This document shows positions 1 through 64,000 of a DNA stretch of 64,000 nucleotides, piece by piece. The position numbers and the translations under genes are program-made. The number at the start of each line of letters is the position of its first letter. Within the stretch, counting starts at the first letter, position 1. The stretch is from contig CANKJN010000005.1 of assembly GCA_947482345.1 (NCBI GenBank), positions 102 through 64,101 on the forward strand, read 5' to 3'. The notes under the pieces were generated by a model that saw nothing but the letters and a program-made list of their open reading frames with translations, ran no database searches and was not told where the DNA came from. The DNA is from Spartobacteria bacterium. Lineage in GTDB: Bacteria; Verrucomicrobiota; Verrucomicrobiia; Chthoniobacterales; UBA6821.

Positions 1-47
1 CAACCAAGTCTCTCATAGCACCTGGTACGAAAAACGGGGGCACTCCA
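1..47 (-). mobile_element. Probable IS3-family terminal sequence inserted into the ISL3 transposase; runs off the window edge
   Basis: Minus strand from 47 reads TGGAGTGCCCCCGTTTTTCGTACCAGG, resembling IS3-family 5'-TG ends. The ISL3-like protein similarity stops at this point. Confidence 0.45.
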
Positions 48-201
48 CCCCAACCTCCGGACTTCGCTCCCGATCCCATAGTTGCTTGGTCTCTGCTATC
101 TCCAACTTCACCACCCCGCTCTCCCGATCAAATTCGCATCCCCTTACCTCCCAACTCATCCCCAAACCAAGCAACTCGTGAAATAGCTTTTCTGGTGTCA
201 T
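13..201 (-). pseudogene. ISL3-family transposase N-terminal fragment
   Basis: MTPEKLFHELLGLGMSWEVRGCEFD resembles ISL3 transposase N-termini. It terminates after 62 aa. An ISL3-like end (GGTTCTTCGC) lies just upstream at 245 on the minus strand. Confidence 0.7.
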
Positions 202-245
202 CCCACCTTCTTACCAACCTCACCCACTGAAAACAGCGAAGAACC
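48..245 (-). mobile_element. ISL3-family element, left end and start of transposase, inserted in IS481
   Basis: Minus strand from 245 reads GGTTCTTCGCTGTTTTCAG, typical of ISL3 GG(C/T)TCT ends. It coincides with the point where the IS481 ORF turns into non-transposase sequence. Confidence 0.6.
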
Positions 246-647
246 ATCTCCGATGCTACCTCCCAGCGATGCTCTTCGCTTGCGCCGCTTCTCGACCAAG
301 CCGGTCTTCTCAAAGACCCGCTTGAAGCTGCTCTCACTCGGTGTCTGCCCATGCCTCCTTCGGTAAATCTCCTGCAACTTGCGTGCTCCCCAGTGCATGT
401 GCTTCATCCGCAACTTCACCATCTCACAGACGATATCCTCATTGAGTTCTTGGGGAGAGGTCTTGGGGCGACGACTACGCTCCTCCATCCTCCCCATCCC
501 CTCTTCAAGAAGGCGGTTCTTCCACTTGTAGCCCACTCTCGGACTGATCCCGTACTCCCGGCACAAGGCTCGAAAGTTGTCTGTTTGAAGCGCTCGAAGC
601 GCGAACTCGGTTCTCTGGCTCATCAGGTCTAGGTGTTGCCACGGCAT
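198..647 (-). pseudogene. IS481-family transposase, truncated (HTH part only, no DDE domain)
   Basis: MPWQ...RTEF...LCREYGISPRVGYKWKNR...SRRPKTSP...WGARKL is a classic IS481 N-terminus. The ORF is cut by the ISL3 end. Confidence 0.85.
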
Positions 648-678
648 AGTCTCTTACCCTGCCAGTAAGAGCCCCAAG

Positions 679-730
679 GTGTTACCTATGTCCTGAACCT
701 ATTGTGTTACCCATGTCCTGAACCTGTACC
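679..730 (-). mobile_element. IS481-type left end with tandem subterminal repeats
   Basis: Two copies of GGTTCAGGACAT(G/A)GGTAACAC with a 25-bp period, upstream of the IS481 ORF. Confidence 0.7.
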
Positions 731-1005
731 CTGAAAGCTGAAACTTGAAACCTGAAGGATGACCGGCGACTGACACAATCTGCTGACCGCGACAGAACTT
801 GGACTCCAACGGGATGAACCCGTTGGGGGACGGGGAATGGGAAAAGCTGGGGGATCTCAGCAACTCAGATAGGCCGCCATCTTGCTATAAGTCATCTCTT
901 TCGTCTTCGGAGTTCGGGTTAAAACACAGCGATGAGTAATTCCTCGACGCGCAGCCCTCGGGAGGACATGGCATTGTATTGTTTAATACGACGTTTCATG
1001 CATGA

Positions 1006-1791
1006 ATGGTAGGAATGTTGCCTCTGATCGGACGAGAGACTCTGCAGGTGGTTTCCGGATTCGGCGATTTCGCCCTCTTTACCGGAAGGTCTTTTCGTTC
1101 CGTACTGCATACCAGAAGGATCGGCCGCCGGATCATTCGGTCACTCCATGAGCAGGGAACCGTCTGCCTCCCTGTCATCCTGATCGTCGGGATCTTCACG
1201 GGGCTCGTCCTCGGACTGCAGGGATACCATGTCCTGAACCGCTTCGGTTCGGAGGGACTGCTGGGGGCTCTGGTCTCCCTGAGTCTGGTGCGCGAGATGG
1301 CTCCGGTCCTTGCAGCCCTCATGCTGGTCGGTCAGGCCGGATCGGCTCTTGCTGCGGAACTCGGGATGCAGCGTAACACGGAGCAGATCGTGGCGCTGGA
1401 GACAATGGGTGTGAGCAGTCACGGATACCTGGTGGCCCCGCGCCTGATCGCGTCGGTGCTCTCATTCCCGATCCAGGCGGCTCTCTTCGTGGTTGTCGGA
1501 CTATGGGGCGGCGCCCTCTCCGGGTCGCTTCTGCTCGGAGTCGATTCGGGGGTCTACTGGTCCTCCGTGGAGCGGGCCGTGGAGTCGCGTGACCTCAGGG
1601 AATGCTTCGTGAAGGCGGCATCGTTCGGCCTGCTCTCCGTTGCCATCTGCGCCTATCAGGGCTTCCATGCCGACCGGAACCGCTCGGCAAGCGGAGCCAG
1701 GGCCGTCAGCGCCGCCACGACCCGGGCGGTGGTTTATTCCAGCATCATCATTCTGGTGGCCGATTACGTCGTCAGCTCCTTCTTCATCTGA
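1006..1791 (+). CDS. mlaE: MlaE-family lipid asymmetry ABC permease
   Basis: GLVLGLQG, REMAPVLAALMLVGQAGSALAAELG and EQIVALETMG motifs; first gene of the mla operon. Confidence 0.92.
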   Translation: MVGMLPLIGRETLQVVSGFGDFALFTGRSFRSVLHTRRIGRRIIRSLHEQGTVCLPVILIVGIFTGLVLGLQGYHVLNRFGSEGLLGALVSLSLVREMAPVLAALMLVGQAGSALAAELGMQRNTEQIVALETMGVSSHGYLVAPRLIASVLSFPIQAALFVVVGLWGGALSGSLLLGVDSGVYWSSVERAVESRDLRECFVKAASFGLLSVAICAYQGFHADRNRSASGARAVSAATTRAVVYSSIIILVADYVVSSFFI

Positions 1792-1793
1792 TC

Positions 1794-2588
1794 ATGAGTG
1801 TCGCTGATCCGGGATGCGTGCTTGAGGTGAAGGGGCTGCGGAAGAGCTTCGGCGGCCGCGTCGTTCTCGACGGCATCGATCTTGCGGTGCCCCGGGGAAG
1901 TGTCTTCACCGTGCTGGGACCCAGCGGAACGGGGAAGTCCGTCTTTCTCAAGTGCCTTGCCAATGTCCTCCATCCCGATGCGGGACGGATCAGTTTCGAC
2001 GGCCGTCCCCTGGGTGCCGATCCCGCCGCCCGTGCCAGCTTCCGGAAGCGCTGCAGCTTCCTGTTCCAGAGCAATGCCCTCTTTGATTCCCTGACCGCCC
2101 TGGAGAATGTGGCCCTTCCGCTCGAGCAGACCACGGATCTGGGGGAGAAGGAGATCCGAGAGCGGAGTCGGGAAGCGTTGCGTCAGCTGGAAATGGACGA
2201 GCACCGCAATCAGTACCCGGGCCGGTTGTCGGGAGGGATGCAGAAGCGGCTTGCCCTTGCCCGTGCGATCGTGACCCGTCCCGAGCTTGTGCTCTTCGAC
2301 GAACCGACGGCCGGGCTTGATCCTCTCCGCAGGAACGCGGTCTTCGCCATGATTGCGAAATATCAGAGGCGTTTCAGTTTCACCGCGCTGGTGGTCACCC
2401 ACGACGTGCCCGAGGCTCTGGTTGCCAGCGACCGGGTGGCCCTGCTTGATCACGGGCGGATCTGCTTCGAGGGAGTCCCCTCGGAGTTCAGCGCCTCCAC
2501 CCACCCGGTTGTCTCGGCATTCCGTGACAGCGCGGATGCCCTCGCCCGGTCGCTTGCCACGATCCGTCGCGACACAGCGGCCCTCTGA
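1794..2588 (+). CDS. mlaF: MlaF-family ABC ATP-binding protein
   Basis: Walker A GPSGTGKS, signature LSGGMQKR, LFDEPTAGLDP, VTHD. Start taken at ATG 1794, right after the mlaE stop. Confidence 0.92.
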   Translation: MSVADPGCVLEVKGLRKSFGGRVVLDGIDLAVPRGSVFTVLGPSGTGKSVFLKCLANVLHPDAGRISFDGRPLGADPAARASFRKRCSFLFQSNALFDSLTALENVALPLEQTTDLGEKEIRERSREALRQLEMDEHRNQYPGRLSGGMQKRLALARAIVTRPELVLFDEPTAGLDPLRRNAVFAMIAKYQRRFSFTALVVTHDVPEALVASDRVALLDHGRICFEGVPSEFSASTHPVVSAFRDSADALARSLATIRRDTAAL

Positions 2589-2594
2589 CGATTT

Positions 2595-3113
2595 ATGAAA
2601 AACACCAAACTTGAACTTTCCGTCGGGATCTTCGTGATCCTGGGGATCGCGGCGATCGCCTACATGACGATCAAGCTGGGGACAGGATCGATGGTCGGCG
2701 GCGACACCTATCTGATCGAGACCCGCTTTGCGAATGCGGGCGGCATCCACGCGGGCAGCAGCGTGCTGATGTCCGGAGTCACCGTAGGACGGGTGGAAGG
2801 AGTGAGGATGGAACCCTCCGATTACAGTGCCATCGTGACGTTGCGCCTGCTCTCCGGACTGAGGCTTCCCACCGATTCCATGGCTTCCGTCAAAACCTCC
2901 GGCCTGATCGGCGACAAATACGTCGCCCTTTCCCCGGGTGCCGAGGAGGAGTATCTCAAACCCGGCGAAAGGATCACCATGACGGAATCGGCGGTGGATC
3001 TGGAGTCATTGATCGGAAAAATGGCTTTCGGATCGGTCTCCAAAAACGATAAAGAGACCAAGGAAAAGGATTCCAAAGAGACCAAGGAGAAAGTCAAAAA
3101 AAACAACCCATGA
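2595..3113 (+). CDS. mlaD: MlaD (MCE domain) lipid-binding protein
   Basis: ELSVGIFV transmembrane segment, FANAGGI...V...GVTVGRV, VKTSGLIGDKYVALSPG. Confidence 0.92.
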   Translation: MKNTKLELSVGIFVILGIAAIAYMTIKLGTGSMVGGDTYLIETRFANAGGIHAGSSVLMSGVTVGRVEGVRMEPSDYSAIVTLRLLSGLRLPTDSMASVKTSGLIGDKYVALSPGAEEEYLKPGERITMTESAVDLESLIGKMAFGSVSKNDKETKEKDSKETKEKVKKNNP

Positions 3114-3700
3114 ACCCACGATCCCTGCTGCTCCTGATTCTGCCGTTCCTGCTGATCCAGGGTGCCCTCCGCGCCTCCACCGAGGAGGCCGAGAAGCGCC
3201 TGAAAGCCTCCGTCGACAAGGTGGTTGCCGTAGCGAAGAGCGCCCCCGACCGCAAGGCCCTGATCGCGGGCGTGAAGCCGGTCCTTGAGAATATCCTCAG
3301 CTTCGATGCAATGACCCGTCGGGCCGTCGGTCCCGGATGGCGGCAGTTCACGCCCGAGCAGCAGAAGGAGGCGATCGGTCTCTTCACGACCCTCATTCTC
3401 CGCACCTACACCGCGAAGTTCACGCCTGGTGAACTCCCTGCCGTGGAATACAAGACGGCCTCCTCCACTGCGCCCAACCGCGTCGAGATCCCCACCACGT
3501 TACTCTACAAGGGGAGCCGTTACGACGTGATCTACCGTCTCGAGGAAACGGACGGCGCCCCCTGGAGGATCACCGACGTGGTAATCGAGGGGGTCAGCAT
3601 GGTTGCCAACTACAGGACGCAGTTCGACTCCCAGTTCAAGCAGGGTGGTGCGGACGCCGTGATTACCGCCCTCAACCGCTCCGTGTCCGAATCAAAGTAG
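3110..3700 (+). CDS. mlaC: MlaC/ttg2D periplasmic lipid-binding protein
   Basis: Signal peptide, FDAMTRRAVGPGW, WRITDVVIEGVSMVANYRTQF. Confidence 0.9.
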   Translation: MNPRSLLLLILPFLLIQGALRASTEEAEKRLKASVDKVVAVAKSAPDRKALIAGVKPVLENILSFDAMTRRAVGPGWRQFTPEQQKEAIGLFTTLILRTYTAKFTPGELPAVEYKTASSTAPNRVEIPTTLLYKGSRYDVIYRLEETDGAPWRITDVVIEGVSMVANYRTQFDSQFKQGGADAVITALNRSVSESK

Positions 3701-3820
3701 GAGCAACCACGGATGCTATCACGGCATCACCGCTCCTGTGAAAAGGAGGGGAGGTTTTCCAGATTGCACCGCCGGATGAAATGCCCCGGAGTCATCCCCG
3801 ATGAACCATCCCATCACTAA

Positions 3821-4094
3821 GGAAGCGCTGATTAAATCCCATGAAGGCCGCTGAAGAGCATTTGCTGATTTTTGAAGGCGCGAGTGCTGGGCGATACCCG
3901 CAGCGGTCTCGCCCGAGCAAGCAACGCAGCAAAAATCGACAAATGACTTTAGCCCTGCGGGTTGCGGAGATAACAGGCCGGGGGCTGTGTTGGCTTGGCG
4001 GTTACAGCCCACTGCGGGGATGCGCCCACGAAGCCGCCTTGCCCGCGGCCAGTTCTTCCCGCAACGGCCTCTATGCGATTTAATCAACGCTTCC
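3821..4094 (+). mobile_element. IS5-type MITE, copy 1 (274 bp)
   Basis: Terminal inverted repeats (TIRs) GGAAGCGCTGATTAAATC / GATTTAATCAACGCTTCC, flanked on both sides by CTAA (3817-3820, 4095-4098). No transposase. Confidence 0.88.
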
Positions 4095-5365
4095 CTAACT
4101 GCATCGCGACCGTCGCCGGTCGTGAGAAGTGGATCGTGCTCGGGATGCTCTGGCTTGTCTGCCTGCTCAACTACGCCGACCGTCAGGCGATCAGTAGTCT
4201 CTTTCCGCTTCTGGAGCGTGATTTCGGCTTCACTAAGGCGCAACTCGGACTAATCGGCAGCGCCTTCATGTGGGTCTACGCCGCCTCGGCTCCCTTTGCC
4301 GGATATGCGGGCGACCGCGGTTCCCGCAAGGGGCTGATCCTGGGAGGATGTCTCTTCTGGAGTCTCATGACCGGGGCGACCGGTTGGTGCGGTCGTCTCT
4401 GGCATTTCGTCGCGGCGCGTGCCCTGATCGGGTTGGGGGAGCCGGTTTATTTTCCGGCGGCCGCCTCGATGCTCTCGGACTACCATGGTCCCCGCACCCG
4501 CTCGACGGCCCTCTCATTCCACCAGTCGGCGGTCTACATCGGAACGATCGCCGGAGGATGGCTCGGAGCATTGCTGGCCGAGCGCTACGGGTGGCAGTGG
4601 GCCTTCTACGGATTCGGAGGTGCCGGCATCGTGGTTGCCCTGCTCCTCTGGTGGCGCCTGCGCGAGCCGATCCGCGGGGCATCGGAGGATGTCCCGCTGC
4701 AACCGCACGATAAGCATCAAGGGATCCTGCCGACATTCCGGGGATTGCTCGGGCGTCCGGTGGTGCTGCTACTCATGGGGGCCTTTGCCTGTGCGAATGC
4801 GGTGGGATCCATTTTCCTGATTTGGGCCCCGACCTTCCTTTTCGAGAAATTCCAACTCGGCTTGGTGGCTGCCGGTTTCTCGGCCGTGGCCGCGATCCAG
4901 CTTGCCAGCGCGGTGAGCGCCCCGCTCTCGGGGATGCTTGCCGATCGCTTGTCGCTCACGATCCCGGGAGCGCGGATGCTGGTGCAGGCGGTCGCGCTGA
5001 TGGCGGGATCATTCTGCGTGGTGCTCGTCGGTCGTGCCCCGACCATGGAGGCACTGATGGGTGCGATGGTCTGCTTCGGCCTCTGCAAGGGAGCGTATGA
5101 CGGCGGGATCTTCGCCTCGGTCTTTGACTTTGTGAGTCCGCAGGAGAGAGCCTCGGTCGCCGGCCTGATGAATCTCCTCGGATGGGGTGGCGGTGCGCTC
5201 GGTCCGGTGGCGATCGGTTTGGCCGCCACCTATGGCGCGGGGCCACAAATGGAACGGATGAGCGGGGCGATCGCCTGGAGCGGTCTCGCCTACCTCGCGG
5301 CGGCGGGACTGATCATCACCGCCTTCTCGTGTTACCGGACCAGGTTATTCCCAAGGCCGCACTGA
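4073..5365 (+). CDS. MFS transporter (ACS/Spinster-like); native 5' end split by the MITE
   Basis: LLNYADRQAIS, AGYAGDRGSRKG and ARALIGLGEPVYFPAA MFS motifs, with about 12 hydrophobic segments. The original ATG is probably at 3801; an in-frame ATG at 4073 lies inside the MITE. Confidence 0.85.
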   Translation: MRFNQRFPNCIATVAGREKWIVLGMLWLVCLLNYADRQAISSLFPLLERDFGFTKAQLGLIGSAFMWVYAASAPFAGYAGDRGSRKGLILGGCLFWSLMTGATGWCGRLWHFVAARALIGLGEPVYFPAAASMLSDYHGPRTRSTALSFHQSAVYIGTIAGGWLGALLAERYGWQWAFYGFGGAGIVVALLLWWRLREPIRGASEDVPLQPHDKHQGILPTFRGLLGRPVVLLLMGAFACANAVGSIFLIWAPTFLFEKFQLGLVAAGFSAVAAIQLASAVSAPLSGMLADRLSLTIPGARMLVQAVALMAGSFCVVLVGRAPTMEALMGAMVCFGLCKGAYDGGIFASVFDFVSPQERASVAGLMNLLGWGGGALGPVAIGLAATYGAGPQMERMSGAIAWSGLAYLAAAGLIITAFSCYRTRLFPRPH

Positions 5366-6159
5366 CGCGCCATCTCGGCGGGATCGGAGGGCCGGTGCAC
5401 GAGGGAGGCCAGATAGCTGTCGGTGCGAGAAGGCAGGGTGCGGTTGATGTTCGTGGGATTTTCCAATCGGGAGAAGAGCATGCGGCGGATCTTGGAGCGT
5501 GGCACCGATTTCTCGCCGTAGCCGCCGGGGATGTTGCTGGACCAGAAGCGGAGATGGTCGACGCCCTCCTTTGTTTCCGTGCCGAGGTAGATGACGGAGT
5601 GGCCGTGCTCGGTGGAGCCGATGGCATCGCTCCAGAAGATCTTCATGAAGTCGCCGGGGAGCGCCGTGCGGAGATCGGTGAAGTTGGGGCCGAGGCCCAG
5701 TTCGTGAAACAGTCGGGCGGTGCCGGGACCGTTCGCATTCCAGCGTCCCCAGATGCCGGTACCGTCGGGTTGTCCGGCGGGTCGGAGTACCGCCGCGATC
5801 TCCGGCGCGAGGGTGAGTTTTCCCGAGGATTGGAGTCCGGAGAGTGTCTTCAGAAAGACCAGGTAAGTGGCCCCCGAGCAGTAGCTCGGGATGGCGCGGG
5901 AGGCATCAACCTTAAGGCTGCCATCAGAAGCGGTGACTGCTTGGTTCAGTGCGCGGTTCGCGGCGGGGGAGGTGGAGTAGCCTCCTTTGACCGGCATCTG
6001 CCTCACGGATTCAAGGATAAGGCGATTCATGAGAGGAAGGGTGTTGTCATCCGCGTGCAATGGATTCATGAAACAGGTAGCCATCGCCAGTATCCGCACG
6101 ACCCGTGAGCTCATCGTCATCATTACCACGAAGCATCGACAAATCACCCCGCTTCGCAA
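5332..6159 (-). CDS. Secreted NlpC/P60-like papain-fold protein
   Basis: Signal-like N-terminus (start probably 6114-6123). SYCSGATY (Cys), PGDFMKIFW and HGHSVIYLG (His) follow the NlpC/P60 pattern. Confidence 0.6.
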   Translation of the reverse strand: MRSGVICRCFVVMMTMSSRVVRILAMATCFMNPLHADDNTLPLMNRLILESVRQMPVKGGYSTSPAANRALNQAVTASDGSLKVDASRAIPSYCSGATYLVFLKTLSGLQSSGKLTLAPEIAAVLRPAGQPDGTGIWGRWNANGPGTARLFHELGLGPNFTDLRTALPGDFMKIFWSDAIGSTEHGHSVIYLGTETKEGVDHLRFWSSNIPGGYGEKSVPRSKIRRMLFSRLENPTNINRTLPSRTDSYLASLVHRPSDPAEMARQCGLGNNLVR

Positions 6160-6791
6160 GGGTGATCCTCGTCCCTTGTATCATTCTGCTCCTGCTGATC
6201 CTGATCGCATCGTGGCTCTGGTGCCGGCGGGGACCGATCGCGGGATCCGGGGGAATGCCGATCCCGGGCGAGATCGTGATCGGGGTGCCGCAGTTCCATC
6301 AGGGTGACGCCAGATGGAGGAACGACCGGTTGGCCGACACTCCCGGCAGTCTCGGAGGGGAAGGATGTGCAGTCTGCTCGGCGTCGATGGTTCTCTCCCA
6401 CTACGGCATGGATCTCGATCCGCGGCGCCTGAACCGCCTCCTCAGGGAGAACAACGGCTATGAGGGGCGGGGATGGCTGAGGTGGGAGTCGGCGGCGGAG
6501 TTCACTCCCGGATTGGTGGAGAAGGCCTATGAGGATCTCCCCTCGTATGCCCTCATCGACTGGAATCTCCTGCGGGGTAATCCGGTGATCATCCGCATCC
6601 GCCGCCCCGACGGGATCACCCACTTCGTGGTGATCATGGGAAAGCGAGGGTTCGACTACCTGATCCGTGATCCCGCCGGATCGGGCGGGGGGAGAATTTA
6701 CCCCCTCAAGGAACTGGGTGTGCCGGTGGAAGCCCTCAGGTATTACAGGAGGCTTTTCAGCTTACGGGAGGTTTCAGTTCGGTCGAGTTGA
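6105..6791 (+). CDS. C39-like peptidase with N-terminal membrane anchor
   Basis: PQFHQGDARW, GCAVCSASMVLSHYG, THFVVIMG, LIRDPA. Confidence 0.8.
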   Translation: MSSSSSLPRSIDKSPRFARVILVPCIILLLLILIASWLWCRRGPIAGSGGMPIPGEIVIGVPQFHQGDARWRNDRLADTPGSLGGEGCAVCSASMVLSHYGMDLDPRRLNRLLRENNGYEGRGWLRWESAAEFTPGLVEKAYEDLPSYALIDWNLLRGNPVIIRIRRPDGITHFVVIMGKRGFDYLIRDPAGSGGGRIYPLKELGVPVEALRYYRRLFSLREVSVRSS

Positions 6792-7135
6792 CTGGAAGCT
6801 ACGGCGAGGACGAAAGATACCCATTCATCCGCATCGAGACGTTCCTCGGCAAGAAGCCCGTTTTCACTAAGAAAGACCAGGCATGTCGCGAGTGCCGTCC
6901 GCTTGTTTCCATCGATGAAAGGGTGATTGCGGCAGATATAGAAAAGATATGCAGCAGCGATGTCCACCGGGTCGGTGAAGAGTGGTTGCCCCATCATTGT
7001 GGCTTTGGGGGCGGCGATTGCCGATTCCAAGAGTGCCTCGTCTCGGAGGCCTGCCGAACCACCATGTGCCTCCAGCACCGCGAGGTGGATTGATTTCACC
7101 GCTTCCACCGTGGGGTGGGCGAGAGGCTCGTTCAT
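6743..7135 (-). CDS. doc: Doc (Fic-family) toxin
   Basis: HPFIDGNKRT Fic/Doc motif; GLRDEALLESAIAAP. Confidence 0.9.
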   Translation of the reverse strand: MNEPLAHPTVEAVKSIHLAVLEAHGGSAGLRDEALLESAIAAPKATMMGQPLFTDPVDIAAAYLFYICRNHPFIDGNKRTALATCLVFLSENGLLAEERLDADEWVSFVLAVASSQLDRTETSRKLKSLL

Positions 7136-7359
7136 GAAAGCCGCTTAAAGAGGTCGGAATTCTTTCCGATCAATTTTTTGGCCGTGGTAGCCGCCGATTT
7201 GGGCGTGATGACGGGACGGATCGGAGTCAGGACAATGGATCCCCCCTCATGAATACTGATGGAGATCTGATCCCCGACAGCAAGACGGGCGAGATCCATC
7301 AAGGCGGCATCGAACATGACACCCTGAGAGTTACCGATTTTTGAAATCGCCTTGATCAT
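7132..7359 (-). CDS. AbrB/MazE-type antitoxin
   Basis: MIKAISKIGNSQGV swapped-hairpin motif; 4-bp overlap with doc. Confidence 0.88.
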   Translation of the reverse strand: MIKAISKIGNSQGVMFDAALMDLARLAVGDQISISIHEGGSIVLTPIRPVITPKSAATTAKKLIGKNSDLFKRLS

Positions 7360-7421
7360 GGAGTAAAACTAAGTTTAACTCCGGCCTCGGTCAAGAGTTA
7401 GCTTGAAAAAGCCCTCGGTTC

Positions 7422-8693
7422 TTATGCCCAGCCGGTCGGTTTCCTTACCGTGAATAGTAGCGCCAGCAGGCTGACCGCCGCCATGATGGCGAGGTAAAGA
7501 CCGACCGACCAGAGTCCGTGACTGATGGCAAGCGAGGTTGCCGCATAGGGCGCGAGGGAGGCTCCGAGGATGCCGGCCAGATTGAACGCCAGGGAAGAGC
7601 CGGTGTAGCGGATCTCCACGGGGAAGAGCTCCGAGAGGAAGGTACCCAGCGGCGCATAGGTCATTCCCATTAGGATGAACCCGATGATCAGGGTGGCCAT
7701 GACACCCGGGAATCCCGCCGAGAAGAGGGGGCCGAAGCAGAGTCCGAAAACAAGGATCGCTGCGGAAGATACGATGAGCATCACTCTTCGTCCGATCCGC
7801 TTGGCCAACCATGCGGAACAGGGAATCGACAACCCGAAGAAGAGGACGCCGACCAACTGGATCACGAGGAAATCTTCCCGGGTGTAGCCCAGGGTGGTGG
7901 TCCCCCACGAGAGGCAGAAGACCGTCAGCAGATAGAAGATGACAAAGGTGGCCACGGCTCCGAGTGTGGCCAGAAGGAGGAGGGCCAGGTGACTGCGGAA
8001 GACCTCAATCATCGGCACGGCGACATGCCCCCGTCGGGCAGTCACCTCAAGGAACGCGGGGGTCTCGGTGATATGCAACCGGACATAGAGGCCAACAAGG
8101 ACCAGCAGGCTGCTTGCGAGGAACGGGATCCGCCATCCCCAACTCAGGAAGTGCTCGTTATCGAGGAAGGCGGTGAGAAGGAGGAAGATGCCCCCTGAGC
8201 AGAGAAATCCCAACGGAGCACCGAGTTGGGGGAACATCCCGTACCAGTCGCGCTTCCCCGGCGGCGCGTTCTCCGTGGCGAGCAGGATGGCCCCACCCCA
8301 TTCCCCTCCGAGGCCGAATCCCTGGCCGAAGCGGCAGAGCGCTAGCAGTACGGGAGCCGCCAGTCCGATCGATGCGTAAGTGGGGAGTAGTCCGATCGCG
8401 ACCGTCGAGAGTCCCATGGTAAGCAGAGCCGCCACCAGGGTTGCCTTCCGGCCGATGCGGTCGCCGAAGTGTCCAAACACGGCCGATCCGACCGGGCGGG
8501 CGAAGAAAGCCAAGGCGAAGGTGGCGAGTGATTGTAGCGTCGCCGCCGTGGCATCCGAGGAGGGAAAGAAGAGCTTCGGAAAGACGAGGACCGCCGCCGT
8601 GGCATAGATGTAGAAATCAAAGAACTCGATGGCGGTTCCCGCTAGGCTGGCCGTAAGGATCCTGGCCGTGGAATTGGTCGCGGGGGGTGACAT
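7422..8693 (-). CDS. MFS transporter, MHS (metabolite:H+ symporter) family
   Basis: GTAIEFFDFYIY, RPVGSAVFGHFGDRIGRK, QGFGLGGEWGGA, WGWRIPF. Confidence 0.92.
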   Translation of the reverse strand: MSPPATNSTARILTASLAGTAIEFFDFYIYATAAVLVFPKLFFPSSDATAATLQSLATFALAFFARPVGSAVFGHFGDRIGRKATLVAALLTMGLSTVAIGLLPTYASIGLAAPVLLALCRFGQGFGLGGEWGGAILLATENAPPGKRDWYGMFPQLGAPLGFLCSGGIFLLLTAFLDNEHFLSWGWRIPFLASSLLVLVGLYVRLHITETPAFLEVTARRGHVAVPMIEVFRSHLALLLLATLGAVATFVIFYLLTVFCLSWGTTTLGYTREDFLVIQLVGVLFFGLSIPCSAWLAKRIGRRVMLIVSSAAILVFGLCFGPLFSAGFPGVMATLIIGFILMGMTYAPLGTFLSELFPVEIRYTGSSLAFNLAGILGASLAPYAATSLAISHGLWSVGLYLAIMAAVSLLALLFTVRKPTGWA

Positions 8694-8802
8694 GGAAAAG
8701 GAGGGAAAAAAGCTGAAACGCTAAAAAGCTGAAATGGAAATCAGGAAAAAGGTCGATGCACCGATCGGTTCCCGCGGCATCCCCCAATTTTTCATTCTCC
8801 TC

Positions 8803-11109
8803 TTAAAAGCGTTTCTGCTGGGCCATGGAGAACCAGTCGCCGCCCCCCGTTCCGGGCTTTCCCGAGTCGTTGCGCATGTAGCGGCTTAAGTCCTCTTTCC
8901 TTCCTCCTCGATCGGTGCCAGGGGCTCCCTTCGGCTGGCGCGGCGAGAGATCGACCTTGGTCTTGAGGGAGAGGGCGATGCGCTTGCGCGGCAGGTCGAC
9001 CTCCATGACGGTGGTCTGGACTTTCTGGCCGACCTTAAGGAACTCCGCGGGGTTCTTCACGAAGTCGTCGCTGATCTGACTGATGTGGACGAGTCCGTCC
9101 TGATGGACGCCGATGTCGACGAAGGCGCCGAAGGCCGTGACATTCGTCACGATGCCGGGGAGCTTCATGCCCGGCTGGAGGTCCTCCATCTTCTCAACCC
9201 CGTCGGCGAAGCTGAATGCCTCGAACTGCTCGCGCGGGTCGCGGCCGGGCTTGGAAAGCTCGGCGATGATGTCCTTGAGGGTGGGAAGGCCCACCTCCGG
9301 GGTGACATAGCGTTCGGGATTGATGGCGGCACGCTTGGCGGGATCACGCAGGAGATCCTGCACCGTGCAGCCGAGATCCGCAGCCATGCGGTCGACGAGT
9401 TCGTAGCGCTCGGGATGGACGGCACTGGCATCGAGCGGGTGGGCGCCGTCGCGGATGCGCAGGAAGCCCGCGGCCTGCTCGTAGGCCTTGGGTCCGAGGC
9501 CGCTGACCTTGAGGAGTTCCTGGCGTGACTTGAAGGGGCCGCTGGTGTCGCGGTGGGTGACGATGCTGGCGGCGGTGCGGGAGTTGAGCCCCGAGACGTA
9601 GGCAAGGAGGTGTCTGGAGGCGGTGTTAAGCTCCACTCCGACCTTGTTCACGCAGGAGATCACGACATCGTCCAGGGAACGCTTCAGCGCGGCCTGATCG
9701 ACATCGTGCTGGTACTGGCCGACGCCGATTGATTTCGGATCGAGCTTCACCAGCTCGGCGAGCGGATCCATGAGGCGGCGGCCAATGGAGACGGCTCCGC
9801 GGACGGTGAGGTCGAGGTCGGGGAACTCCTCGCGGGCAATCTCGCTTGCCGAGTAGATCGAGGCGCCGCTCTCGCTGACGACGACGATCTGGATAGAGGA
9901 GGGGAGCTTGAGCTTCTTGACGAATGCCTCGGTCTCGCGCGAGGCGGTGCCGTTGCCGATGGCGATCGCCTCGACCTTGTGCAGGCGGACCATGTTCAGG
10001 ATGGCCTCAGCTGCCTCGAGTTCCTCGCCGCGGCTTCTGCCCGGATAGATGACCTCGTTGGCGAGGAGCTTTCCCTGACGGTCGAGCAGGACAACCTTGC
10101 ATCCGGTGCGGAAGCCCGGATCGATGCCGAGGGTGATCTTCTGGCCGAGAGGGGAGGCGAGAAGGAGTTCGCGGAGATTGTCGGCGAAGACACGGATCGC
10201 CTCCTCGTCGGCCTTCTTCTTGTAGAAGCCGCGCGCCTCCACCTCCATGGCGAATCCGACAAGTCGCTTGAGGCAGTCGTCGCAGGCGAGTTTCACCTGC
10301 TCGGATGCCTTGGAGTTCCCCCGCACGAAGAGTCCGTAGAGGGTGCCAAGCGCCTCGCTCTCAGGAGGTGTCAGCCGGGTGTAGAGGAATCCCTCGGTCT
10401 CTCCGCGTCGCATTGCGAGAATCCTGTGGGAAGGGGCCGTGGCGGCCGGTTCGTTCCAGTCGAAGTAGTCCTTAAACTTGGCTCCCTCCTCTTCCTTGCC
10501 CGAGACGAGGGTCGATTTGATGACCCCCTTGTTGAGGTAGAGACTTCGGAGTTGGGCGCGGGCGGTGGCATCGTCGTTGATCCGTTCGGCCAGGATGTCG
10601 CGTGCTCCGGCGAGGACGGCTGCCACGCTGTCGACCGTCGAGGTCTTGGCATCGACGGTGACGGAGTTCCCGACGTAGGGGGCGGCGAGCGCCTCGGGGT
10701 CGGTGGCCGGATCCTGTGCCCAGAGAATTTCGGAAAGCGGCTCCAGACCGAGTTCCTTGGCGATGGTCGCTCGCGTCCTTTTTCTCGGCTTGAATGGGAG
10801 GTAGATGTCCTCGAGGGAATTCAGGGTTGCTGCACTCTCGACCTTGGCCCTGAGTTCCTCGGTCAGGAGCTTGCGTTCCTCGAGTGAGGAAATGATCGAC
10901 TCGCGCCGCTTGTCGAGGGTTTCAAGCTGCTCGAGGCGGTCGCGGATCGCGGTGATCTTCACCTCATCGAGTTCACCTGTCCGCTCCTTGCGGTAACGGG
11001 CGATGAAGGGGACGGTGGCCCCCTCCTCAAGAAGGACGGCTGTGGCGGCGACCTGACGGGCCTGAAGCCCGAGTTCCTGGGTAATCTGGACAAGGTGTTT
11101 TTCGATCAT
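8803..11109 (-). CDS. tex: Tex/YhgF RNA-binding transcriptional accessory protein
   Basis: GATVPFIARYRKERTG, GIDPGFRTGCK, IGVGQYQHDV, C-terminal S1 domain (FGAFVDIGVHQDGLVHIS). Confidence 0.96.
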   Translation of the reverse strand: MIEKHLVQITQELGLQARQVAATAVLLEEGATVPFIARYRKERTGELDEVKITAIRDRLEQLETLDKRRESIISSLEERKLLTEELRAKVESAATLNSLEDIYLPFKPRKRTRATIAKELGLEPLSEILWAQDPATDPEALAAPYVGNSVTVDAKTSTVDSVAAVLAGARDILAERINDDATARAQLRSLYLNKGVIKSTLVSGKEEEGAKFKDYFDWNEPAATAPSHRILAMRRGETEGFLYTRLTPPESEALGTLYGLFVRGNSKASEQVKLACDDCLKRLVGFAMEVEARGFYKKKADEEAIRVFADNLRELLLASPLGQKITLGIDPGFRTGCKVVLLDRQGKLLANEVIYPGRSRGEELEAAEAILNMVRLHKVEAIAIGNGTASRETEAFVKKLKLPSSIQIVVVSESGASIYSASEIAREEFPDLDLTVRGAVSIGRRLMDPLAELVKLDPKSIGVGQYQHDVDQAALKRSLDDVVISCVNKVGVELNTASRHLLAYVSGLNSRTAASIVTHRDTSGPFKSRQELLKVSGLGPKAYEQAAGFLRIRDGAHPLDASAVHPERYELVDRMAADLGCTVQDLLRDPAKRAAINPERYVTPEVGLPTLKDIIAELSKPGRDPREQFEAFSFADGVEKMEDLQPGMKLPGIVTNVTAFGAFVDIGVHQDGLVHISQISDDFVKNPAEFLKVGQKVQTTVMEVDLPRKRIALSLKTKVDLSPRQPKGAPGTDRGGRKEDLSRYMRNDSGKPGTGGGDWFSMAQQKRF

Positions 11110-11159
11110 TGTGAAAGGTGGTTAGGCTGAAGGCGGTTAGACTGTTAGGCAAAAAGACT

Positions 11160-11187
11160 CACAGGGATGAAGGGGATAAAGGGGATG
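11160..11187. repeat. CACAGGGATGAAGGGGAT-type repeat; inverted copy at 62287-62314
   Basis: CACAGGGATGAAGGGGATAAAGGGGATG against the reverse complement of CATCCCTTTCATCCCCTTCATCCCTGTG. Confidence 0.7.
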
Positions 11188-11269
11188 TAAAATGCTGAAT
11201 GATGAAGGAAGTAGTCAAAGGTCGGATGGCTGAATCAATCAACAAAAAGGATGATGGGGATTTCCGATT

Positions 11270-11971
11270 TCAGCTTTTCAGCTTTTCCGGAGAGGGATTG
11301 AAGATGCGGAACCAGTTGCCGAAATTCTTTTTCATCGCCTCGGAGAAGGGGAGGTAGTTGGCGTTCAGGGTGCCTCCCTTGGGGATCGTCTGGAGGAGGG
11401 CGGCTAGGGAAAGCTCCTGCAGGTCGTAGGCCGTTGAGGAGATCCCTGCCGCCGAGGCATGATGGGCATCGCTGCCCGCCGTGGCGGCGAGACCGCGTCG
11501 GGATGCGTAGTCGGCGGCCTCCCTGTTGAAGCGCTTGAAACTGACGGCCGCGTTGAAGGTCTCGAGCGCCGCCAGGTCGAGGTCGTCGAGAACCTCCTCG
11601 CGGATTCCGGCCCGGAACCTGTCATAGGGATGGGGCGCGACGGCGACACCCCCGCGCTCCAGGATGGCGGCGACGACTTCGCCGGCCGGTTTTCCCTTCA
11701 TGTACGGGAGGGTGGTGCCGATGCAGAGAAGGTGGCCGTCGGCCGTGGAGACCTCGACTCCCGGGACGATCAGGAATCCCTCCACGGGTTGGCCGTCGGG
11801 TCGGATGAGCCCCTTGCGGGTGAGATGCTCGACCGCCTCGCAGGTATTGTGGTCGGTGAGGGCAATGCCATTCAATCCTCTGCGTTTGGCCGCCCCCACC
11901 ATTGCCTCGGGCGAACTGCAGGCATCCGCCGAGTAATGGGTGTGCAGGTGAAGATCAAAGGAGTAGAGCAT
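11270..11971 (-). CDS. PHP-domain metal-dependent phosphoesterase
   Basis: DLHLHTHYS, IALTDHN, GVEVSTADGH, PHPY, GSDAH. Confidence 0.9.
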   Translation of the reverse strand: MLYSFDLHLHTHYSADACSSPEAMVGAAKRRGLNGIALTDHNTCEAVEHLTRKGLIRPDGQPVEGFLIVPGVEVSTADGHLLCIGTTLPYMKGKPAGEVVAAILERGGVAVAPHPYDRFRAGIREEVLDDLDLAALETFNAAVSFKRFNREAADYASRRGLAATAGSDAHHASAAGISSTAYDLQELSLAALLQTIPKGGTLNANYLPFSEAMKKNFGNWFRIFNPSPEKLKS

Positions 11972-12089
11972 GGGTGGAAGCCGATAATCTCACCCGAATC
12001 ATGGGTCCCTGAAAAGGGAAACTGGGCCGCGCTACAAGATTCATTTCATTTTGAATTGAAAAATCACAAACTTCTGCTTTGTTGACCCT

Positions 12090-12662
12090 ATGCCTCAGGC
12101 TTCAACGGCCAAGGCGAGCACTGCGCCACTAGGACAGAGAAAGGCGAACGGATCTTCGGACCATCCGCCAAGTGCGGCAGCATCGCCGGATGCCTTGGCC
12201 GATATCCAAAAGGGGATGGCCGGCATCTTCGCCGACTTAGCGGATCTTCTTGGGAATCCTTCCTCCTTGGGATCCATCTACGGCCTGCTCTTCGCCACAC
12301 CGGAACCCCTCTCAATGGATGAGATCGTCGAGCGATTGGATATCAGCACCGGAACGGCCAGTCAGGGGCTTCGACGGCTCGTGGAGCTCGACGCCGTGGT
12401 TCCAAGCAAGGGCGATGGAGAGCGTGTCACCCGCTACTCGGCCAAGCTGGAGCTCCGGCCATTTGTCTCCATGTTTCTGAACCAGCAACTCCTTCCGCGC
12501 CTCGGCAAGTCGTCCGATCGCCTTGCCGATCTGGAACGTGCCTTGGAGGGTCTCAGCCCATCCGATCAGGAAATTCTCCGATTTCGGATCGGGCGTGCCG
12601 CGAAATGGCACAGGAGGGCCGGAATGTTCCTTCCCCTCATCCAGAAGTTTCTGAGAGGATAA
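12090..12662 (+). CDS. GbsR/MarR-family transcriptional regulator
   Basis: SLGSIYGLLFATPEPLSMDEIVERLDISTGTASQGLRRL winged HTH. Confidence 0.82.
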   Translation: MPQASTAKASTAPLGQRKANGSSDHPPSAAASPDALADIQKGMAGIFADLADLLGNPSSLGSIYGLLFATPEPLSMDEIVERLDISTGTASQGLRRLVELDAVVPSKGDGERVTRYSAKLELRPFVSMFLNQQLLPRLGKSSDRLADLERALEGLSPSDQEILRFRIGRAAKWHRRAGMFLPLIQKFLRG

Positions 12663-12665
12663 CAG

Positions 12666-13811
<1,146 letters not shown>

Positions 13812-13854
13812 AGAAGGGAGGATTAAGGAACCGCGCGCTTCCTTAAGGATTGTG

Positions 13855-14115
13855 CCTTCGACGTTCGTCTCTCGTCCTTAGACATCCTGAGATTGCTGAT
13901 TGTTAATTGTTGATTTTTTATCCCTCGATTGACGGCACTTTGCGCCCACAAAGCGGTGCCGCCCCCTTGGGGTCCCGCATCCGCGGGATCTGCCGCGTCA
14001 CCTCCAGGTGACTTGGCTCTCGACCTTCGTCCTTTGACCTCCTGAGATTGTTAATTGTTGATTGTTGATTACTGCCCCCTGACCTCCGACCTCCGACCTC
14101 CGACCTCTGATCCCT
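13855..14115. repeat. Mosaic heptamer-rich intergenic repeat block
   Basis: GATTGCT/AATTGTT/GACCTCC tandem heptamers. Shares a GTCTCTCGTCC...CTGAGATTGCTGATT segment with 16170-16480. Confidence 0.8.
13925..13997. repeat. REP-like palindromic repeat family C; inverted diverged copy at 35643-35714
   Basis: CACTTTGCGCCCACAAAGCGGTG...GGTCCCGC...GCGGGATC aligns by eye with the reverse complement of 35643-35714. Confidence 0.65.
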
Positions 14116-14228
14116 CCCGATCTCCCATTACCCATCCCCACCCACTCTGCGGGATCCTCCCCCATCAGCTCCTTCCTTCCATTCTCTTCACCAATTGACT
14201 TAGTCTGGTCTTAGTCTACCTTGACCTT

Positions 14229-14468
14229 ATGATCGTCACAATCCACGAAGCAAAAACACATCTTTCCCGCCTGCTCCATAGGGTGGAAGAGGGAGAGGAG
14301 GTTGTTGTCTGCCGGGGCAAGCATCCGGTGGCCCGCCTTGTGCCGGCCATCGCCACTCCGCGTCAGCGTCCGCGCGTGGGGGAGCCCACATCCGAGCCTT
14401 TCAGGATACCTGCCGACGCATTCTCTCCGATGAGCGCTGAAGAGTTGAAGGATTGGGGGATTGCGTGA
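14229..14468 (+). CDS. Phd/YefM-family antitoxin
   Basis: VTIHEAKTHLSRLLHRVEEGEEVVV. Confidence 0.92.
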   Translation: MIVTIHEAKTHLSRLLHRVEEGEEVVVCRGKHPVARLVPAIATPRQRPRVGEPTSEPFRIPADAFSPMSAEELKDWGIA

Positions 14469-14851
14469 GGATCCTGCTCGATACATGCACCTTCATCTGG
14501 CTGACCAGCGATCCCGGACAACTCGGACCCGCCGCCAAAGCCGCACTTGAGGATCCTCACAAAGAGAGATTTTTGAGCCTGGCCTCCATCTGGGAAACCG
14601 TATTGAAGCACAATACCGGCAAACTGCCGCTTCCCCGGTTACCGGAAGAGTGGATCGAGGAACAAGCCCAAATCCAGGACATCACGATACTGAATCTGGA
14701 ACGAGGTGTTATCTACAGGTCGGGAAAACTCCCCCCCGTCCATCGGGATCCATTCGACAGAATGATCGCTGCCGATTCCCTGATTCACAAAATGCCCATC
14801 CTGACACCCGACGGACCATATCGTGAGTATGGATGCGAAGTCATCTGGTAA
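14465..14851 (+). CDS. vapC: VapC PIN-domain toxin
   Basis: ILLDTCTFIW, SLASIWE, HRDPFDRMIAA. GTG start overlaps the antitoxin stop. Confidence 0.92.
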   Translation: MRILLDTCTFIWLTSDPGQLGPAAKAALEDPHKERFLSLASIWETVLKHNTGKLPLPRLPEEWIEEQAQIQDITILNLERGVIYRSGKLPPVHRDPFDRMIAADSLIHKMPILTPDGPYREYGCEVIW

Positions 14852-15009
14852 CCTACAACTCAGCCCTGCGCACCTTCAGCCTGAAGATTTCTCGCGCAAA
14901 GACGCAGAGAACGCAGAGGGAGAAGCCCAGAGGCTTGGTTCGACCTAGATTTTATCAGCAATAAAAACGCTAGAACTGATTGCGTATTGCATGTAATACG
15001 CAAGTTCAT

Positions 15010-16161
15010 ATGGCGGATATCAAAAGACTTTTAAGCCTTCCCGTAAGGGAAAAAGAGACGTTTTTTCTCTGGGGAGCTCGCCAGACCGGCAAGAGCACCC
15101 TGCTCAGATCAGCATATCCCGAAGCGAGGTGGGTGGACATGCTCAAGGCTGAGACCTTCCGCAGATACTCTACCAATCCGGAATACCTCAGGGAGGAGCT
15201 GGAACAGAGTGGGGAGAAGTTTGTCGTCATTGATGAAATCCAGAAAGTTCCCGCACTGCTTGACGAGGTGCAGTGGCTGCATGAGAACCGCCGCATCCAG
15301 TTTGCCCTTTGTGGATCAAGTGCCCGCAAACTCAAGCGCGGTCACGGCAACCTTCTCGGAGGTCGTGGTGCACGATTCGAGTTGTTTGGGCTGAGTGCCC
15401 GGGAACTGGGGCGGGATTTTGATCTTCACCGGATGTTGAATCACGGCACCCTTCCCAGGATCTACCTCACGGAGACACCCGGACGTCTGCTCAATGCCTA
15501 CGTGTCCGAATACTTGAAGGAGGAAGTCATGGCCGAGGGATTGGTGCGGCACCTGCCTCCATTCTCCAATTTCCTGAACGCCGCCGCCCTCTCGGACACC
15601 GAACAGGTGAACTACACCAACATAGCCCGCGAACTCGGCGTCTCACGCGAGACCGTAAGCGGGTATTTCGGGATCCTCGAGGATACCCTGATCGGTCACC
15701 TGGTACCCTCATACCGCAAGCGCCCCAAACGCCGCGTCGTCTCCGCGGACAGGTTCTATTTTTCCGACGTCGGAGTGGCAAACTTTCTTGCTCGGAGGGG
15801 CAAGGTCGTTCCGGGATCGGAACTCTACGGAAAGGCCTTTGAGAATTGGGTCTTTCATGAGTTGAGATGCTACGACTCCTACCGGGAACGATTCGCGGGG
15901 TTCTCCTACTGGCGTCTCAGTTCGGGAATCGAGGTGGACTTCGTGATCAATGATCTGGAGTGCGCCATCGAGTGCAAGTCCGCAGCCGTGGTTACTGATA
16001 AACACCTCAAAGGCCTCCGCGAATTGGCCAAAGACTACCCCAAGATCAAACGTCGCATCCTCATTGCACAGGAGCCACATTCCCGCCGCACCCCGGATGG
16101 TATCGAAATCCTGAACATCGAATCATTCCTCGATGAGCTCTGGGAGGGAAAGCTTTTCTAA
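15010..16161 (+). CDS. AAA_14 ATPase with DUF4143-type C-terminal domain
   Basis: GARQTGKST, IDEIQK, LCGSS, KAFENWV, EVDFV, IECKS. Confidence 0.88.
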   Translation: MADIKRLLSLPVREKETFFLWGARQTGKSTLLRSAYPEARWVDMLKAETFRRYSTNPEYLREELEQSGEKFVVIDEIQKVPALLDEVQWLHENRRIQFALCGSSARKLKRGHGNLLGGRGARFELFGLSARELGRDFDLHRMLNHGTLPRIYLTETPGRLLNAYVSEYLKEEVMAEGLVRHLPPFSNFLNAAALSDTEQVNYTNIARELGVSRETVSGYFGILEDTLIGHLVPSYRKRPKRRVVSADRFYFSDVGVANFLARRGKVVPGSELYGKAFENWVFHELRCYDSYRERFAGFSYWRLSSGIEVDFVINDLECAIECKSAAVVTDKHLKGLRELAKDYPKIKRRILIAQEPHSRRTPDGIEILNIESFLDELWEGKLF

Positions 16162-16169
16162 AATAGACC

Positions 16170-16480
16170 TTCGACTTTGGTCTCTCGTCCCTTGACCTCC
16201 TGAGATTGCTGATTTTTTACCCCTCGACTATCGACCTTCGTCCTTCGACTCACATGATTGCTGATTGCTCCCCGCAGATCCCCCTTCTGAATCAACAATT
16301 ACCAATGATGAATTAGCAATTTCACCCACCTTCGCACTTAGCCACCTTTAGCCTTTCCACTTTTTACTTCCCCCTGATCTCCGACCTCTGACCTCCGACC
16401 TCCGACCTTCGACAACGGAGATTGCTGATTGTAGATTGCTGATTTTTTATCTCTCGACTATCGACCTTCGTCCTTCGCCT
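16170..16480. repeat. Mosaic heptamer-rich intergenic repeat block
   Basis: CCGACCT x4, GATTGCT repeats, and two copies of TTTTTA(C/T)C(C/T)CTCGACTATCGACCTTCGTCCTTCG. Confidence 0.8.
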
Positions 16481-16531
16481 TAAGCGCTACCTCCTGGCTA
16501 CCAACTCCTACGCCGACGGCACCCTCTTTCC

Positions 16532-18088
16532 GTGAGTAATCTCAATACCCAGCGACTCGGCCTTTTTCTTGTGATGGGGCTGGGCATACTTTTTGCGCTC
16601 TTTGCAGGGAATTACGTGGCCGAAGAGGATTACACTCCCATTGCCATCGTGTTCGGAGGACTAGTGGCTATCACTCTGGTCTTCAGTGTCGGTACCAATG
16701 CCTATCTGCTTATACCGATGTGCTGGCCCTTGATAGGCACTATTCATCTTCTGCCGCTGCCGTTTAATGTGCGACAGATCGCCATGATCTTTGCCAGTCT
16801 CATCTTTGTTTCCGGCGTCATTTTCAAGAGGGCTGGGGGTAAAAAAGTCCCGTTTGATATCCTCGATCTCTGGGTTTGGATCAATGTGGGATACTTAGTG
16901 ACAGTCTTTTTTAGAAACCCTGTCGGGATCAATGCCTTGGGGGGGGATCGTGTCGGAGGGAGGCCATACGTTGATGTCGCACTTGGATTCATGGCCTATC
17001 TAATCCTGAGGCGGGAGACCATTTCCCCAAAGATGGCACGGCTGATTCCTTTAGTTTGGCTATCGGGCGAGATTATTAATGGAATGGGTGGACTAGTCGG
17101 TCTTTACTTTCCTTCCATTGGTTCACAAATAGGAATGCTTTACAGCAGCTTCCTTCCAGGCTTTGGTAAAGAGCAGGTGGGGGCCATTGTCGGAGAAGAT
17201 CGTTTAGTTTCGTTGCAAGGGGCAGGTGCAACTTTGGCTCTGTACATTATCTGCAGTGTAAATCCGACGCATCTGATCCGCCCTCAAAACATGGTGAAGT
17301 TGTTTGGATATTTGCTAGGAGTCCTTCTCGTCATGCTTAGCGGGTTCAGAAATGCGCTCTTTAACGTTTTTCTCATGACGGCCTTTGGTGCCATGATGGG
17401 AGATCGCTTTATCGGTATCCTTAAGGTTATTGTAATTGTATTTTTGGGGGCATTAGCAGGTGTTCTATTCAGTTACAGCAGCATCAATCTTCCATGGACC
17501 TTCCAGCGCACCCTCTCATTTCTGCCTGGCAACTGGGATCCGACGGCCGTTGAGGCGGCAAAGGGCAGTTCAGAATGGCGCTATGAGATGTGGAGGTCAG
17601 CGCTGAGTACCGACAGATATATCCACAACAAGCTCTTGGGCGATGGGTTCGGAATGTCCCGTCAGGACTATGAGCGCGTTCTGGACGCCAGTCTTGGTGG
17701 AGTCGGCTTCATCGGTGAGAGTGCTACACAGGAGCAATTCATGGTCAGCGGCCAGTTTCATAGCGGCCCGGTCTCTTCAATACGATTTGTAGGCTATGTT
17801 GGATTAGCGCTTTTTCTCATCCTCTTATTCATGTTGGCACAGACTGCATACCGCATGACTCTGAAATCTCGCGAAACTCCTTATCTTTTTATATCAATGT
17901 TTATAGGTATTCCTGTAATTATTTATCCTATCTTTTTCCTATTTGTCTTTGGTGCCTATGAGCATGATATCATCAATATGTTATTTTTTGTAGGAATGAT
18001 CAAAATGATCAATGCCTCACTGAGGAAATATCATGAAGATTCGGAAAAAAGTAACATGATCCCTCCAGCACCAAGTCTCTCGCTCTAA
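16532..18088 (+). CDS. Wzy/O-antigen ligase-like polysaccharide polymerase
   Basis: Polytopic membrane protein with SGFRN, a periplasmic loop (SSEWRYEMW...LLGDGFG) and FHSG...GYVG. GTG start. Confidence 0.75.
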   Translation: MSNLNTQRLGLFLVMGLGILFALFAGNYVAEEDYTPIAIVFGGLVAITLVFSVGTNAYLLIPMCWPLIGTIHLLPLPFNVRQIAMIFASLIFVSGVIFKRAGGKKVPFDILDLWVWINVGYLVTVFFRNPVGINALGGDRVGGRPYVDVALGFMAYLILRRETISPKMARLIPLVWLSGEIINGMGGLVGLYFPSIGSQIGMLYSSFLPGFGKEQVGAIVGEDRLVSLQGAGATLALYIICSVNPTHLIRPQNMVKLFGYLLGVLLVMLSGFRNALFNVFLMTAFGAMMGDRFIGILKVIVIVFLGALAGVLFSYSSINLPWTFQRTLSFLPGNWDPTAVEAAKGSSEWRYEMWRSALSTDRYIHNKLLGDGFGMSRQDYERVLDASLGGVGFIGESATQEQFMVSGQFHSGPVSSIRFVGYVGLALFLILLFMLAQTAYRMTLKSRETPYLFISMFIGIPVIIYPIFFLFVFGAYEHDIINMLFFVGMIKMINASLRKYHEDSEKSNMIPPAPSLSL

Positions 18089-19587
18089 TGGTTACACGAT
18101 CCAAGCGATTTGCTACAGGAGTCGTCACGTCCTATGGAGCGATCTTGATCAATGTCTTCTACACGGTTTTTAGTGTCCGGTTGGCTCTGCACTATCTGGG
18201 CAAGGAGGAGTTTGGGCTCTGGGCGCTCGCCCTACAGATCTCCGGGTATATGGTATTACTCGAGTTAGGTATGTCATCTGCTATCAGCCGATTCCTTGCC
18301 GATCATAAGGATGATGTGAATGGAGACGAGTATGGTAGCCTGCTACTGACAGGTAGCATAGTTTTTGCGCTCCAGGGGGGCATAATAGCGATTGCGGGAG
18401 CAGCATTCTCCTTTGTCGCACCGGCCTTATTCCATGTTCCCCCCGCTCTGGCATCGGACTTCAGGTGGGTGCTGGTGATCAGCACCTCCCTCTCCGGATT
18501 CACCATTGCTACGCGCAGTGTTGGAGGGCCTCTCTGGGCCTTTCAGCGGATGGATATCACCAATCTCCTGGCGATCATGACGCTCGTACTCGGCTATGGA
18601 GCGCTGTGGTTGGGATTCAGGGCGGGATATGGAATCTACAGCCTGGCTTATGCCGGCATTCCAACCGCAATATTATCGCCAGTCATTATCTGCATCGTCT
18701 GTATAAGAAAAGGCTATTACCCAGCACGCGGCTCCTGGGGGAGGCCGCAGTGGGGGCTCTTCAAGAAACTTTTTTCTTTTGGCAAGGACGTGCTTCTGAT
18801 GTCGATTGGATCTCAATTGGTGAATGCCTCGCAGATCATGATCCTGAGCCGTTTTGTCGGTCTCGATGCGGCGGCGACCTTCTCCGTCGGGACGAAGTTC
18901 TACACGATGGGGCAGCAGTTTGTTGGGAAGGTTTTGGAGAATTCAGCACCTGCTCTTACGGAGATTTTTGTCAGGGGGGACAGGATTAGATTTAACGAAC
19001 GGTTCTGGAATGTCGTGAGCGTGACGGCATTTCTAGCAACAATTGGTGCGGCAGGACTTATGATGGGGAATCAGATACTGGTCACCTTCTGGACATCGGG
19101 AGTCATACACTGGAGTCTCGGCGCGGATGTGATTCTTGTAGCCCTTCTGCTAGTCACCTCACTCTCTCGCTGTTTTGTGAGCATCTTTGGTCTGGTTAGG
19201 GATCTCAGACCTGTACGATACATTTACTTCCTTGAAGGGTGCGTGTTCATCCTGCTCGCTCTTCCTGCCGTTAGGCAATTTGGAGTGATCGGTGTCTTGG
19301 CATCATCCCTCGTAGCCCATCTCTCCGTTACAATGGTCATCTCGAGTCGGGTTGCTACCGCATGGCTGGATTCGATGAGACCACTCGTACACATAATATG
19401 GAGCACTCTAGTGATCACTCTTGTGGTTCTTGTAGTGGCTGTTGCTATCAATTATTTTCATCCTTCAACAATCGTTGTCATTCCTCTCTCACTCCTCATC
19501 ATCCTCTCCGTTACCGTAGCAGTTTGGTTGATAATCCTCCCCAAAAAAATAAGGCAGGACATCTTCATTAGAATAAAAAACGCATGA
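18088..19587 (+). CDS. Wzx-like polysaccharide flippase
   Basis: LGKEEFGLW...LELGMSSAISRF, many hydrophobic segments, translationally coupled to the polymerase. Confidence 0.85.
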   Translation: MVTRSKRFATGVVTSYGAILINVFYTVFSVRLALHYLGKEEFGLWALALQISGYMVLLELGMSSAISRFLADHKDDVNGDEYGSLLLTGSIVFALQGGIIAIAGAAFSFVAPALFHVPPALASDFRWVLVISTSLSGFTIATRSVGGPLWAFQRMDITNLLAIMTLVLGYGALWLGFRAGYGIYSLAYAGIPTAILSPVIICIVCIRKGYYPARGSWGRPQWGLFKKLFSFGKDVLLMSIGSQLVNASQIMILSRFVGLDAAATFSVGTKFYTMGQQFVGKVLENSAPALTEIFVRGDRIRFNERFWNVVSVTAFLATIGAAGLMMGNQILVTFWTSGVIHWSLGADVILVALLLVTSLSRCFVSIFGLVRDLRPVRYIYFLEGCVFILLALPAVRQFGVIGVLASSLVAHLSVTMVISSRVATAWLDSMRPLVHIIWSTLVITLVVLVVAVAINYFHPSTIVVIPLSLLIILSVTVAVWLIILPKKIRQDIFIRIKNA

Positions 19588-19638
19588 ACAAATCAATACG
19601 GCTAGAACCAAGCACTTTTTTAACAACATAATTAAAAC

Positions 19639-20820
19639 GTGGCCAAGACAATCTCTAAACCAAAATTGCTCTATGTGGTCGATCCACCATTATCAGTTCC
19701 TGGCGGAATCAGCGTTTTGGCCCAAGTTTTTATTGAAGAGTTCGCAAATGATTATCAGATATATATACTATCAAGCGATCCTCCAGATTTCTTGAGGACC
19801 CATAAAATCGGGATTTTAATTGCTGATCATATTGAATGGAAACCTGCATCAGCCTCTCCAAGCTTCAGATATTTTAATTATGTGAAAGAAATCGCTTTGG
19901 AGGCTTTTAAGCTTGGAATTGACTTGGCTCATTTCCAAACAAATCTCTACAACTTCGGGAATCGATTCTTGGGAATGTCCCTTTCCCGCCAACTTCGCAA
20001 AAGAGGAATTCCTAGCATTTGGACAAATCATGCCATTGTTTCTCCGCTTGATGGATACGGCGGATTCACTCAATCACAGCTTGAAAAATGCTTGTTATTT
20101 CCTGTAGCATGGGTTGGGAAGTTCAACCAATTACAAAATACCGTGTATGAGATCCAAGTCTCAGAATTCAACCTGCGCACAATGCGCCGTGTCTGGTTTC
20201 CTTTCCGAGAGAAATTTCTTAAGATCTACCATTCAAAGATTAATTCAGCTGATGCGAACTACCTTCCTAGAAAACACACAATCTTAAATGTGGGCTACAT
20301 TTCATTCATCAAACGTCAAGACCTACTTGTTAAAGCATTTCTTAAGATTGCTGCAAGCTTCCCAAGTTGGGAATTACACTTGGCGGGACACGATACCAAT
20401 GACGGATGCCGATCGGAGATTTTAAAGTTAATTGAAAAATCCCCTTTGAAGGAAAAGATCCACTTCCTAGGTTCAGTATCTGACCCAGGTCCTGCCATGA
20501 AATCTTGTGGCATCTACGCCCATTGTTCAGACTTTGAAAGCCTAGGCCTTGCGCTCCAAGAAGCCATGTCTTATGGCTGCCCAATCGTGGCATCTAATAT
20601 TCCAGCCAATCGTGAGTTGCTCGCCCTACCAGACAGCGGACTACTATTTGAACATGGCAATGAGGATGATCTGGCGGTGCAATTAGAAACACTGATTGCT
20701 AGCACCGATCTAAGACTAAATATTGGACGCCAAGCGAGAAAACGATTTTTAGAATCGGGTATGAACCGTTCAACAATGCTTGATAAATACAAGTCTTTAT
20801 ATCAAAACATTCTAAACTAA
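19639..20820 (+). CDS. GT4 glycosyltransferase
   Basis: KRQDLLVKAF, FESLGLALQEAMSYGCPIVASNI. Confidence 0.88.
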   Translation: MAKTISKPKLLYVVDPPLSVPGGISVLAQVFIEEFANDYQIYILSSDPPDFLRTHKIGILIADHIEWKPASASPSFRYFNYVKEIALEAFKLGIDLAHFQTNLYNFGNRFLGMSLSRQLRKRGIPSIWTNHAIVSPLDGYGGFTQSQLEKCLLFPVAWVGKFNQLQNTVYEIQVSEFNLRTMRRVWFPFREKFLKIYHSKINSADANYLPRKHTILNVGYISFIKRQDLLVKAFLKIAASFPSWELHLAGHDTNDGCRSEILKLIEKSPLKEKIHFLGSVSDPGPAMKSCGIYAHCSDFESLGLALQEAMSYGCPIVASNIPANRELLALPDSGLLFEHGNEDDLAVQLETLIASTDLRLNIGRQARKRFLESGMNRSTMLDKYKSLYQNILN

Positions 20821-20841
20821 TACAAGTACAAATCTAACACC

Positions 20842-21480
20842 ATGCCAACGAGTCACCCAAATCAACTAAATCAGATTTTAGAAGTTGTTCTTAAAATACG
20901 CCCGAATTCCGTCCTTGATGTCGGGGTAGGATTCGGAAAATATGGTGTTCTAGCGCGGGAGTATCTCGAATTCTGGGATGGCACCCAAGATTATAAAAAC
21001 TGGAGACATAAAATTGACGGGGTGGAAGTTTTTGAACATTACCTCACTCCTTTACATCACTTCATCTATAATAAAATTTATATTGGAGAAGCCACTCAAG
21101 TCCTGCCGGAGTTAACAGAAAAATACGATTTATTATTAATCATCGACGTCATCGAGCATTTTACAGAGGCTGATGGTTTGGCTCTTCTCGATCTTTGCTT
21201 CAAGCGTGCGAAAAATGTACTTATCTCCACACCGCGGCAAATGAATTCCCAAGGAGATGCTTTTGACAATTCGTACGAAACGCACTTATTTCAATGGACT
21301 CAAAAACATTTTAATGCTTATCCAAATAGTGTCCGTTTGGACACAAACAACGATTCTTTAATTTTTCTCATTGGAGAAGATTCGAAAAAGGTTCGATTGG
21401 ACGCCAAAGACCGCTTCGAACGACAGTGGCCATCTCTGCATCGGTTTCTTCTTCGCATCAAGCGTACACTCATAGGCTAA
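20842..21480 (+). CDS. Class I SAM-dependent methyltransferase
   Basis: VLDVGVGFGKYG, DGVEVF, DVIEHF. Confidence 0.85.
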   Translation: MPTSHPNQLNQILEVVLKIRPNSVLDVGVGFGKYGVLAREYLEFWDGTQDYKNWRHKIDGVEVFEHYLTPLHHFIYNKIYIGEATQVLPELTEKYDLLLIIDVIEHFTEADGLALLDLCFKRAKNVLISTPRQMNSQGDAFDNSYETHLFQWTQKHFNAYPNSVRLDTNNDSLIFLIGEDSKKVRLDAKDRFERQWPSLHRFLLRIKRTLIG

Positions 21481-22157
21481 ATCATTTGTGGGGACTAAAA
21501 AAATGTGCGCTCGTAGTAGTATCCGAAAAACTAAATATTTGCGTCGAGCGCTAAACAATAGATATGCAATCTCAGGCTGACTTAACCTTATCTTCCATGA
21601 GTCAGTTCACCCATTACAAACAAGTAATTGACCTGTCCCCCTTTTGAATGGGACAGTTGAAAAATGAAGTTCTGCTGGGCAATACGGAAAGCAGAACAAC
21701 ATGAAATAAAACTGATCCGGACCAGCGGACACCGCAATTCTCGCATATCAATTCAATCTCCCCATGAGTCATTTCATGCGTTACAGTGCGGCCACTAAGA
21801 CCGCATTCTTCAGTCACCTGACTGCATTCAAGCTGAAACTTGATGTCAAACGGCGACCCACCAGCCGATTCTTGCTCAGCGGCATTAAGCACGGGTTGGA
21901 TAGATGCACCCGGGTTTGCAAGACCAAGATAACTCACAACCCTTGTCCAGAATCACTCAAATGTGCGGTGGTCAGCGAGATCGACCGCTGAGATTGTTAT
22001 GCGTCTGCAAACATGATGCATCGACTTGGACTCAAGCACGAGCATCTCGTGGTATCTCGAGCTCTTGATTAACAAAACCCAAATATTGCCGCAATGAATA
22101 CATCAGATCATATAATGTCTTGATTAGAAGAATCCTTCCTCATCAGGTGATGATTTC

Positions 22158-23045
22158 ATGAACACATTTCTCCATCCAAAAAGGGTCGTACAGGCTTTAT
22201 ACTATGGCTTCAAGTGGCGGTTGAAAAAGCTACTACGTCTGCCGGAAAAACCTAGACTACCCGTGGTCAGTGGGGATCTTGACGCCGCATTGTATCACCA
22301 CAGAAAAATAGCAACCCTTGTTTCCGCGCATTTGTCGGATATGCAAATGAAAGAAGGATTAACCGGATGCGAAATTGGATCTGGGGATTGTTTGGTAATT
22401 GCCGATCTGCTCCTTGGAAAGGGGTATCAAAAAGTCTATCTTGTGGAGAAGCAACGCATCGTCGTCAACAAACGTCAGATTGAAATCCTGGAACGTCTTC
22501 GGGAGAGTGGACTCCCAAACAAGCTTGAAGCGGTGATTGCTGGAACTTCACCCTCACTCAACACGGAGAAAGTCACAGTCATTCCGGAATATTTTGAAAA
22601 TGCAGTACTGACAGATAAAGTTGATTTTATCTTTTCACATGACGTGATTGAGCATGTGGAGGATCTAAAGGGTTTTTTCCTTAAGTGTGCCTCGATTCTT
22701 TCTCCAGATGGACTTATGGTTCACAAGTTCGATCTTTCAGGTCACGAGTTCTTCGAATATCCGATACCTCACCTTGATTTTCAGACCTATTCCGATTGGC
22801 TCTATGATCTGATGTTCCCCAAATACCGGAGATCGTGCAGGTGGTTTCTGGATGAAATTACCGATGCGGTTCGATCCGCCGGTTTCACGTGCATTGAAGC
22901 TATAACGCTGACTTCCGAGGATGCCGATTATGCACGAAAGCTGTATCCTCAGCTTCGCACTAAGGCTAGGCGGCGCACATTGGAACAGATTCTTCCGATG
23001 GATGTGCTGCTAACAGCACGTCTAACTCGAACTGATCTTCAATAA
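22158..23045 (+). CDS. Class I SAM-dependent methyltransferase
   Basis: CEIGSGD, FIFSHDVIEHVED, LSPDGLMVHKFD. Confidence 0.8.
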   Translation: MNTFLHPKRVVQALYYGFKWRLKKLLRLPEKPRLPVVSGDLDAALYHHRKIATLVSAHLSDMQMKEGLTGCEIGSGDCLVIADLLLGKGYQKVYLVEKQRIVVNKRQIEILERLRESGLPNKLEAVIAGTSPSLNTEKVTVIPEYFENAVLTDKVDFIFSHDVIEHVEDLKGFFLKCASILSPDGLMVHKFDLSGHEFFEYPIPHLDFQTYSDWLYDLMFPKYRRSCRWFLDEITDAVRSAGFTCIEAITLTSEDADYARKLYPQLRTKARRRTLEQILPMDVLLTARLTRTDLQ

Positions 23046-23301
23046 CGTGACCTCGAGGATTTGAGCCAAGACGTGATTTAGTCTTTGGGACAACTAACAA
23101 TGCAAATTAACCCTCAGGGACTAACCCTCAGTCTGGATCGAAATTCCAACCCCTCTTAATATCCCCTTTGTTCATCATATTTAAAATGGATTAGTGAGAT
23201 TCAGCATCTGTTTCAAAAACTTAAGCCAAATCATTATATAATATTTTATTTTTATCAAATAATCTAATCTATAAAATCAATTACCAAAATAGAAAACTCT
23301 A

Positions 23302-24435
23302 ATGTATTGCGATGAAATTATTGTTGTGGAGCCAGGTGCTGATAGTGTTGTATCTCATCAACTTGAGAAACTGGAATTATTCTTAGAGGGATTTAATAGT
23401 TTAGGAATAAAGTGTAATATATTCTGCAACAAGAATCCCAAAAAGGATTTTGGAAGAAATAGTGTAAGTTGTAATAAGTTATGGGTTAATCGACTGCGGG
23501 GTATTTTACCCGGGAAAATATATGTATGGTTTTTAGAATTCTTATGTTATTATCGAGCTTTTGTTAGTGCAAATAAAAAGCAGATGATGGTTTTAGGGCT
23601 TACTGTTTCAGCCCCGTATGGAGTTCTCATTGCCTACTTGCTATCCCGTCCTAAATATGGCGTAACTATTCGTGTTCTTAATTTTGGACTAATTTCTAGT
23701 TCTGCTGGGTCTTATCAGGTCAACAAGAAGTGTATTAATTCATGGAAAATTCTAATTTCCAATGGAGTTAATATTGTCAAGTTAACAAGCACTGGAAATA
23801 GCCTTCTGTGTACTAATGTAACAAATAAAGTGGGATCAATTAATACAATTCCGGAAATAGTGAGTTGTCCAAATATTGGTGTCAGGATAAAATCTGCTCC
23901 CTTAAGTCTTCTTGTAGTAGGATGCGATGATGGTCATAGAAGAAACGCTCTCATGGCTCTTGTTAGAGGAGGTTATTTAAGAGGCCTGAAGGAGTTGCAC
24001 ATCCATGCACCGGGGCATTCATATGCCAGGCTAGCTGATGGAAGTAAGTATTTGCCGCCGCTAGGAGTAAAAGTTAAATTTACTAATAATTATATAACAG
24101 GAGAGGAGCTCACGACTATGGTCCGGAGCTCATCTGCTTGTCTTATTGGATACCAGCAAGGTTTCTGCAACCCAAGCAGTGTACTCTATTTATCTGTGAT
24201 GGCTGGCGTTCCTGTTCTTTCTAGCAACTTCCCTGATGGTATTTACTCATTTGACACTTGTGGAAAGTTAGGGGAAATGTTCAAAATGGAGACTGAGGGA
24301 GACCTGTCCCGTGCATGGGGCCGTTTTCTTGAATGGGGGGACCTTGAATATGGTAAGTTTTCCGAGGCGCGTGAAAAACTTAGAGCTATGGTAAATCCAT
24401 TAACTGTAGCCAGACGACACCTTGAAGTGTATTAA
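23302..24435 (+). CDS. Hypothetical protein, probably a divergent GT-B glycosyltransferase; AT-rich
   Basis: C-terminal SSVLYLSVMAGVPVLSS resembles the GT-B nucleotide-binding segment; the rest is unrecognised. Confidence 0.5.
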   Translation: MYCDEIIVVEPGADSVVSHQLEKLELFLEGFNSLGIKCNIFCNKNPKKDFGRNSVSCNKLWVNRLRGILPGKIYVWFLEFLCYYRAFVSANKKQMMVLGLTVSAPYGVLIAYLLSRPKYGVTIRVLNFGLISSSAGSYQVNKKCINSWKILISNGVNIVKLTSTGNSLLCTNVTNKVGSINTIPEIVSCPNIGVRIKSAPLSLLVVGCDDGHRRNALMALVRGGYLRGLKELHIHAPGHSYARLADGSKYLPPLGVKVKFTNNYITGEELTTMVRSSSACLIGYQQGFCNPSSVLYLSVMAGVPVLSSNFPDGIYSFDTCGKLGEMFKMETEGDLSRAWGRFLEWGDLEYGKFSEAREKLRAMVNPLTVARRHLEVY

Positions 24436-24446
24436 CGTAGAGGATA

Positions 24447-25622
24447 ATGAAAATTATTAGTGCCATCCCGATCTCGTACTCAAGCAGAGGATCATTTTGG
24501 GAAAGAGACCTCGGTCTCGTGACACTGGGTCTAAGGTCATGCGGTGCAGATGCGTGGTTTACCTCGCTACCGGGCGACGATGTTCCTTATGGGATGCCTT
24601 ACATTCCCGCCACACGAAAAAATCTATCGGATCCCAGTTGGTGGAGGGAACAGCGACCTGATGCCATCATTCTGAACACATGGTCGGCTCCTAGGCATGA
24701 TGACATCAGGAAAGCCGCCCTCTCCTTAGGGTGTCCGCTAATTGAGAAGCTTGACACGGACGGAGTTAAATCTCCGCGTATTTATCCCTGGCACAGTCTC
24801 CGTAGAACATGGGTGAACTATGACCTGCGGCATCCAGTCTCAAGCGGCATTCCACGCAAGGCAGAGGCGATCATGAGATTTCTGACCACATACCTTTTTC
24901 CCTCGCTACTCGACAAGAAGATGGTGAGATGTATGGAGCGTGTCCCTGTTTATGCCGCCGAAACCCCGGTTGCATCTGCCCGGGTCAGAAGGTTCTTGCG
25001 AATGTATAATGCTAACCCGATGCCGCGCGTGTTCACGGTTCCCCATCCGGTCAATACCGCACAGATGGGTTTTTCGCCAGCCGACTCAAAACGGAATCAG
25101 GTTATAGCCATAGGTCGTTGGGATGACGCCGTCAAGGGATGGCCTCTCTTAAAAGTAGTAGCGGAACGGTTTCTGCAAAACTGCACTGAATGGAGCCTTG
25201 TTGTGGCCGGAATAGGGGCTGAAACAGAGGGGAAAAAGATGGAGGAGAGATTTCCTGGGCGCTTCTCGATGATCGGCAGGGTAGGGCACGAGGAACTCAA
25301 CAAGTTGCTTAGATCTTCTAAGATCTACATGCTAACATCTCATTCCGAGACATTCAATATAGCAGGGGCAGAAGCACTCTGTTGCGGTTGTTCTATCGTT
25401 GGCCCCGCTCAGATACCCAGCAGCGCGTACTTCGCTGGGAAAAATTCAGGAACTGTTTCGTACCTGCGCAACGCTTCGCACATGAGCGATGCCTTAATGG
25501 CGGAAGTGGATGAATGGAATAATCAACGACGTGATCCGGAAAGCATATCGACGCAGTGGATTGCAGAATTGGGTGCTGAAGCCGTCGCAAAAAGGTATCT
25601 TGAGATCTTTTCAAAGATGTGA
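24447..25622 (+). CDS. GT4 glycosyltransferase
   Basis: IGRWDDAVKG, SHSETFNIAGAEALCCG. Confidence 0.8.
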   Translation: MKIISAIPISYSSRGSFWERDLGLVTLGLRSCGADAWFTSLPGDDVPYGMPYIPATRKNLSDPSWWREQRPDAIILNTWSAPRHDDIRKAALSLGCPLIEKLDTDGVKSPRIYPWHSLRRTWVNYDLRHPVSSGIPRKAEAIMRFLTTYLFPSLLDKKMVRCMERVPVYAAETPVASARVRRFLRMYNANPMPRVFTVPHPVNTAQMGFSPADSKRNQVIAIGRWDDAVKGWPLLKVVAERFLQNCTEWSLVVAGIGAETEGKKMEERFPGRFSMIGRVGHEELNKLLRSSKIYMLTSHSETFNIAGAEALCCGCSIVGPAQIPSSAYFAGKNSGTVSYLRNASHMSDALMAEVDEWNNQRRDPESISTQWIAELGAEAVAKRYLEIFSKM

Positions 25623-26860
25623 AAATAGCCTTTCTGGTTCCCGACAACCGGGAAAACTTTCGCAGGTATGAGCTGGCTGATCCTTATTTCGGAACGGCCC
25701 CCGCAGCCTTGCTTGATGGCTTTGCAAGTTTGGCGAACCAAGCTGATGCACCCGAGATCCATGTGATTTCCTGCGCCCAAAAAAGGATTCCCGCCCCCAA
25801 AAAGCTCGCGTCCAACATCTGGTTTCACTCGCTCCATGTTCCTAAGGCGGGATGGCTGAGATCGGGTTATCTGGGATGTGCATTCGCCGTGAGAAAAAAA
25901 CTTCGGGAGATTCATCCCGACTTAGTTCATGCTCAGGGAACCGAACGGGACTGCGCGATCAGTGCGATCCTATCGCCTTATCCAAAGATACTCACGATTC
26001 ACGGAAACCTGAGACTCATCAAAAAGCAGGTGGGATTCCGGCCGTTTTCAGCAATGTGGTTGCAGTCGTATCTAGAGGGATTTTCAGTTCCCCGATTCGA
26101 CGGGGTCATCTGCATCACCAACTACACCAAGAATGCCATAGAACATGAGGTTCCAAAAACATGGGTGGTGCCCAATGCCGTCGATCCATCGTTTCTCGCT
26201 CTAGGTGAGAAAAGAATGCGAAGGCATGAAGTAAAAAGTTCTGAAATAAATGACTCAGGTTTCAGGTCTCAGGTTTCAGGTTTAGAATCTCCCCCCGTCA
26301 TCCTCTGCGTCGCTAATGTGGATCACAGGAAGAATCAAAATGCTTTCATCAAAGCCTTGGATCCTTTGGCTCAATCCATGAGTTTTGAGGTTCGTTTTTT
26401 CGGTTCCTGTCCAGACGATGAATACGGTCGGGAATTCCAAAGGATGGTTTCCGAGCGCCCATGGTGCCATTATGGTGGGATGATTGGTAGAGGGGAGCTC
26501 AAGCAGGAGATGGGGGGCGCAAGCCTACTGATGCTTCCCACCCTGGAGGACAATTGTCCCATGGTTGTGTTGGAGGCGATGGCTGCAGGTGTACCCGTGA
26601 TCGCCTCTAAGGTGGGTGGGATTCCTGACCTGATTGAAGATGGAATTAGCGGCCTTCTGTGCACCCCCGCTCGCCCCAAGGAATTCGCGGCCGCTTTGGC
26701 GAGGATACTAGATGACCCCCGTTATCGAAAAGAGATGGCGGGGCGTGCGGCGCACGAGGCCACAGTGAAATTCCACCCCTTATTGATTGCAAAAAAGCAT
26801 ATGGAAATCTACTCCGAGATCGCAGGATATGTTTCACCTGCTAAGGTTGACGCCTGTTGA
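25619..26860 (+). CDS. GT4 glycosyltransferase with a repeat-derived insert
   Basis: RKNQ, EDNCPMVVLEAMAAGVPVIASKVGGIPDLI. Insert GFRSQVSGL is encoded by CAGGT(T/C)T heptamers. Confidence 0.9.
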   Translation: MKIAFLVPDNRENFRRYELADPYFGTAPAALLDGFASLANQADAPEIHVISCAQKRIPAPKKLASNIWFHSLHVPKAGWLRSGYLGCAFAVRKKLREIHPDLVHAQGTERDCAISAILSPYPKILTIHGNLRLIKKQVGFRPFSAMWLQSYLEGFSVPRFDGVICITNYTKNAIEHEVPKTWVVPNAVDPSFLALGEKRMRRHEVKSSEINDSGFRSQVSGLESPPVILCVANVDHRKNQNAFIKALDPLAQSMSFEVRFFGSCPDDEYGREFQRMVSERPWCHYGGMIGRGELKQEMGGASLLMLPTLEDNCPMVVLEAMAAGVPVIASKVGGIPDLIEDGISGLLCTPARPKEFAAALARILDDPRYRKEMAGRAAHEATVKFHPLLIAKKHMEIYSEIAGYVSPAKVDAC

Positions 26861-26935
26861 ACAACCCCCTTCCGCGTCTTAGTCAAACCAATTAAGGAGT
26901 CTTATGAATCCTAGCAATCCATTATTAGAACCACA

Positions 26936-27949
26936 ATGAAGGTGGTGATCGACCATGCCAGTCCTTTCTTGCTTGCTCATGGGGGTTTTCAGACCCAGAT
27001 CGAGCAGACCAGGAACGGTCTTCTCGAGCTCGGAATTGATGTCGAATGGCTCAGGTGGTGGGATGATAGTCAGGGGGCGGACTTAATCCATTATTTCGGG
27101 ATCCCCCCGCTTTCATACCTCCGGCAGGCCGCCTCGAAAGGAATTCCCGTTGTAGTCACCTATCTGCTGACAGAGCAATGCAACCGAAGTGAGTCTGCAC
27201 TTGCGATGCAGGGTGCAGTAATACGCTTGATCCGAAGCATTCCGGGGGGTAAAGGCTTTGCTGGAAGATTGGGCTGGGAAAGTCTCAGGACCGCATCCAG
27301 GCTTGTTGTTGGCCTCGAGTGCGAGAAGAAGGCGCTGGAGCATCTCTTTGAGGTGGATGGCGGCAAAATCAGCCTTGTTCCGCTGGGCCTTCACCGGGCC
27401 TTCCTGGACAACCCTCGAACGATTTCCCCAAAAGGAGACTTCCTCATCTCCACCGGAACCATCACAGAGCGCAAAAGAAGCGTAGAGCTCGCTGAGATGG
27501 CCTGTGAAGCCGGAGTTTCGATCCTTTTTGTGGGCAAACCCTATTCGGAAAAAGATCCTTACTGGATTAGATTCCTGAAATTAGTGGACGGCCGAACAAT
27601 CCGATACAAGTCTCATGTGGAGACTCCCGAGGAGATGGCGGCACTGCTCTCTTCGGCCCAAGGCTTTGTTCTTTTCAGCGCTTACGAAAACTGGTGCCTT
27701 TCTGCCCACGAGGCCGCGGCATGCGGTCTGCCGCTCTGTCTTCCCGACATGCGTTGGTCTAGGGAGTGCTTTCCTGGGGGGGGATCCTACCTTGATCCAT
27801 ACCCGTCACCAAGGAACCCTGCGCTCCTGAAGGCCTTTCACGCTGCCTGCGCCGGCACGCTGCCACAAGCCCGTTGCACCTTGGTAGGATGGCGCGAAGT
27901 GGCTACTCGGTTGCTGGCCGTTTACAAGGAGACCTTGTCAAGATCCTGA
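26936..27949 (+). CDS. GT4 glycosyltransferase
   Basis: GGFQTQI, ERKRSVE, YENWCLSAHEAAACGLP. Confidence 0.85.
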   Translation: MKVVIDHASPFLLAHGGFQTQIEQTRNGLLELGIDVEWLRWWDDSQGADLIHYFGIPPLSYLRQAASKGIPVVVTYLLTEQCNRSESALAMQGAVIRLIRSIPGGKGFAGRLGWESLRTASRLVVGLECEKKALEHLFEVDGGKISLVPLGLHRAFLDNPRTISPKGDFLISTGTITERKRSVELAEMACEAGVSILFVGKPYSEKDPYWIRFLKLVDGRTIRYKSHVETPEEMAALLSSAQGFVLFSAYENWCLSAHEAAACGLPLCLPDMRWSRECFPGGGSYLDPYPSPRNPALLKAFHAACAGTLPQARCTLVGWREVATRLLAVYKETLSRS

Positions 27950-28001
27950 CTTCCGATCCGCTGCGGAGATCACCTGAACTCCTTCCGCGGATACCCCTCC
28001 A

Positions 28002-29270
28002 ATGAAAGTCCTTATTGCAGCGATAGCCTGCCATCCCACAGCGGGATCCGAAGCATATGTAGGGTGGCAGGCCGTAAACATTCTTAGGCGGGAACATGAA
28101 CTCAGTGTGCTAACGAGCCTCTGGTGCCGTGAAGCCATTGAGAAGGCAGTGAAAGCAGGTGAGGGATGGGAGCGCGTGCGCTTCGTCTACGTGGATGAAA
28201 AACGGGGCGAAAAACCGTGTCACCCCAACCGTTTGATCGCCCGACTTCATAGTTGGATCGACTATCGTCGCTGGTGTAAGGATGCCTGCGAGATTGCCCG
28301 ACAGTTGATCAAGCAGGAGCAATTTGTTCTTGCACACCACGTAACCTACGCAAGTTGGAGAATGGGTTCGCCGCTGGCCGGTCTCGGCATACCATGGATC
28401 TGGGGGCCTATCGGGGGAGGGGAACGATTTCCGTGGAAGCTTGCTGGAATCCTGAGTCCGGTTGCGGCTCTCTTTGAGATCGTCAGATCAGTTGACGACT
28501 GGATATCTAAACGGGCGAGCAAAGTGAAAAAAGCAGCAACTGATGCATCACTCATTATTGCAAGTAACCAAGAGACCAAAGACCTTATCGTCGAGTTAGG
28601 CACCCCATCCAAAAAAGTTTACATACTCTCGCAGGCATTTCTCGGAAGCGCAAAAATTCACTCTCTTCAAGCTCCAGAAAAGCAATCGCCACACGAAATA
28701 GGGTATCTTAAAATACTTGCAGGCGGAAACTTGGAAGGAAGAAAAGGAGCTGCCATTACTCTTCATGGATTAGCGTTAGCAAAAAGAATCGGAGTTCCTT
28801 TCCGATACAGCTATTTGGGAAGGGGTCCCGAGTTGGTAAAACTTGTAAGACTTACAGAGGAACTCGGAATTACATCGCACGTTTCATTTATTGATTCACT
28901 GCGGGGGGATGCCTACGTAGATAAGCTAAAAAGCGGCCATATCTTTCTACAACCTAGCCTGCGAGAGTCGGCCGGGTTGACCCTCATCGAAGCAATGGCC
29001 GCTGGCTGTGTGCCTGTTGTTGCGAACTGTGGCGGGCCTTGGGACATAGTAAGTGCGGCAGGTGTACATGCGATTTCAGTCGGCTCTGTAAATGAGATGG
29101 CAAAGATGATAGCCGAAAGATTGGCCGAACTTTGGAAGCTCCCGCTTAGCTGGAGTACTCAATCAGAGAGCTCGGCGAAAGCAATCCGCGAGAAATACTC
29201 TGCAGAATACTACGGGACTGAAATCAACAGATATTACAGGATAGCCGTGGCACGCGCGGAAGTGATTTAA
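28002..29270 (+). CDS. GT4 glycosyltransferase
   Basis: GSEAYVGW, EGRKG, PSLRESAGLTLIEAMAAGCVPVV. Confidence 0.88.
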   Translation: MKVLIAAIACHPTAGSEAYVGWQAVNILRREHELSVLTSLWCREAIEKAVKAGEGWERVRFVYVDEKRGEKPCHPNRLIARLHSWIDYRRWCKDACEIARQLIKQEQFVLAHHVTYASWRMGSPLAGLGIPWIWGPIGGGERFPWKLAGILSPVAALFEIVRSVDDWISKRASKVKKAATDASLIIASNQETKDLIVELGTPSKKVYILSQAFLGSAKIHSLQAPEKQSPHEIGYLKILAGGNLEGRKGAAITLHGLALAKRIGVPFRYSYLGRGPELVKLVRLTEELGITSHVSFIDSLRGDAYVDKLKSGHIFLQPSLRESAGLTLIEAMAAGCVPVVANCGGPWDIVSAAGVHAISVGSVNEMAKMIAERLAELWKLPLSWSTQSESSAKAIREKYSAEYYGTEINRYYRIAVARAEVI

Positions 29271-29451
29271 AACTAACGACAGGCCCATCTTATAAACCCT
29301 ACGATTTCGGATTGAAGCGTGTAGTCCAATATAATAGGAAGCAAACAGTATCCGAAACAGATCCTTTCACCGAAGAGCGTTATGGGCAGATGATCCGATC
29401 GTAATCTTGCAGTTTCATTACCTAGAAGAAGGTCCGTATCATCCGAACATT

Positions 29452-31122
29452 CTAGCCAAGCTTTTTGAGGTGATCAGCCAGCCTGAGTGACATCGCCACG
29501 ATCATCAGAGTAGGGTTGGCATGACTGCTGGTTGGAAACACCGATGATCCCGCCACATAGAGATTATCAACTCTGTGGATATGGCTGTCTGGATTGACCA
29601 CGCCCTGGGAGGGATCCTTCGACATTCTCGTGGTGCCGATATTATGGGCGTTGCTATTGAACCCCTGAAGATTACCTCCTTTGAGTCGATCTTGATCCTC
29701 TTGGGATAAGACGAAAGATCCAAGGCCGGCTTTTTCCATTCGCTCCCCGAAGAGGGTGATGAGGGTACGTACTGTGCGTTGATCTGTTTCCGAGAATCTG
29801 ATCTGGGCCTCCAGTCTGGGCATGCCGTATTCGTCGGAGGACGATGGGTTGAGAATGACGCGGCTTTCCGCATCGGGAATATGCTCTGTCTGGAAGAAGA
29901 GGTGAAATCTATTCGTTGATTTCGGAGAGAGAATCATTGGTAGTCGGCGCTTCTGGAAAAAGCGGGTGTATGCTACGGCGGCTAGTTGGCCGAAGACGGC
30001 TGGACCGTCTTTCAGCACAATCCCTAGATGGGTCAGCAGGTCCTTTTTCTGCTCCATGACGATCTGTATAAGCCGTCGTGGTCCTTTGCGCGCGCCTCCG
30101 AGAAGAGTTTTTGCAAGCATGATTGATGAGACCATGGCATTACGATGCTCCGATGCACCGGAAACAGGCCTGAAGAAAAAACCCACGGCATTGCCTACCC
30201 CATGTTTGCGCTGGGCCCCGGGGGTAAGCCAGAAGCGCCTCCGACAATAAATACCCTCATGATCCTTCTCGAAATCGTAGTTGAAATCTTTCTTGGGGTT
30301 ATTCAGTGTCACATGGCCGCAGACGCCGAACAGGTGTGATTGGTAAAACCTTCCCACTAGGTCGCATTCGTTGCCAATTCCTGCGGGAAGTATGTCCCGT
30401 GCGGCAAGAAGTAGCCGCGCGTTTTCAAGGGCTCCACAGGCAAGGACGGTTTTTTTGGCCTCCACGATAAAGTTTCGCCCCGGAGTGCAGGCCGCCATAA
30501 CATGACTCAGGGTGCAGCCACCCACGTCCATCTGGAGATGGACGGCGTTTGCATGGAGGAGTACTCGCAGGTTGGGGGCGGCTTCCAACTCCTTGGCATA
30601 CCGTCTGCTGAAGTCGGTGGGGATGCTCCAGCGTTCCAAGGGCCACGATGCAAAGTCCTCGTTATCGAAACCGCCCAGAATCTCTCCTTGCCTGTCAGGG
30701 AAGACGGAGCGGGCGTCAAAATCAGCCTCCCCTGCCTCACAAAGGGCGCATGCCCGCGCAATATATGGATTTAGTTCCTCTTGGGTGATTGGCCAGCCGC
30801 TATGTGGAATCCATGAACGGTCCTCAAAATCAACTGGGTCAAAGGGGATGCACCTTCCTCCCCAGACCGTGGTTGTCCCTCCCCACATCCTGAGGCGGTT
30901 CTCTTCCAGGGGCTCGTGGCTTCGCGGGGGGGAGACCCCTCCCCGGTAGAGATCAATCCCGTCAGCTGTTTGATTGGGGCCACCACCGGGTATAAGAATG
31001 ACATCCTTACCGGATTTAATGTACTCAAGTGCGAGGCAAATGCCCGCCGCGCCTCCGCCCACGACGCAGAGATCTGTCTCGATGCGTGTTCCCGGATCAA
31101 TCTTTCGTGCATCTTCAATCAT
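29452..31122 (-). CDS. GMC-family FAD oxidoreductase
   Basis: VVGGGAAG, MWGGTTTVWGG, LACGALENARLLL, HNIGTTRM, GSSVFPT...NPTL. Confidence 0.9.
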   Translation of the reverse strand: MIEDARKIDPGTRIETDLCVVGGGAAGICLALEYIKSGKDVILIPGGGPNQTADGIDLYRGGVSPPRSHEPLEENRLRMWGGTTTVWGGRCIPFDPVDFEDRSWIPHSGWPITQEELNPYIARACALCEAGEADFDARSVFPDRQGEILGGFDNEDFASWPLERWSIPTDFSRRYAKELEAAPNLRVLLHANAVHLQMDVGGCTLSHVMAACTPGRNFIVEAKKTVLACGALENARLLLAARDILPAGIGNECDLVGRFYQSHLFGVCGHVTLNNPKKDFNYDFEKDHEGIYCRRRFWLTPGAQRKHGVGNAVGFFFRPVSGASEHRNAMVSSIMLAKTLLGGARKGPRRLIQIVMEQKKDLLTHLGIVLKDGPAVFGQLAAVAYTRFFQKRRLPMILSPKSTNRFHLFFQTEHIPDAESRVILNPSSSDEYGMPRLEAQIRFSETDQRTVRTLITLFGERMEKAGLGSFVLSQEDQDRLKGGNLQGFNSNAHNIGTTRMSKDPSQGVVNPDSHIHRVDNLYVAGSSVFPTSSHANPTLMIVAMSLRLADHLKKLG

Positions 31123-32012
31123 GATGTTGTAGGGAGGGTTATCTGTAGGCTGTTCAACACATCATCTGGGAGGTCGAGATGCACTGCTTCAGCATTGGAT
31201 TTCAGATGTTCTGCGCGGCCTGTACCGCTCAATACGCAACGAACGCCGGGTTGCGCTGCTGCGTAGGCGATCAGGATGTGGCTTGCTGATTTTCCATAGG
31301 TGCGAGCAACGGCTTCGATCCTTAGGGTGAGTTCCATCCCGTCCTTCAGATATGAGCCTGCGCCGAAAACATGATTTGCCAACACCGGAAGTCGATGGTC
31401 ACGTGGAGGAGCCTGACCTGGGTTCAAGGGCATTTGCAGCAGTTCGATGAGAGGATCCTCGGATGCGATTTGATGAAGCTCTCTGTTTGAGGTCGATATT
31501 CCGAAGTGGTGGATCTTGCCCGCTGCTTTCGCTTGCTCAATGACCCTTCTCAAGGAGTCATCCTCCCAGACCGGGGAAGCCGGATCGTGAAGAAAGAAAA
31601 AATCCAATCTTTCCCTCCGAAGTCTCCTGAGAGAGCCGTCGATGCTTTTCCTCACGTAATCGGCATTGAAGCAGGGTTTTGCCCCCATGCGGGAAATGGT
31701 TTTTTTTCCAAATTGGTTGAGCAATCCAAGTGGTCCCGGAAAATCACAAAATGGGTAGCCTGTTTTGGTTGCAATCAGGAAATGATCGTTGAAACGACGA
31801 ATGAGTTTACCCAAAAGTTTTTCGCAATCTGCAGACCCATAAGTGTCTGCGGTGTCGATTAGGTTCACCCCGATCTCGGCCGCTGCTTCCAGCAGACGAA
31901 GGGCATCATTGGCTGAGTACCCGGCCCCGAGGGATGCCAGGCGCCCCGTGCCGATCCCAAGACGGTGGATCTTGTGCCCGCAGAAGTCAGAGAATGAATG
32001 GGGAAGATTCAC
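31119..32012 (-). CDS. Aldo/keto reductase
   Basis: LGIGTG, IDTADTYG, IATKTG, SLRRLRRERLDFFFLHDP. Confidence 0.9.
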   Translation of the reverse strand: MNLPHSFSDFCGHKIHRLGIGTGRLASLGAGYSANDALRLLEAAAEIGVNLIDTADTYGSADCEKLLGKLIRRFNDHFLIATKTGYPFCDFPGPLGLLNQFGKKTISRMGAKPCFNADYVRKSIDGSLRRLRRERLDFFFLHDPASPVWEDDSLRRVIEQAKAAGKIHHFGISTSNRELHQIASEDPLIELLQMPLNPGQAPPRDHRLPVLANHVFGAGSYLKDGMELTLRIEAVARTYGKSASHILIAYAAAQPGVRCVLSGTGRAEHLKSNAEAVHLDLPDDVLNSLQITLPTTS

Positions 32013-32159
32013 AGCAAGATCAAAACCTACCCGCGATGTTGAATCAATGGAATAGGCGCACTCCCTAGACTGAGCCTCTGACAGATGGACGATGGTATCC
32101 CAGATGGATATTGTTTCTTGGCATTCAGGAGAGTCAACTAAGTTTCAATCAGTTATGGC

Positions 32160-32252
32160 ATGCTTTTTAACACTTGGACATTCCTGGTTTTCCTAGCGGT
32201 GACTTATTCCCTAAAATATTCCGAGGCATTAGGCAGTAGCGCTAAGGGCTAG
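32160..32252 (+). pseudogene. Relic N-terminus of an AlgI-type MBOAT gene
   Basis: ATG 32160 translates to MLFNTWTFLVFLAVTYSL..., matching the MLFNSxxFLxF start of AlgI-like MBOATs. It stops after 30 codons. Confidence 0.55.
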
Positions 32253-33241
32253 CGGGAATCGACTCTGAATCTTTGTAAGGGATTGAGGAACGGGATGAGA
32301 TTCCGTGTTCTCTGTTCCATGGCTTCCGCTCTTAGGTGGGACGGGGTATCTGCGAAGGATTGCAGGTCGGTCTGTACTCCCATCGCGGGATCAGGGACCA
32401 CGGTCATGATGCTTCGTAATCTTTCTAAAAAGATGCGGTTCGCTGCCGAAGCGGCTTCAGCATCTTGTGGGGGAACATAGGATTGGGAAATCAGATAGGC
32501 GGTGCTGCAATCAATCTCGGCCAACCCGCTATTCATGGCGGAGATCCATGCCGGGGTGATGCTATCAGGAAGTATTTGCTTGATGGATGAAGTGGGCATG
32601 GGGCGTATTTCATCGGTGGTGATGGCGCCTCCCGCGCGGATGAACTTTTCCTTGTACCTGTAGAGCGGGTGTCCCAAGGCAACTTTGGCCAGCATGACAG
32701 CGCAGTGATCCAACCCTGGGCGGAGTGCATTCAGAACATTGACCGGGTCGATGCCCTGAAGTGCCAGTTGCTGGGGGCCTGAGTGAAAGATGACTCCGGT
32801 GGCGACCAATGCCTGGTAACCAAGGGGATCGAGTTCGGGTTCCTTGGTAAGTCGGTCTTTCTCAAATGCCCAGATCACGGTGTCTCCGCGTGCCACTGCT
32901 GAGAGGCCGAAAGCTGCCGTGGCACGGATCCCCATCCCTGCATGCATCCCCATATTCACCGAGGGAATGCCAGCGCGGGTAAGGATCCCGGCGTCTATTT
33001 GGAAGGCCGTACTTGAGCCTCCGATGAATACGAACTTGGGCTTTCCCTCAGTGGTCAGTATGCGTGCCCAATCTATTTTCCGCTTATAGGCTTCTTTCCA
33101 GAATCTGACTTCGGGGTTGATCAGGATAGAGTAGATGACTGCCAGTAGATAGCTCAGGATTAAGGCTGTGAGTAACGCAGCCATAGCGCTGCCATGCGCC
33201 CTCTGGTCGGGAGGGCTAGAAGGAGAAGTAAATGAAGTCAT
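32249..33241 (-). CDS. SGNH/DltD-like extracytoplasmic partner of the MBOAT
   Basis: One N-terminal transmembrane segment, FIGGSS, VNMGMHAG, C-terminal DTPSH (DxxH-like); directly downstream of the MBOAT. Confidence 0.65.
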   Translation of the reverse strand: MTSFTSPSSPPDQRAHGSAMAALLTALILSYLLAVIYSILINPEVRFWKEAYKRKIDWARILTTEGKPKFVFIGGSSTAFQIDAGILTRAGIPSVNMGMHAGMGIRATAAFGLSAVARGDTVIWAFEKDRLTKEPELDPLGYQALVATGVIFHSGPQQLALQGIDPVNVLNALRPGLDHCAVMLAKVALGHPLYRYKEKFIRAGGAITTDEIRPMPTSSIKQILPDSITPAWISAMNSGLAEIDCSTAYLISQSYVPPQDAEAASAANRIFLERLRSIMTVVPDPAMGVQTDLQSFADTPSHLRAEAMEQRTRNLIPFLNPLQRFRVDSR

Positions 33242-34616
33242 TGCCTTTGGAAGATCCGAACCAGACTGTGAGAGTCACCAGAAGGGCGATGACCAGTGGA
33301 TGACGTGCAAACTGGTAGTAGGTATCGCGCCGAGAGGAGATCCCCTCCACGATGAGAATCGCCGTGCAGAGTGTCAGTAGCAGCAGCAAGGGGAAGAGAT
33401 GCCAGGTGTCAAAGGATGCAGCATACTGTTGCAGGAGTGACGGAGCATAGGATGAGGGGTGGGAGAGGATGGAAAGTTTGAGGGAGAGGATATCCCCTCG
33501 TGTCTCGTAAAAGGGGAGCCATGCCGCAAAAACCAGAACCATGGTGATGGTCCATCCGATGGGAGATGGGAGTCTGATGTGATCTTTGGTGACATGGCTG
33601 ACCACGCAATAAATGCCATGCAATGCTCCCCAGAGCAGGAAGCACCAACCCGCGCCGTGCCAGATTCCTGATAAGAGGAATACCAAGAGGAGGCCTGCCC
33701 ACCAGTATCTTGTTCTGCTGCCGCCAAGCGGTATGTAAACATAGTCTCGAAACCAGTAGCTGAGGCTGACGTGCCATCGCCTCCAGAAGTCGCGGATATT
33801 GGCGGAAAGGTATGGGCTTCGGAAGTTCAGGGTGAGGGTCACTCCGAGAAGGCGGGCCAACCCTAGGGCAATGAGGCTGTAGCCGCAAAAGTCGAAGTAG
33901 ATCTTCAGGCCGAAGAGAAAGGTGGTGAACAGGATCGGCCATGCAGAGGCCATGTCATCCCGGTTGATGAATGGGGAGAGATTGTCGGCAAGGCAGAGTT
34001 TGTAGAAAAACCCCAATGCCAGCCAAGGGGCGGCGGCATTAAGATTATCCCAATTACAGGTGAAACGAAAACGCTCCATCTGCGGCATCAGTTCCTCCTT
34101 GCGCTCAATGGGGCCGGCCACGACCTGGGGAAAGAAGCTGGCGAAGTTCGCGAAATCGAGGAACCTGGGTCGGTAGGAGTCGAGTCGCGCCGCATCAACA
34201 AGGATGGCGATCTTCTGAAATGTATAAAATGAGATCCCCGCAGGGATGAGGATGGCGTCAAAGGTGTCCTTAGACCATCCCAAGATCTCCTCGGCGACAA
34301 AAGAGCGGTATTTGTAATAGATCAGTGGGATCAGAAGCACTGGTATGTAGAGGCTGAGGAAGAGCCATCGCTTCTCTTTGGGAATCACCGAGATGAGATG
34401 GATGCCGATGTAGGCAAGCGAGGCCAGCAGCAGAAAGATGCCGAAGGTGAGGGCGCCAACGCTCGCCAGAAGATAGAGACTGATGGAGGCTAACGCCACC
34501 CGGTCAAACCATCCAGGCAGCTCCTTCTTAAGGAGTGAAGCCGCCCCCTTGATGATCCATACAACGGCCAGACAGATCAGGAACCGAGGCCAGAATCCAA
34601 AGTCGGTAAAATTCAT
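33216..34616 (-). CDS. MBOAT-family O-acyltransferase (AlgI-like)
   Basis: PAGISFYTFQ, FFPQVVAGPIER, YFDFCGYS, NFRSPY, FWRRWHVSLS, SGIWHGAGW. Start placed at ATG 34616. Confidence 0.93.
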   Translation of the reverse strand: MNFTDFGFWPRFLICLAVVWIIKGAASLLKKELPGWFDRVALASISLYLLASVGALTFGIFLLLASLAYIGIHLISVIPKEKRWLFLSLYIPVLLIPLIYYKYRSFVAEEILGWSKDTFDAILIPAGISFYTFQKIAILVDAARLDSYRPRFLDFANFASFFPQVVAGPIERKEELMPQMERFRFTCNWDNLNAAAPWLALGFFYKLCLADNLSPFINRDDMASAWPILFTTFLFGLKIYFDFCGYSLIALGLARLLGVTLTLNFRSPYLSANIRDFWRRWHVSLSYWFRDYVYIPLGGSRTRYWWAGLLLVFLLSGIWHGAGWCFLLWGALHGIYCVVSHVTKDHIRLPSPIGWTITMVLVFAAWLPFYETRGDILSLKLSILSHPSSYAPSLLQQYAASFDTWHLFPLLLLLTLCTAILIVEGISSRRDTYYQFARHPLVIALLVTLTVWFGSSKGNDFIYFSF

Positions 34617-34820
34617 GGAGGTAAGGGATCCTTGAACGCTGAAGTCTCCCCCATTATTCCCCGTGTTCAAGCAAGAATGAAGGGAGGAGTGAGGGGGCAA
34701 ATGAAAAATGAAAAATGGAAAATGAAAAAGGGGTGAGGCAAGTAAAGGCAAAAGGCGTAGGATGCGGAGGGGAACAACCTGAAACTTGAAAAGCTGATGA
34801 CTGAAGGGGCGTAGGGCGTT

Positions 34821-34866
34821 GGTCAGGACATAGGTAACACATGTGGTTCAGGACATGGGTAACACA
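34821..34866 (+). mobile_element. Orphan IS481-type end
   Basis: GGTCAGGACATAGGTAACACA-TGT-GGTTCAGGACATGGGTAACACA, the same tandem unit as 679-724. No transposase follows. Confidence 0.65.
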
Positions 34867-34937
34867 TGCCGTGAGTGATTGGTGATGTTGTGGACGGCGT
34901 TTATTGACTTGAACCATAAATATGGGAATATGGAGGA

Positions 34938-35189
34938 ATGAAGACCACTCTGGAGTTGCCGGATAATCTGTTACGGAAGGTGAAATCAACCGTTGCATCC
35001 TCAGGGAAGACGATGAAAGCCTTTATGATCGATGCCATTCAGGATAAGCTGGCGGCTCAGGAAGCGGCCGCATCCAAGCCCTGGCTGATGCACTTTGGGG
35101 CACTGCGTCATCTTGGTGGAGAGCGGCAGGCGATTGAGGCCAGGATCCGAGAGGAATTTGACGTCGTGGATTCCAACCAGTGGAAGTAA
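34938..35189 (+). CDS. VapB-like ribbon-helix-helix antitoxin
   Basis: MKTTLELPDNLLRKVK; overlaps the PIN toxin start. Confidence 0.8.
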   Translation: MKTTLELPDNLLRKVKSTVASSGKTMKAFMIDAIQDKLAAQEAAASKPWLMHFGALRHLGGERQAIEARIREEFDVVDSNQWK

Positions 35190-35566
35190 TACTCGATACG
35201 AACGCTCTCTCGGCGTTGCTCGACGGAGATGAGGATCTTCGTGTCATTCTAAGCAAGGTCTCGCAGGTTCTGCTTTCCCCGATTGTTCTTGGTGAATACC
35301 GCTTCGGGATCCTTGCATCAAGGCACCGACAGGAGTACGAGAAGGAACTGAGGCTTCTGGAGAAATGTCTTCATGTCCTGATTTTGGATGCCAGAACCGC
35401 GGTCGAATATGCGGCGGTGAGGAATGAGTTGAAGTCAGCCGGGACCCCAATTCCATGGCACGATATCTGGATTGCCGCGCAGGCTAGGCAGCACGATGTC
35501 AGGATTTTATCCAAGGGTAGCCATTTTGATGTCGTTGATGGTGTGAAAAGAGTGAGTTGGGGATGA
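35180..35566 (+). CDS. vapC: VapC PIN-domain toxin
   Basis: ILDTNALS, IVLGEYRFG, GTPIPWHDIWIAA, HFDVV. Confidence 0.9.
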   Translation: MEVILDTNALSALLDGDEDLRVILSKVSQVLLSPIVLGEYRFGILASRHRQEYEKELRLLEKCLHVLILDARTAVEYAAVRNELKSAGTPIPWHDIWIAAQARQHDVRILSKGSHFDVVDGVKRVSWG

Positions 35567-35804
35567 GGATTAAGGATTAAGAATGGAGGATGGAGGATGG
35601 AGGACAAAGTCGACAGACGAGAACCAATCCGCTGGGAATCGGCGCGGTGGATCCCGCTTTAGCGGGACCCGTAAGGGTGTCACCGCTTTGCGGGAGCAAA
35701 GTGACATCAATCGACAGTCGAGTGCCGAGGGAGAGCGGAAGGAGGTCAGAGGTCAGGGGTCAGAAGCCTCATTCAGCAGTCAGAACCAAGCCTGTGATCA
35801 CAGG

Positions 35805-35857
35805 CGCGGTAGACTACGACGCAGTCGTAGCCCCAACGGGGCGCCGCGGCTTCCGGG
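35805..35857. repeat. REP-like repeat family B; copies at 44290-44342 (inverted) and 48758-48810 (diverged)
   Basis: GCGGTAGACTACGACGCAGTCGTAGCCCCAACGGGGCGCC, containing two hairpins. Confidence 0.8.
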
Positions 35858-35953
35858 GGGAAGTGGCGTCAAATCAACAATCAGCAGTCAGCAGTCAGCA
35901 GTCAGCAGTCGCTGATATTGTCAATTGAGCGGCGATGTCATAAATTTGAGGTG

Positions 35954-36184
35954 ATGGAAAGTGTTGTCCAAGTTGAAAAAGCTCCCGAGCGCGTGCCGGT
36001 TTCCCCCGAGGTGGCAGAGCGTGCGGCGGATCTTGTGCGCCGTTTTTCTGAGTGTTTTTGGTTCCGTCACCCGAAGGCGGCGATTCGCTTCACCGACGAT
36101 GTGAGGTTGGTGATAGAGCACCTGCGTGACTACGGTGACAAGAGGGCGTGGGCCGCCGCAGCAGAGTTGCAGCGCTGTCTGTAA
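35954..36184 (+). CDS. Small hypothetical protein, putative partner of the downstream nucleotidyltransferase
   Basis: 76-aa ORF (ECFWF...EHLRDYG...ELQRCL) 11 bp upstream of the NTase-like gene. Confidence 0.6.
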   Translation: MESVVQVEKAPERVPVSPEVAERAADLVRRFSECFWFRHPKAAIRFTDDVRLVIEHLRDYGDKRAWAAAAELQRCL

Positions 36185-36195
36185 CTTCCAAAGGA

Positions 36196-37035
36196 ATGCC
36201 GCTAACGCCTTTTCAAAAAGAGGTTCTGAAGGTTCTGGTCTCCAATCGTTCGGAGCAGAGTCATGTGGCCGGAGGATTGGTGCTGAATGCGCCGGAGAAT
36301 TCGTCACGTTATTCGCGTGATTTTGATTTCTTTCACGAGGCGGTGGAGGATTTGGTCATCGCAAGCGAGCAGGATGTCCTCTCGCTTGAGAAAGCGGGTT
36401 TTCTTGTGCAAAAGGTCGAGCGTGACGGCGAGTGGTCGAAGCTGGTTTCCTTTAGGAAGGCCTATGTCATCGAGAATGGTGAGAGGGTTGAGTTGGACTG
36501 GGCTCATGATTCAGCGTTCCGGTTTTTCCCGATCGTTCCCGACGAGTTATTGGGTTGGAGGCTGCATCTCTTTGATATGGCGACGAACAAGGCGCTTGCG
36601 TTGTCCGCCCGTATGGAGACGCGTGATTATGTGGATATGGTTGAGCTTTCACGGCGTTTTCCCCTTGAGGCCATCATCTGGGCGGCTTGCGGCAAGGATC
36701 CGGGATTCAATCCCCTGTCTCTGTTCAGGATGATGATGAGGTTTGCCCGGATCGACCCAGCAAAACTTGAGGAGATTCAGGCACGCAGACTGGATCCAGT
36801 CGCCCTGAAGGAGGAGTGGATCATGGTTTCCGACAAGGCCCGGGAGGAAATAACGCTTTTAGCGGATGAGCGTCCGGAGATTCCGATCGGGGTGGCCTTC
36901 GTGGATGAGCAAGGGAATCCCGGATGGATCCGCTCGAACCCTTCCCTAAAGATTCACCATCCTTCTCTTAGAGGATGCTGGCCATCGTGGTCAGGAGTGA
37001 ACTCCTTCAGGAGGCCACCAACCGGTGATGGTTGA
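36196..37035 (+). CDS. AbiEii/AbiGii-like nucleotidyltransferase-fold protein
   Basis: HVAGGLVL...RYSRDFDFF (GG...S.D.D), NKALAL...RDYVD. Confidence 0.72.
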   Translation: MPLTPFQKEVLKVLVSNRSEQSHVAGGLVLNAPENSSRYSRDFDFFHEAVEDLVIASEQDVLSLEKAGFLVQKVERDGEWSKLVSFRKAYVIENGERVELDWAHDSAFRFFPIVPDELLGWRLHLFDMATNKALALSARMETRDYVDMVELSRRFPLEAIIWAACGKDPGFNPLSLFRMMMRFARIDPAKLEEIQARRLDPVALKEEWIMVSDKAREEITLLADERPEIPIGVAFVDEQGNPGWIRSNPSLKIHHPSLRGCWPSWSGVNSFRRPPTGDG

Positions 37036-37221
37036 TTCAGAGGGGCCAGGGGCGTCTCATGGATTCGAATTTTGTAAAAAGACGATATAAATAAAGCGAT
37101 GTTCTCGCGCCTCCTCGGCTTTTACGGTAGAAAAGTCTTTGGCAAAGCCGTTTGTCCGTATTCTGTTTGAAGCTGGAATAATCGGAAGTCTTCCTCGATC
37201 TGTCTTCTGGTCCCGAAACCC

Positions 37222-40143
37222 ATGACCATCTCCATCATCACTCCAAGTTACGGCCAGCTCGACTGGCTGAAGCTGTGTGTTGCTTCAGTGGCTGATCAGA
37301 ATCAGCCACTGAAGCAAGGGAGCTGGGAGCTGGAAGCTGGAAGTTTGGGGGGAGATGCACCTGCGGGGCAGGGGGTGCGAGTGGCTGAGTCAAAGGTGGG
37401 TAAAATTGCTAATTCATCATTGGAAATTGTTGATTTAGAAGAGGGATCCGCAGGGAACCCTCAGCAATCAGTAATTAGAAATCAGGAATCACCAATCGCC
37501 TCCCCGCTTCGCGTGGAGCACATCATCCAGGATGGGGGGACTCCGGGGATCGAGGAATTCGCCAGGGAGTTGGGTGAGGATCTCAAGTCGCGGTATGGTG
37601 GAGATTTTGTTTCAGACCTTCAAACCTTCGAACTTTTGCACCTTCGCACTGCGTCCGGTTACACGCTCCGCGTGTTCAAGGAACCGGACGCCGGCATGTA
37701 CGATGCGATCAACAAGGGGATCGCCAAAATGAGTGGCGATCTCTGGGCATGGATCAACAGCGACGAGCAGTATCTTCCCGGGACGCTGGCCTATGTGGTG
37801 CGGTGGTTTGAAGGACGCCGCGATGCCGACATTCTCTGCGGCGATGCCCTGCTCACGGATGACTCCGGCAAAGCACTCTCCTACCGCAGGATTGTGACTC
37901 CGTGGTGGAATCATACACGGTTGGTGCATCTTTCCTCACTGAGTTGCGCGAGTTTTTACCGGCGTTCCATCGTGGAGAGGGGAGGTGTTTTTGACACGGT
38001 TTGGCGCTCCATCGGGGATGCCGAGTGGATGGCCCGGATGATGAAAGACGGTGTCCGGATCGAGGCTTGCGGGAAGCTCTTCTCGACTTTCGCCTTCACG
38101 GGTCAGAACACGAGCGAGTCTCCGCTTGCCAGGAAAGAATCCGACGAATGGAAGAAGGCGGCTGACGCCCCCTCCGCATGGATGATGCTGCCGGTGATCG
38201 GAGTGCATCGTTGCCGGAAATTTCTCGCAGGCGCCTATCGTCGCCGCGATGTGAGTTATGCGATCCACCGTCAGGGCGAAGGGCGGAAGGAATTTCGTGC
38301 CGAGGGGATCGGTTGGGACTGGCCCTCCGCCCTATCCTCGATCCAGTCGGCTGTTTCCAAGATGGTTCCCAACCCTCATGTGCCTTATGTCGACTCTACG
38401 AGAGTCTTAGGCACATCCCTCATGGAGACAACCTATGAGGGTCTCTCCACGGTTCTCCTGGATGCGGGATCAAGTGGTGGGGGAGTGCTCGCCGTTGATT
38501 TTGCGAACACCCATGTCGTGACCATGCGGCGTCATGATCCCAAGTTCATGAATCTCACGGCGTGCATCGACCTGATCGCTCCGGATGGGATGCCCTTGGT
38601 GTGGGCAATGAATGCCAAGGGTGCGAATCTTGAGGATCGGGTTTACGGGCCGACCTTCACGCGGCGTTTCCTTGCATCATGTCCCGCGGATAAAACCCAC
38701 TACCTGGTGGGAGGCTCGGAGGAGTGCGGTCGCAAATTCCGGGAGCAGATGCTGGCGTTGAACCCTTCGCTGAATTTCGTGGGCGGGTATCATGGTCGCT
38801 GTTCCGGTGATGGTGAATTGGACGATCAGAAGAAGGTGAAGGCCGAGATTCTCGAAAAACGCCCCGATTTCATCTGGGTGGGCTTGGGGACACCCAAGCA
38901 GTATGCATGGATCCATCGGATCAAGCTGCAGCTCGATCACGGGGTGCTGTTGGCGGTCGGCTTTGCCTTTGATGTGAATGCGGGGATGAAACCCGATGCT
39001 CCCGCATGGATGCAGCGGCTTGGTCTCACCTGGATCCACAGGATGGCCTCCGAGCCGGGGCGGCTGGCAGGACGGTATCTGAAATGGAATACGCTCTTTA
39101 TCAGCTATTGGATTGCCGAATTCGTCGGCGGAGGGGTTCGCTCGGTGAAACTTCATCTCCGCAACGCATTCCTGCGCTTCGTGGATCTCCTTTCGCGGGA
39201 GATCTTCGATCTGGAGGATGGTCGCCCTCTGGGCCGTGCCCTCCTATTCGGACAGGGTGGTGGAGTCCGCGTCATCGGGCATGAGGGGCTGCCACCGCTC
39301 ATTCCCAGATTCATCCCTCAGGAGCGCCTGACCTACTGGAAGCAGTCGATCGGTTTCACGACCCCTCCTAGGCCGGACTTTCCAAGGCTCGAGGGGGTGT
39401 CCGCCGCCCCTGTACCCTCATCACCCCGCGTGCTGAATGTGGTGCTCACCCACTTGGACGGAGACCGGTTGGTCCGCACCAGGGAGCGCTGGAGGGATGT
39501 CTGCAGGGAAGAGGATCTCTGGATCGCCTTTGGTGGGAAACAACGGAACTTCCGCAATCTCGGGATGGAAAGATCCGTCTTCATCGGGGATGCGGGTCTG
39601 AGAAGGGAGGACAACCAGAGGGAGAAGCAATCTTACACCGGCATCTTTCACGCCATGGCACCCGTGGTCGAGAGGGAGAGGCCCGATTACATTTATCTCT
39701 GTGAGTATGATCATGTGTCCCTGCGCTCTGATCTGAATGCCCTTCAGGTGGCCGAGATCACCGCCGAGGGAGCCGATGTGATGGGGCACTGGCTCTACCG
39801 TGTGGACGGGACCAGCCACTACCACATGCTCTATCATCAATCCGATCCGGGCTTCCTGCGTTACTGGCAGTCCGTTTCACGCCGGGAGGAGAAGGGTGTC
39901 GTGCTCTCGATGTTCGGAAGCGGATCGCTCTGGTCGAGGGAGGCCTTTCTGGCCATCGCCTCAAGGACACAGCAGATCCCCTGTTATCTGGAGCTGTACC
40001 TCCCCACGCTGGCCCATCACCTCGGCTACCGGGTGAGATGCTGGGATGAGTCGCGCCACATGATCTCCAATCTACCCTCGAGGAAATGGACGATTGACGA
40101 GGCCATGAACAGGGATTGCCTGACCATTCATCCCGTGAAATGA
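37222..40143 (+). CDS. Multi-domain glycosyltransferase: GT2 + WecB/TagA/CpsF (GT26) + small unknown domain + putative GT-A-like domain
   Basis: SIITPSY, GMYDAINKG, WINSDE (GT2); PDGMPLVW, VGLGTPKQ, GFAFD (TagA); C-terminal LCEYDH...HPVK. One uninterrupted 973-aa ORF. Confidence 0.85.
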   Translation: MTISIITPSYGQLDWLKLCVASVADQNQPLKQGSWELEAGSLGGDAPAGQGVRVAESKVGKIANSSLEIVDLEEGSAGNPQQSVIRNQESPIASPLRVEHIIQDGGTPGIEEFARELGEDLKSRYGGDFVSDLQTFELLHLRTASGYTLRVFKEPDAGMYDAINKGIAKMSGDLWAWINSDEQYLPGTLAYVVRWFEGRRDADILCGDALLTDDSGKALSYRRIVTPWWNHTRLVHLSSLSCASFYRRSIVERGGVFDTVWRSIGDAEWMARMMKDGVRIEACGKLFSTFAFTGQNTSESPLARKESDEWKKAADAPSAWMMLPVIGVHRCRKFLAGAYRRRDVSYAIHRQGEGRKEFRAEGIGWDWPSALSSIQSAVSKMVPNPHVPYVDSTRVLGTSLMETTYEGLSTVLLDAGSSGGGVLAVDFANTHVVTMRRHDPKFMNLTACIDLIAPDGMPLVWAMNAKGANLEDRVYGPTFTRRFLASCPADKTHYLVGGSEECGRKFREQMLALNPSLNFVGGYHGRCSGDGELDDQKKVKAEILEKRPDFIWVGLGTPKQYAWIHRIKLQLDHGVLLAVGFAFDVNAGMKPDAPAWMQRLGLTWIHRMASEPGRLAGRYLKWNTLFISYWIAEFVGGGVRSVKLHLRNAFLRFVDLLSREIFDLEDGRPLGRALLFGQGGGVRVIGHEGLPPLIPRFIPQERLTYWKQSIGFTTPPRPDFPRLEGVSAAPVPSSPRVLNVVLTHLDGDRLVRTRERWRDVCREEDLWIAFGGKQRNFRNLGMERSVFIGDAGLRREDNQREKQSYTGIFHAMAPVVERERPDYIYLCEYDHVSLRSDLNALQVAEITAEGADVMGHWLYRVDGTSHYHMLYHQSDPGFLRYWQSVSRREEKGVVLSMFGSGSLWSREAFLAIASRTQQIPCYLELYLPTLAHHLGYRVRCWDESRHMISNLPSRKWTIDEAMNRDCLTIHPVK

Positions 40144-40219
40144 AAACTAGGGAACCTAGAGGGGCGAGAATCGGATTGATGATCTCCCTGCGGCGGGTGA
40201 GATTGGGCAATCGTACGAC

Positions 40220-40921
40220 ATGATGAAAAACAGCGCCATTTCAGCCAGTAATCCCTTTTTCCGCGTTGCGGTCGTAGTCCTGCTGTCCGTCGTGACGGTT
40301 GTCTCCTTCCGGTTTGCCGCCATGCCAACCTCTGCCGGTGGGGCAGGTGTCATCATGAGTCTTCCCTCATCGGTCGGTGCCTTCTCGGGACGTGATCAGG
40401 AGACATCCGAGGGGGAGCGAACGGTGCTCCCCAAGGACACGGAGATCATCAAGAAAGTCTACACCAACCCCGTTGGCGAAATCATCAATGCCCAGATCGT
40501 GCTGTCCGGTGCCGAGAAGCGCAGCATTCACCGTCCCGAGCTCTGCCTGCCGGCCCAAGGGTGGTCGATCACTGGCCGGCAGTATCTTTCTGTCAAGCTG
40601 GCCGACGGGCGAACCATCACCGTGATGTGTGATGCGATCACCAGGCAGGTCGAGGTCGCGCCCGGGGTCAGCAGGCCCCTGACCAGCCTTTTCTGTTATT
40701 GGTTTGTCGGCGACGGGGCCACTACGGCCTCCCATGTGAAGAGAATTCTGCTCACAAGTTGGGATCGCGTCGTCCATCACAAGAATCACCGCTGGGCCTA
40801 CATCGCGGTGAGTGCCCCGGTGCTCGAAGGGTTCCTTCCCGGAGGGAAAAGTGTGAGAGGCACTGAGGTCATGATTTCGGATTTTATCGCTCAGATTGCA
40901 CCGGGGATCATGAAGCGCTGA
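40220..40921 (+). CDS. epsI: EpsI-family exosortase-associated protein
   Basis: N-terminal transmembrane segment, SIHRPELCLPAQGW, YWFVG. Confidence 0.8.
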   Translation: MMKNSAISASNPFFRVAVVVLLSVVTVVSFRFAAMPTSAGGAGVIMSLPSSVGAFSGRDQETSEGERTVLPKDTEIIKKVYTNPVGEIINAQIVLSGAEKRSIHRPELCLPAQGWSITGRQYLSVKLADGRTITVMCDAITRQVEVAPGVSRPLTSLFCYWFVGDGATTASHVKRILLTSWDRVVHHKNHRWAYIAVSAPVLEGFLPGGKSVRGTEVMISDFIAQIAPGIMKR

Positions 40922-40990
40922 GCGGTTCATGAAGAATTGTTGATTGTTAATTGTTAATTGCTTCCGCCCCCAACTGAAACCAACGGATTC

Positions 40991-41395
40991 ATGCCTAGCT
41001 ATCGATGGCCTGAGGAACTGCCCTGCTATCAGGAAGCGCGCAGATTTCGTATTGCGGTCGCTGACTTATGCATGCTGTTACCAAAAACAGAGGAATACCG
41101 TCTTAAAGATCAGATGCTTCGTGCAGCCCGCTCCGTGACGGCAAATATTGCCGAGGGTTTTGGGAGGCATCATCATCAGGAAAATATCCAATTTTGTCGG
41201 CAGGCGAGGGGATCGCTGATTGAAATGAGGGATCATCTCAATACTGCCGCAGATGAGGGTTTTGTGGAGAACGTGCAAGTTGGTGATGTTCTCAAGATGC
41301 TTGAATCATCCCTTGCATCCCTGAATGGATATCTTGTCTATCTCAAGAATTGCGCTTCTGATTCCAAACTCAAACAATCACCAATTAACAATTAA
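40991..41395 (+). CDS. Four-helix-bundle protein (23S rRNA IVP-like family)
   Basis: EEYRLKDQMLRAARSVTANIAEGFGR...ARGSLIE; flanked by AATTGTT/AACAATT heptamers. Confidence 0.9.
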   Translation: MPSYRWPEELPCYQEARRFRIAVADLCMLLPKTEEYRLKDQMLRAARSVTANIAEGFGRHHHQENIQFCRQARGSLIEMRDHLNTAADEGFVENVQVGDVLKMLESSLASLNGYLVYLKNCASDSKLKQSPINN

Positions 41396-41414
41396 CAATC
41401 TCCTCCTTTTGCCG

Positions 41415-42449
41415 ATGCCCTTTCCCAATCAGCAATCAGCAATCAGCAATCAAAAGTCGTTTGCGCCGACAATTCTTGCTGCGGGTGTCGTCTCCCTGTT
41501 GATCACCTCTCTCTTCCTGTCGGTCCAGTACAGCTACGGGATAGGAACGACCACGTACTCTCTGGCCCAGTATATCTGGCGGACTTGGAATGAGAGCGAG
41601 GACATGGGACACGGCATGATCGTCGTGCCGGCCGCCCTGTTCCTGATCTACCATGATCGGGAAAGGCTTCTTTCAATCACTCCCAAGCCGGGATGGGGAG
41701 GATTGGTGCTCCTGATCACAGGGTTGATGATCTACTGGTGCGGTCATTTGGCCGACGTCACCTTTGCAGGACTTTTCAGCCTGATCGTCATCCTGGCCGG
41801 AACCATCTGGTGGTTGCTCGGTTGGGAGTTCCTGAAGGCGCTTTCCTTTCCCATCGCCTTCCTGATTTTTGCGATCCCCTTTCCCGGCATCGACTCCATG
41901 GTGGCGCTTCCCCTGCGCTATCTGATGTCGAAGCTCGGGGTGGTGATCTTGAATCTCCTCGGAGTACCCGTGGTGCTGGTGGGTACGGGCATCCTCTCGG
42001 CTCCCGATGCGGCGCAGCACCTTGCAACGGGGCAGAAATTCGCCGTCGATGTGGCCAATCCGTGTAGCGGGATCCGTTCGCTCTTCGCTCTGATGATGGT
42101 GGGGGCGCTTTTCGCCCATTTCACGCTCAAGGGTGCCTGGAGGAAGTGGATTCTCTTTCTCTGCACGCCGCCGCTGGCCGTGCTCGGCAATCTGGTGCGA
42201 ATCCTGATGCTCACGCTCGGAACGGTTGCCTTCGGAAGCGAATTCGCGTTAGGGAAAAACCCTCTGGAGCATCCCTCCTGGTTCCACATGCTGGCCGGTT
42301 ATCTGGTCTTCATGGTGGCGCTTGCCGGAATGATGGGGGTTGCCTCCCTGCTCGGGCGTCTCCCCGGTGGTGTCCGAAGCAGCGCACCGTCGCCTGCGGC
42401 GCGGCCGAACCAAGGGGTTCCCGAATCGGATTCCGTCGATCGCTACTGA
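41415..42449 (+). CDS. Exosortase (EpsH family)
   Basis: HGMIVVP, VANPCSGIRSL (Cys), NLVRI (Arg), WFHMLAG (His). Start placed at ATG 41415. Confidence 0.9.
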   Translation: MPFPNQQSAISNQKSFAPTILAAGVVSLLITSLFLSVQYSYGIGTTTYSLAQYIWRTWNESEDMGHGMIVVPAALFLIYHDRERLLSITPKPGWGGLVLLITGLMIYWCGHLADVTFAGLFSLIVILAGTIWWLLGWEFLKALSFPIAFLIFAIPFPGIDSMVALPLRYLMSKLGVVILNLLGVPVVLVGTGILSAPDAAQHLATGQKFAVDVANPCSGIRSLFALMMVGALFAHFTLKGAWRKWILFLCTPPLAVLGNLVRILMLTLGTVAFGSEFALGKNPLEHPSWFHMLAGYLVFMVALAGMMGVASLLGRLPGGVRSSAPSPAARPNQGVPESDSVDRY

Positions 42450-42465
42450 TTGGTGTGATCCCTAA

Positions 42466-42844
42466 GGAAGCGCTGATTAAATCCCATGAAGGCCGCTGAA
42501 GAGCATTTGCTGATTTTTGAAGGCGCGAGTGCTGGGCGATACCCGCAGCGGTCTCGCCCGAGCGAGCAACGCCACAAAAATCGACAAATGGCTTCAGCCC
42601 TTCGGGTTGCGGAGATCCAAGCCAAAGGCCACAAAGCCTTTGGCTTCGTGCCGTGGCACGGGGGCCAACTGTGTTGGCTTGGCACTTTGCTTGCCCGGCC
42701 GTTGCTTCGCATCCGTTACGGCAGCCCGCAGAGGGGATGCTCGTGCCAAGCCGCCTTACCCACGGCCCATGGCTTGCCCGGTCGTTGCTTTGCATCCGCT
42801 ACGGCTTCCCGCAACGGCCTCTATGCGATTTAATCAGCGTTTCC
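42466..42844 (+). mobile_element. IS5-type MITE, copy 2 (379 bp)
   Basis: Same TIRs and arms as 3821-4094; CTAA duplicated at 42462-42465 and 42845-42848. Confidence 0.88.
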
Positions 42845-42872
42845 CTAAGTCCCTCCCTGATCCGCCTGCAAG

Positions 42873-44141
42873 ATGAATTCCCCCGCAGCGAGCCAGGAAA
42901 GGGAGCATCACAGACCCCGGATCCTGCAGATTTTCTCACGCTATCGGGAGTATGGCGGCGAGGAGGGGAGTGTCTACCGGATCGGTGATGCGCTGCATCG
43001 AGATTTCGACATCGGCTTCTTCCTGGCATCGAGCGGGGATGCCTTTTCCGGCGGGGTTCTCAAGAAGGGCCTCTCTACGATCAAGGCATTCTCCAATTGG
43101 ACCATCGTGGATCAGTTGCGCCGTTACCAGCAGCTCGGGCGGTATGATTGCTGGCTGATTCACAATGTCTTCCCGGTCATGTCTCCGGCTGTCTACGAGC
43201 TGGCCTTCACCTTGAGGATTCCGATCATTCATTATCTGCATAATTACCGGATGGGGTGCGTCAACGGTTTCTTTATGAATCATGGAGAGCCGTGCCAGCG
43301 GTGCATGCACGGGAGCTTCCTTCCCGCATTCCAGACCGCATGCTGGCATGGGAGTCACGTTCAGAGCGGCATCATGGGTGCCGTCACTAGCCGTGCACGG
43401 GGCATGGATCTCTTTCACCGGGTGCACCACTGGGTTGCGATCAGCAGTGCGCAGAAAAAAGAGCACGTGGAGATGGGGATCCCCGCTGACCGGATCTCCG
43501 TCATTCCTCATTTTTTTGAATCAAAGGGGGAGGCGCCCGATTATCCGGATCAGGGAGATGTGCTCTTTGTCGGAAGACTCTCCGCCGAGAAGGGAGTGGA
43601 TCGTCTTCTCATGGCATGGGAGGCCATTCAGGATTGCGGGAGAACCCTCTGGATCGTGGGTGACGGGCCCGAACGCAGTAAACTCGAGGAGATGGTACGA
43701 AGCAGAAGTCTCCGGAGTGTCCGCTTCACCGGCTTTCTGGAACGGGAGGCGATGGCATCAATCTGGGAAAAAGCGGCCTGTTCGATCGTCCCCTCGGTCT
43801 GGAAGGAGCCGTTCGGCATGGTGGTGCTGGAATCATGGGCCAAGGGGCGCCCCGTCATCGCCCACCGGATCGGTGCGCTCGAGGAGATTGTCTCCGATGG
43901 AACCGACGGCCTTCTCGTCCCCGTGGATGAACCCGGGGCATTGGCGGAAGCGATCCTCTCGATCCTTAATGACCCTGCTCGCGGGAAAGCCATGGGGCGT
44001 GCCGGAGCAGAGAAGCTTAGACACCAATATTCCAAGCAGGTTTGGCAGGATGCGATACAAGGGATTTTTGCGCACTTGCCATCACGCAATTCGTTCCATG
44101 AAAAGTCGAAGGTCGAAGGTCGAAAGACGAGTGTCGATTAG
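42873..44141 (+). CDS. GT4 glycosyltransferase
   Basis: GGEE, HNVFPVMSP, GRLSAEKG, EPFGMVVLESWAKGRPVI. Confidence 0.9.
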   Translation: MNSPAASQEREHHRPRILQIFSRYREYGGEEGSVYRIGDALHRDFDIGFFLASSGDAFSGGVLKKGLSTIKAFSNWTIVDQLRRYQQLGRYDCWLIHNVFPVMSPAVYELAFTLRIPIIHYLHNYRMGCVNGFFMNHGEPCQRCMHGSFLPAFQTACWHGSHVQSGIMGAVTSRARGMDLFHRVHHWVAISSAQKKEHVEMGIPADRISVIPHFFESKGEAPDYPDQGDVLFVGRLSAEKGVDRLLMAWEAIQDCGRTLWIVGDGPERSKLEEMVRSRSLRSVRFTGFLEREAMASIWEKAACSIVPSVWKEPFGMVVLESWAKGRPVIAHRIGALEEIVSDGTDGLLVPVDEPGALAEAILSILNDPARGKAMGRAGAEKLRHQYSKQVWQDAIQGIFAHLPSRNSFHEKSKVEGRKTSVD

Positions 44142-44396
44142 CAGTCGTGATTGCTGATTGTTGGTTGTTGGTTGTTGCTGACCATAGAGATTGTTGATTG
44201 TTAATTGCTGATTGCTGTTCCCTGTTCCCTGTTCCCACTTTCCGCTTTCAGGTTTCAGGTTTCATCCCTCATAATTGACACCACTTCCTCCCGGAAGCCG
44301 TGGCGCCCCGTTGGGGCTACGACTGCGTCGTAGTCTACCGCGTGCCATCCCAGGCGCTTGGTTCATCCTTCATAATTTCCTCGTCCTCCCCAACCC

Positions 44397-45119
44397 ATGA
44401 ATCGCCTCTCTAAGTATAAAATCGATCCGGTAGGCGAAGCCATGCTGCCGTTCGGTTATCTTCTGCTCGTCCTCACCCTCGACTTTATCACCCCCAAGGC
44501 GGTGCTCACACCCCTCTTTGGAATCGTGGGGTTGCTGGTCTTCGCTTACTGCCTGACACCTGGTTGGATGACATTTTGGTCATCGGTCTATGCCGTCGTG
44601 GTGACGGCGCTTTTTATCTCTCCGGGCATTTACATGTTCTTCCACAAAGAGGCTCCCCAGGCGGATTTCCTCACGCCCTATGCGAGAAGCGGCACATTCA
44701 TCGCCGGCGCCGCGCTCTCTGCATCCCTTTGTGCCGCGCTCTCGAGGGCACTGGCCATGAACGATGATTTCAGGGACATGCTCGAGAAGCTCACGCTCCC
44801 CGTGATCACCTCGAACCATGATGGTAGGATCATCTTTCTCAATCGCGCCGCCATGGATGCTCTGGGATGGGGGGGCGATCATAACTTGGCGATTTCCTAT
44901 TTCGACGCACTGGCACCGAAGGGAGTGCAGGGCGAGTTGATAGCGTCTTATCTGAGACGTTTTGACCAAGGGAATGCCGGGGAGATGCCCCCTCTCAATC
45001 TGGAGTGTCGCGGGCGGCGCTGTCTCGGATCCACGCGAATGATGGAATCTAAATCCCCCCGATTATTGCTGACCATGCTCGATTTTGAAAGCGCCACCGT
45101 ATCGGAAAAGAGAGCATGA
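44397..45119 (+). CDS. Membrane protein with a C-terminal PAS-like domain and no output domain
   Basis: Hydrophobic N-terminal half; PVITSNHDGRIIFLNRAA PAS motif. Confidence 0.65.
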   Translation: MNRLSKYKIDPVGEAMLPFGYLLLVLTLDFITPKAVLTPLFGIVGLLVFAYCLTPGWMTFWSSVYAVVVTALFISPGIYMFFHKEAPQADFLTPYARSGTFIAGAALSASLCAALSRALAMNDDFRDMLEKLTLPVITSNHDGRIIFLNRAAMDALGWGGDHNLAISYFDALAPKGVQGELIASYLRRFDQGNAGEMPPLNLECRGRRCLGSTRMMESKSPRLLLTMLDFESATVSEKRA

Positions 45120-46312
45120 ATGGTAAATCGCCCCGCCTGCTTCTTGTCGACGGGCACTACTATCTCTACCGATCCTTTTTCGCAATCCGGGGACTGACGA
45201 ATTCCAAGGGGGAGCCGACGAATGCAATCTACGGATTCGTGAAGGCCCTTCGGAGGATGCTGAAGGATCTCAGGCCAGATTATGCCGCGGTGATCTGGGA
45301 TGCCGGTCTGCCCGAGCGTAGGACGCAACTTCAACCCGACTACAAGCAGCACCGCGACGAGATGCCTGACGATCTGGAGGTCCAGCAGGAACCGATCCAA
45401 GAGATCGTCCCGCTTCTGGGGGTCGCCAGCGTTTTTCTCGAGAACCATGAGGCGGACGACCTGATCGCCTCCTATGTCGTGAAGGCCCGAAAGGAGGGCA
45501 TCGAGTGTGTGGTGGCGACCAATGACAAGGATATCCTCCAGATGGTCCGCGACGGGGTCTCCATCTACTCCACGGCCAAGGCGGACGTGGGGGAGGGGAA
45601 CGGGGGATTCAAACTTCTTGGGATTCCCGAGGTGACGGCGAAGTGGGGGGTCGAGCCCTCCCTCATCGCCGATGTCCTGGCCCTCACTGGAGACTCGGCC
45701 GACAATATTCCCGGAGTCCCGGGAGTGGGGGGCAAGACCGCCGCGAAGTGGATCAACCAGTACGGGTCGCTCGATGCCATCCTGGTGGGGTCGGGACTTG
45801 ATCCCAAGGTGCGTGAGAAAGTGGAGGCCTCCCGTGCTCAGATCGAGAGCAACCGGGCCATGGTGGCCTTGGATCTGGATCTGCCTCTGCCACTCCCGAT
45901 TCACGGGATGAAGGTATCGCCGCAATATCCGGAGCTGGTCGAGGCATTGAGGCGGTGTGAGTTTCGTTCGCTGACGGCCGAGGTGGAGAGGGAAGCTGCG
46001 GAGATGAAACCTGAAGTTGGAAACCTGAAACCTGAGTCGGCGGAGGGAGTGAAAAGTGAAAAGTCGGGAGAGCGACAGAAGTCGGAGGTCGGAGCTCAGG
46101 GGTCAGGAAGCACCAGCCAGAGTCCGAAAACAGAATACCCGGATGTGGCGGAGCGATTAAAAATTGCTGACTCTTCATTGCTGATCGAAGAAAGAAACGG
46201 CGGAGCGAGCGCGCCTGATGAGGGCGGGTGTCTCGAACCAGCAATGAGCAATAATCAATCAACAATTCCTGCCCCGAGGCCTTCCGCCGCCGAGCAGGGG
46301 GAGCTTTTCTGA
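45116..46312 (+). CDS. Stand-alone 5'-3' exonuclease / flap endonuclease with low-complexity tail
   Basis: LLVDGH, TNAIYGF, YKQHR, EADDLIAS, TNDKD, GDSADNIPGVPGVGGKTA. No polymerase domain; ends in QGELF. Confidence 0.9.
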   Translation: MNGKSPRLLLVDGHYYLYRSFFAIRGLTNSKGEPTNAIYGFVKALRRMLKDLRPDYAAVIWDAGLPERRTQLQPDYKQHRDEMPDDLEVQQEPIQEIVPLLGVASVFLENHEADDLIASYVVKARKEGIECVVATNDKDILQMVRDGVSIYSTAKADVGEGNGGFKLLGIPEVTAKWGVEPSLIADVLALTGDSADNIPGVPGVGGKTAAKWINQYGSLDAILVGSGLDPKVREKVEASRAQIESNRAMVALDLDLPLPLPIHGMKVSPQYPELVEALRRCEFRSLTAEVEREAAEMKPEVGNLKPESAEGVKSEKSGERQKSEVGAQGSGSTSQSPKTEYPDVAERLKIADSSLLIEERNGGASAPDEGGCLEPAMSNNQSTIPAPRPSAAEQGELF

Positions 46313-46959
46313 TGAGAACCTCGCTTGTTCTGGGAGCCGGCCGCGGCCCTCGTCTGGAGGTGCTGGAGTTGATCCGTCGCTCGCTCGATGGGATGAGCGT
46401 GAAGGCGCTCTCCTCGGAACTTGGGATGAGCTACATGGGGGTGAAGGCTCACTGCATCGCTCTCACCTCATCCGGATACCTGACCACCTGGAGGCAGCCT
46501 TCTGTAAAGGGGCGCCCCTTGATGCTCTATCGGCTAACCGAATCCGGTGAACAGCTCTTCGCCGAGTCGGGACAGGATCTCGCAGTAGAGTTGCTCGGGG
46601 AAGCCGCCGGCCTCTTCGGTGCAACAGCCCCTCAGAAGTTGCTGATGATGCATTTTCGGAAGATCGCGACCGGATACCGCGGACTGATCGACTCAGAGGA
46701 CGGGCTCGGCAAAGTGCGTGCTTTCGTCCGGATCCGTGATGCCGAGGGGAGGATCTCAACTTTGCACGAGGGACAGACTCTCGAGATCCGGGAATGTCAC
46801 AATCCTCTCTCCTCAGTCATGAGGAACTACTCCGGAGCAACGGCCATGGAAGAAAGCATGATTGCCGAGGTGCTGGGCATCCCGGTCCGCCGCCGCGAAG
46901 AGGGAGGGGTGGTAGTCTTCTCCCTGGGTCCGGATGGCTTGAAGATGCCAGTTTACTGA
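46312..46959 (+). CDS. SufR-like ArsR-type HTH transcriptional regulator
   Basis: LSSELGMSYMGVKAHC...GRPLMLYRLTESG; IRECHNP. Confidence 0.7.
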   Translation: MRTSLVLGAGRGPRLEVLELIRRSLDGMSVKALSSELGMSYMGVKAHCIALTSSGYLTTWRQPSVKGRPLMLYRLTESGEQLFAESGQDLAVELLGEAAGLFGATAPQKLLMMHFRKIATGYRGLIDSEDGLGKVRAFVRIRDAEGRISTLHEGQTLEIRECHNPLSSVMRNYSGATAMEESMIAEVLGIPVRRREEGGVVVFSLGPDGLKMPVY

Positions 46960-47738
46960 TCAGCCTGCCAGGCGGGCTTGTTCTTGAAGACCCACTTGTA
47001 GTACTCGGCGCGTTCGAGTGCCCCGGCAGAGGGTTCATCGAGGTAAAACTTCGCGTCGGGATGCATCTGGAGGATCGATGCGGGATTGCTGGCGGTGATG
47101 GGGCCCTCAGCGGCACCGGCAACCGCATCAGCCTTTCCCGCCCCAAAGGCGAGCAGGACCACGGAGCGGCTCTCCATGATCGTGCCGATCCCCATGGTGA
47201 TGACATGGTGGGGGACATCCTCCAGCTTGTCGAAGAAGCGGGCATTATCCTCGCGGGTGCGTTCGGTGAGCGTCTTGATGCGGGTGCGGGAAGCGAGCGA
47301 GGAGCCGTGCTCGTTGAAGCCGATATGTCCATCGGAGCCGATCCCGAGAACCTGCAGGTCGATCCCTCCCGCGTCTCGGATCTCCTGTTCGTAGTCCGCG
47401 CAATGGGCCGGCACATCCTTGGCAAGTCCGTCGGGGAGGCGGATGTTGCCGCGCGGGATATTCACCCCTTGGAAGAAGTTCTCCTCCATGAAGCGGTGGT
47501 AGGAGGCGGCATGGTCGGGCGCCAGGCCGAGGTATTCGTCGAGGTTGAAGGTACTTACCCGGGAGAAGTCGAGGCCCCCCTCGCGGTGCATCCGGATGAG
47601 TTCCTTGTAGAGGGTCACGGGCGTGCTTCCCGTTGCCAGCCCCAGGACGGCGTCGGGTTTCTCCCGTATCAGGCGTGCGATGCGGCGGGCGGCAAGGTGT
47701 GAGGCGGCTGCGGGATCGGGCGTGATGATGATTTCCAT
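46953..47738 (-). CDS. nagB: Glucosamine-6-phosphate deaminase
   Basis: LGLATGSTP, FNLDEY, LGIGSDGHIGFNE, ITMGIGTI, PASILQMH. Confidence 0.96.
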   Translation of the reverse strand: MEIIITPDPAAASHLAARRIARLIREKPDAVLGLATGSTPVTLYKELIRMHREGGLDFSRVSTFNLDEYLGLAPDHAASYHRFMEENFFQGVNIPRGNIRLPDGLAKDVPAHCADYEQEIRDAGGIDLQVLGIGSDGHIGFNEHGSSLASRTRIKTLTERTREDNARFFDKLEDVPHHVITMGIGTIMESRSVVLLAFGAGKADAVAGAAEGPITASNPASILQMHPDAKFYLDEPSAGALERAEYYKWVFKNKPAWQADQ

Positions 47739-47777
47739 GATGAACGGTGTGCTTGGGATTCCGGGAATCGGGTGAGG

Positions 47778-48632
47778 TTACTTGGTCAGGGTGCGTTCGA
47801 GCTTGGTCCGGATGTCTTCGCGAAAGCGGTCGACGTGACCCAGTGTGAAATCGACGAGATCGGAGGATGCCACGCCGATCAGGGGGGAGAGATCCATGAC
47901 AAAGGCGGCCTCGGTGAGGGCGTCACCCGAGTGGGAGTCGAGGAGGGTTGCATTGGCCCGGCGCCGGCCGGCCACCGCGAGATCGTAGCGCTTCCCTCCG
48001 GCGATCTGGGAGTCGAAGAGCCCGTTCAGCGCTGATGCCAGATGACCGTGACCTCCGAGATCCTGGACGACCTTGTCGCCATCCTCCATCCAGTCGAGAC
48101 TGCGCCACATTTCGCAGCCTAACAGCTTCGCCGGACGGTGTGCCGGGGGAACTTCCCTGAGCGCCTCGAGGACTGCCACAAGGACGCGCAGATGAGTCTC
48201 GTGCTTGTCGGCAGGATTGTGCGTATAGATGATGGAGGGCTTCATTCGGCAGAACAGTGAGACCAGATCGGAGACCAGAGGGCTTCCGATCGGACGGGTG
48301 ATCTCGTTGCTGGGATAGCAAAGTTGGGACATGAAGGAATACCTTCCGGCAAGGGCCGCCGTGCGCTGCTCCTGCATCCGGATCGCGGACAGCTCGGAGG
48401 GCGAGACCCCGGCATAGGGGCCGTCATGGGAGCTGCCCGCCCCATCGGTGCAGGTGATCCCCCCGAACCATTTCTCCGTGGAATAAAAGCACTCTGCGAT
48501 CCCGTGGAATGCCATGAACTCGAGGTCATCCTGATGGGCGCCGATCCCGAGATGCGTCGTGCGGCCGATCGCCTCATCCTCGGCGAGACCGTCAGGGATG
48601 AAGAGATCGTGTTTGCGGGAGGTCGTGTTCAT
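47778..48632 (-). CDS. PIG-L/LmbE-family deacetylase
   Basis: GIGAHQDDLE, THNPADKHETH. Confidence 0.85.
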   Translation of the reverse strand: MNTTSRKHDLFIPDGLAEDEAIGRTTHLGIGAHQDDLEFMAFHGIAECFYSTEKWFGGITCTDGAGSSHDGPYAGVSPSELSAIRMQEQRTAALAGRYSFMSQLCYPSNEITRPIGSPLVSDLVSLFCRMKPSIIYTHNPADKHETHLRVLVAVLEALREVPPAHRPAKLLGCEMWRSLDWMEDGDKVVQDLGGHGHLASALNGLFDSQIAGGKRYDLAVAGRRRANATLLDSHSGDALTEAAFVMDLSPLIGVASSDLVDFTLGHVDRFREDIRTKLERTLTK

Positions 48633-48943
48633 GAATCCCTAGATTCTTCAGATAATGGTCAAAAAGCCAGACCGCAGAAAGGGGAGCGGCCGAACCCAAA
48701 GGCAAAATGAAAAAAAGGGTGCGGTTAAAATCTGAACAGAGCTTCTGGTAAGGGGTGCTGTAGATTGCGACTTAGTCGTAGCTCCAAGGGAGCGGCACGG
48801 CTTACCGAGCGGCAATTGACGTCAAAGCTCAGGGTTGAAAGCTGATTGCCGCCCCCAACGGGCTCTCCCGGTTAGGAGTTGAAGTTGAAGAACCGACCTC
48901 CGACCTCCGTCGATAAGTGGGGGATGGAAAACCGTCGGGGGGA

Positions 48944-49699
48944 TTACTTTTTCCTCCTGCGGTTGGCTGCAGCGGGAGCTTTCCTCCGGGTCGCCCGGGC
49001 TGCACGGGCTGCCTTGTGGACGGCGGGATCGGGCGTTGCCAAGCGATCGGCAGGGCCTTCCCACATCCGGAATCCTCCCTCGAAGGCGTTGGCATTGTTT
49101 CCCTCGATGCAGGCTGGCGGGAGTGCCTTGAGTTTCTTCACATTCCCACCGCCAAGCACGACGTAGTCGGGAAGGATGGCTGCGGTGAGGAGTTCGACGG
49201 CCTCGAAGACATGCTTCTTCCACTTCCCCTTGCCGTTCTTCTCGAGACCCCTGATTCCGACATAATCCTCAAAGGTCTTTTTCTTGAAGGGGAGGTGGCC
49301 GAGTTCCAGGGGCAGGAGGACATGATCGGTGACCACGGCGCTGCCGAGTCCCGTGCCTAGTCCGAGGAAGAGCATCTTGCCCCCTTTGTAGCTGCCGAGT
49401 GCCTGCATGGCGGCGTCATTGATCATCTTGACCGGCGTGCCGAAGGCCTTCTCGTACTCGAAGCCGACCCAACCCGGGCCGAGATTGAATGGTTCGGCCA
49501 CGGGTTGGTTGTTGTGGACCGGTGAAGGGAAGCCGATCGAGACGACATCGAAATCCCATCCCTTGGCGAGCGCTTTCACGTCACTGACCATTTGCGCGGG
49601 TGTGAACTCATGGCCGGAGACGGCCTTGCGCGGTTCCTTCTCCCCGCTAAGGAGGATTTTAACATGGGTGCCGCCGATATCGATGGAGAGGACTTTCAT
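48944..49699 (-). CDS. ROK-family / polyphosphate glucokinase-like sugar kinase
   Basis: SIDIGGTHVK, NDAAMQALG, LGLGTGLGSA, ELGHL, VLGGGN. Start at ATG 49699. Confidence 0.88.
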   Translation of the reverse strand: MKVLSIDIGGTHVKILLSGEKEPRKAVSGHEFTPAQMVSDVKALAKGWDFDVVSIGFPSPVHNNQPVAEPFNLGPGWVGFEYEKAFGTPVKMINDAAMQALGSYKGGKMLFLGLGTGLGSAVVTDHVLLPLELGHLPFKKKTFEDYVGIRGLEKNGKGKWKKHVFEAVELLTAAILPDYVVLGGGNVKKLKALPPACIEGNNANAFEGGFRMWEGPADRLATPDPAVHKAARAARATRRKAPAAANRRRKK

Positions 49700-49826
49700 G
49701 GGGAAGGGATGGTGCGTCTTGTGGTGTGTTGAGGCTGGGGAGCTTCTTCCAATGAGAACACTCCCCGAGGGGGGGTCAAGGTGGATCGCATCCAAGCTGA
49801 GGATTTCAGGGTGGAGGGAGGGCTAA

Positions 49827-50140
49827 GGAAGCGCTGATTAAATCGCATAGAGGCCGTTGCGGAAAGAGTGGGCCGCGGGCAAGGCGGCTTCGCGGGCGCA
49901 TCCCCGCAGTGGGCTGTAACCGCGAAGCCAACGAAGCACCCGGCCTGTTATGGCGTTGCTTGCTCGGGCGAGACCACTGCGGGTATTGACTCGCTCGCTC
50001 CCGCGAGGCTCGCCCTGTCGGGTTTGCCTGCGGCAAATCTACCCAAGCAGCCCCCGCAGCTACGTGTTGCCCAGCGCTCGCGCCTTCAAAAATCAGCAAC
50101 TGCCCTTCAGCGGCCATCATGGGATTTAATCAGCGTTTCC
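49827..50140 (-). mobile_element. IS5-type MITE, copy 3 (314 bp, inverted)
   Basis: Same TIRs and arms in reverse orientation; CTAA at 49823-49826 and 50141-50144. Confidence 0.88.
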
Positions 50141-50322
50141 CTAAAGGGGAGACAAATGAAAAATTGAACCGAGACGAAGTTCGGGAAGGCTGAAGTAGTA
50201 AAAGGAGCGAAGGTTAGGGCTGAAAGGAGGGAGGATTATGGGGAACCTGGTTGCTGATTGCTGATTGATGGAACCCGAACTCTGACCTCTGAACTCTGAT
50301 CTAACGGCACTTGTACCCCCGT

Positions 50323-51339
50323 TCAGGGTGGAGCACTGACAGTGAAGAATCGCAGGATCTCCCCGAGTGCCTGATCCCTGATCGGATCACGCTCCATGAG
50401 TATCTCATGACGTGCATCGGGAAAGGTGAGGGTACTGATATTCGGACCCTGTGGAGGCGGCTCGTTGATCACGAGCCGGTCTTGTCCTGACCGAAGGATG
50501 AGTGTTGGCGATTGCAGGGAGGAGGCCGCTTCCCGGATGCGAGGGGTGGTGAGCAGGGTTTGCAGGACCCAATCGCTTGAGGGGCCCCCGACAACGGCCT
50601 CCGGGTGCTTGTTCCAAATGTCCTGGATGGCCTGCCAGCGAGCACGGCTTGTGGTGATACGGTTCATCTCAAATGGTTCCTCAGGATCCCTGTCATGCTC
50701 TCCGGGTGCGTAGGCGGCCCCGAGTCCGACCGAATGAAGAAGACGGACCGCCAGAGTGGCGACCGCTTCGGGGTAGGGGGATGTATTGATCCGGAGCATC
50801 GGAGCAGTGAATGCGGCGGCACGGAAGGCAGCCGGGTGTTCCCTGAGATAATCGATGGCGACTGCGGCTCCCATCGATTGGGCCAGCAGGAAGGTCTTTC
50901 CGTGGTGCGTCAGACTAAGATTCTTCAGGCACTTCAGGAAGGCCCCGAGGTCACGGGAATATTCATCAAAGCTATCGATCTCCCCGATCCGAGGCTTCTG
51001 CGGCAGTAGGTGGGGAGAGAGACCCTGGCCCCTGTGATCGTAAGAGGCGATGCTGTATCCCTTCCCGTAGAGATCATGAAATAACTCCCCGTATTTCAGC
51101 CATGACTCGGAGCGGCCGTTCACGACGACAATCAGTCCTTTCCCTTCGGGATTTCGGAAACAGATGCCGCTGAGTTGATGGCGACCATCGGCGCTCGGGA
51201 ATGTGAACCTCTCACCCTTTTCCATGAATGGGGCAATCTGGCTTAGGGACCTTTGCTCATAGTCTCCTTCCGGAATCGCATGTGCCCAAGTGATTGTCAC
51301 CAAGACAACCAGTGCTCCAGTCATGGATTTCAAAGGCAT
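50323..51339 (-). CDS. pldB: Lysophospholipase L2-like alpha/beta hydrolase
   Basis: NGRSESWLKY, DHRGQGLS, AQSMGA nucleophile elbow, ARHEILME. Confidence 0.78.
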   Translation of the reverse strand: MPLKSMTGALVVLVTITWAHAIPEGDYEQRSLSQIAPFMEKGERFTFPSADGRHQLSGICFRNPEGKGLIVVVNGRSESWLKYGELFHDLYGKGYSIASYDHRGQGLSPHLLPQKPRIGEIDSFDEYSRDLGAFLKCLKNLSLTHHGKTFLLAQSMGAAVAIDYLREHPAAFRAAAFTAPMLRINTSPYPEAVATLAVRLLHSVGLGAAYAPGEHDRDPEEPFEMNRITTSRARWQAIQDIWNKHPEAVVGGPSSDWVLQTLLTTPRIREAASSLQSPTLILRSGQDRLVINEPPPQGPNISTLTFPDARHEILMERDPIRDQALGEILRFFTVSAPP

Positions 51340-51458
51340 GATACCAAACTAAACCATTTTCCATCGGTGCTGAAAAGTTCAGGTAAGAGGGAAAAGTATG
51401 AAGGATGAAATTCCACTAGTATGAAATGGAATAGGCCCGAGCTCCGAAGTTGAGCAGA

Positions 51459-51478
51459 GCGATTTAATCAGCGCTTCC
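51459..51478. mobile_element. Solo MITE/IS5 TIR upstream of amtB
   Basis: GCGATTTAATCAGCGCTTCC followed by TTAG; no partner end nearby. Confidence 0.7.
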
Positions 51479-51548
51479 TTAGCTGTGAGCATGAAAGTCT
51501 GGCTTACGGAAAGGTGTTTCGGTTAAAACCCCCCCGCTACTTCATCAC

Positions 51549-53431
<1,883 letters not shown>

Positions 53432-53453
53432 TCCGGTCGCATGCCATCCGAGG

Positions 53454-53482
53454 AAAGCGGAGGCCGAGGTATCCGCTTTTTT
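53454..53482 (+). terminator. Rho-independent terminator after amtB-glnB
   Basis: AAAGCGGA-N10-TCCGCTTT followed by TTT. Confidence 0.7.
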
Positions 53483-53525
53483 GTGCGGGCATCCGTTGAC
53501 TTGTTAGATTTTATGAAAGCATTCG

Positions 53526-53540
53526 TTAGATTCCATCTAA
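53526..53540. promoter_or_regulatory. Palindromic operator-like site upstream of the ABC exporter
   Basis: TTAGAT-TCC-ATCTAA perfect inverted repeat, with an extra GTTAGAT half-site about 20 bp upstream. Confidence 0.45.
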
Positions 53541-53585
53541 TGGATCAAAGATCTCTTCCACTGTAGGTTCATTCTCCAACCTCAC

Positions 53586-55211
53586 ATGTCCCACGCTCGC
53601 CACCACGCCGACGAAGGCTCCTGGAAACGCCTCAGGAAAGCCCTCGATCTCGATCCCCAGGACGTGGGGATGATCCTGATCTTCGCGCTTGCCGTCGGCC
53701 TCCTCTCGATCGCGGGGCCGGCGGCCATCGAGACGCTGGTGAACACCGTCGCCTTCGGCGTCCTGTTCTGGCCGGTGGTCGCCCTGGCGCTGGTGATGCT
53801 GGCCCTGCTCCTGATCGCGGCCACGATGAAGTGCTTGCAGATCCTGTTGGCGGAGTATCTCCAGCGCCGCCTCTTCGTCCGCTATGCGGAGAAGTTCGCG
53901 GCAAATTTCTCGCGGGCCGAGCCCTCCTCCTACGAGGGGCGCAACGCCGGCGACCTGGCCGACAGATTCTTCGAGATCAGCTCGGTGCAGAAGTCCCTGG
54001 CAGGGCTTCTGGTAGAGGGGATCGGCGTGGTCATGATCACGCTGGTGGGGCTCATGCTGCTCTCTTGCTACCACCCCTTCCTTCTCTCCTACGCCGTCAT
54101 CCTCGTCGTTTCGGTGGTTGTGGTCACCCTCACCCTCGGAACCGGCGCCGTCTCCACCCGCATCGAGGAGAGCTATGCCAAGTTCGACCTTGCCGGATGG
54201 ATCGGAGAGATCGCCCGCTCGCCCTCCCTCTTCCGCACCGGATCCATGCAGGGTCTGGCCCTCGACCGGGCACGCTCCCTGAGTGCCGACTACATCAGGG
54301 CACGCAAGGATCACTTCAGGATCTTCTGGCGGCAGAACCTCTTCATGATTTATCTGGAGGCTGTGGGGAGCACCTTCCTGCTCGGCCTGGGCGGCTGGCT
54401 CGTCATCAACCGTCAGCTCACCCTCGGCCAACTGGTCGCTTCCGAACTGATCGTCACCCTGGTGCTCTCGGCCCTGGCCAAGAGCGGAAAGCATCTGCAG
54501 TCCTTCTACGACCTGGAGGCCTCGCTCGACAAACTCGGCGTCATCGAGAGCTTCACGCTGGAACCGGAGGGAGGAGAGGTGCTCCTTCCTGCGGGAAAGC
54601 CCCTGTCCGTGCAGGCGTTCTGCCCCGCACCCGGCGGGGAGATTTCCCTGGAAGCTCCCGCAGGCTCGCGGATCGCCCTTCTAGGTCCGCCGGGAAGCGG
54701 GAAGACGCGTTTGCTGGAGACCCTCTCGCTGCTCCGCTCCCCCGAAGGGTCGCGTGTTTTCTTCGACGGCATCGGATCCACCACGCTGAACCGCTCCGCG
54801 GCACGCGCGCTCATCGCGCACGCCGGCCGCGGGGAGGTCTTTTCCGGAACGATCCTCGAGAACCTCCGTGCCGGGAACGACAAGATCGGGGTCGAGGAGA
54901 TCCGGCAGGCCCTTCAGGATGCGGGTCTGGAGGAACGCATCTCGTCCCTCCCCCAGGGACTCTCCACGCCTCTCTCCTCAACGGGATGGCCCCTTTCGGC
55001 CTCCGAGTTGGTGCTCCTGGGTATCGCCAGGGCCATCCTTGCCAAGCCCCGCCTGCTACTGCTCGACGGAACGCTCGATCTCCTTGACCCGGAGCTTCAC
55101 CCGGCGCTCATCACCAGACTCTCCGCCCCGGACGCGCCCTGGACCCTGATCGTCGGAACCACCCGGCGCGATGTCGCTGAGCGCATCGGCACCATCGTCA
55201 CCATCCCATGA
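53586..55211 (+). CDS. Type I secretion-like ABC exporter with degenerate ATPase domain
   Basis: ABC membrane domain (LTLGQLVASELIV), Walker A GPPGSGKT, signature LSASE, Walker B LLLLDG. Confidence 0.85.
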   Translation: MSHARHHADEGSWKRLRKALDLDPQDVGMILIFALAVGLLSIAGPAAIETLVNTVAFGVLFWPVVALALVMLALLLIAATMKCLQILLAEYLQRRLFVRYAEKFAANFSRAEPSSYEGRNAGDLADRFFEISSVQKSLAGLLVEGIGVVMITLVGLMLLSCYHPFLLSYAVILVVSVVVVTLTLGTGAVSTRIEESYAKFDLAGWIGEIARSPSLFRTGSMQGLALDRARSLSADYIRARKDHFRIFWRQNLFMIYLEAVGSTFLLGLGGWLVINRQLTLGQLVASELIVTLVLSALAKSGKHLQSFYDLEASLDKLGVIESFTLEPEGGEVLLPAGKPLSVQAFCPAPGGEISLEAPAGSRIALLGPPGSGKTRLLETLSLLRSPEGSRVFFDGIGSTTLNRSAARALIAHAGRGEVFSGTILENLRAGNDKIGVEEIRQALQDAGLEERISSLPQGLSTPLSSTGWPLSASELVLLGIARAILAKPRLLLLDGTLDLLDPELHPALITRLSAPDAPWTLIVGTTRRDVAERIGTIVTIP

Positions 55212-56635
55212 GCAGCAGCGAATCACACGACGAACCCCGCCCTGCGCCCGTGACCTGGGAGGATCTGACCCGCGCGACGGAAACCCCGTCGGTCGTTCGG
55301 CGCTTCTCCCGGATCGTGCTCTGGTGCATGGCCGCCTCCCCGTTCGTGCTGGCCTTTGTCCCGTGGCAGCAGACCGTGCAGGGGCGCGGCACCGTGATCG
55401 CGTATTCGCCCGTCGAGCGCTCCCAGGTACTGACCGCCCGGATCCCGGGCCAGGTCCGCAAGTGGCATGTCGTCGAGGGTTCCCATGTGAAGAAAGGGGA
55501 ACCCGTGGTCGATCTGGAGGACAACGACCCCGATCTCGGCACGCGTCTCACCGCACAGCTGGAGTTCCTGCGCGGACGCCTTGCGGCCGCCAAGGAGGAG
55601 GTTCTGGAACTCCGTGCCGCGGCCACGGCCACGGAGGCGGCCCGTGAATCGGCGGTCAACGCCGCCAAGGCGAACCAGGAATCCGCCCGGAAGGCCGTCG
55701 AGGTGGCGGATCACGTGCTTTCCAACGCCAAGTTCTCGCGCGACTTCGAGCAGACCCGCTTCGACATGATCGACAAGCTCCACTCCGGAGGCACGCTCGG
55801 CGCAATCGAGAGCAAGCTCTCTCGCGAAGAGGCTCGCCTGCGGATCGACCGTGCGGGCATCGACCGCGAGCGGGCCGCCGCTGAACTGGAACGCTCGAAG
55901 GCCGCCTACCTCACCCAGCAGGCCCAGGTCCTCCAGACGGATGCCGCCGGGATTTCCTCGATCGCCGTCGCAAGGAGCAACCTTCGCAAGGGTGAACAGA
56001 GCCTCTTCGGAACGGAACGCGAACTCCAGGACATCGAGAACCGGATCGAACGGTTCAAGGCGCGCCACGTGGTGGCGCCGTGCGACGGCGTCGTCTTCCG
56101 CGTCCATGCCAACGTCGGCGGGGGCGGCCAGTACCTCAAGGAAGGGGACGAACTCTGCACCATCATTCCCGACACCAACGACCGCGTCGTCGAGCTGACC
56201 CTGACCGGACGCGATGCCCCGCTTGTGCTGGCCTACGCCCATCGCAAGGGAACCCTTCCGCAGGCGCGCCTCCAGTTCGAGGGGTGGCCGGCCATCCTCT
56301 TCTCCGGATTTCCGGATGTCTCGATCGGAACCTTCGGGGGCAAGATCCGCCAGATCGATTATGCCAGCGACGCCTCCGGAAACTTCCGTGTCCTCATCGA
56401 GCCGGAACAGCATGTCCGCGGCGATGAGTGGCCTGACAAGAAGTTCCTCCGCCAGGGCAACCAGGTGATCGGGTGGGTCTTCCTCAACCGTGTGCCGCTC
56501 GGCTTCGAGATCTGGCGCCGCCTGAACGGCTTCCCGCCCGTCCTCCCTCCCACATCGAAGGAGAAGGACCAGAAATCGGGAACGCCGGGGGGCAAGGAGG
56601 AGGCCCCGAAGGCTCCCAAGGTCAAGGTTGGTTGA
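55208..56635 (+). CDS. HlyD-family membrane fusion protein
   Basis: PWQQTVQGRG, lipoyl-like halves (VVEGSHVKKG; APCDGVV), long coiled coil, WRRLNGFPP. Confidence 0.88.
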   Translation: MSSSESHDEPRPAPVTWEDLTRATETPSVVRRFSRIVLWCMAASPFVLAFVPWQQTVQGRGTVIAYSPVERSQVLTARIPGQVRKWHVVEGSHVKKGEPVVDLEDNDPDLGTRLTAQLEFLRGRLAAAKEEVLELRAAATATEAARESAVNAAKANQESARKAVEVADHVLSNAKFSRDFEQTRFDMIDKLHSGGTLGAIESKLSREEARLRIDRAGIDRERAAAELERSKAAYLTQQAQVLQTDAAGISSIAVARSNLRKGEQSLFGTERELQDIENRIERFKARHVVAPCDGVVFRVHANVGGGGQYLKEGDELCTIIPDTNDRVVELTLTGRDAPLVLAYAHRKGTLPQARLQFEGWPAILFSGFPDVSIGTFGGKIRQIDYASDASGNFRVLIEPEQHVRGDEWPDKKFLRQGNQVIGWVFLNRVPLGFEIWRRLNGFPPVLPPTSKEKDQKSGTPGGKEEAPKAPKVKVG

Positions 56636-56679
56636 TGATTCGGCTTTCACGCGACGGCGCGTGATTTTAAGCTGAAGGC

Positions 56680-57654
56680 ATGAAAACCATCCTGGTCACC
56701 GGCGGAGCCGGCTACATCGGCAGCGTCTGCGTCGAGCAACTCCTGAATGCCGGCTACACCGTGGCCGTTTTTGACAACCTCACCGAGGGGCACCGGCTCG
56801 CCATCGACCCGAGGGCGACCTTCTTCCAGGGGGATCTCGCCGACATCGAGGCGATCAAGCTGGCCCTGCATGAGTCGAAGGCGGAGGCCGTCATGCACTT
56901 CGCCGCCAACGCGCTCGTCGGCGAGTCGATGACCAATCCGGGCAAGTACTTCCGCAACAACGTGGCGAACGGCGTGAACCTGCTTGAGGCCATGGTGGCC
57001 GAGGGGGTGAAGCGCTTCGTCTTCTCCTCGACCTGCGCCACCTTCGGCATCCCCGAGTCGATGCCCATCGACGAGACGCTGCCCCAGAAGCCGATCAATC
57101 CTTACGGCGAGTCGAAGCTCATGTTCGAGAAGGTCCTGCGCTGGTACGGCGAGATTCACGGCATCACCTTCGTCGCGCTCCGTTACTTCAATGCGGCCGG
57201 CGCCACCGAGCAGTTCGGGGAGGATCACCGCATCGAGACCCACCTCATCCCGAATATCCTCAAGGTCGCCCTCGGCCAGAAGGAGTCGGTCGAGATCTAC
57301 GGGACCGACTACCCGACTCCCGACGGCAGCTGCGTCCGCGACTACATCCACATCGTCGACCTGGCACAGGCGCACCTGCTCGCGCTCACGGCCAAGGAGA
57401 GCGCCTTCTACAACCTCGGCACCGGGGGAGGCACCTCGGTGAAGGAAGTCATCGACTGCTGCCGCGCCGTCACCGGCAGGGAGATCAAGGCCGTCGAGAA
57501 GCCGCGCCGCGCGGGCGATCCTCCACGCCTCATCGCCGGATCGGACAAGGTCCGCCGCGAACTTGGCTGGCAGCCGAAGTACCAGGACATCCGCACCATC
57601 ATCGAAAGCGCCTGGGCCTGGCACGTGAAGCACCCCAACGGCTACGGTGATTAG
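56680..57654 (+). CDS. galE: UDP-glucose 4-epimerase
   Basis: GGAGYIGS, FSSTCATFG, YGESK, LRYFNAAG, RDYIH. Confidence 0.96.
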   Translation: MKTILVTGGAGYIGSVCVEQLLNAGYTVAVFDNLTEGHRLAIDPRATFFQGDLADIEAIKLALHESKAEAVMHFAANALVGESMTNPGKYFRNNVANGVNLLEAMVAEGVKRFVFSSTCATFGIPESMPIDETLPQKPINPYGESKLMFEKVLRWYGEIHGITFVALRYFNAAGATEQFGEDHRIETHLIPNILKVALGQKESVEIYGTDYPTPDGSCVRDYIHIVDLAQAHLLALTAKESAFYNLGTGGGTSVKEVIDCCRAVTGREIKAVEKPRRAGDPPRLIAGSDKVRRELGWQPKYQDIRTIIESAWAWHVKHPNGYGD

Positions 57655-57795
57655 GAGGAAGTGAAAAAGCTGAAAGCTAAAGGATAAAAAAGGAATCCCA
57701 ATGCAGGCTACGCGAGGCTGAAGGAACATTACCTGCTCGCGGGTTTTCGTTGCCCAACTTTTCATTCTTCATTCTGCCTTTTTCCTTTTCTTGCA

Positions 57796-58656
57796 ATGAA
57801 TCTGATCGAGACGCATGCCCATCTCGACTATCCCGATTTCGCACCGGATCTCGAGGGGGTCATTGCCCGTGCCGCCGAGGAGGGCGTCACCCGCATCATC
57901 TCAATCGGCACGGGTCTGGAGAGCAGTCGTCGCGCCGTGGCGCTGGCGGAGCGTTTCCCGAATGTCCATGCCGTCGTCGGCATCCATCCCACCAATGTCA
58001 CCGAGGAGGGCCTCGATTTCCTTCCTGCGCTGGGCGAGCTGGCGCGCCATCCCAAGGTTGTCGCCATCGGGGAGACCGGCATCGATTATCATCATGTGCC
58101 GGAGGAGTTGCAGGCGCCGAAGGTTGCGGACGTTGACTCGGCACTGCTCGCCCAAAGTCACGGTGATCAGGAACGCCTGATTGCCGAGGGCGCCTGGAAG
58201 TCCTCCCAGGCGGACGCCTTCCGGATGCAGCTCGATCTCGCCTTGGAGCTCGGGCTCAATGTCGTGATCCATCAGCGATCGGCGTGGATGGACACTCTCG
58301 AGGTGCTGCGGCCGTACACCGGCAAGCTGCGCGGTGTCTTCCACTGCTTCGGGGGAACGCCGGAGGAGGCTGCCGAGGTGGAAGCACTCGGCCATCTGGT
58401 CTCCTTCACCGGCATCATCACGTTCAAGAACGCCGAACAGGTGCGCCTCACCGCGGCGGCGGTCTCGGCGGACGGCTACATGGTCGAGACCGACTGTCCT
58501 TATCTCGCCCCCGTGCCTTATCGCGGCAAGCGCGCGGAACCGGCCCACACCCGGCTGGTCGCGGAGAAGATCGCCGAAGTCCGGGGCATCACGCTCGAAG
58601 AAGTCGCCGAGGCGACCACCCTCACCGCCGAGGGATTTTTCCGATTCAGTCGTTGA
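57796..58656 (+). CDS. tatD: TatD-family hydrolase
   Basis: ETHAHLD, GIHP, GETGIDY, VIHQR, VFHCF, VETDCPY. Confidence 0.93.
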   Translation: MNLIETHAHLDYPDFAPDLEGVIARAAEEGVTRIISIGTGLESSRRAVALAERFPNVHAVVGIHPTNVTEEGLDFLPALGELARHPKVVAIGETGIDYHHVPEELQAPKVADVDSALLAQSHGDQERLIAEGAWKSSQADAFRMQLDLALELGLNVVIHQRSAWMDTLEVLRPYTGKLRGVFHCFGGTPEEAAEVEALGHLVSFTGIITFKNAEQVRLTAAAVSADGYMVETDCPYLAPVPYRGKRAEPAHTRLVAEKIAEVRGITLEEVAEATTLTAEGFFRFSR

Positions 58657-58660
58657 ATCC

Positions 58661-59461
58661 ATGAAGCCGGCTTCCTTCCTCTCTGTTTTTGTGGAGTCGC
58701 CGGAGAATCCCTCACCCGGATGGCTCAAGGGATCGTGGCTCGTACTGATCCTCTTTGTGGCCTCCCTGCTCTGCTCACTCGTCATGGGTGGCGCGGCGGG
58801 TGTGACTCGTGGGGGATGGGAAGCTGTTTGGAATTATCGGGGCGTTTTTCTGGAGGGATGGCTCCTCACTATCCTGATCTCCCTCCTGTCGCTGCTCCTG
58901 AGCGGCGCGATCGGCGTGGCGGTCGCCCTGTCACGGCGTTCCCGCATCCTGCCCCTGCGTTCCATGGCCCTTCTCTACGTGGAAGTGATTCGGGGAACAC
59001 CGCTCCTGGCCCAGATCCTTTTCCTCTTCTATGTCGTGGCCAACGGCATCGGCCTGCAGGACCGCCTTGCGGCTGGCATCCTGATCCTCTCGCTCTTCAG
59101 CGGCGCCTATCTCTCCGAGATGATCCGCGCCGGGATCGACTCGGTTCCCGCCTCCCAACTGGAATCCGCCCGTGCCCTCGGCCTGACCTCCCTCCAGACT
59201 TACCGCTTTGTCATTGCTCCGCAGGCGCTGCGTCAGATCCTTCCGCCGCTGGCCGGGCAGTTCGCGTCGCTGATCAAGGACTCATCGCTTCTCTCGATCA
59301 TCGGCATCGGGGAGTTCACACTCGCCGCCCAGCAGGTCAACTCGGCCACCTACCGGACGCTCGAGAGCTATCTCCCCCTCGCCATCGGCTACCTGGCGCT
59401 CACACTCCCCATATCACTGCTCGCCAAGATGCTCGAGCGGCGCCTTCGCTTTGAATCCTGA
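58661..59461 (+). CDS. Polar amino-acid ABC transporter permease
   Basis: YVEVIRGTPLLAQI, AYLSEMIRAGI, LIKDSSL. Start at ATG 58661. Confidence 0.9.
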   Translation: MKPASFLSVFVESPENPSPGWLKGSWLVLILFVASLLCSLVMGGAAGVTRGGWEAVWNYRGVFLEGWLLTILISLLSLLLSGAIGVAVALSRRSRILPLRSMALLYVEVIRGTPLLAQILFLFYVVANGIGLQDRLAAGILILSLFSGAYLSEMIRAGIDSVPASQLESARALGLTSLQTYRFVIAPQALRQILPPLAGQFASLIKDSSLLSIIGIGEFTLAAQQVNSATYRTLESYLPLAIGYLALTLPISLLAKMLERRLRFES

Positions 59462-59464
59462 ATC

Positions 59465-60217
59465 ATGAGACTCGAGGTTCACGGCATCACCAAATCCTTC
59501 TCACCCGGGAGAGACCCCGCCGTGCGACGCACGGTGCTCGACGGTCTCTCTCTCGATGTGGAGTTCCCCCATGTCCTCGCACTGCTGGGGCCGAGCGGCG
59601 GCGGGAAGTCGACACTCCTGCGCGTGATCGCCGGACTGGAGCGTCCCGATTCCGGCGCCGTGGTGATCAACGGCGAGAAGGTGCCCGATCGAGAGCCCGC
59701 GCTCCGGGATTACCGCCGGACACTCGGCGTGGTCTTTCAGGCGTTCAACCTCTTCCCCCACATGACGGTTCTGCGGAACGTCATGCTCCCCCTTGTCGAG
59801 GTTCACGGGATCGATCGATCCACCGCGCAGGATCGCTCGATGGAGGTGATGGAACGGCTCGGCATCGCCGATCAGGCGGCGAAGCTCCCGGCTCAACTCT
59901 CGGGTGGCCAGCGCCAGCGCGTTGCCATCGCGCGCGCCCTCGCCGCGAAGCCCCGCTTTCTCCTGTTCGACGAGCCGACCTCGGCCCTCGATCCCGAGAT
60001 GACGGCCGAGGTCCTCTCCCTCATCGCCGACCTTCGGGAGTCGAACACACCGATGCTCCTGGTCACCCACGAGATGGGTTTCGCGCGCAAGATCGCCGAC
60101 CGCGTGGCCTTCCTCTCAGCGGGACGTGTGCTGGAAGAGGGTTCTGCGGCGGAGTTCTTTGCCAGCCCGCGGACCGTCGAAGCGCAACGCTTTCTGGCAA
60201 AGGTCCTGGCGTACTGA
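59465..60217 (+). CDS. Polar amino-acid ABC transporter ATP-binding protein (GlnQ-like)
   Basis: GPSGGGKST, FQAFNLFPH, LSGGQRQR, DEPTSALDPE, VTHEMGFA. Confidence 0.92.
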   Translation: MRLEVHGITKSFSPGRDPAVRRTVLDGLSLDVEFPHVLALLGPSGGGKSTLLRVIAGLERPDSGAVVINGEKVPDREPALRDYRRTLGVVFQAFNLFPHMTVLRNVMLPLVEVHGIDRSTAQDRSMEVMERLGIADQAAKLPAQLSGGQRQRVAIARALAAKPRFLLFDEPTSALDPEMTAEVLSLIADLRESNTPMLLVTHEMGFARKIADRVAFLSAGRVLEEGSAAEFFASPRTVEAQRFLAKVLAY

Positions 60218-60357
60218 CGGAAATGGACTCGCGCTGGGGCGCAGAGACACAGGGTTGCCGAGGATAAGATTGACCCAAGATTTTGCAATGGAACCCTGAC
60301 AACAGGTCTGGAGTGTGAACCAAGATGGTGAAGACGAAGCAAGTGAGGGAGAACCAC

Positions 60358-60574
60358 GCCGTAACGGATGCGCAGCAACGGCCGGGCATGACAAAACGCG
60401 AAAGTCACGAAATGCCGAGGGGTGAGAGAAGGAAAAACGAAGTCTAATGGCTTCCTTCATTTCGTGCTTTATGTGTGTTTCGTGGTTCCTTCGGTGTTCA
60501 ATCCCAGCCCGCCTGCCAAGTTCCCTCCATTCTTGTTTTTGCTAGCCCGGCCGTTGCTTCGCATCCGTTACGGC
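60358..60574. repeat. Inverted pair of a 30-bp REP-like unit (60358-60387, 60545-60574) also found inside MITE copy 2
   Basis: GCCCGGCCGTTGCTTCGCATCCGTTACGGC; one mismatch between the two arms. Also at 42693-42722, and weakly at 42776-42806 and 63622-63647. Confidence 0.8.
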
Positions 60575-60904
60575 TGATTTCCTGACAAAAATTCTTTGCA
60601 CATCACCTTCTAATGCAATTTTTGGGATTATCTCATAGAAAGCGGGATACATTCACGCAAAGGTCGCCACGAGCGCCAAGGAGTGTTCAGACGAGAGTCG
60701 TACTTCAGGGATGGGAAGAACGAGGTGTGTACCAGTCTTTTGGGCAAGTTCAGAAGCGCGTTTCAAGAAAACATGCGGCAGTGGTTAGCACTGGGTCCGG
60801 TAGAGCAGTTTCCCTTTCGTTCTCCTTTGCGTCCGTTGCGTGAAATGCTCCTCTCCTTGAGCGACAAAACATCTTATCCGAAACTCTCACCCGCTCTCGA
60901 CTTC

Positions 60905-60936
60905 AAAGAAAAGGCCCCGCCGTTCCCGGCGGGGCC
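60905..60936 (-). terminator. Rho-independent terminator of the porin gene
   Basis: GGCCCCGCCG-TTCC-CGGCGGGGCC stem with an adjacent A-run (U-tract on the minus strand). Confidence 0.8.
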
Positions 60937-60962
60937 CTCCTTGTCAGTAACCAACTCGAAGT

Positions 60963-61865
60963 TTAGAATGAGTAGCTGATGCTACCGCCGGCGTAAGCCT
61001 TGCTGATCGGGGTGGACGTCATCGAGACGGAGTTCATGAGGTCGGGCTGATAGGTGTAGGCGATGTATCCGGTCAGAGCGATGCTGCTGGTGATCTTCCA
61101 AGTGATGGGAGCAACGAGCTGCCAGTTGTTGAATCCGAATACCTTCTTGCCCTGGTTATCAATGTTGTAACCGAAGGAGAAGTTGTACTGGGTCACGGGA
61201 TTGAAGCTCACGATGTCCTTGTAGAGGGGCACCGAGGCGGCAAGCGCCGGGCTGAGGAAACTCGAACCGGCGTTGATGCTGGCGTAGTTGTTCGGAGCGG
61301 CTTGGCCGAGTTCGTAGAAGTAGGTGATCGAGGGAGTCCAGGAAACTGCACCGGTCTTGACCGTGTAGTTCGCCGTGACGTTAACCTCGTGCTGTATGCC
61401 CGTGCCACCCGGAGTGTAGGCGATGCCGGTCTTCGGGAATCCATAGTTGAAGTAGTTGTACATGGTGTACCCGCAGCCTAGGCCGAAATTGCCGAAGGTG
61501 TGCAGGTAGTTGATCGGAATGTCGAGCTCGGTGTAGGGGTTGCCGTTGTAGGGAGCCGAGTTGCCGGTCTGTCCGACTGCCACGCAGAACCAGAGAGGCA
61601 TCGTGAGTGTGTCGTTGGCGGTAATGTGCCAGGTCGGGGCTACGGTCACGGTCCAGATGCCGGTGTTCGGGATCCAGTCGATACCGCGGAAGTTGTACAT
61701 ACTGTCGTAACCGGTGCTGATCGTGCCGGTGAAGGCAGGCGTCGGTGTCTCGATGACGGGCTGCTTGAAGTTTTTGCTCGTAGAGTTGGTCTCACCCGCC
61801 TGAACGGCTGAGGAAGCCGTCAGCGCACAGAGGGCGAAGGCGGCGATGGTCTTGGTCATTTTCAT
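60963..61865 (-). CDS. Outer-membrane beta-barrel, TorF/Gcw_chp-like putative porin
   Basis: Signal peptide, GYDSMYNFRG (compare SDYxFRG), alternating aromatic strands, C-terminal SISYSF. Start at ATG 61865. Confidence 0.7.
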   Translation of the reverse strand: MKMTKTIAAFALCALTASSAVQAGETNSTSKNFKQPVIETPTPAFTGTISTGYDSMYNFRGIDWIPNTGIWTVTVAPTWHITANDTLTMPLWFCVAVGQTGNSAPYNGNPYTELDIPINYLHTFGNFGLGCGYTMYNYFNYGFPKTGIAYTPGGTGIQHEVNVTANYTVKTGAVSWTPSITYFYELGQAAPNNYASINAGSSFLSPALAASVPLYKDIVSFNPVTQYNFSFGYNIDNQGKKVFGFNNWQLVAPITWKITSSIALTGYIAYTYQPDLMNSVSMTSTPISKAYAGGSISYSF

Positions 61866-61925
61866 GGTTGGTTTAGGTTGGTTTGGGATTTCAAGGGTTT
61901 GGATGAAACCCCGTGCATCAGTAAA

Positions 61926-61941
61926 AGCACACGCCGTGCCA
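61926..61941 (-). promoter_or_regulatory. Sigma54 (-24/-12) promoter of the porin
   Basis: Minus strand TGGCACGGCGTGTGCT matches TGGCACG-N4-TTGCW at all but one position, about 60 bp upstream of the ATG. Confidence 0.7.
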
Positions 61942-62064
61942 ACTTCTCCAAACCACACTTTACAGAGTAATGGCCTCTTTGCAGTGGTCGGAAAAGGACT
62001 CGATACCCCTCGTTGATCAAAAAAAACCATTCCTCGGCTCTTTTCTGCTCAATTCGTTGGTTTA

Positions 62065-62164
62065 GAGCATGGTGCAACAGGTAGTGAACGGATCGGTTAC
62101 ATGTTTAGGGCGTCAAACCATTACAATGTGGACTGAGGGGAGCGTCGATAATTGCACCATGCTC
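62065..62164. promoter_or_regulatory. Putative enhancer half-sites (NtrC-like TGCACCA)
   Basis: GAGCATGGTGCAA (62065-62077) and TTGCACCATGCTC (62152-62164) form a perfect 13-bp inverted repeat upstream of the sigma54 site. Confidence 0.45.
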
Positions 62165-62381
62165 ACCAAGAGTGATGCGGCTTTCGTGTCGAGGGTTTGG
62201 GTCTGATTGCTGCAATCCCTTTTCACCTTTTAACACTTCAACTTTTTAACCCGATCGCTGCACACCCCCACCACTTTCTTATTTCCCATCCCTTTCATCC
62301 CCTTCATCCCTGTGATTATTCGTCTGCATCTCGGCCACAATCTCCCTTGTCTGAGCCGAGCCACCCGACCACCCTTCTGGC

Positions 62382-63029
62382 ATGGCATCCCTGTTCACCC
62401 CGGCCCATCTGCACCTTGCGATCAACCACGTGCCGATCATCGGCCTCGCGGTTGCCTGCCTACCCATCCTGATCGGAGTACTCTTCAAGGGAAGGAGTGC
62501 CCTTGCTTCCGGTCTGCTCGCCGTAATCCTCTGCGCCGGCACCATGCCCGCCATCATGGAAACAGGCGAAGCCGCCCAGGAATCCTTCGCCGACGGATCG
62601 ATCGAGCCGGGGATGGATGCGCCGGGCAAGGCGGCCTTCCGGGAACACAGCGGCCGGGCGAAGTTCACAGCCCCCGTGGTCTATGCCACGGGTCTTCTCG
62701 CGGTGATCGCCCTGCTGGCCCTCATCAAGTTCCCCCGTGAGGCGGGCGTGATCGGCTGGGCGGTCATGATCGGGGCGCTTCTCTCCATCACGCTGAGCAT
62801 CTGGACAGCCGAGGCGGGAGGACGGATCCGGCACACGGAATTCCGCCCCGTGCCCAAAGCAACCGCGACTCCATCCCCGACGGAGTCGTCGCCAGCCCCG
62901 TCACCAATCCCCGCGCCCTCGCCGACACCCCTCCCTTCCGCGACACCGATGACATCGCCTGCTTCCTCTACCTCCAATGCAACGCCGGCCCCCGCCGATG
63001 CGGGGCCCGCCGAGAGCGGCAACCGATGA
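62382..63029 (+). CDS. DUF2231-like membrane protein with Pro/Thr-rich tail
   Basis: HLHLAINHVPIIG, four hydrophobic segments, GGRIRH, PSPT-rich C-terminus. Confidence 0.6.
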   Translation: MASLFTPAHLHLAINHVPIIGLAVACLPILIGVLFKGRSALASGLLAVILCAGTMPAIMETGEAAQESFADGSIEPGMDAPGKAAFREHSGRAKFTAPVVYATGLLAVIALLALIKFPREAGVIGWAVMIGALLSITLSIWTAEAGGRIRHTEFRPVPKATATPSPTESSPAPSPIPAPSPTPLPSATPMTSPASSTSNATPAPADAGPAESGNR

Positions 63030-63553
63030 CCGCCGCGGCTCACGATCCCTCCTCCTCGGAGCGTCTCTGCGGCGCCTGCGGCATGTGCTGTGACGGCGTC
63101 CTCTTCCACTCCGTCGAGTTGCAGGCTGGAGAGAACCCGCGCCAGCTTTCCGCCCTCGGACTGAAGCTCCGGCGCAAGAAGGGGGTCGAATTCTTCCTCC
63201 AGCCCTGCTCCGCTCACCGCGAGGAGAGCGGCGCCTGCTCCTGCACCATCTACGAGGATCGGCCATCGCGTTGCCGCCTCTTCAACTGCCGCCAGATTCT
63301 TGCTGTGGAGGCGGGTTCCGTCTCCGAGGCGGACGCCCTGGAAAAGATCCGCAACGCGCGCGCTCAGGTAGCGAGGGTGAACGACCTCATCTCCCGACTC
63401 GGCGAGAGCAATCCTGCGCGATCGCTCGCCCACCGCACGGCAAATGCCCTGACTTTGGCGGAGGGCGCGGAGCGAACCGAACTCCATGATGAGCTGGATG
63501 CCACCATGAAGGGGCTCGAGGGGTTTCTTGCGAAGGAATTCCGCATCGGCTGA
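63026..63553 (+). CDS. YkgJ-family cysteine cluster protein
   Basis: CGACGMCC, PCSAH, CTIYEDRPSRCRLFNC. Confidence 0.85.
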   Translation: MTAAAHDPSSSERLCGACGMCCDGVLFHSVELQAGENPRQLSALGLKLRRKKGVEFFLQPCSAHREESGACSCTIYEDRPSRCRLFNCRQILAVEAGSVSEADALEKIRNARAQVARVNDLISRLGESNPARSLAHRTANALTLAEGAERTELHDELDATMKGLEGFLAKEFRIG

Positions 63554-63679
63554 TTTTTTGGAAATGCTCCGGGAGCGGTTGTTTCGGGATTCATCTCCCC
63601 GGTCCCTTTGCGTCTCTGCGTTTGCTTGCCCGGCCATTACTTCGCATTTGAATTGATGATCGGACAACCCATCCGATCA

Positions 63680-63855
63680 CCCTTGCGGGCTGTGCTGACA
63701 CACATTCTATGTCGTTCTTGCCACCGCTAGACTCCATTCGGGCGTTCCCAAGCCACTCGCCCCTATCGGGACTGCTTCGCAGTCCTATCAGCTTTGATTA
63801 GCTCGTTCGCGCTCGGCTCACCCTTGCGGGCTGAACTTTCGTTCAGTCTAACCAC
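63680..63855. repeat. Cluster of short palindromes (REP-like)
   Basis: CACCCTTGCGGGCTG twice; GGACTGC-TTC-GCAGTCC; CTGAAC-TTTC-GTTCAG hairpins. Confidence 0.55.
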
Positions 63856-63930
63856 GCCGTTCCCACGGCCATGTGTTCGCCAGTCGCTGATTTGTTACGG
63901 TTGCGCGGGAAATTCCCTTTTTTCTGCTAA

Positions 63931-64000
63931 GGAGGCGCTGATTAAATGGCATAGAGGCCGCAAAGTATCGTTCAAGACCAATTATACCATTTACATAGCT
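63931..64000. mobile_element. End of a related IS5-type element or MITE running off the window
   Basis: CTAA then GGAGGCGCTGATTAAATGGCATAGAGGCCG; the sequence then diverges from the MITE arms. Confidence 0.65.

Follow-up and report, generated by a model that had tools for sequence, protein, structure and literature searches.

In bacteria, textbook lagging-strand maturation depends on DNA polymerase I (Pol I), in which the polymerase and the 5' nuclease belong to one chain. Phage T4 RNase H, a 5' nuclease of the flap endonuclease (FEN) family, interacts with the gp45 sliding clamp; this contact is N-terminal, and the reported in vivo dependence of the enzyme is mainly on gp32. It parallels what we propose here in joining a non-eukaryotic FEN-family nuclease to a clamp, and differs in being part of a phage system and in belonging to another sequence family. 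In human FEN1, the PIP box QGRLDDFF starts with Q-G, as does the pentapeptide described below. To our knowledge, clamp recruitment is not known for any characterised stand-alone FEN of bacteria, and our literature search turned up no description of a clamp motif on such a protein.

In this work, we analyzed a 64,000-nucleotide stretch of a Spartobacteria bacterium contig (CANKJN010000005.1), hereafter the window, which encodes a stand-alone FEN that ends in QGELF. The FEN1-PCNA pair (archaeal PCNA1-PCNA2-FEN1, PMC1636371; human, 8yjh/8yjv) follows the same logic, that is, a 5' flap nuclease with a flexible extension and a docking peptide; both nucleases belong to a common structural superfamily (Foldseek E ~1e-10) and both docking peptides open with Gln. 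They differ in that the clamp is a PCNA trimer there and is proposed to be a DnaN dimer here, in that the PIP box reads Qxx[LIM]xx[FY][FY] whereas the solo FEN has QxxLF followed by the stop, and in that the solo FEN falls in the bacterial Pol I branch, not in the FEN1 branch (fen_arch model TIGR03674, 18 bits against a cut-off of 352); the likeness is convergent. A PIP box as such was rejected, as the protein stops after QGELF and has no aromatic pair.

The closest sequence relative is the 5' nuclease of Pol I (E. coli; Taq, 1taq), which has the same metal ligands and the same helix-3-turn-helix (H3TH) but is covalently linked to its polymerase, in place of the disordered tether and putative clamp motif found here. 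The stand-alone enzymes Xni/ExoIX (3zd8), M. smegmatis FenA (6c33) and B. subtilis FenA share the fold (Foldseek E 1e-16 to 1e-19), but they coexist with Pol I and a clamp-binding tail has not been reported for them; in B. subtilis, losing polA together with fenA is synthetically lethal. B. subtilis FenA showed neither recruitment to the replisome nor dwelling there (PMC12724664), which counts against a clamp-based reading of the present protein. Two Pol I-family enzymes have likewise been linked to DnaN by lineage-specific, disordered QxxL[FL] peptides, namely M. tuberculosis Pol I, with QLSLLDD (bioRxiv 10.64898/2026.09.19.751633), and actinobacterial PolA2, with QSSLF (PMC12926913). Their motifs are internal, within either the Klenow portion or a vestigial exonuclease, and tether a polymerase, unlike that of the solo FENs of the PVC group, which is C-terminal and sits on an isolated 5' nuclease.

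Architecture and active site of the solo FEN

The FEN gene (45116..46312, forward strand, as are all features given below) is complete, with an ATG start and 398 codons before the stop. It encodes an N-terminal PIN/resolvase-like nuclease domain (aa 7-154, 45134..45577; PF02739, E 3e-47, 160.8 bits against a cut-off of 34.3) with the metal ligands D12, D62, E112, D114, D115, D137 and D139 and a helical arch at aa ~70-100, then an H3TH DNA-binding domain (aa 179-270, 45650..45925; PF01367, E 3e-25, 88.8 bits against a cut-off of 40) with the ligands D193 and D196, and finally the helices that close the nuclease module (aa 271-297, ...EFRSLTAEVEREA, 45926..46006), which are homologous to the final part of the 5' nuclease domain in Pol I. 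These two families were the sole Pfam matches of the open reading frame, in which neither DNA_pol_A nor a 3'-5' exonuclease domain was found. The acidic ligands were invariant in an alignment of 59 homologues, as were T191-G192-D193 and D196-N197-I198 in the homologue alignment. They align with Taq D18, D67, E117, D119/120, D142 and D144 and with the GD..DN motif; for E. coli Pol I, PMC12926913 lists D13, D63, E113, D115, D138, D140, D185 and D188 as metal-binding carboxylates. The original prediction, made from the sequence alone, of a complete 5'-3' exonuclease domain with acidic active-site motifs and no polymerase domain is thus borne out.

In the AF2 model, residues 1-297 had pLDDT values of 82-98, with a dip to 70-73 in the arch, and helices were placed at 271-280 and 284-297. 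The top Foldseek matches of this model were FEN-family structures (E down to 3e-21), including the Taq N-terminus, M. smegmatis FenA, ExoIX, T5 FEN and FEN1. At the level of sequence, the best NCBIfam and PDB matches were to the N-terminus of Pol I. The Taq Pol I match (1taq, 171 bits) covered residues 12-284, with the alignment running to residue 284, and the PolA models gave 278 and 251 bits (cut-offs 600-720) in matches confined to positions 1-313 of ~890, their alignments ending at positions 287/313. The Xni model gave 134 bits against a cut-off of 261, and the PRK14976 ("5'-3' exonuclease") variants 148-160 bits against cut-offs of 305-434. Orthology to Xni or FenA was rejected on the basis of these scores, which lie under the equivalog cut-offs.

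Terminal QGELF motif and its conservation

The nuclease module is followed by a hypervariable linker of ~96 residues rich in S, E, G, A, P and K (aa 298-393, 46007..46294), predicted to be disordered (pLDDT <50), with a semi-conserved NNQSTIP element at aa ~379-385, and then by the pentapeptide Q394-G-E-L-F398 (46295..46309), the proposed beta-clamp-binding motif. The protein thus ends in ...AAEQGELF and a TGA stop, much as first described (a low-complexity linker of roughly 100 residues ending EQGELF-stop). Published clamp peptides follow the consensus QL[SD]LF or Qxx[LM]F, with QADMF in alpha, QLGLF in Pol II and QLNLF in Pol V (quoted in bioRxiv 10.64898/2026.09.19.751633), and QGELF fits the Qxx[L/M][F/L] pattern of this QL[SD]LF type. 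We therefore read QGELF as the pentapeptide that probably tethers the solo FEN to DnaN in place of the Klenow part, and the protein as a separately existing Pol I-type 5' nuclease predicted to be catalytically competent; we hold this joint explanation with good confidence. Counted against it is the Gly at position 2, where an aliphatic residue is usual; this position is likewise non-aliphatic in QADMF of alpha and in QQNLF of a DnaE of the same lineage.

The homologue search returned 3844 matches with E<1e-20, the best 120 of which were all stand-alone. We surveyed the motif in 240 homologue clusters, 120 close and 120 more distant, and found Q-x-x-L-F followed by 0-3 residues in 231 of them (118/120 close and 113/120 more distant); the terminal QxxLF of the original prediction is therefore clearly conserved. 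QGELF accounted for 199 of the 240 clusters, QAELF for 11 and other peptides of the Q..LF type for 21. Within the 231 motif-bearing clusters, Q1 was conserved in 100%, L4 in 99% and F5 in 99%, and G2 (207/231) and E3 (220/231) were near-invariant. The linker, in contrast, is nearly unalignable and varies between 12 and 127 aa overall (25-127 aa in the close homologues and 12-32 aa in a second clade), its column conservation being 0.10-0.20 versus 0.65-0.96 in the domain. Some orthologues bear QLSLF, QLNLF, QLDLF, QLELF, QMELF or QMDLF at the same terminal position, and some carry two copies of the motif.

We also counted Q..[LMF][FL] in the last 10 residues of solo-sized representatives, and found it in 14 of 57. 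As shuffling the tails 1000 times gave a mean of 0.45 and a maximum of 4, the motif occurs more often than expected by chance. The same pattern was absent from the last 10 residues of all 44 full-length Pol I proteins, and no other open reading frame with a QxxLF tail was found in the window or in three related loci (L082, L084 and L086), the FEN standing alone in this respect.

The conservation data bear on several other explanations of the tail. The best matches being Pol I N-termini, the protein could be what is left of a polA gene that was truncated or split, and its tail would then be read-through without function; or the tail could be constrained at the DNA level by the ribosome-binding site of the downstream gene, which encodes a 215-aa winged-helix protein, distantly SufR/ArsR-like (46312..46959), and whose start overlaps the FEN stop (TGATG). 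In loci of the window type, the motif codons GGR-GAG form a Shine-Dalgarno-like GGAG (as GGGGAG or GGAGAG) ~10 nt upstream of this overlapping start. However, more than 230 homologue clusters share the stand-alone architecture with an intact active site, and the stop that leaves out the Klenow part is conserved in them. Furthermore, loci in which the downstream gene lies far away, is missing or runs on the opposite strand (L010, L013-L015, L082 and L084) still retain the motif, and the invariance of Q, L and F is beyond what a Shine-Dalgarno constraint can account for. Across 17 genomes, the codons for Q, G, E and L have accumulated synonymous changes that leave the peptide intact. Motif conservation and this synonymous variation effectively refute both explanations, which we regard as scarcely credible.

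It could also be argued that the tail inhibits its own protein by folding back on the nuclease, or that it controls FEN levels as a C-terminal degron. A hydrophobic dipeptide does end the disordered tail, and natural tail-less variants exist. The AF2 model, on the other hand, gave no confident contact between tail and domain, the tail being modeled at pLDDT 37-48 and without secondary structure, and a specific exchange for QL[SDN]LF would not be expected of a degron. We know of no degron class that QGELF matches. We therefore consider either role very improbable.

A somewhat more serious, albeit still improbable, explanation is that QGELF docks the FEN to some protein that is not the clamp (for instance SSB, DnaE/tau, ligase, RNase H or a separate gap-filling polymerase) and resembles QxxLF by coincidence. 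The near-invariance of G2 and E3 would fit it, as it is unusual in clamp motifs and above what is expected for positions that are solvent-exposed in them, and may reflect an extra or a different constraint. The same can be said of the variant tails (S/T)PYLPI, in one sub-clade, and QGDLW, in Terrimicrobiaceae. Nevertheless, the invariant positions are the three that anchor clamp peptides, and orthologues exchange QGELF for QLSLF, QLNLF and QLDLF, which are textbook clamp motifs. Besides, (S/T)PYLPI and QGYLPL resemble the hexapeptide class of clamp motifs (QLSLPL/QLVLGL type). The DnaE of two related genomes also carries QQNLF or QQSLF at residues ~909, immediately ahead of the OB domain; this is the canonical clamp-binding site. 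As for SSB, its C-terminus is DDDIPF; mimicry of it was rejected because the tails of the short-linker clade are not acidic (...GSKQGELF).

Taken together, the conservation of the motif despite hypervariable linkers, its exchange for canonical motifs that match the published consensus and known clamp peptides, the QQ[NS]LF of DnaE and the predicted disorder of the tail make the reading of QGELF as a putative clamp-binding peptide well supported by comparison. The tail is not indispensable, as three Chthoniobacterales lineages (L017-L019) have tail-less FENs.

Possible roles in repair or Okazaki fragment maturation

A clamp tail could also serve an accessory repair nuclease of the Xni/ExoIX or FenA kind, acting in mismatch or ribonucleotide excision beside a full Pol I. 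A second FEN occurs beside Pol I in many bacteria (PMC10191290), M. smegmatis FenA has been studied in NucS mismatch repair (PMC11551767), and the neighbourhood of the gene in the window is unrelated to replication: no replication gene lies beside the FEN gene, and neither dnaN nor any other clamp-client gene was found within the window. In related genomes the situation is different, since in two of them the FEN gene follows dnaE on the same strand, ~1.5-2 kb downstream, and in two others it adjoins type II topoisomerase genes. This dnaE-FEN synteny speaks against an accessory role, as do the full set of metal ligands and the scores with the Pol I models (278 and 251 bits) versus those with the solo-exonuclease and Xni models (134-160 bits, under the cut-offs). 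In addition, 32 solo FENs were monophyletic against Pol I N-termini in a single NJ tree, with no Pol I N-terminus within the solo clade, and the best-scoring full-length Pol I matches were only about 40% identical to the FEN. Finally, a survey reports that a significant fraction of Verrucomicrobia has no Pol I orthologue and always retains a solo FEN (PMC12926913). Altogether, we consider a purely accessory repair role unlikely, though less so than docking to a non-clamp partner.

If Pol I is absent from many Verrucomicrobia as published, its loss is likely, rather than the mere absence of the 5' exonuclease from polA, and DnaE together with a FEN can carry out Okazaki fragment maturation in vitro in the absence of Pol I (PMC13082043). 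Solo FENs were found in Chthoniobacterales and at least in Kiritimatiellia. It is tempting to speculate, although we put this below an even chance, that a large PVC clade (Chthoniobacterales, other Verrucomicrobiota and Kiritimatiellia) has dispensed with Pol I and matures its Okazaki fragments on a eukaryote-like "clamp toolbelt", with DnaE displacing the primer from one DnaN protomer and the QGELF-tethered FEN cutting the flap from the other. In the mechanism that we propose for the solo FEN itself, as part of our favoured explanation, L397 and F398 would insert in the hydrophobic cleft of one DnaN protomer while Q394 touches the adjacent subsite, and the docked nuclease would ride at the 3' end of the growing or just-finished Okazaki fragment. 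With its ~96-residue tether, it could extend to the RNA primer or flap at the 5' end of the fragment downstream, the flap having been displaced by a polymerase docked on the other protomer, most likely Pol III alpha (DnaE); the nuclease cut would then leave a nick for ligase. The coupling of polymerase and 5' nuclease that Pol I has in cis would thereby be rebuilt in trans, in convergence with PCNA-FEN1.

Were such a toolbelt in use, these bacteria would possess their own, convergently evolved equivalent of PCNA-Pol delta-FEN1, and it is the tail that, at the molecular level, would have allowed them to tolerate losing the Klenow part. Even the tethering of FEN to DnaN, if it occurs in this large and environmentally abundant clade, would mean that bacteria independently reached the FEN1-PCNA solution; it would help to explain how Okazaki fragments are completed in lineages reported to have no Pol I, and the beta-clamp interactome, itself a hub for drug targets, would gain a new client. 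With a single 398-aa protein, a pentapeptide and a clamp as its parts, the system is simple and testable, and nature already supplies tail-less and variant-tail controls.

Genes flanking the FEN gene

Upstream of the FEN gene lies a membrane/PAS-domain gene (44397..45119; Pfam PAS), whose stop overlaps the FEN start (ATGA), so that co-transcription of both genes is probable; a PAS-domain gene precedes FEN in only 5 of 20 related loci. The winged-helix gene is found directly downstream of FEN in 17 of 20 Chthoniobacterales loci and is thus a conserved partner gene. Its product had no PDB match and gave weak matches to HTH_34 and SufR. Elsewhere, the window contains transporters, an exosortase/EPS cluster, amino-sugar catabolism genes, Tex and similar genes.

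The nuclease domain

The open reading frame at 45116..46312 (+ strand) begins with ATG and comprises 398 codons, exactly where the original prediction had placed a complete 5'-3' exonuclease domain without a polymerase. The domain content agrees with that description, as the only Pfam matches of the product, hereafter FEN, are PF02739 (aa 7-154) and PF01367 (aa 179-270), both on the + strand. Its top NCBIfam matches are two DNA polymerase I (Pol I) equivalog models, of which FEN covers only the first ~290-310 of ~890 positions; one scores 278 bits (cut-off 720) and the other 251 bits (cut-off 600). Lower scores, of 134-160 bits, come from the stand-alone "5'-3' exonuclease" and Xni models, and these too fall short of the cut-offs. 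Among solved structures, sequence similarity is greatest to the Taq Pol I N-terminus (residues 12-284) and M. smegmatis Pol1, and FenA and ExoIX come next. The acidic active site that had been proposed is borne out by D12, D62, E112, D114, D115, D137, D139, D193 and D196, which are invariant in a 59-homologue alignment and line up with the catalytic carboxylates of Taq Pol I; they also match the E. coli Pol I metal ligands as listed in the supplement header of PMC12926913. The AlphaFold2 model is confident across residues 1-297; in a structure comparison, its closest matches were without exception nucleases of the FEN family.

By sequence, FEN is a bacterial 5' nuclease of the Pol I type with all the defining features of that family, and it is best read as a stand-alone, active 5' flap nuclease. 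Other assignments were rejected: the polymerase and proofreading domains of Pol I are absent, the scores lie under the cut-offs for an Xni or FenA orthologue, and FEN belongs to a different branch from FEN1 and is without a PIP box.

Conservation and reading of the C-terminal tail

The low-complexity linker described earlier was recovered as a stretch rich in S, E, G, A, P and K after ~residue 300, for which AlphaFold2 gives pLDDT values of 37-48 and no secondary structure up to the end of the protein. The terminus reads AAEQGELF, followed by TGA. Tails were inspected directly in the best 120 clusters of close homologues (63-100% identity, 294-433 aa, all stand-alone), and the QxxLF motif proved conserved, as QGELF in 111/120, QAELF in 6/120 and QGGLF in 1/120, with at most one residue after it. 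In this set the linker is 25 to 127 residues long and its column conservation is 0.10-0.20, as against 0.65-0.96 for the nuclease domain; values rise again over the final residues. Across 17 genomes the codons vary (CAG/CAA for Q, four codons for G, GAG/GAA for E, CTT/CTG/CTC/TTG for L) while the peptide does not, which indicates selection on the amino-acid sequence.

At loci of the window type, the FEN stop overlaps the next start (TGATG) and the GGR-GAG codons form a Shine-Dalgarno-like GGAG ~10 nt ahead of the latter; the motif codons may thereby be under additional constraint. As the main cause of QGELF conservation this constraint is ruled out, since the peptide is kept at loci where the next gene lies ~100 nt away, is absent or is on the opposite strand (L010, L013-L015, L082, L084), and since a ribosome-binding site is irrelevant to the invariant Q, L and F.

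In a wider sample, too, the motif is more than a chance feature. With the nuclease domain alone as query, 1.84 billion representatives at 50% identity were searched, which yielded solo-sized proteins as well as full-length Pol I; Q..[LMF][FL] occurred within the last ten residues of 14/57 of the former vs 0/44 of the latter. Over 1000 rounds of tail shuffling, 0.45 proteins on average and never more than 4 had the motif. The motif-less solo-sized proteins are mostly contig-end polA fragments or frameshifted pieces that cluster with Pol I, and the 32 genuine solo FENs are monophyletic in a single neighbour-joining tree rooted on a Pol I sequence, without bootstrap.

A second set of homologues (n=120), seeded with the distant representative P0136 and 44-62% identical to it, has much shorter linkers (12-32 aa) and a terminal Q..LF-type peptide in 113/120. 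Beside QGELF, its variants include QLSLF (twice), QLNLF, QLDLF, QLELF, QMELF (three times), QMDLF, QPDLF, QQELF and QDELF. The classical clamp-binding consensus is QL[SD]LF, and QLNLF, QLGLF and QADMF are the clamp motifs of Pol V, Pol II and Pol III alpha, respectively (bioRxiv 10.64898/2026.09.19.751633). Over the 231 motifs of both sets, Q1 (100%), L4 (99%) and F5 (99%) are conserved, and it is at these positions that the published consensus has its anchors; the near-invariance of G2 and E3 goes beyond what exposed clamp-motif positions require. Some proteins carry two copies: P0122 (QGELF...QTELF), P0213 (EPSLF...QMSLF) and P0270. The AlphaFold2 model places QGELF at the tip of a predicted disordered tether, the usual setting of clamp-binding peptides.

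A family member 57% identical to FEN (P0381) lies ~1.5 kb downstream of dnaE on a 2.37-Mb contig, and that DnaE has QQNLF at residues 909-913, right before the OB domain, the position equivalent to that of QADMF in E. coli alpha; in a second related genome the peptide is QQSLF, at 908. QxxLF peptides would therefore be what this lineage's clamp reads, and it is usual there for position 2 to be non-aliphatic. Conservation, interchange with canonical motifs and the lineage's own DnaE all support the clamp-binding-like motif originally proposed. Taken together, three comparative lines, namely the terminal variants, the predicted disorder and the DnaE peptides, make it probable that the tail is a DnaN-binding motif, an interpretation supported computationally, and FEN would accordingly be expected to bind DnaN.

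A second semi-conserved element, NN[EQ]QST[IV]P, was observed ~10-13 residues before QGELF (46250-46270; FEN aa ~379-385) in the nearer relatives and in a few proteins at 67-84% identity (P0007-P0012, P0077, P0078, P0080, P0114). It might act as an additional short docking peptide.

A possible role in Okazaki fragment maturation

In the best-supported reading, the pentapeptide tethers FEN to DnaN. The nuclease would then sit on a clamp left at, or moving with, the 3' end of an Okazaki fragment, and the tether (~96 residues here, down to 12 in relatives) would let it reach the 5' RNA or flap of the fragment ahead, while the second cleft of the DnaN dimer would stay free for a polymerase. Such tethering would matter because, in a survey of >3000 complete genomes, a significant fraction of Verrucomicrobia had no Pol I orthologue and all of these kept a solo FEN (PMC12926913); the main text and available supplement parts of that study do not mention a clamp motif on these proteins. 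In B. subtilis, DnaE strand-displaces and, with FEN, completes a model Okazaki fragment without Pol I (PMC13082043), and FenA shows no replisome dwell (PMC12724664). The tail would supply the coupling that is missing there. A replication role of FEN and the absence of Pol I from the source organism are both presumed here; that FEN, besides binding DnaN, takes the place of an absent Pol I in maturing Okazaki fragments is a possibility we hold only tentatively.

The closest functional likeness may be FEN1-PCNA, by convergence. The nearest bacterial precedents for linkage of the Pol I family to the clamp are mycobacterial Pol I, through an internal QLSLLDD (bioRxiv 10.64898/2026.09.19.751633), and actinobacterial PolA2, through QSSLF (PMC12926913); in both, the link is on a polymerase, whereas FEN is an isolated 5' nuclease. 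No publication describing a clamp-binding motif on a stand-alone bacterial FEN turned up in the literature searched; as coverage there is incomplete, the negative is absence of evidence and nothing more. Such a motif is hardly shocking, as many replication and repair proteins carry one, but the tailed FEN is clear-cut, widespread and easy to test, and it has a bearing on how bacteria without Pol I complete the lagging strand.

Distribution, natural variants and gene neighbourhood

In the genome scan, close relatives (60-95% identity) came from MAGs labelled Chthoniobacterales, "Spartobacteria", Terrimicrobiaceae or Verrucomicrobiia, and the weaker matches (33-41%) were all ordinary polA N-termini of Actinomycetota and Proteobacteria. 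MAG GCA_947460155.1 and metagenome assemblies of identical gene order contain the exact family member, P0001. The divergent cluster P0213 comes from Kiritimatiellia, so that the tail-bearing FEN reaches beyond Verrucomicrobiota within the PVC group. The tail was lost in three lineages of the same order (L017, L018, L019), Terrimicrobiaceae FENs (L021, L022) end in QGDLW, and a sub-clade (P0311-P0317 and L086) ends in (S/T)PYLPI, comparable to hexapeptide clamp motifs such as QLSLPL; all three types are ready-made comparative controls. A QGELF-tailed solo FEN (P0355) was seen on an 86-kb contig labelled Oscillatoria amoena NRMC-F 0135 at NCBI; as its relatives are all Verrucomicrobiota, it probably derives from a bacterium accompanying a non-axenic cyanobacterial culture. 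In the 578-aa P0127, the FEN domain is partly duplicated in tandem (two matched stretches) and followed by a Pol I 3'-5' exonuclease-like fragment, either an assembly artefact or an unusual duplication.

In the window, FEN is translationally coupled to both of its neighbours. Upstream, the stop of a PAS/membrane gene (44397-45119, +) overlaps the FEN start (ATGA); its 240-aa product is hydrophobic in an N-terminal region and has one PAS domain but no output domain, and the gene holds this place in only 5/20 related loci. Downstream, the ATG of a 215-aa winged-helix gene (46312-46959, +) overlaps the FEN stop, and this gene is immediately 3' of FEN in 17/20 Chthoniobacterales loci. The protein has a weak SufR/ArsR-like match and no relative was found in the PDB; the two genes form a conserved pair without an obvious functional link.

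In two soil Chthoniobacterales-type genomes (L082, 5036-10915; L084, 4628-10912), FEN follows dnaE on the same strand at a distance of 1.5-2 kb; between them is a conserved protein of 351-352 aa without Pfam match, and dnaG and rpoD are also close by in L082. At L086 (6228-10933) and on the P0136 contig, FEN adjoins a gyrB/parE-like and gyrA/parC-like gene pair. Both settings fit a core replication role.

Just upstream of the FEN operon, positions 37222-44141 hold an exosortase system (a 973-aa WecG/GT2 fusion glycosyltransferase, an EpsI-like DUF3485 protein, exosortase EpsH and a GT4 glycosyltransferase), which points to a PEP-CTERM protein sorting and EPS locus. Further upstream, at ~16000-26000, G+C is markedly lower (0.40-0.50 vs 0.55-0.65 elsewhere) in a block with glycosyltransferases, a flippase-like polysaccharide-biosynthesis gene and two ORFs without Pfam match (16532-18088 and 23302-24435). 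The block has the look of a surface-polysaccharide island that was either acquired horizontally or evolves fast.
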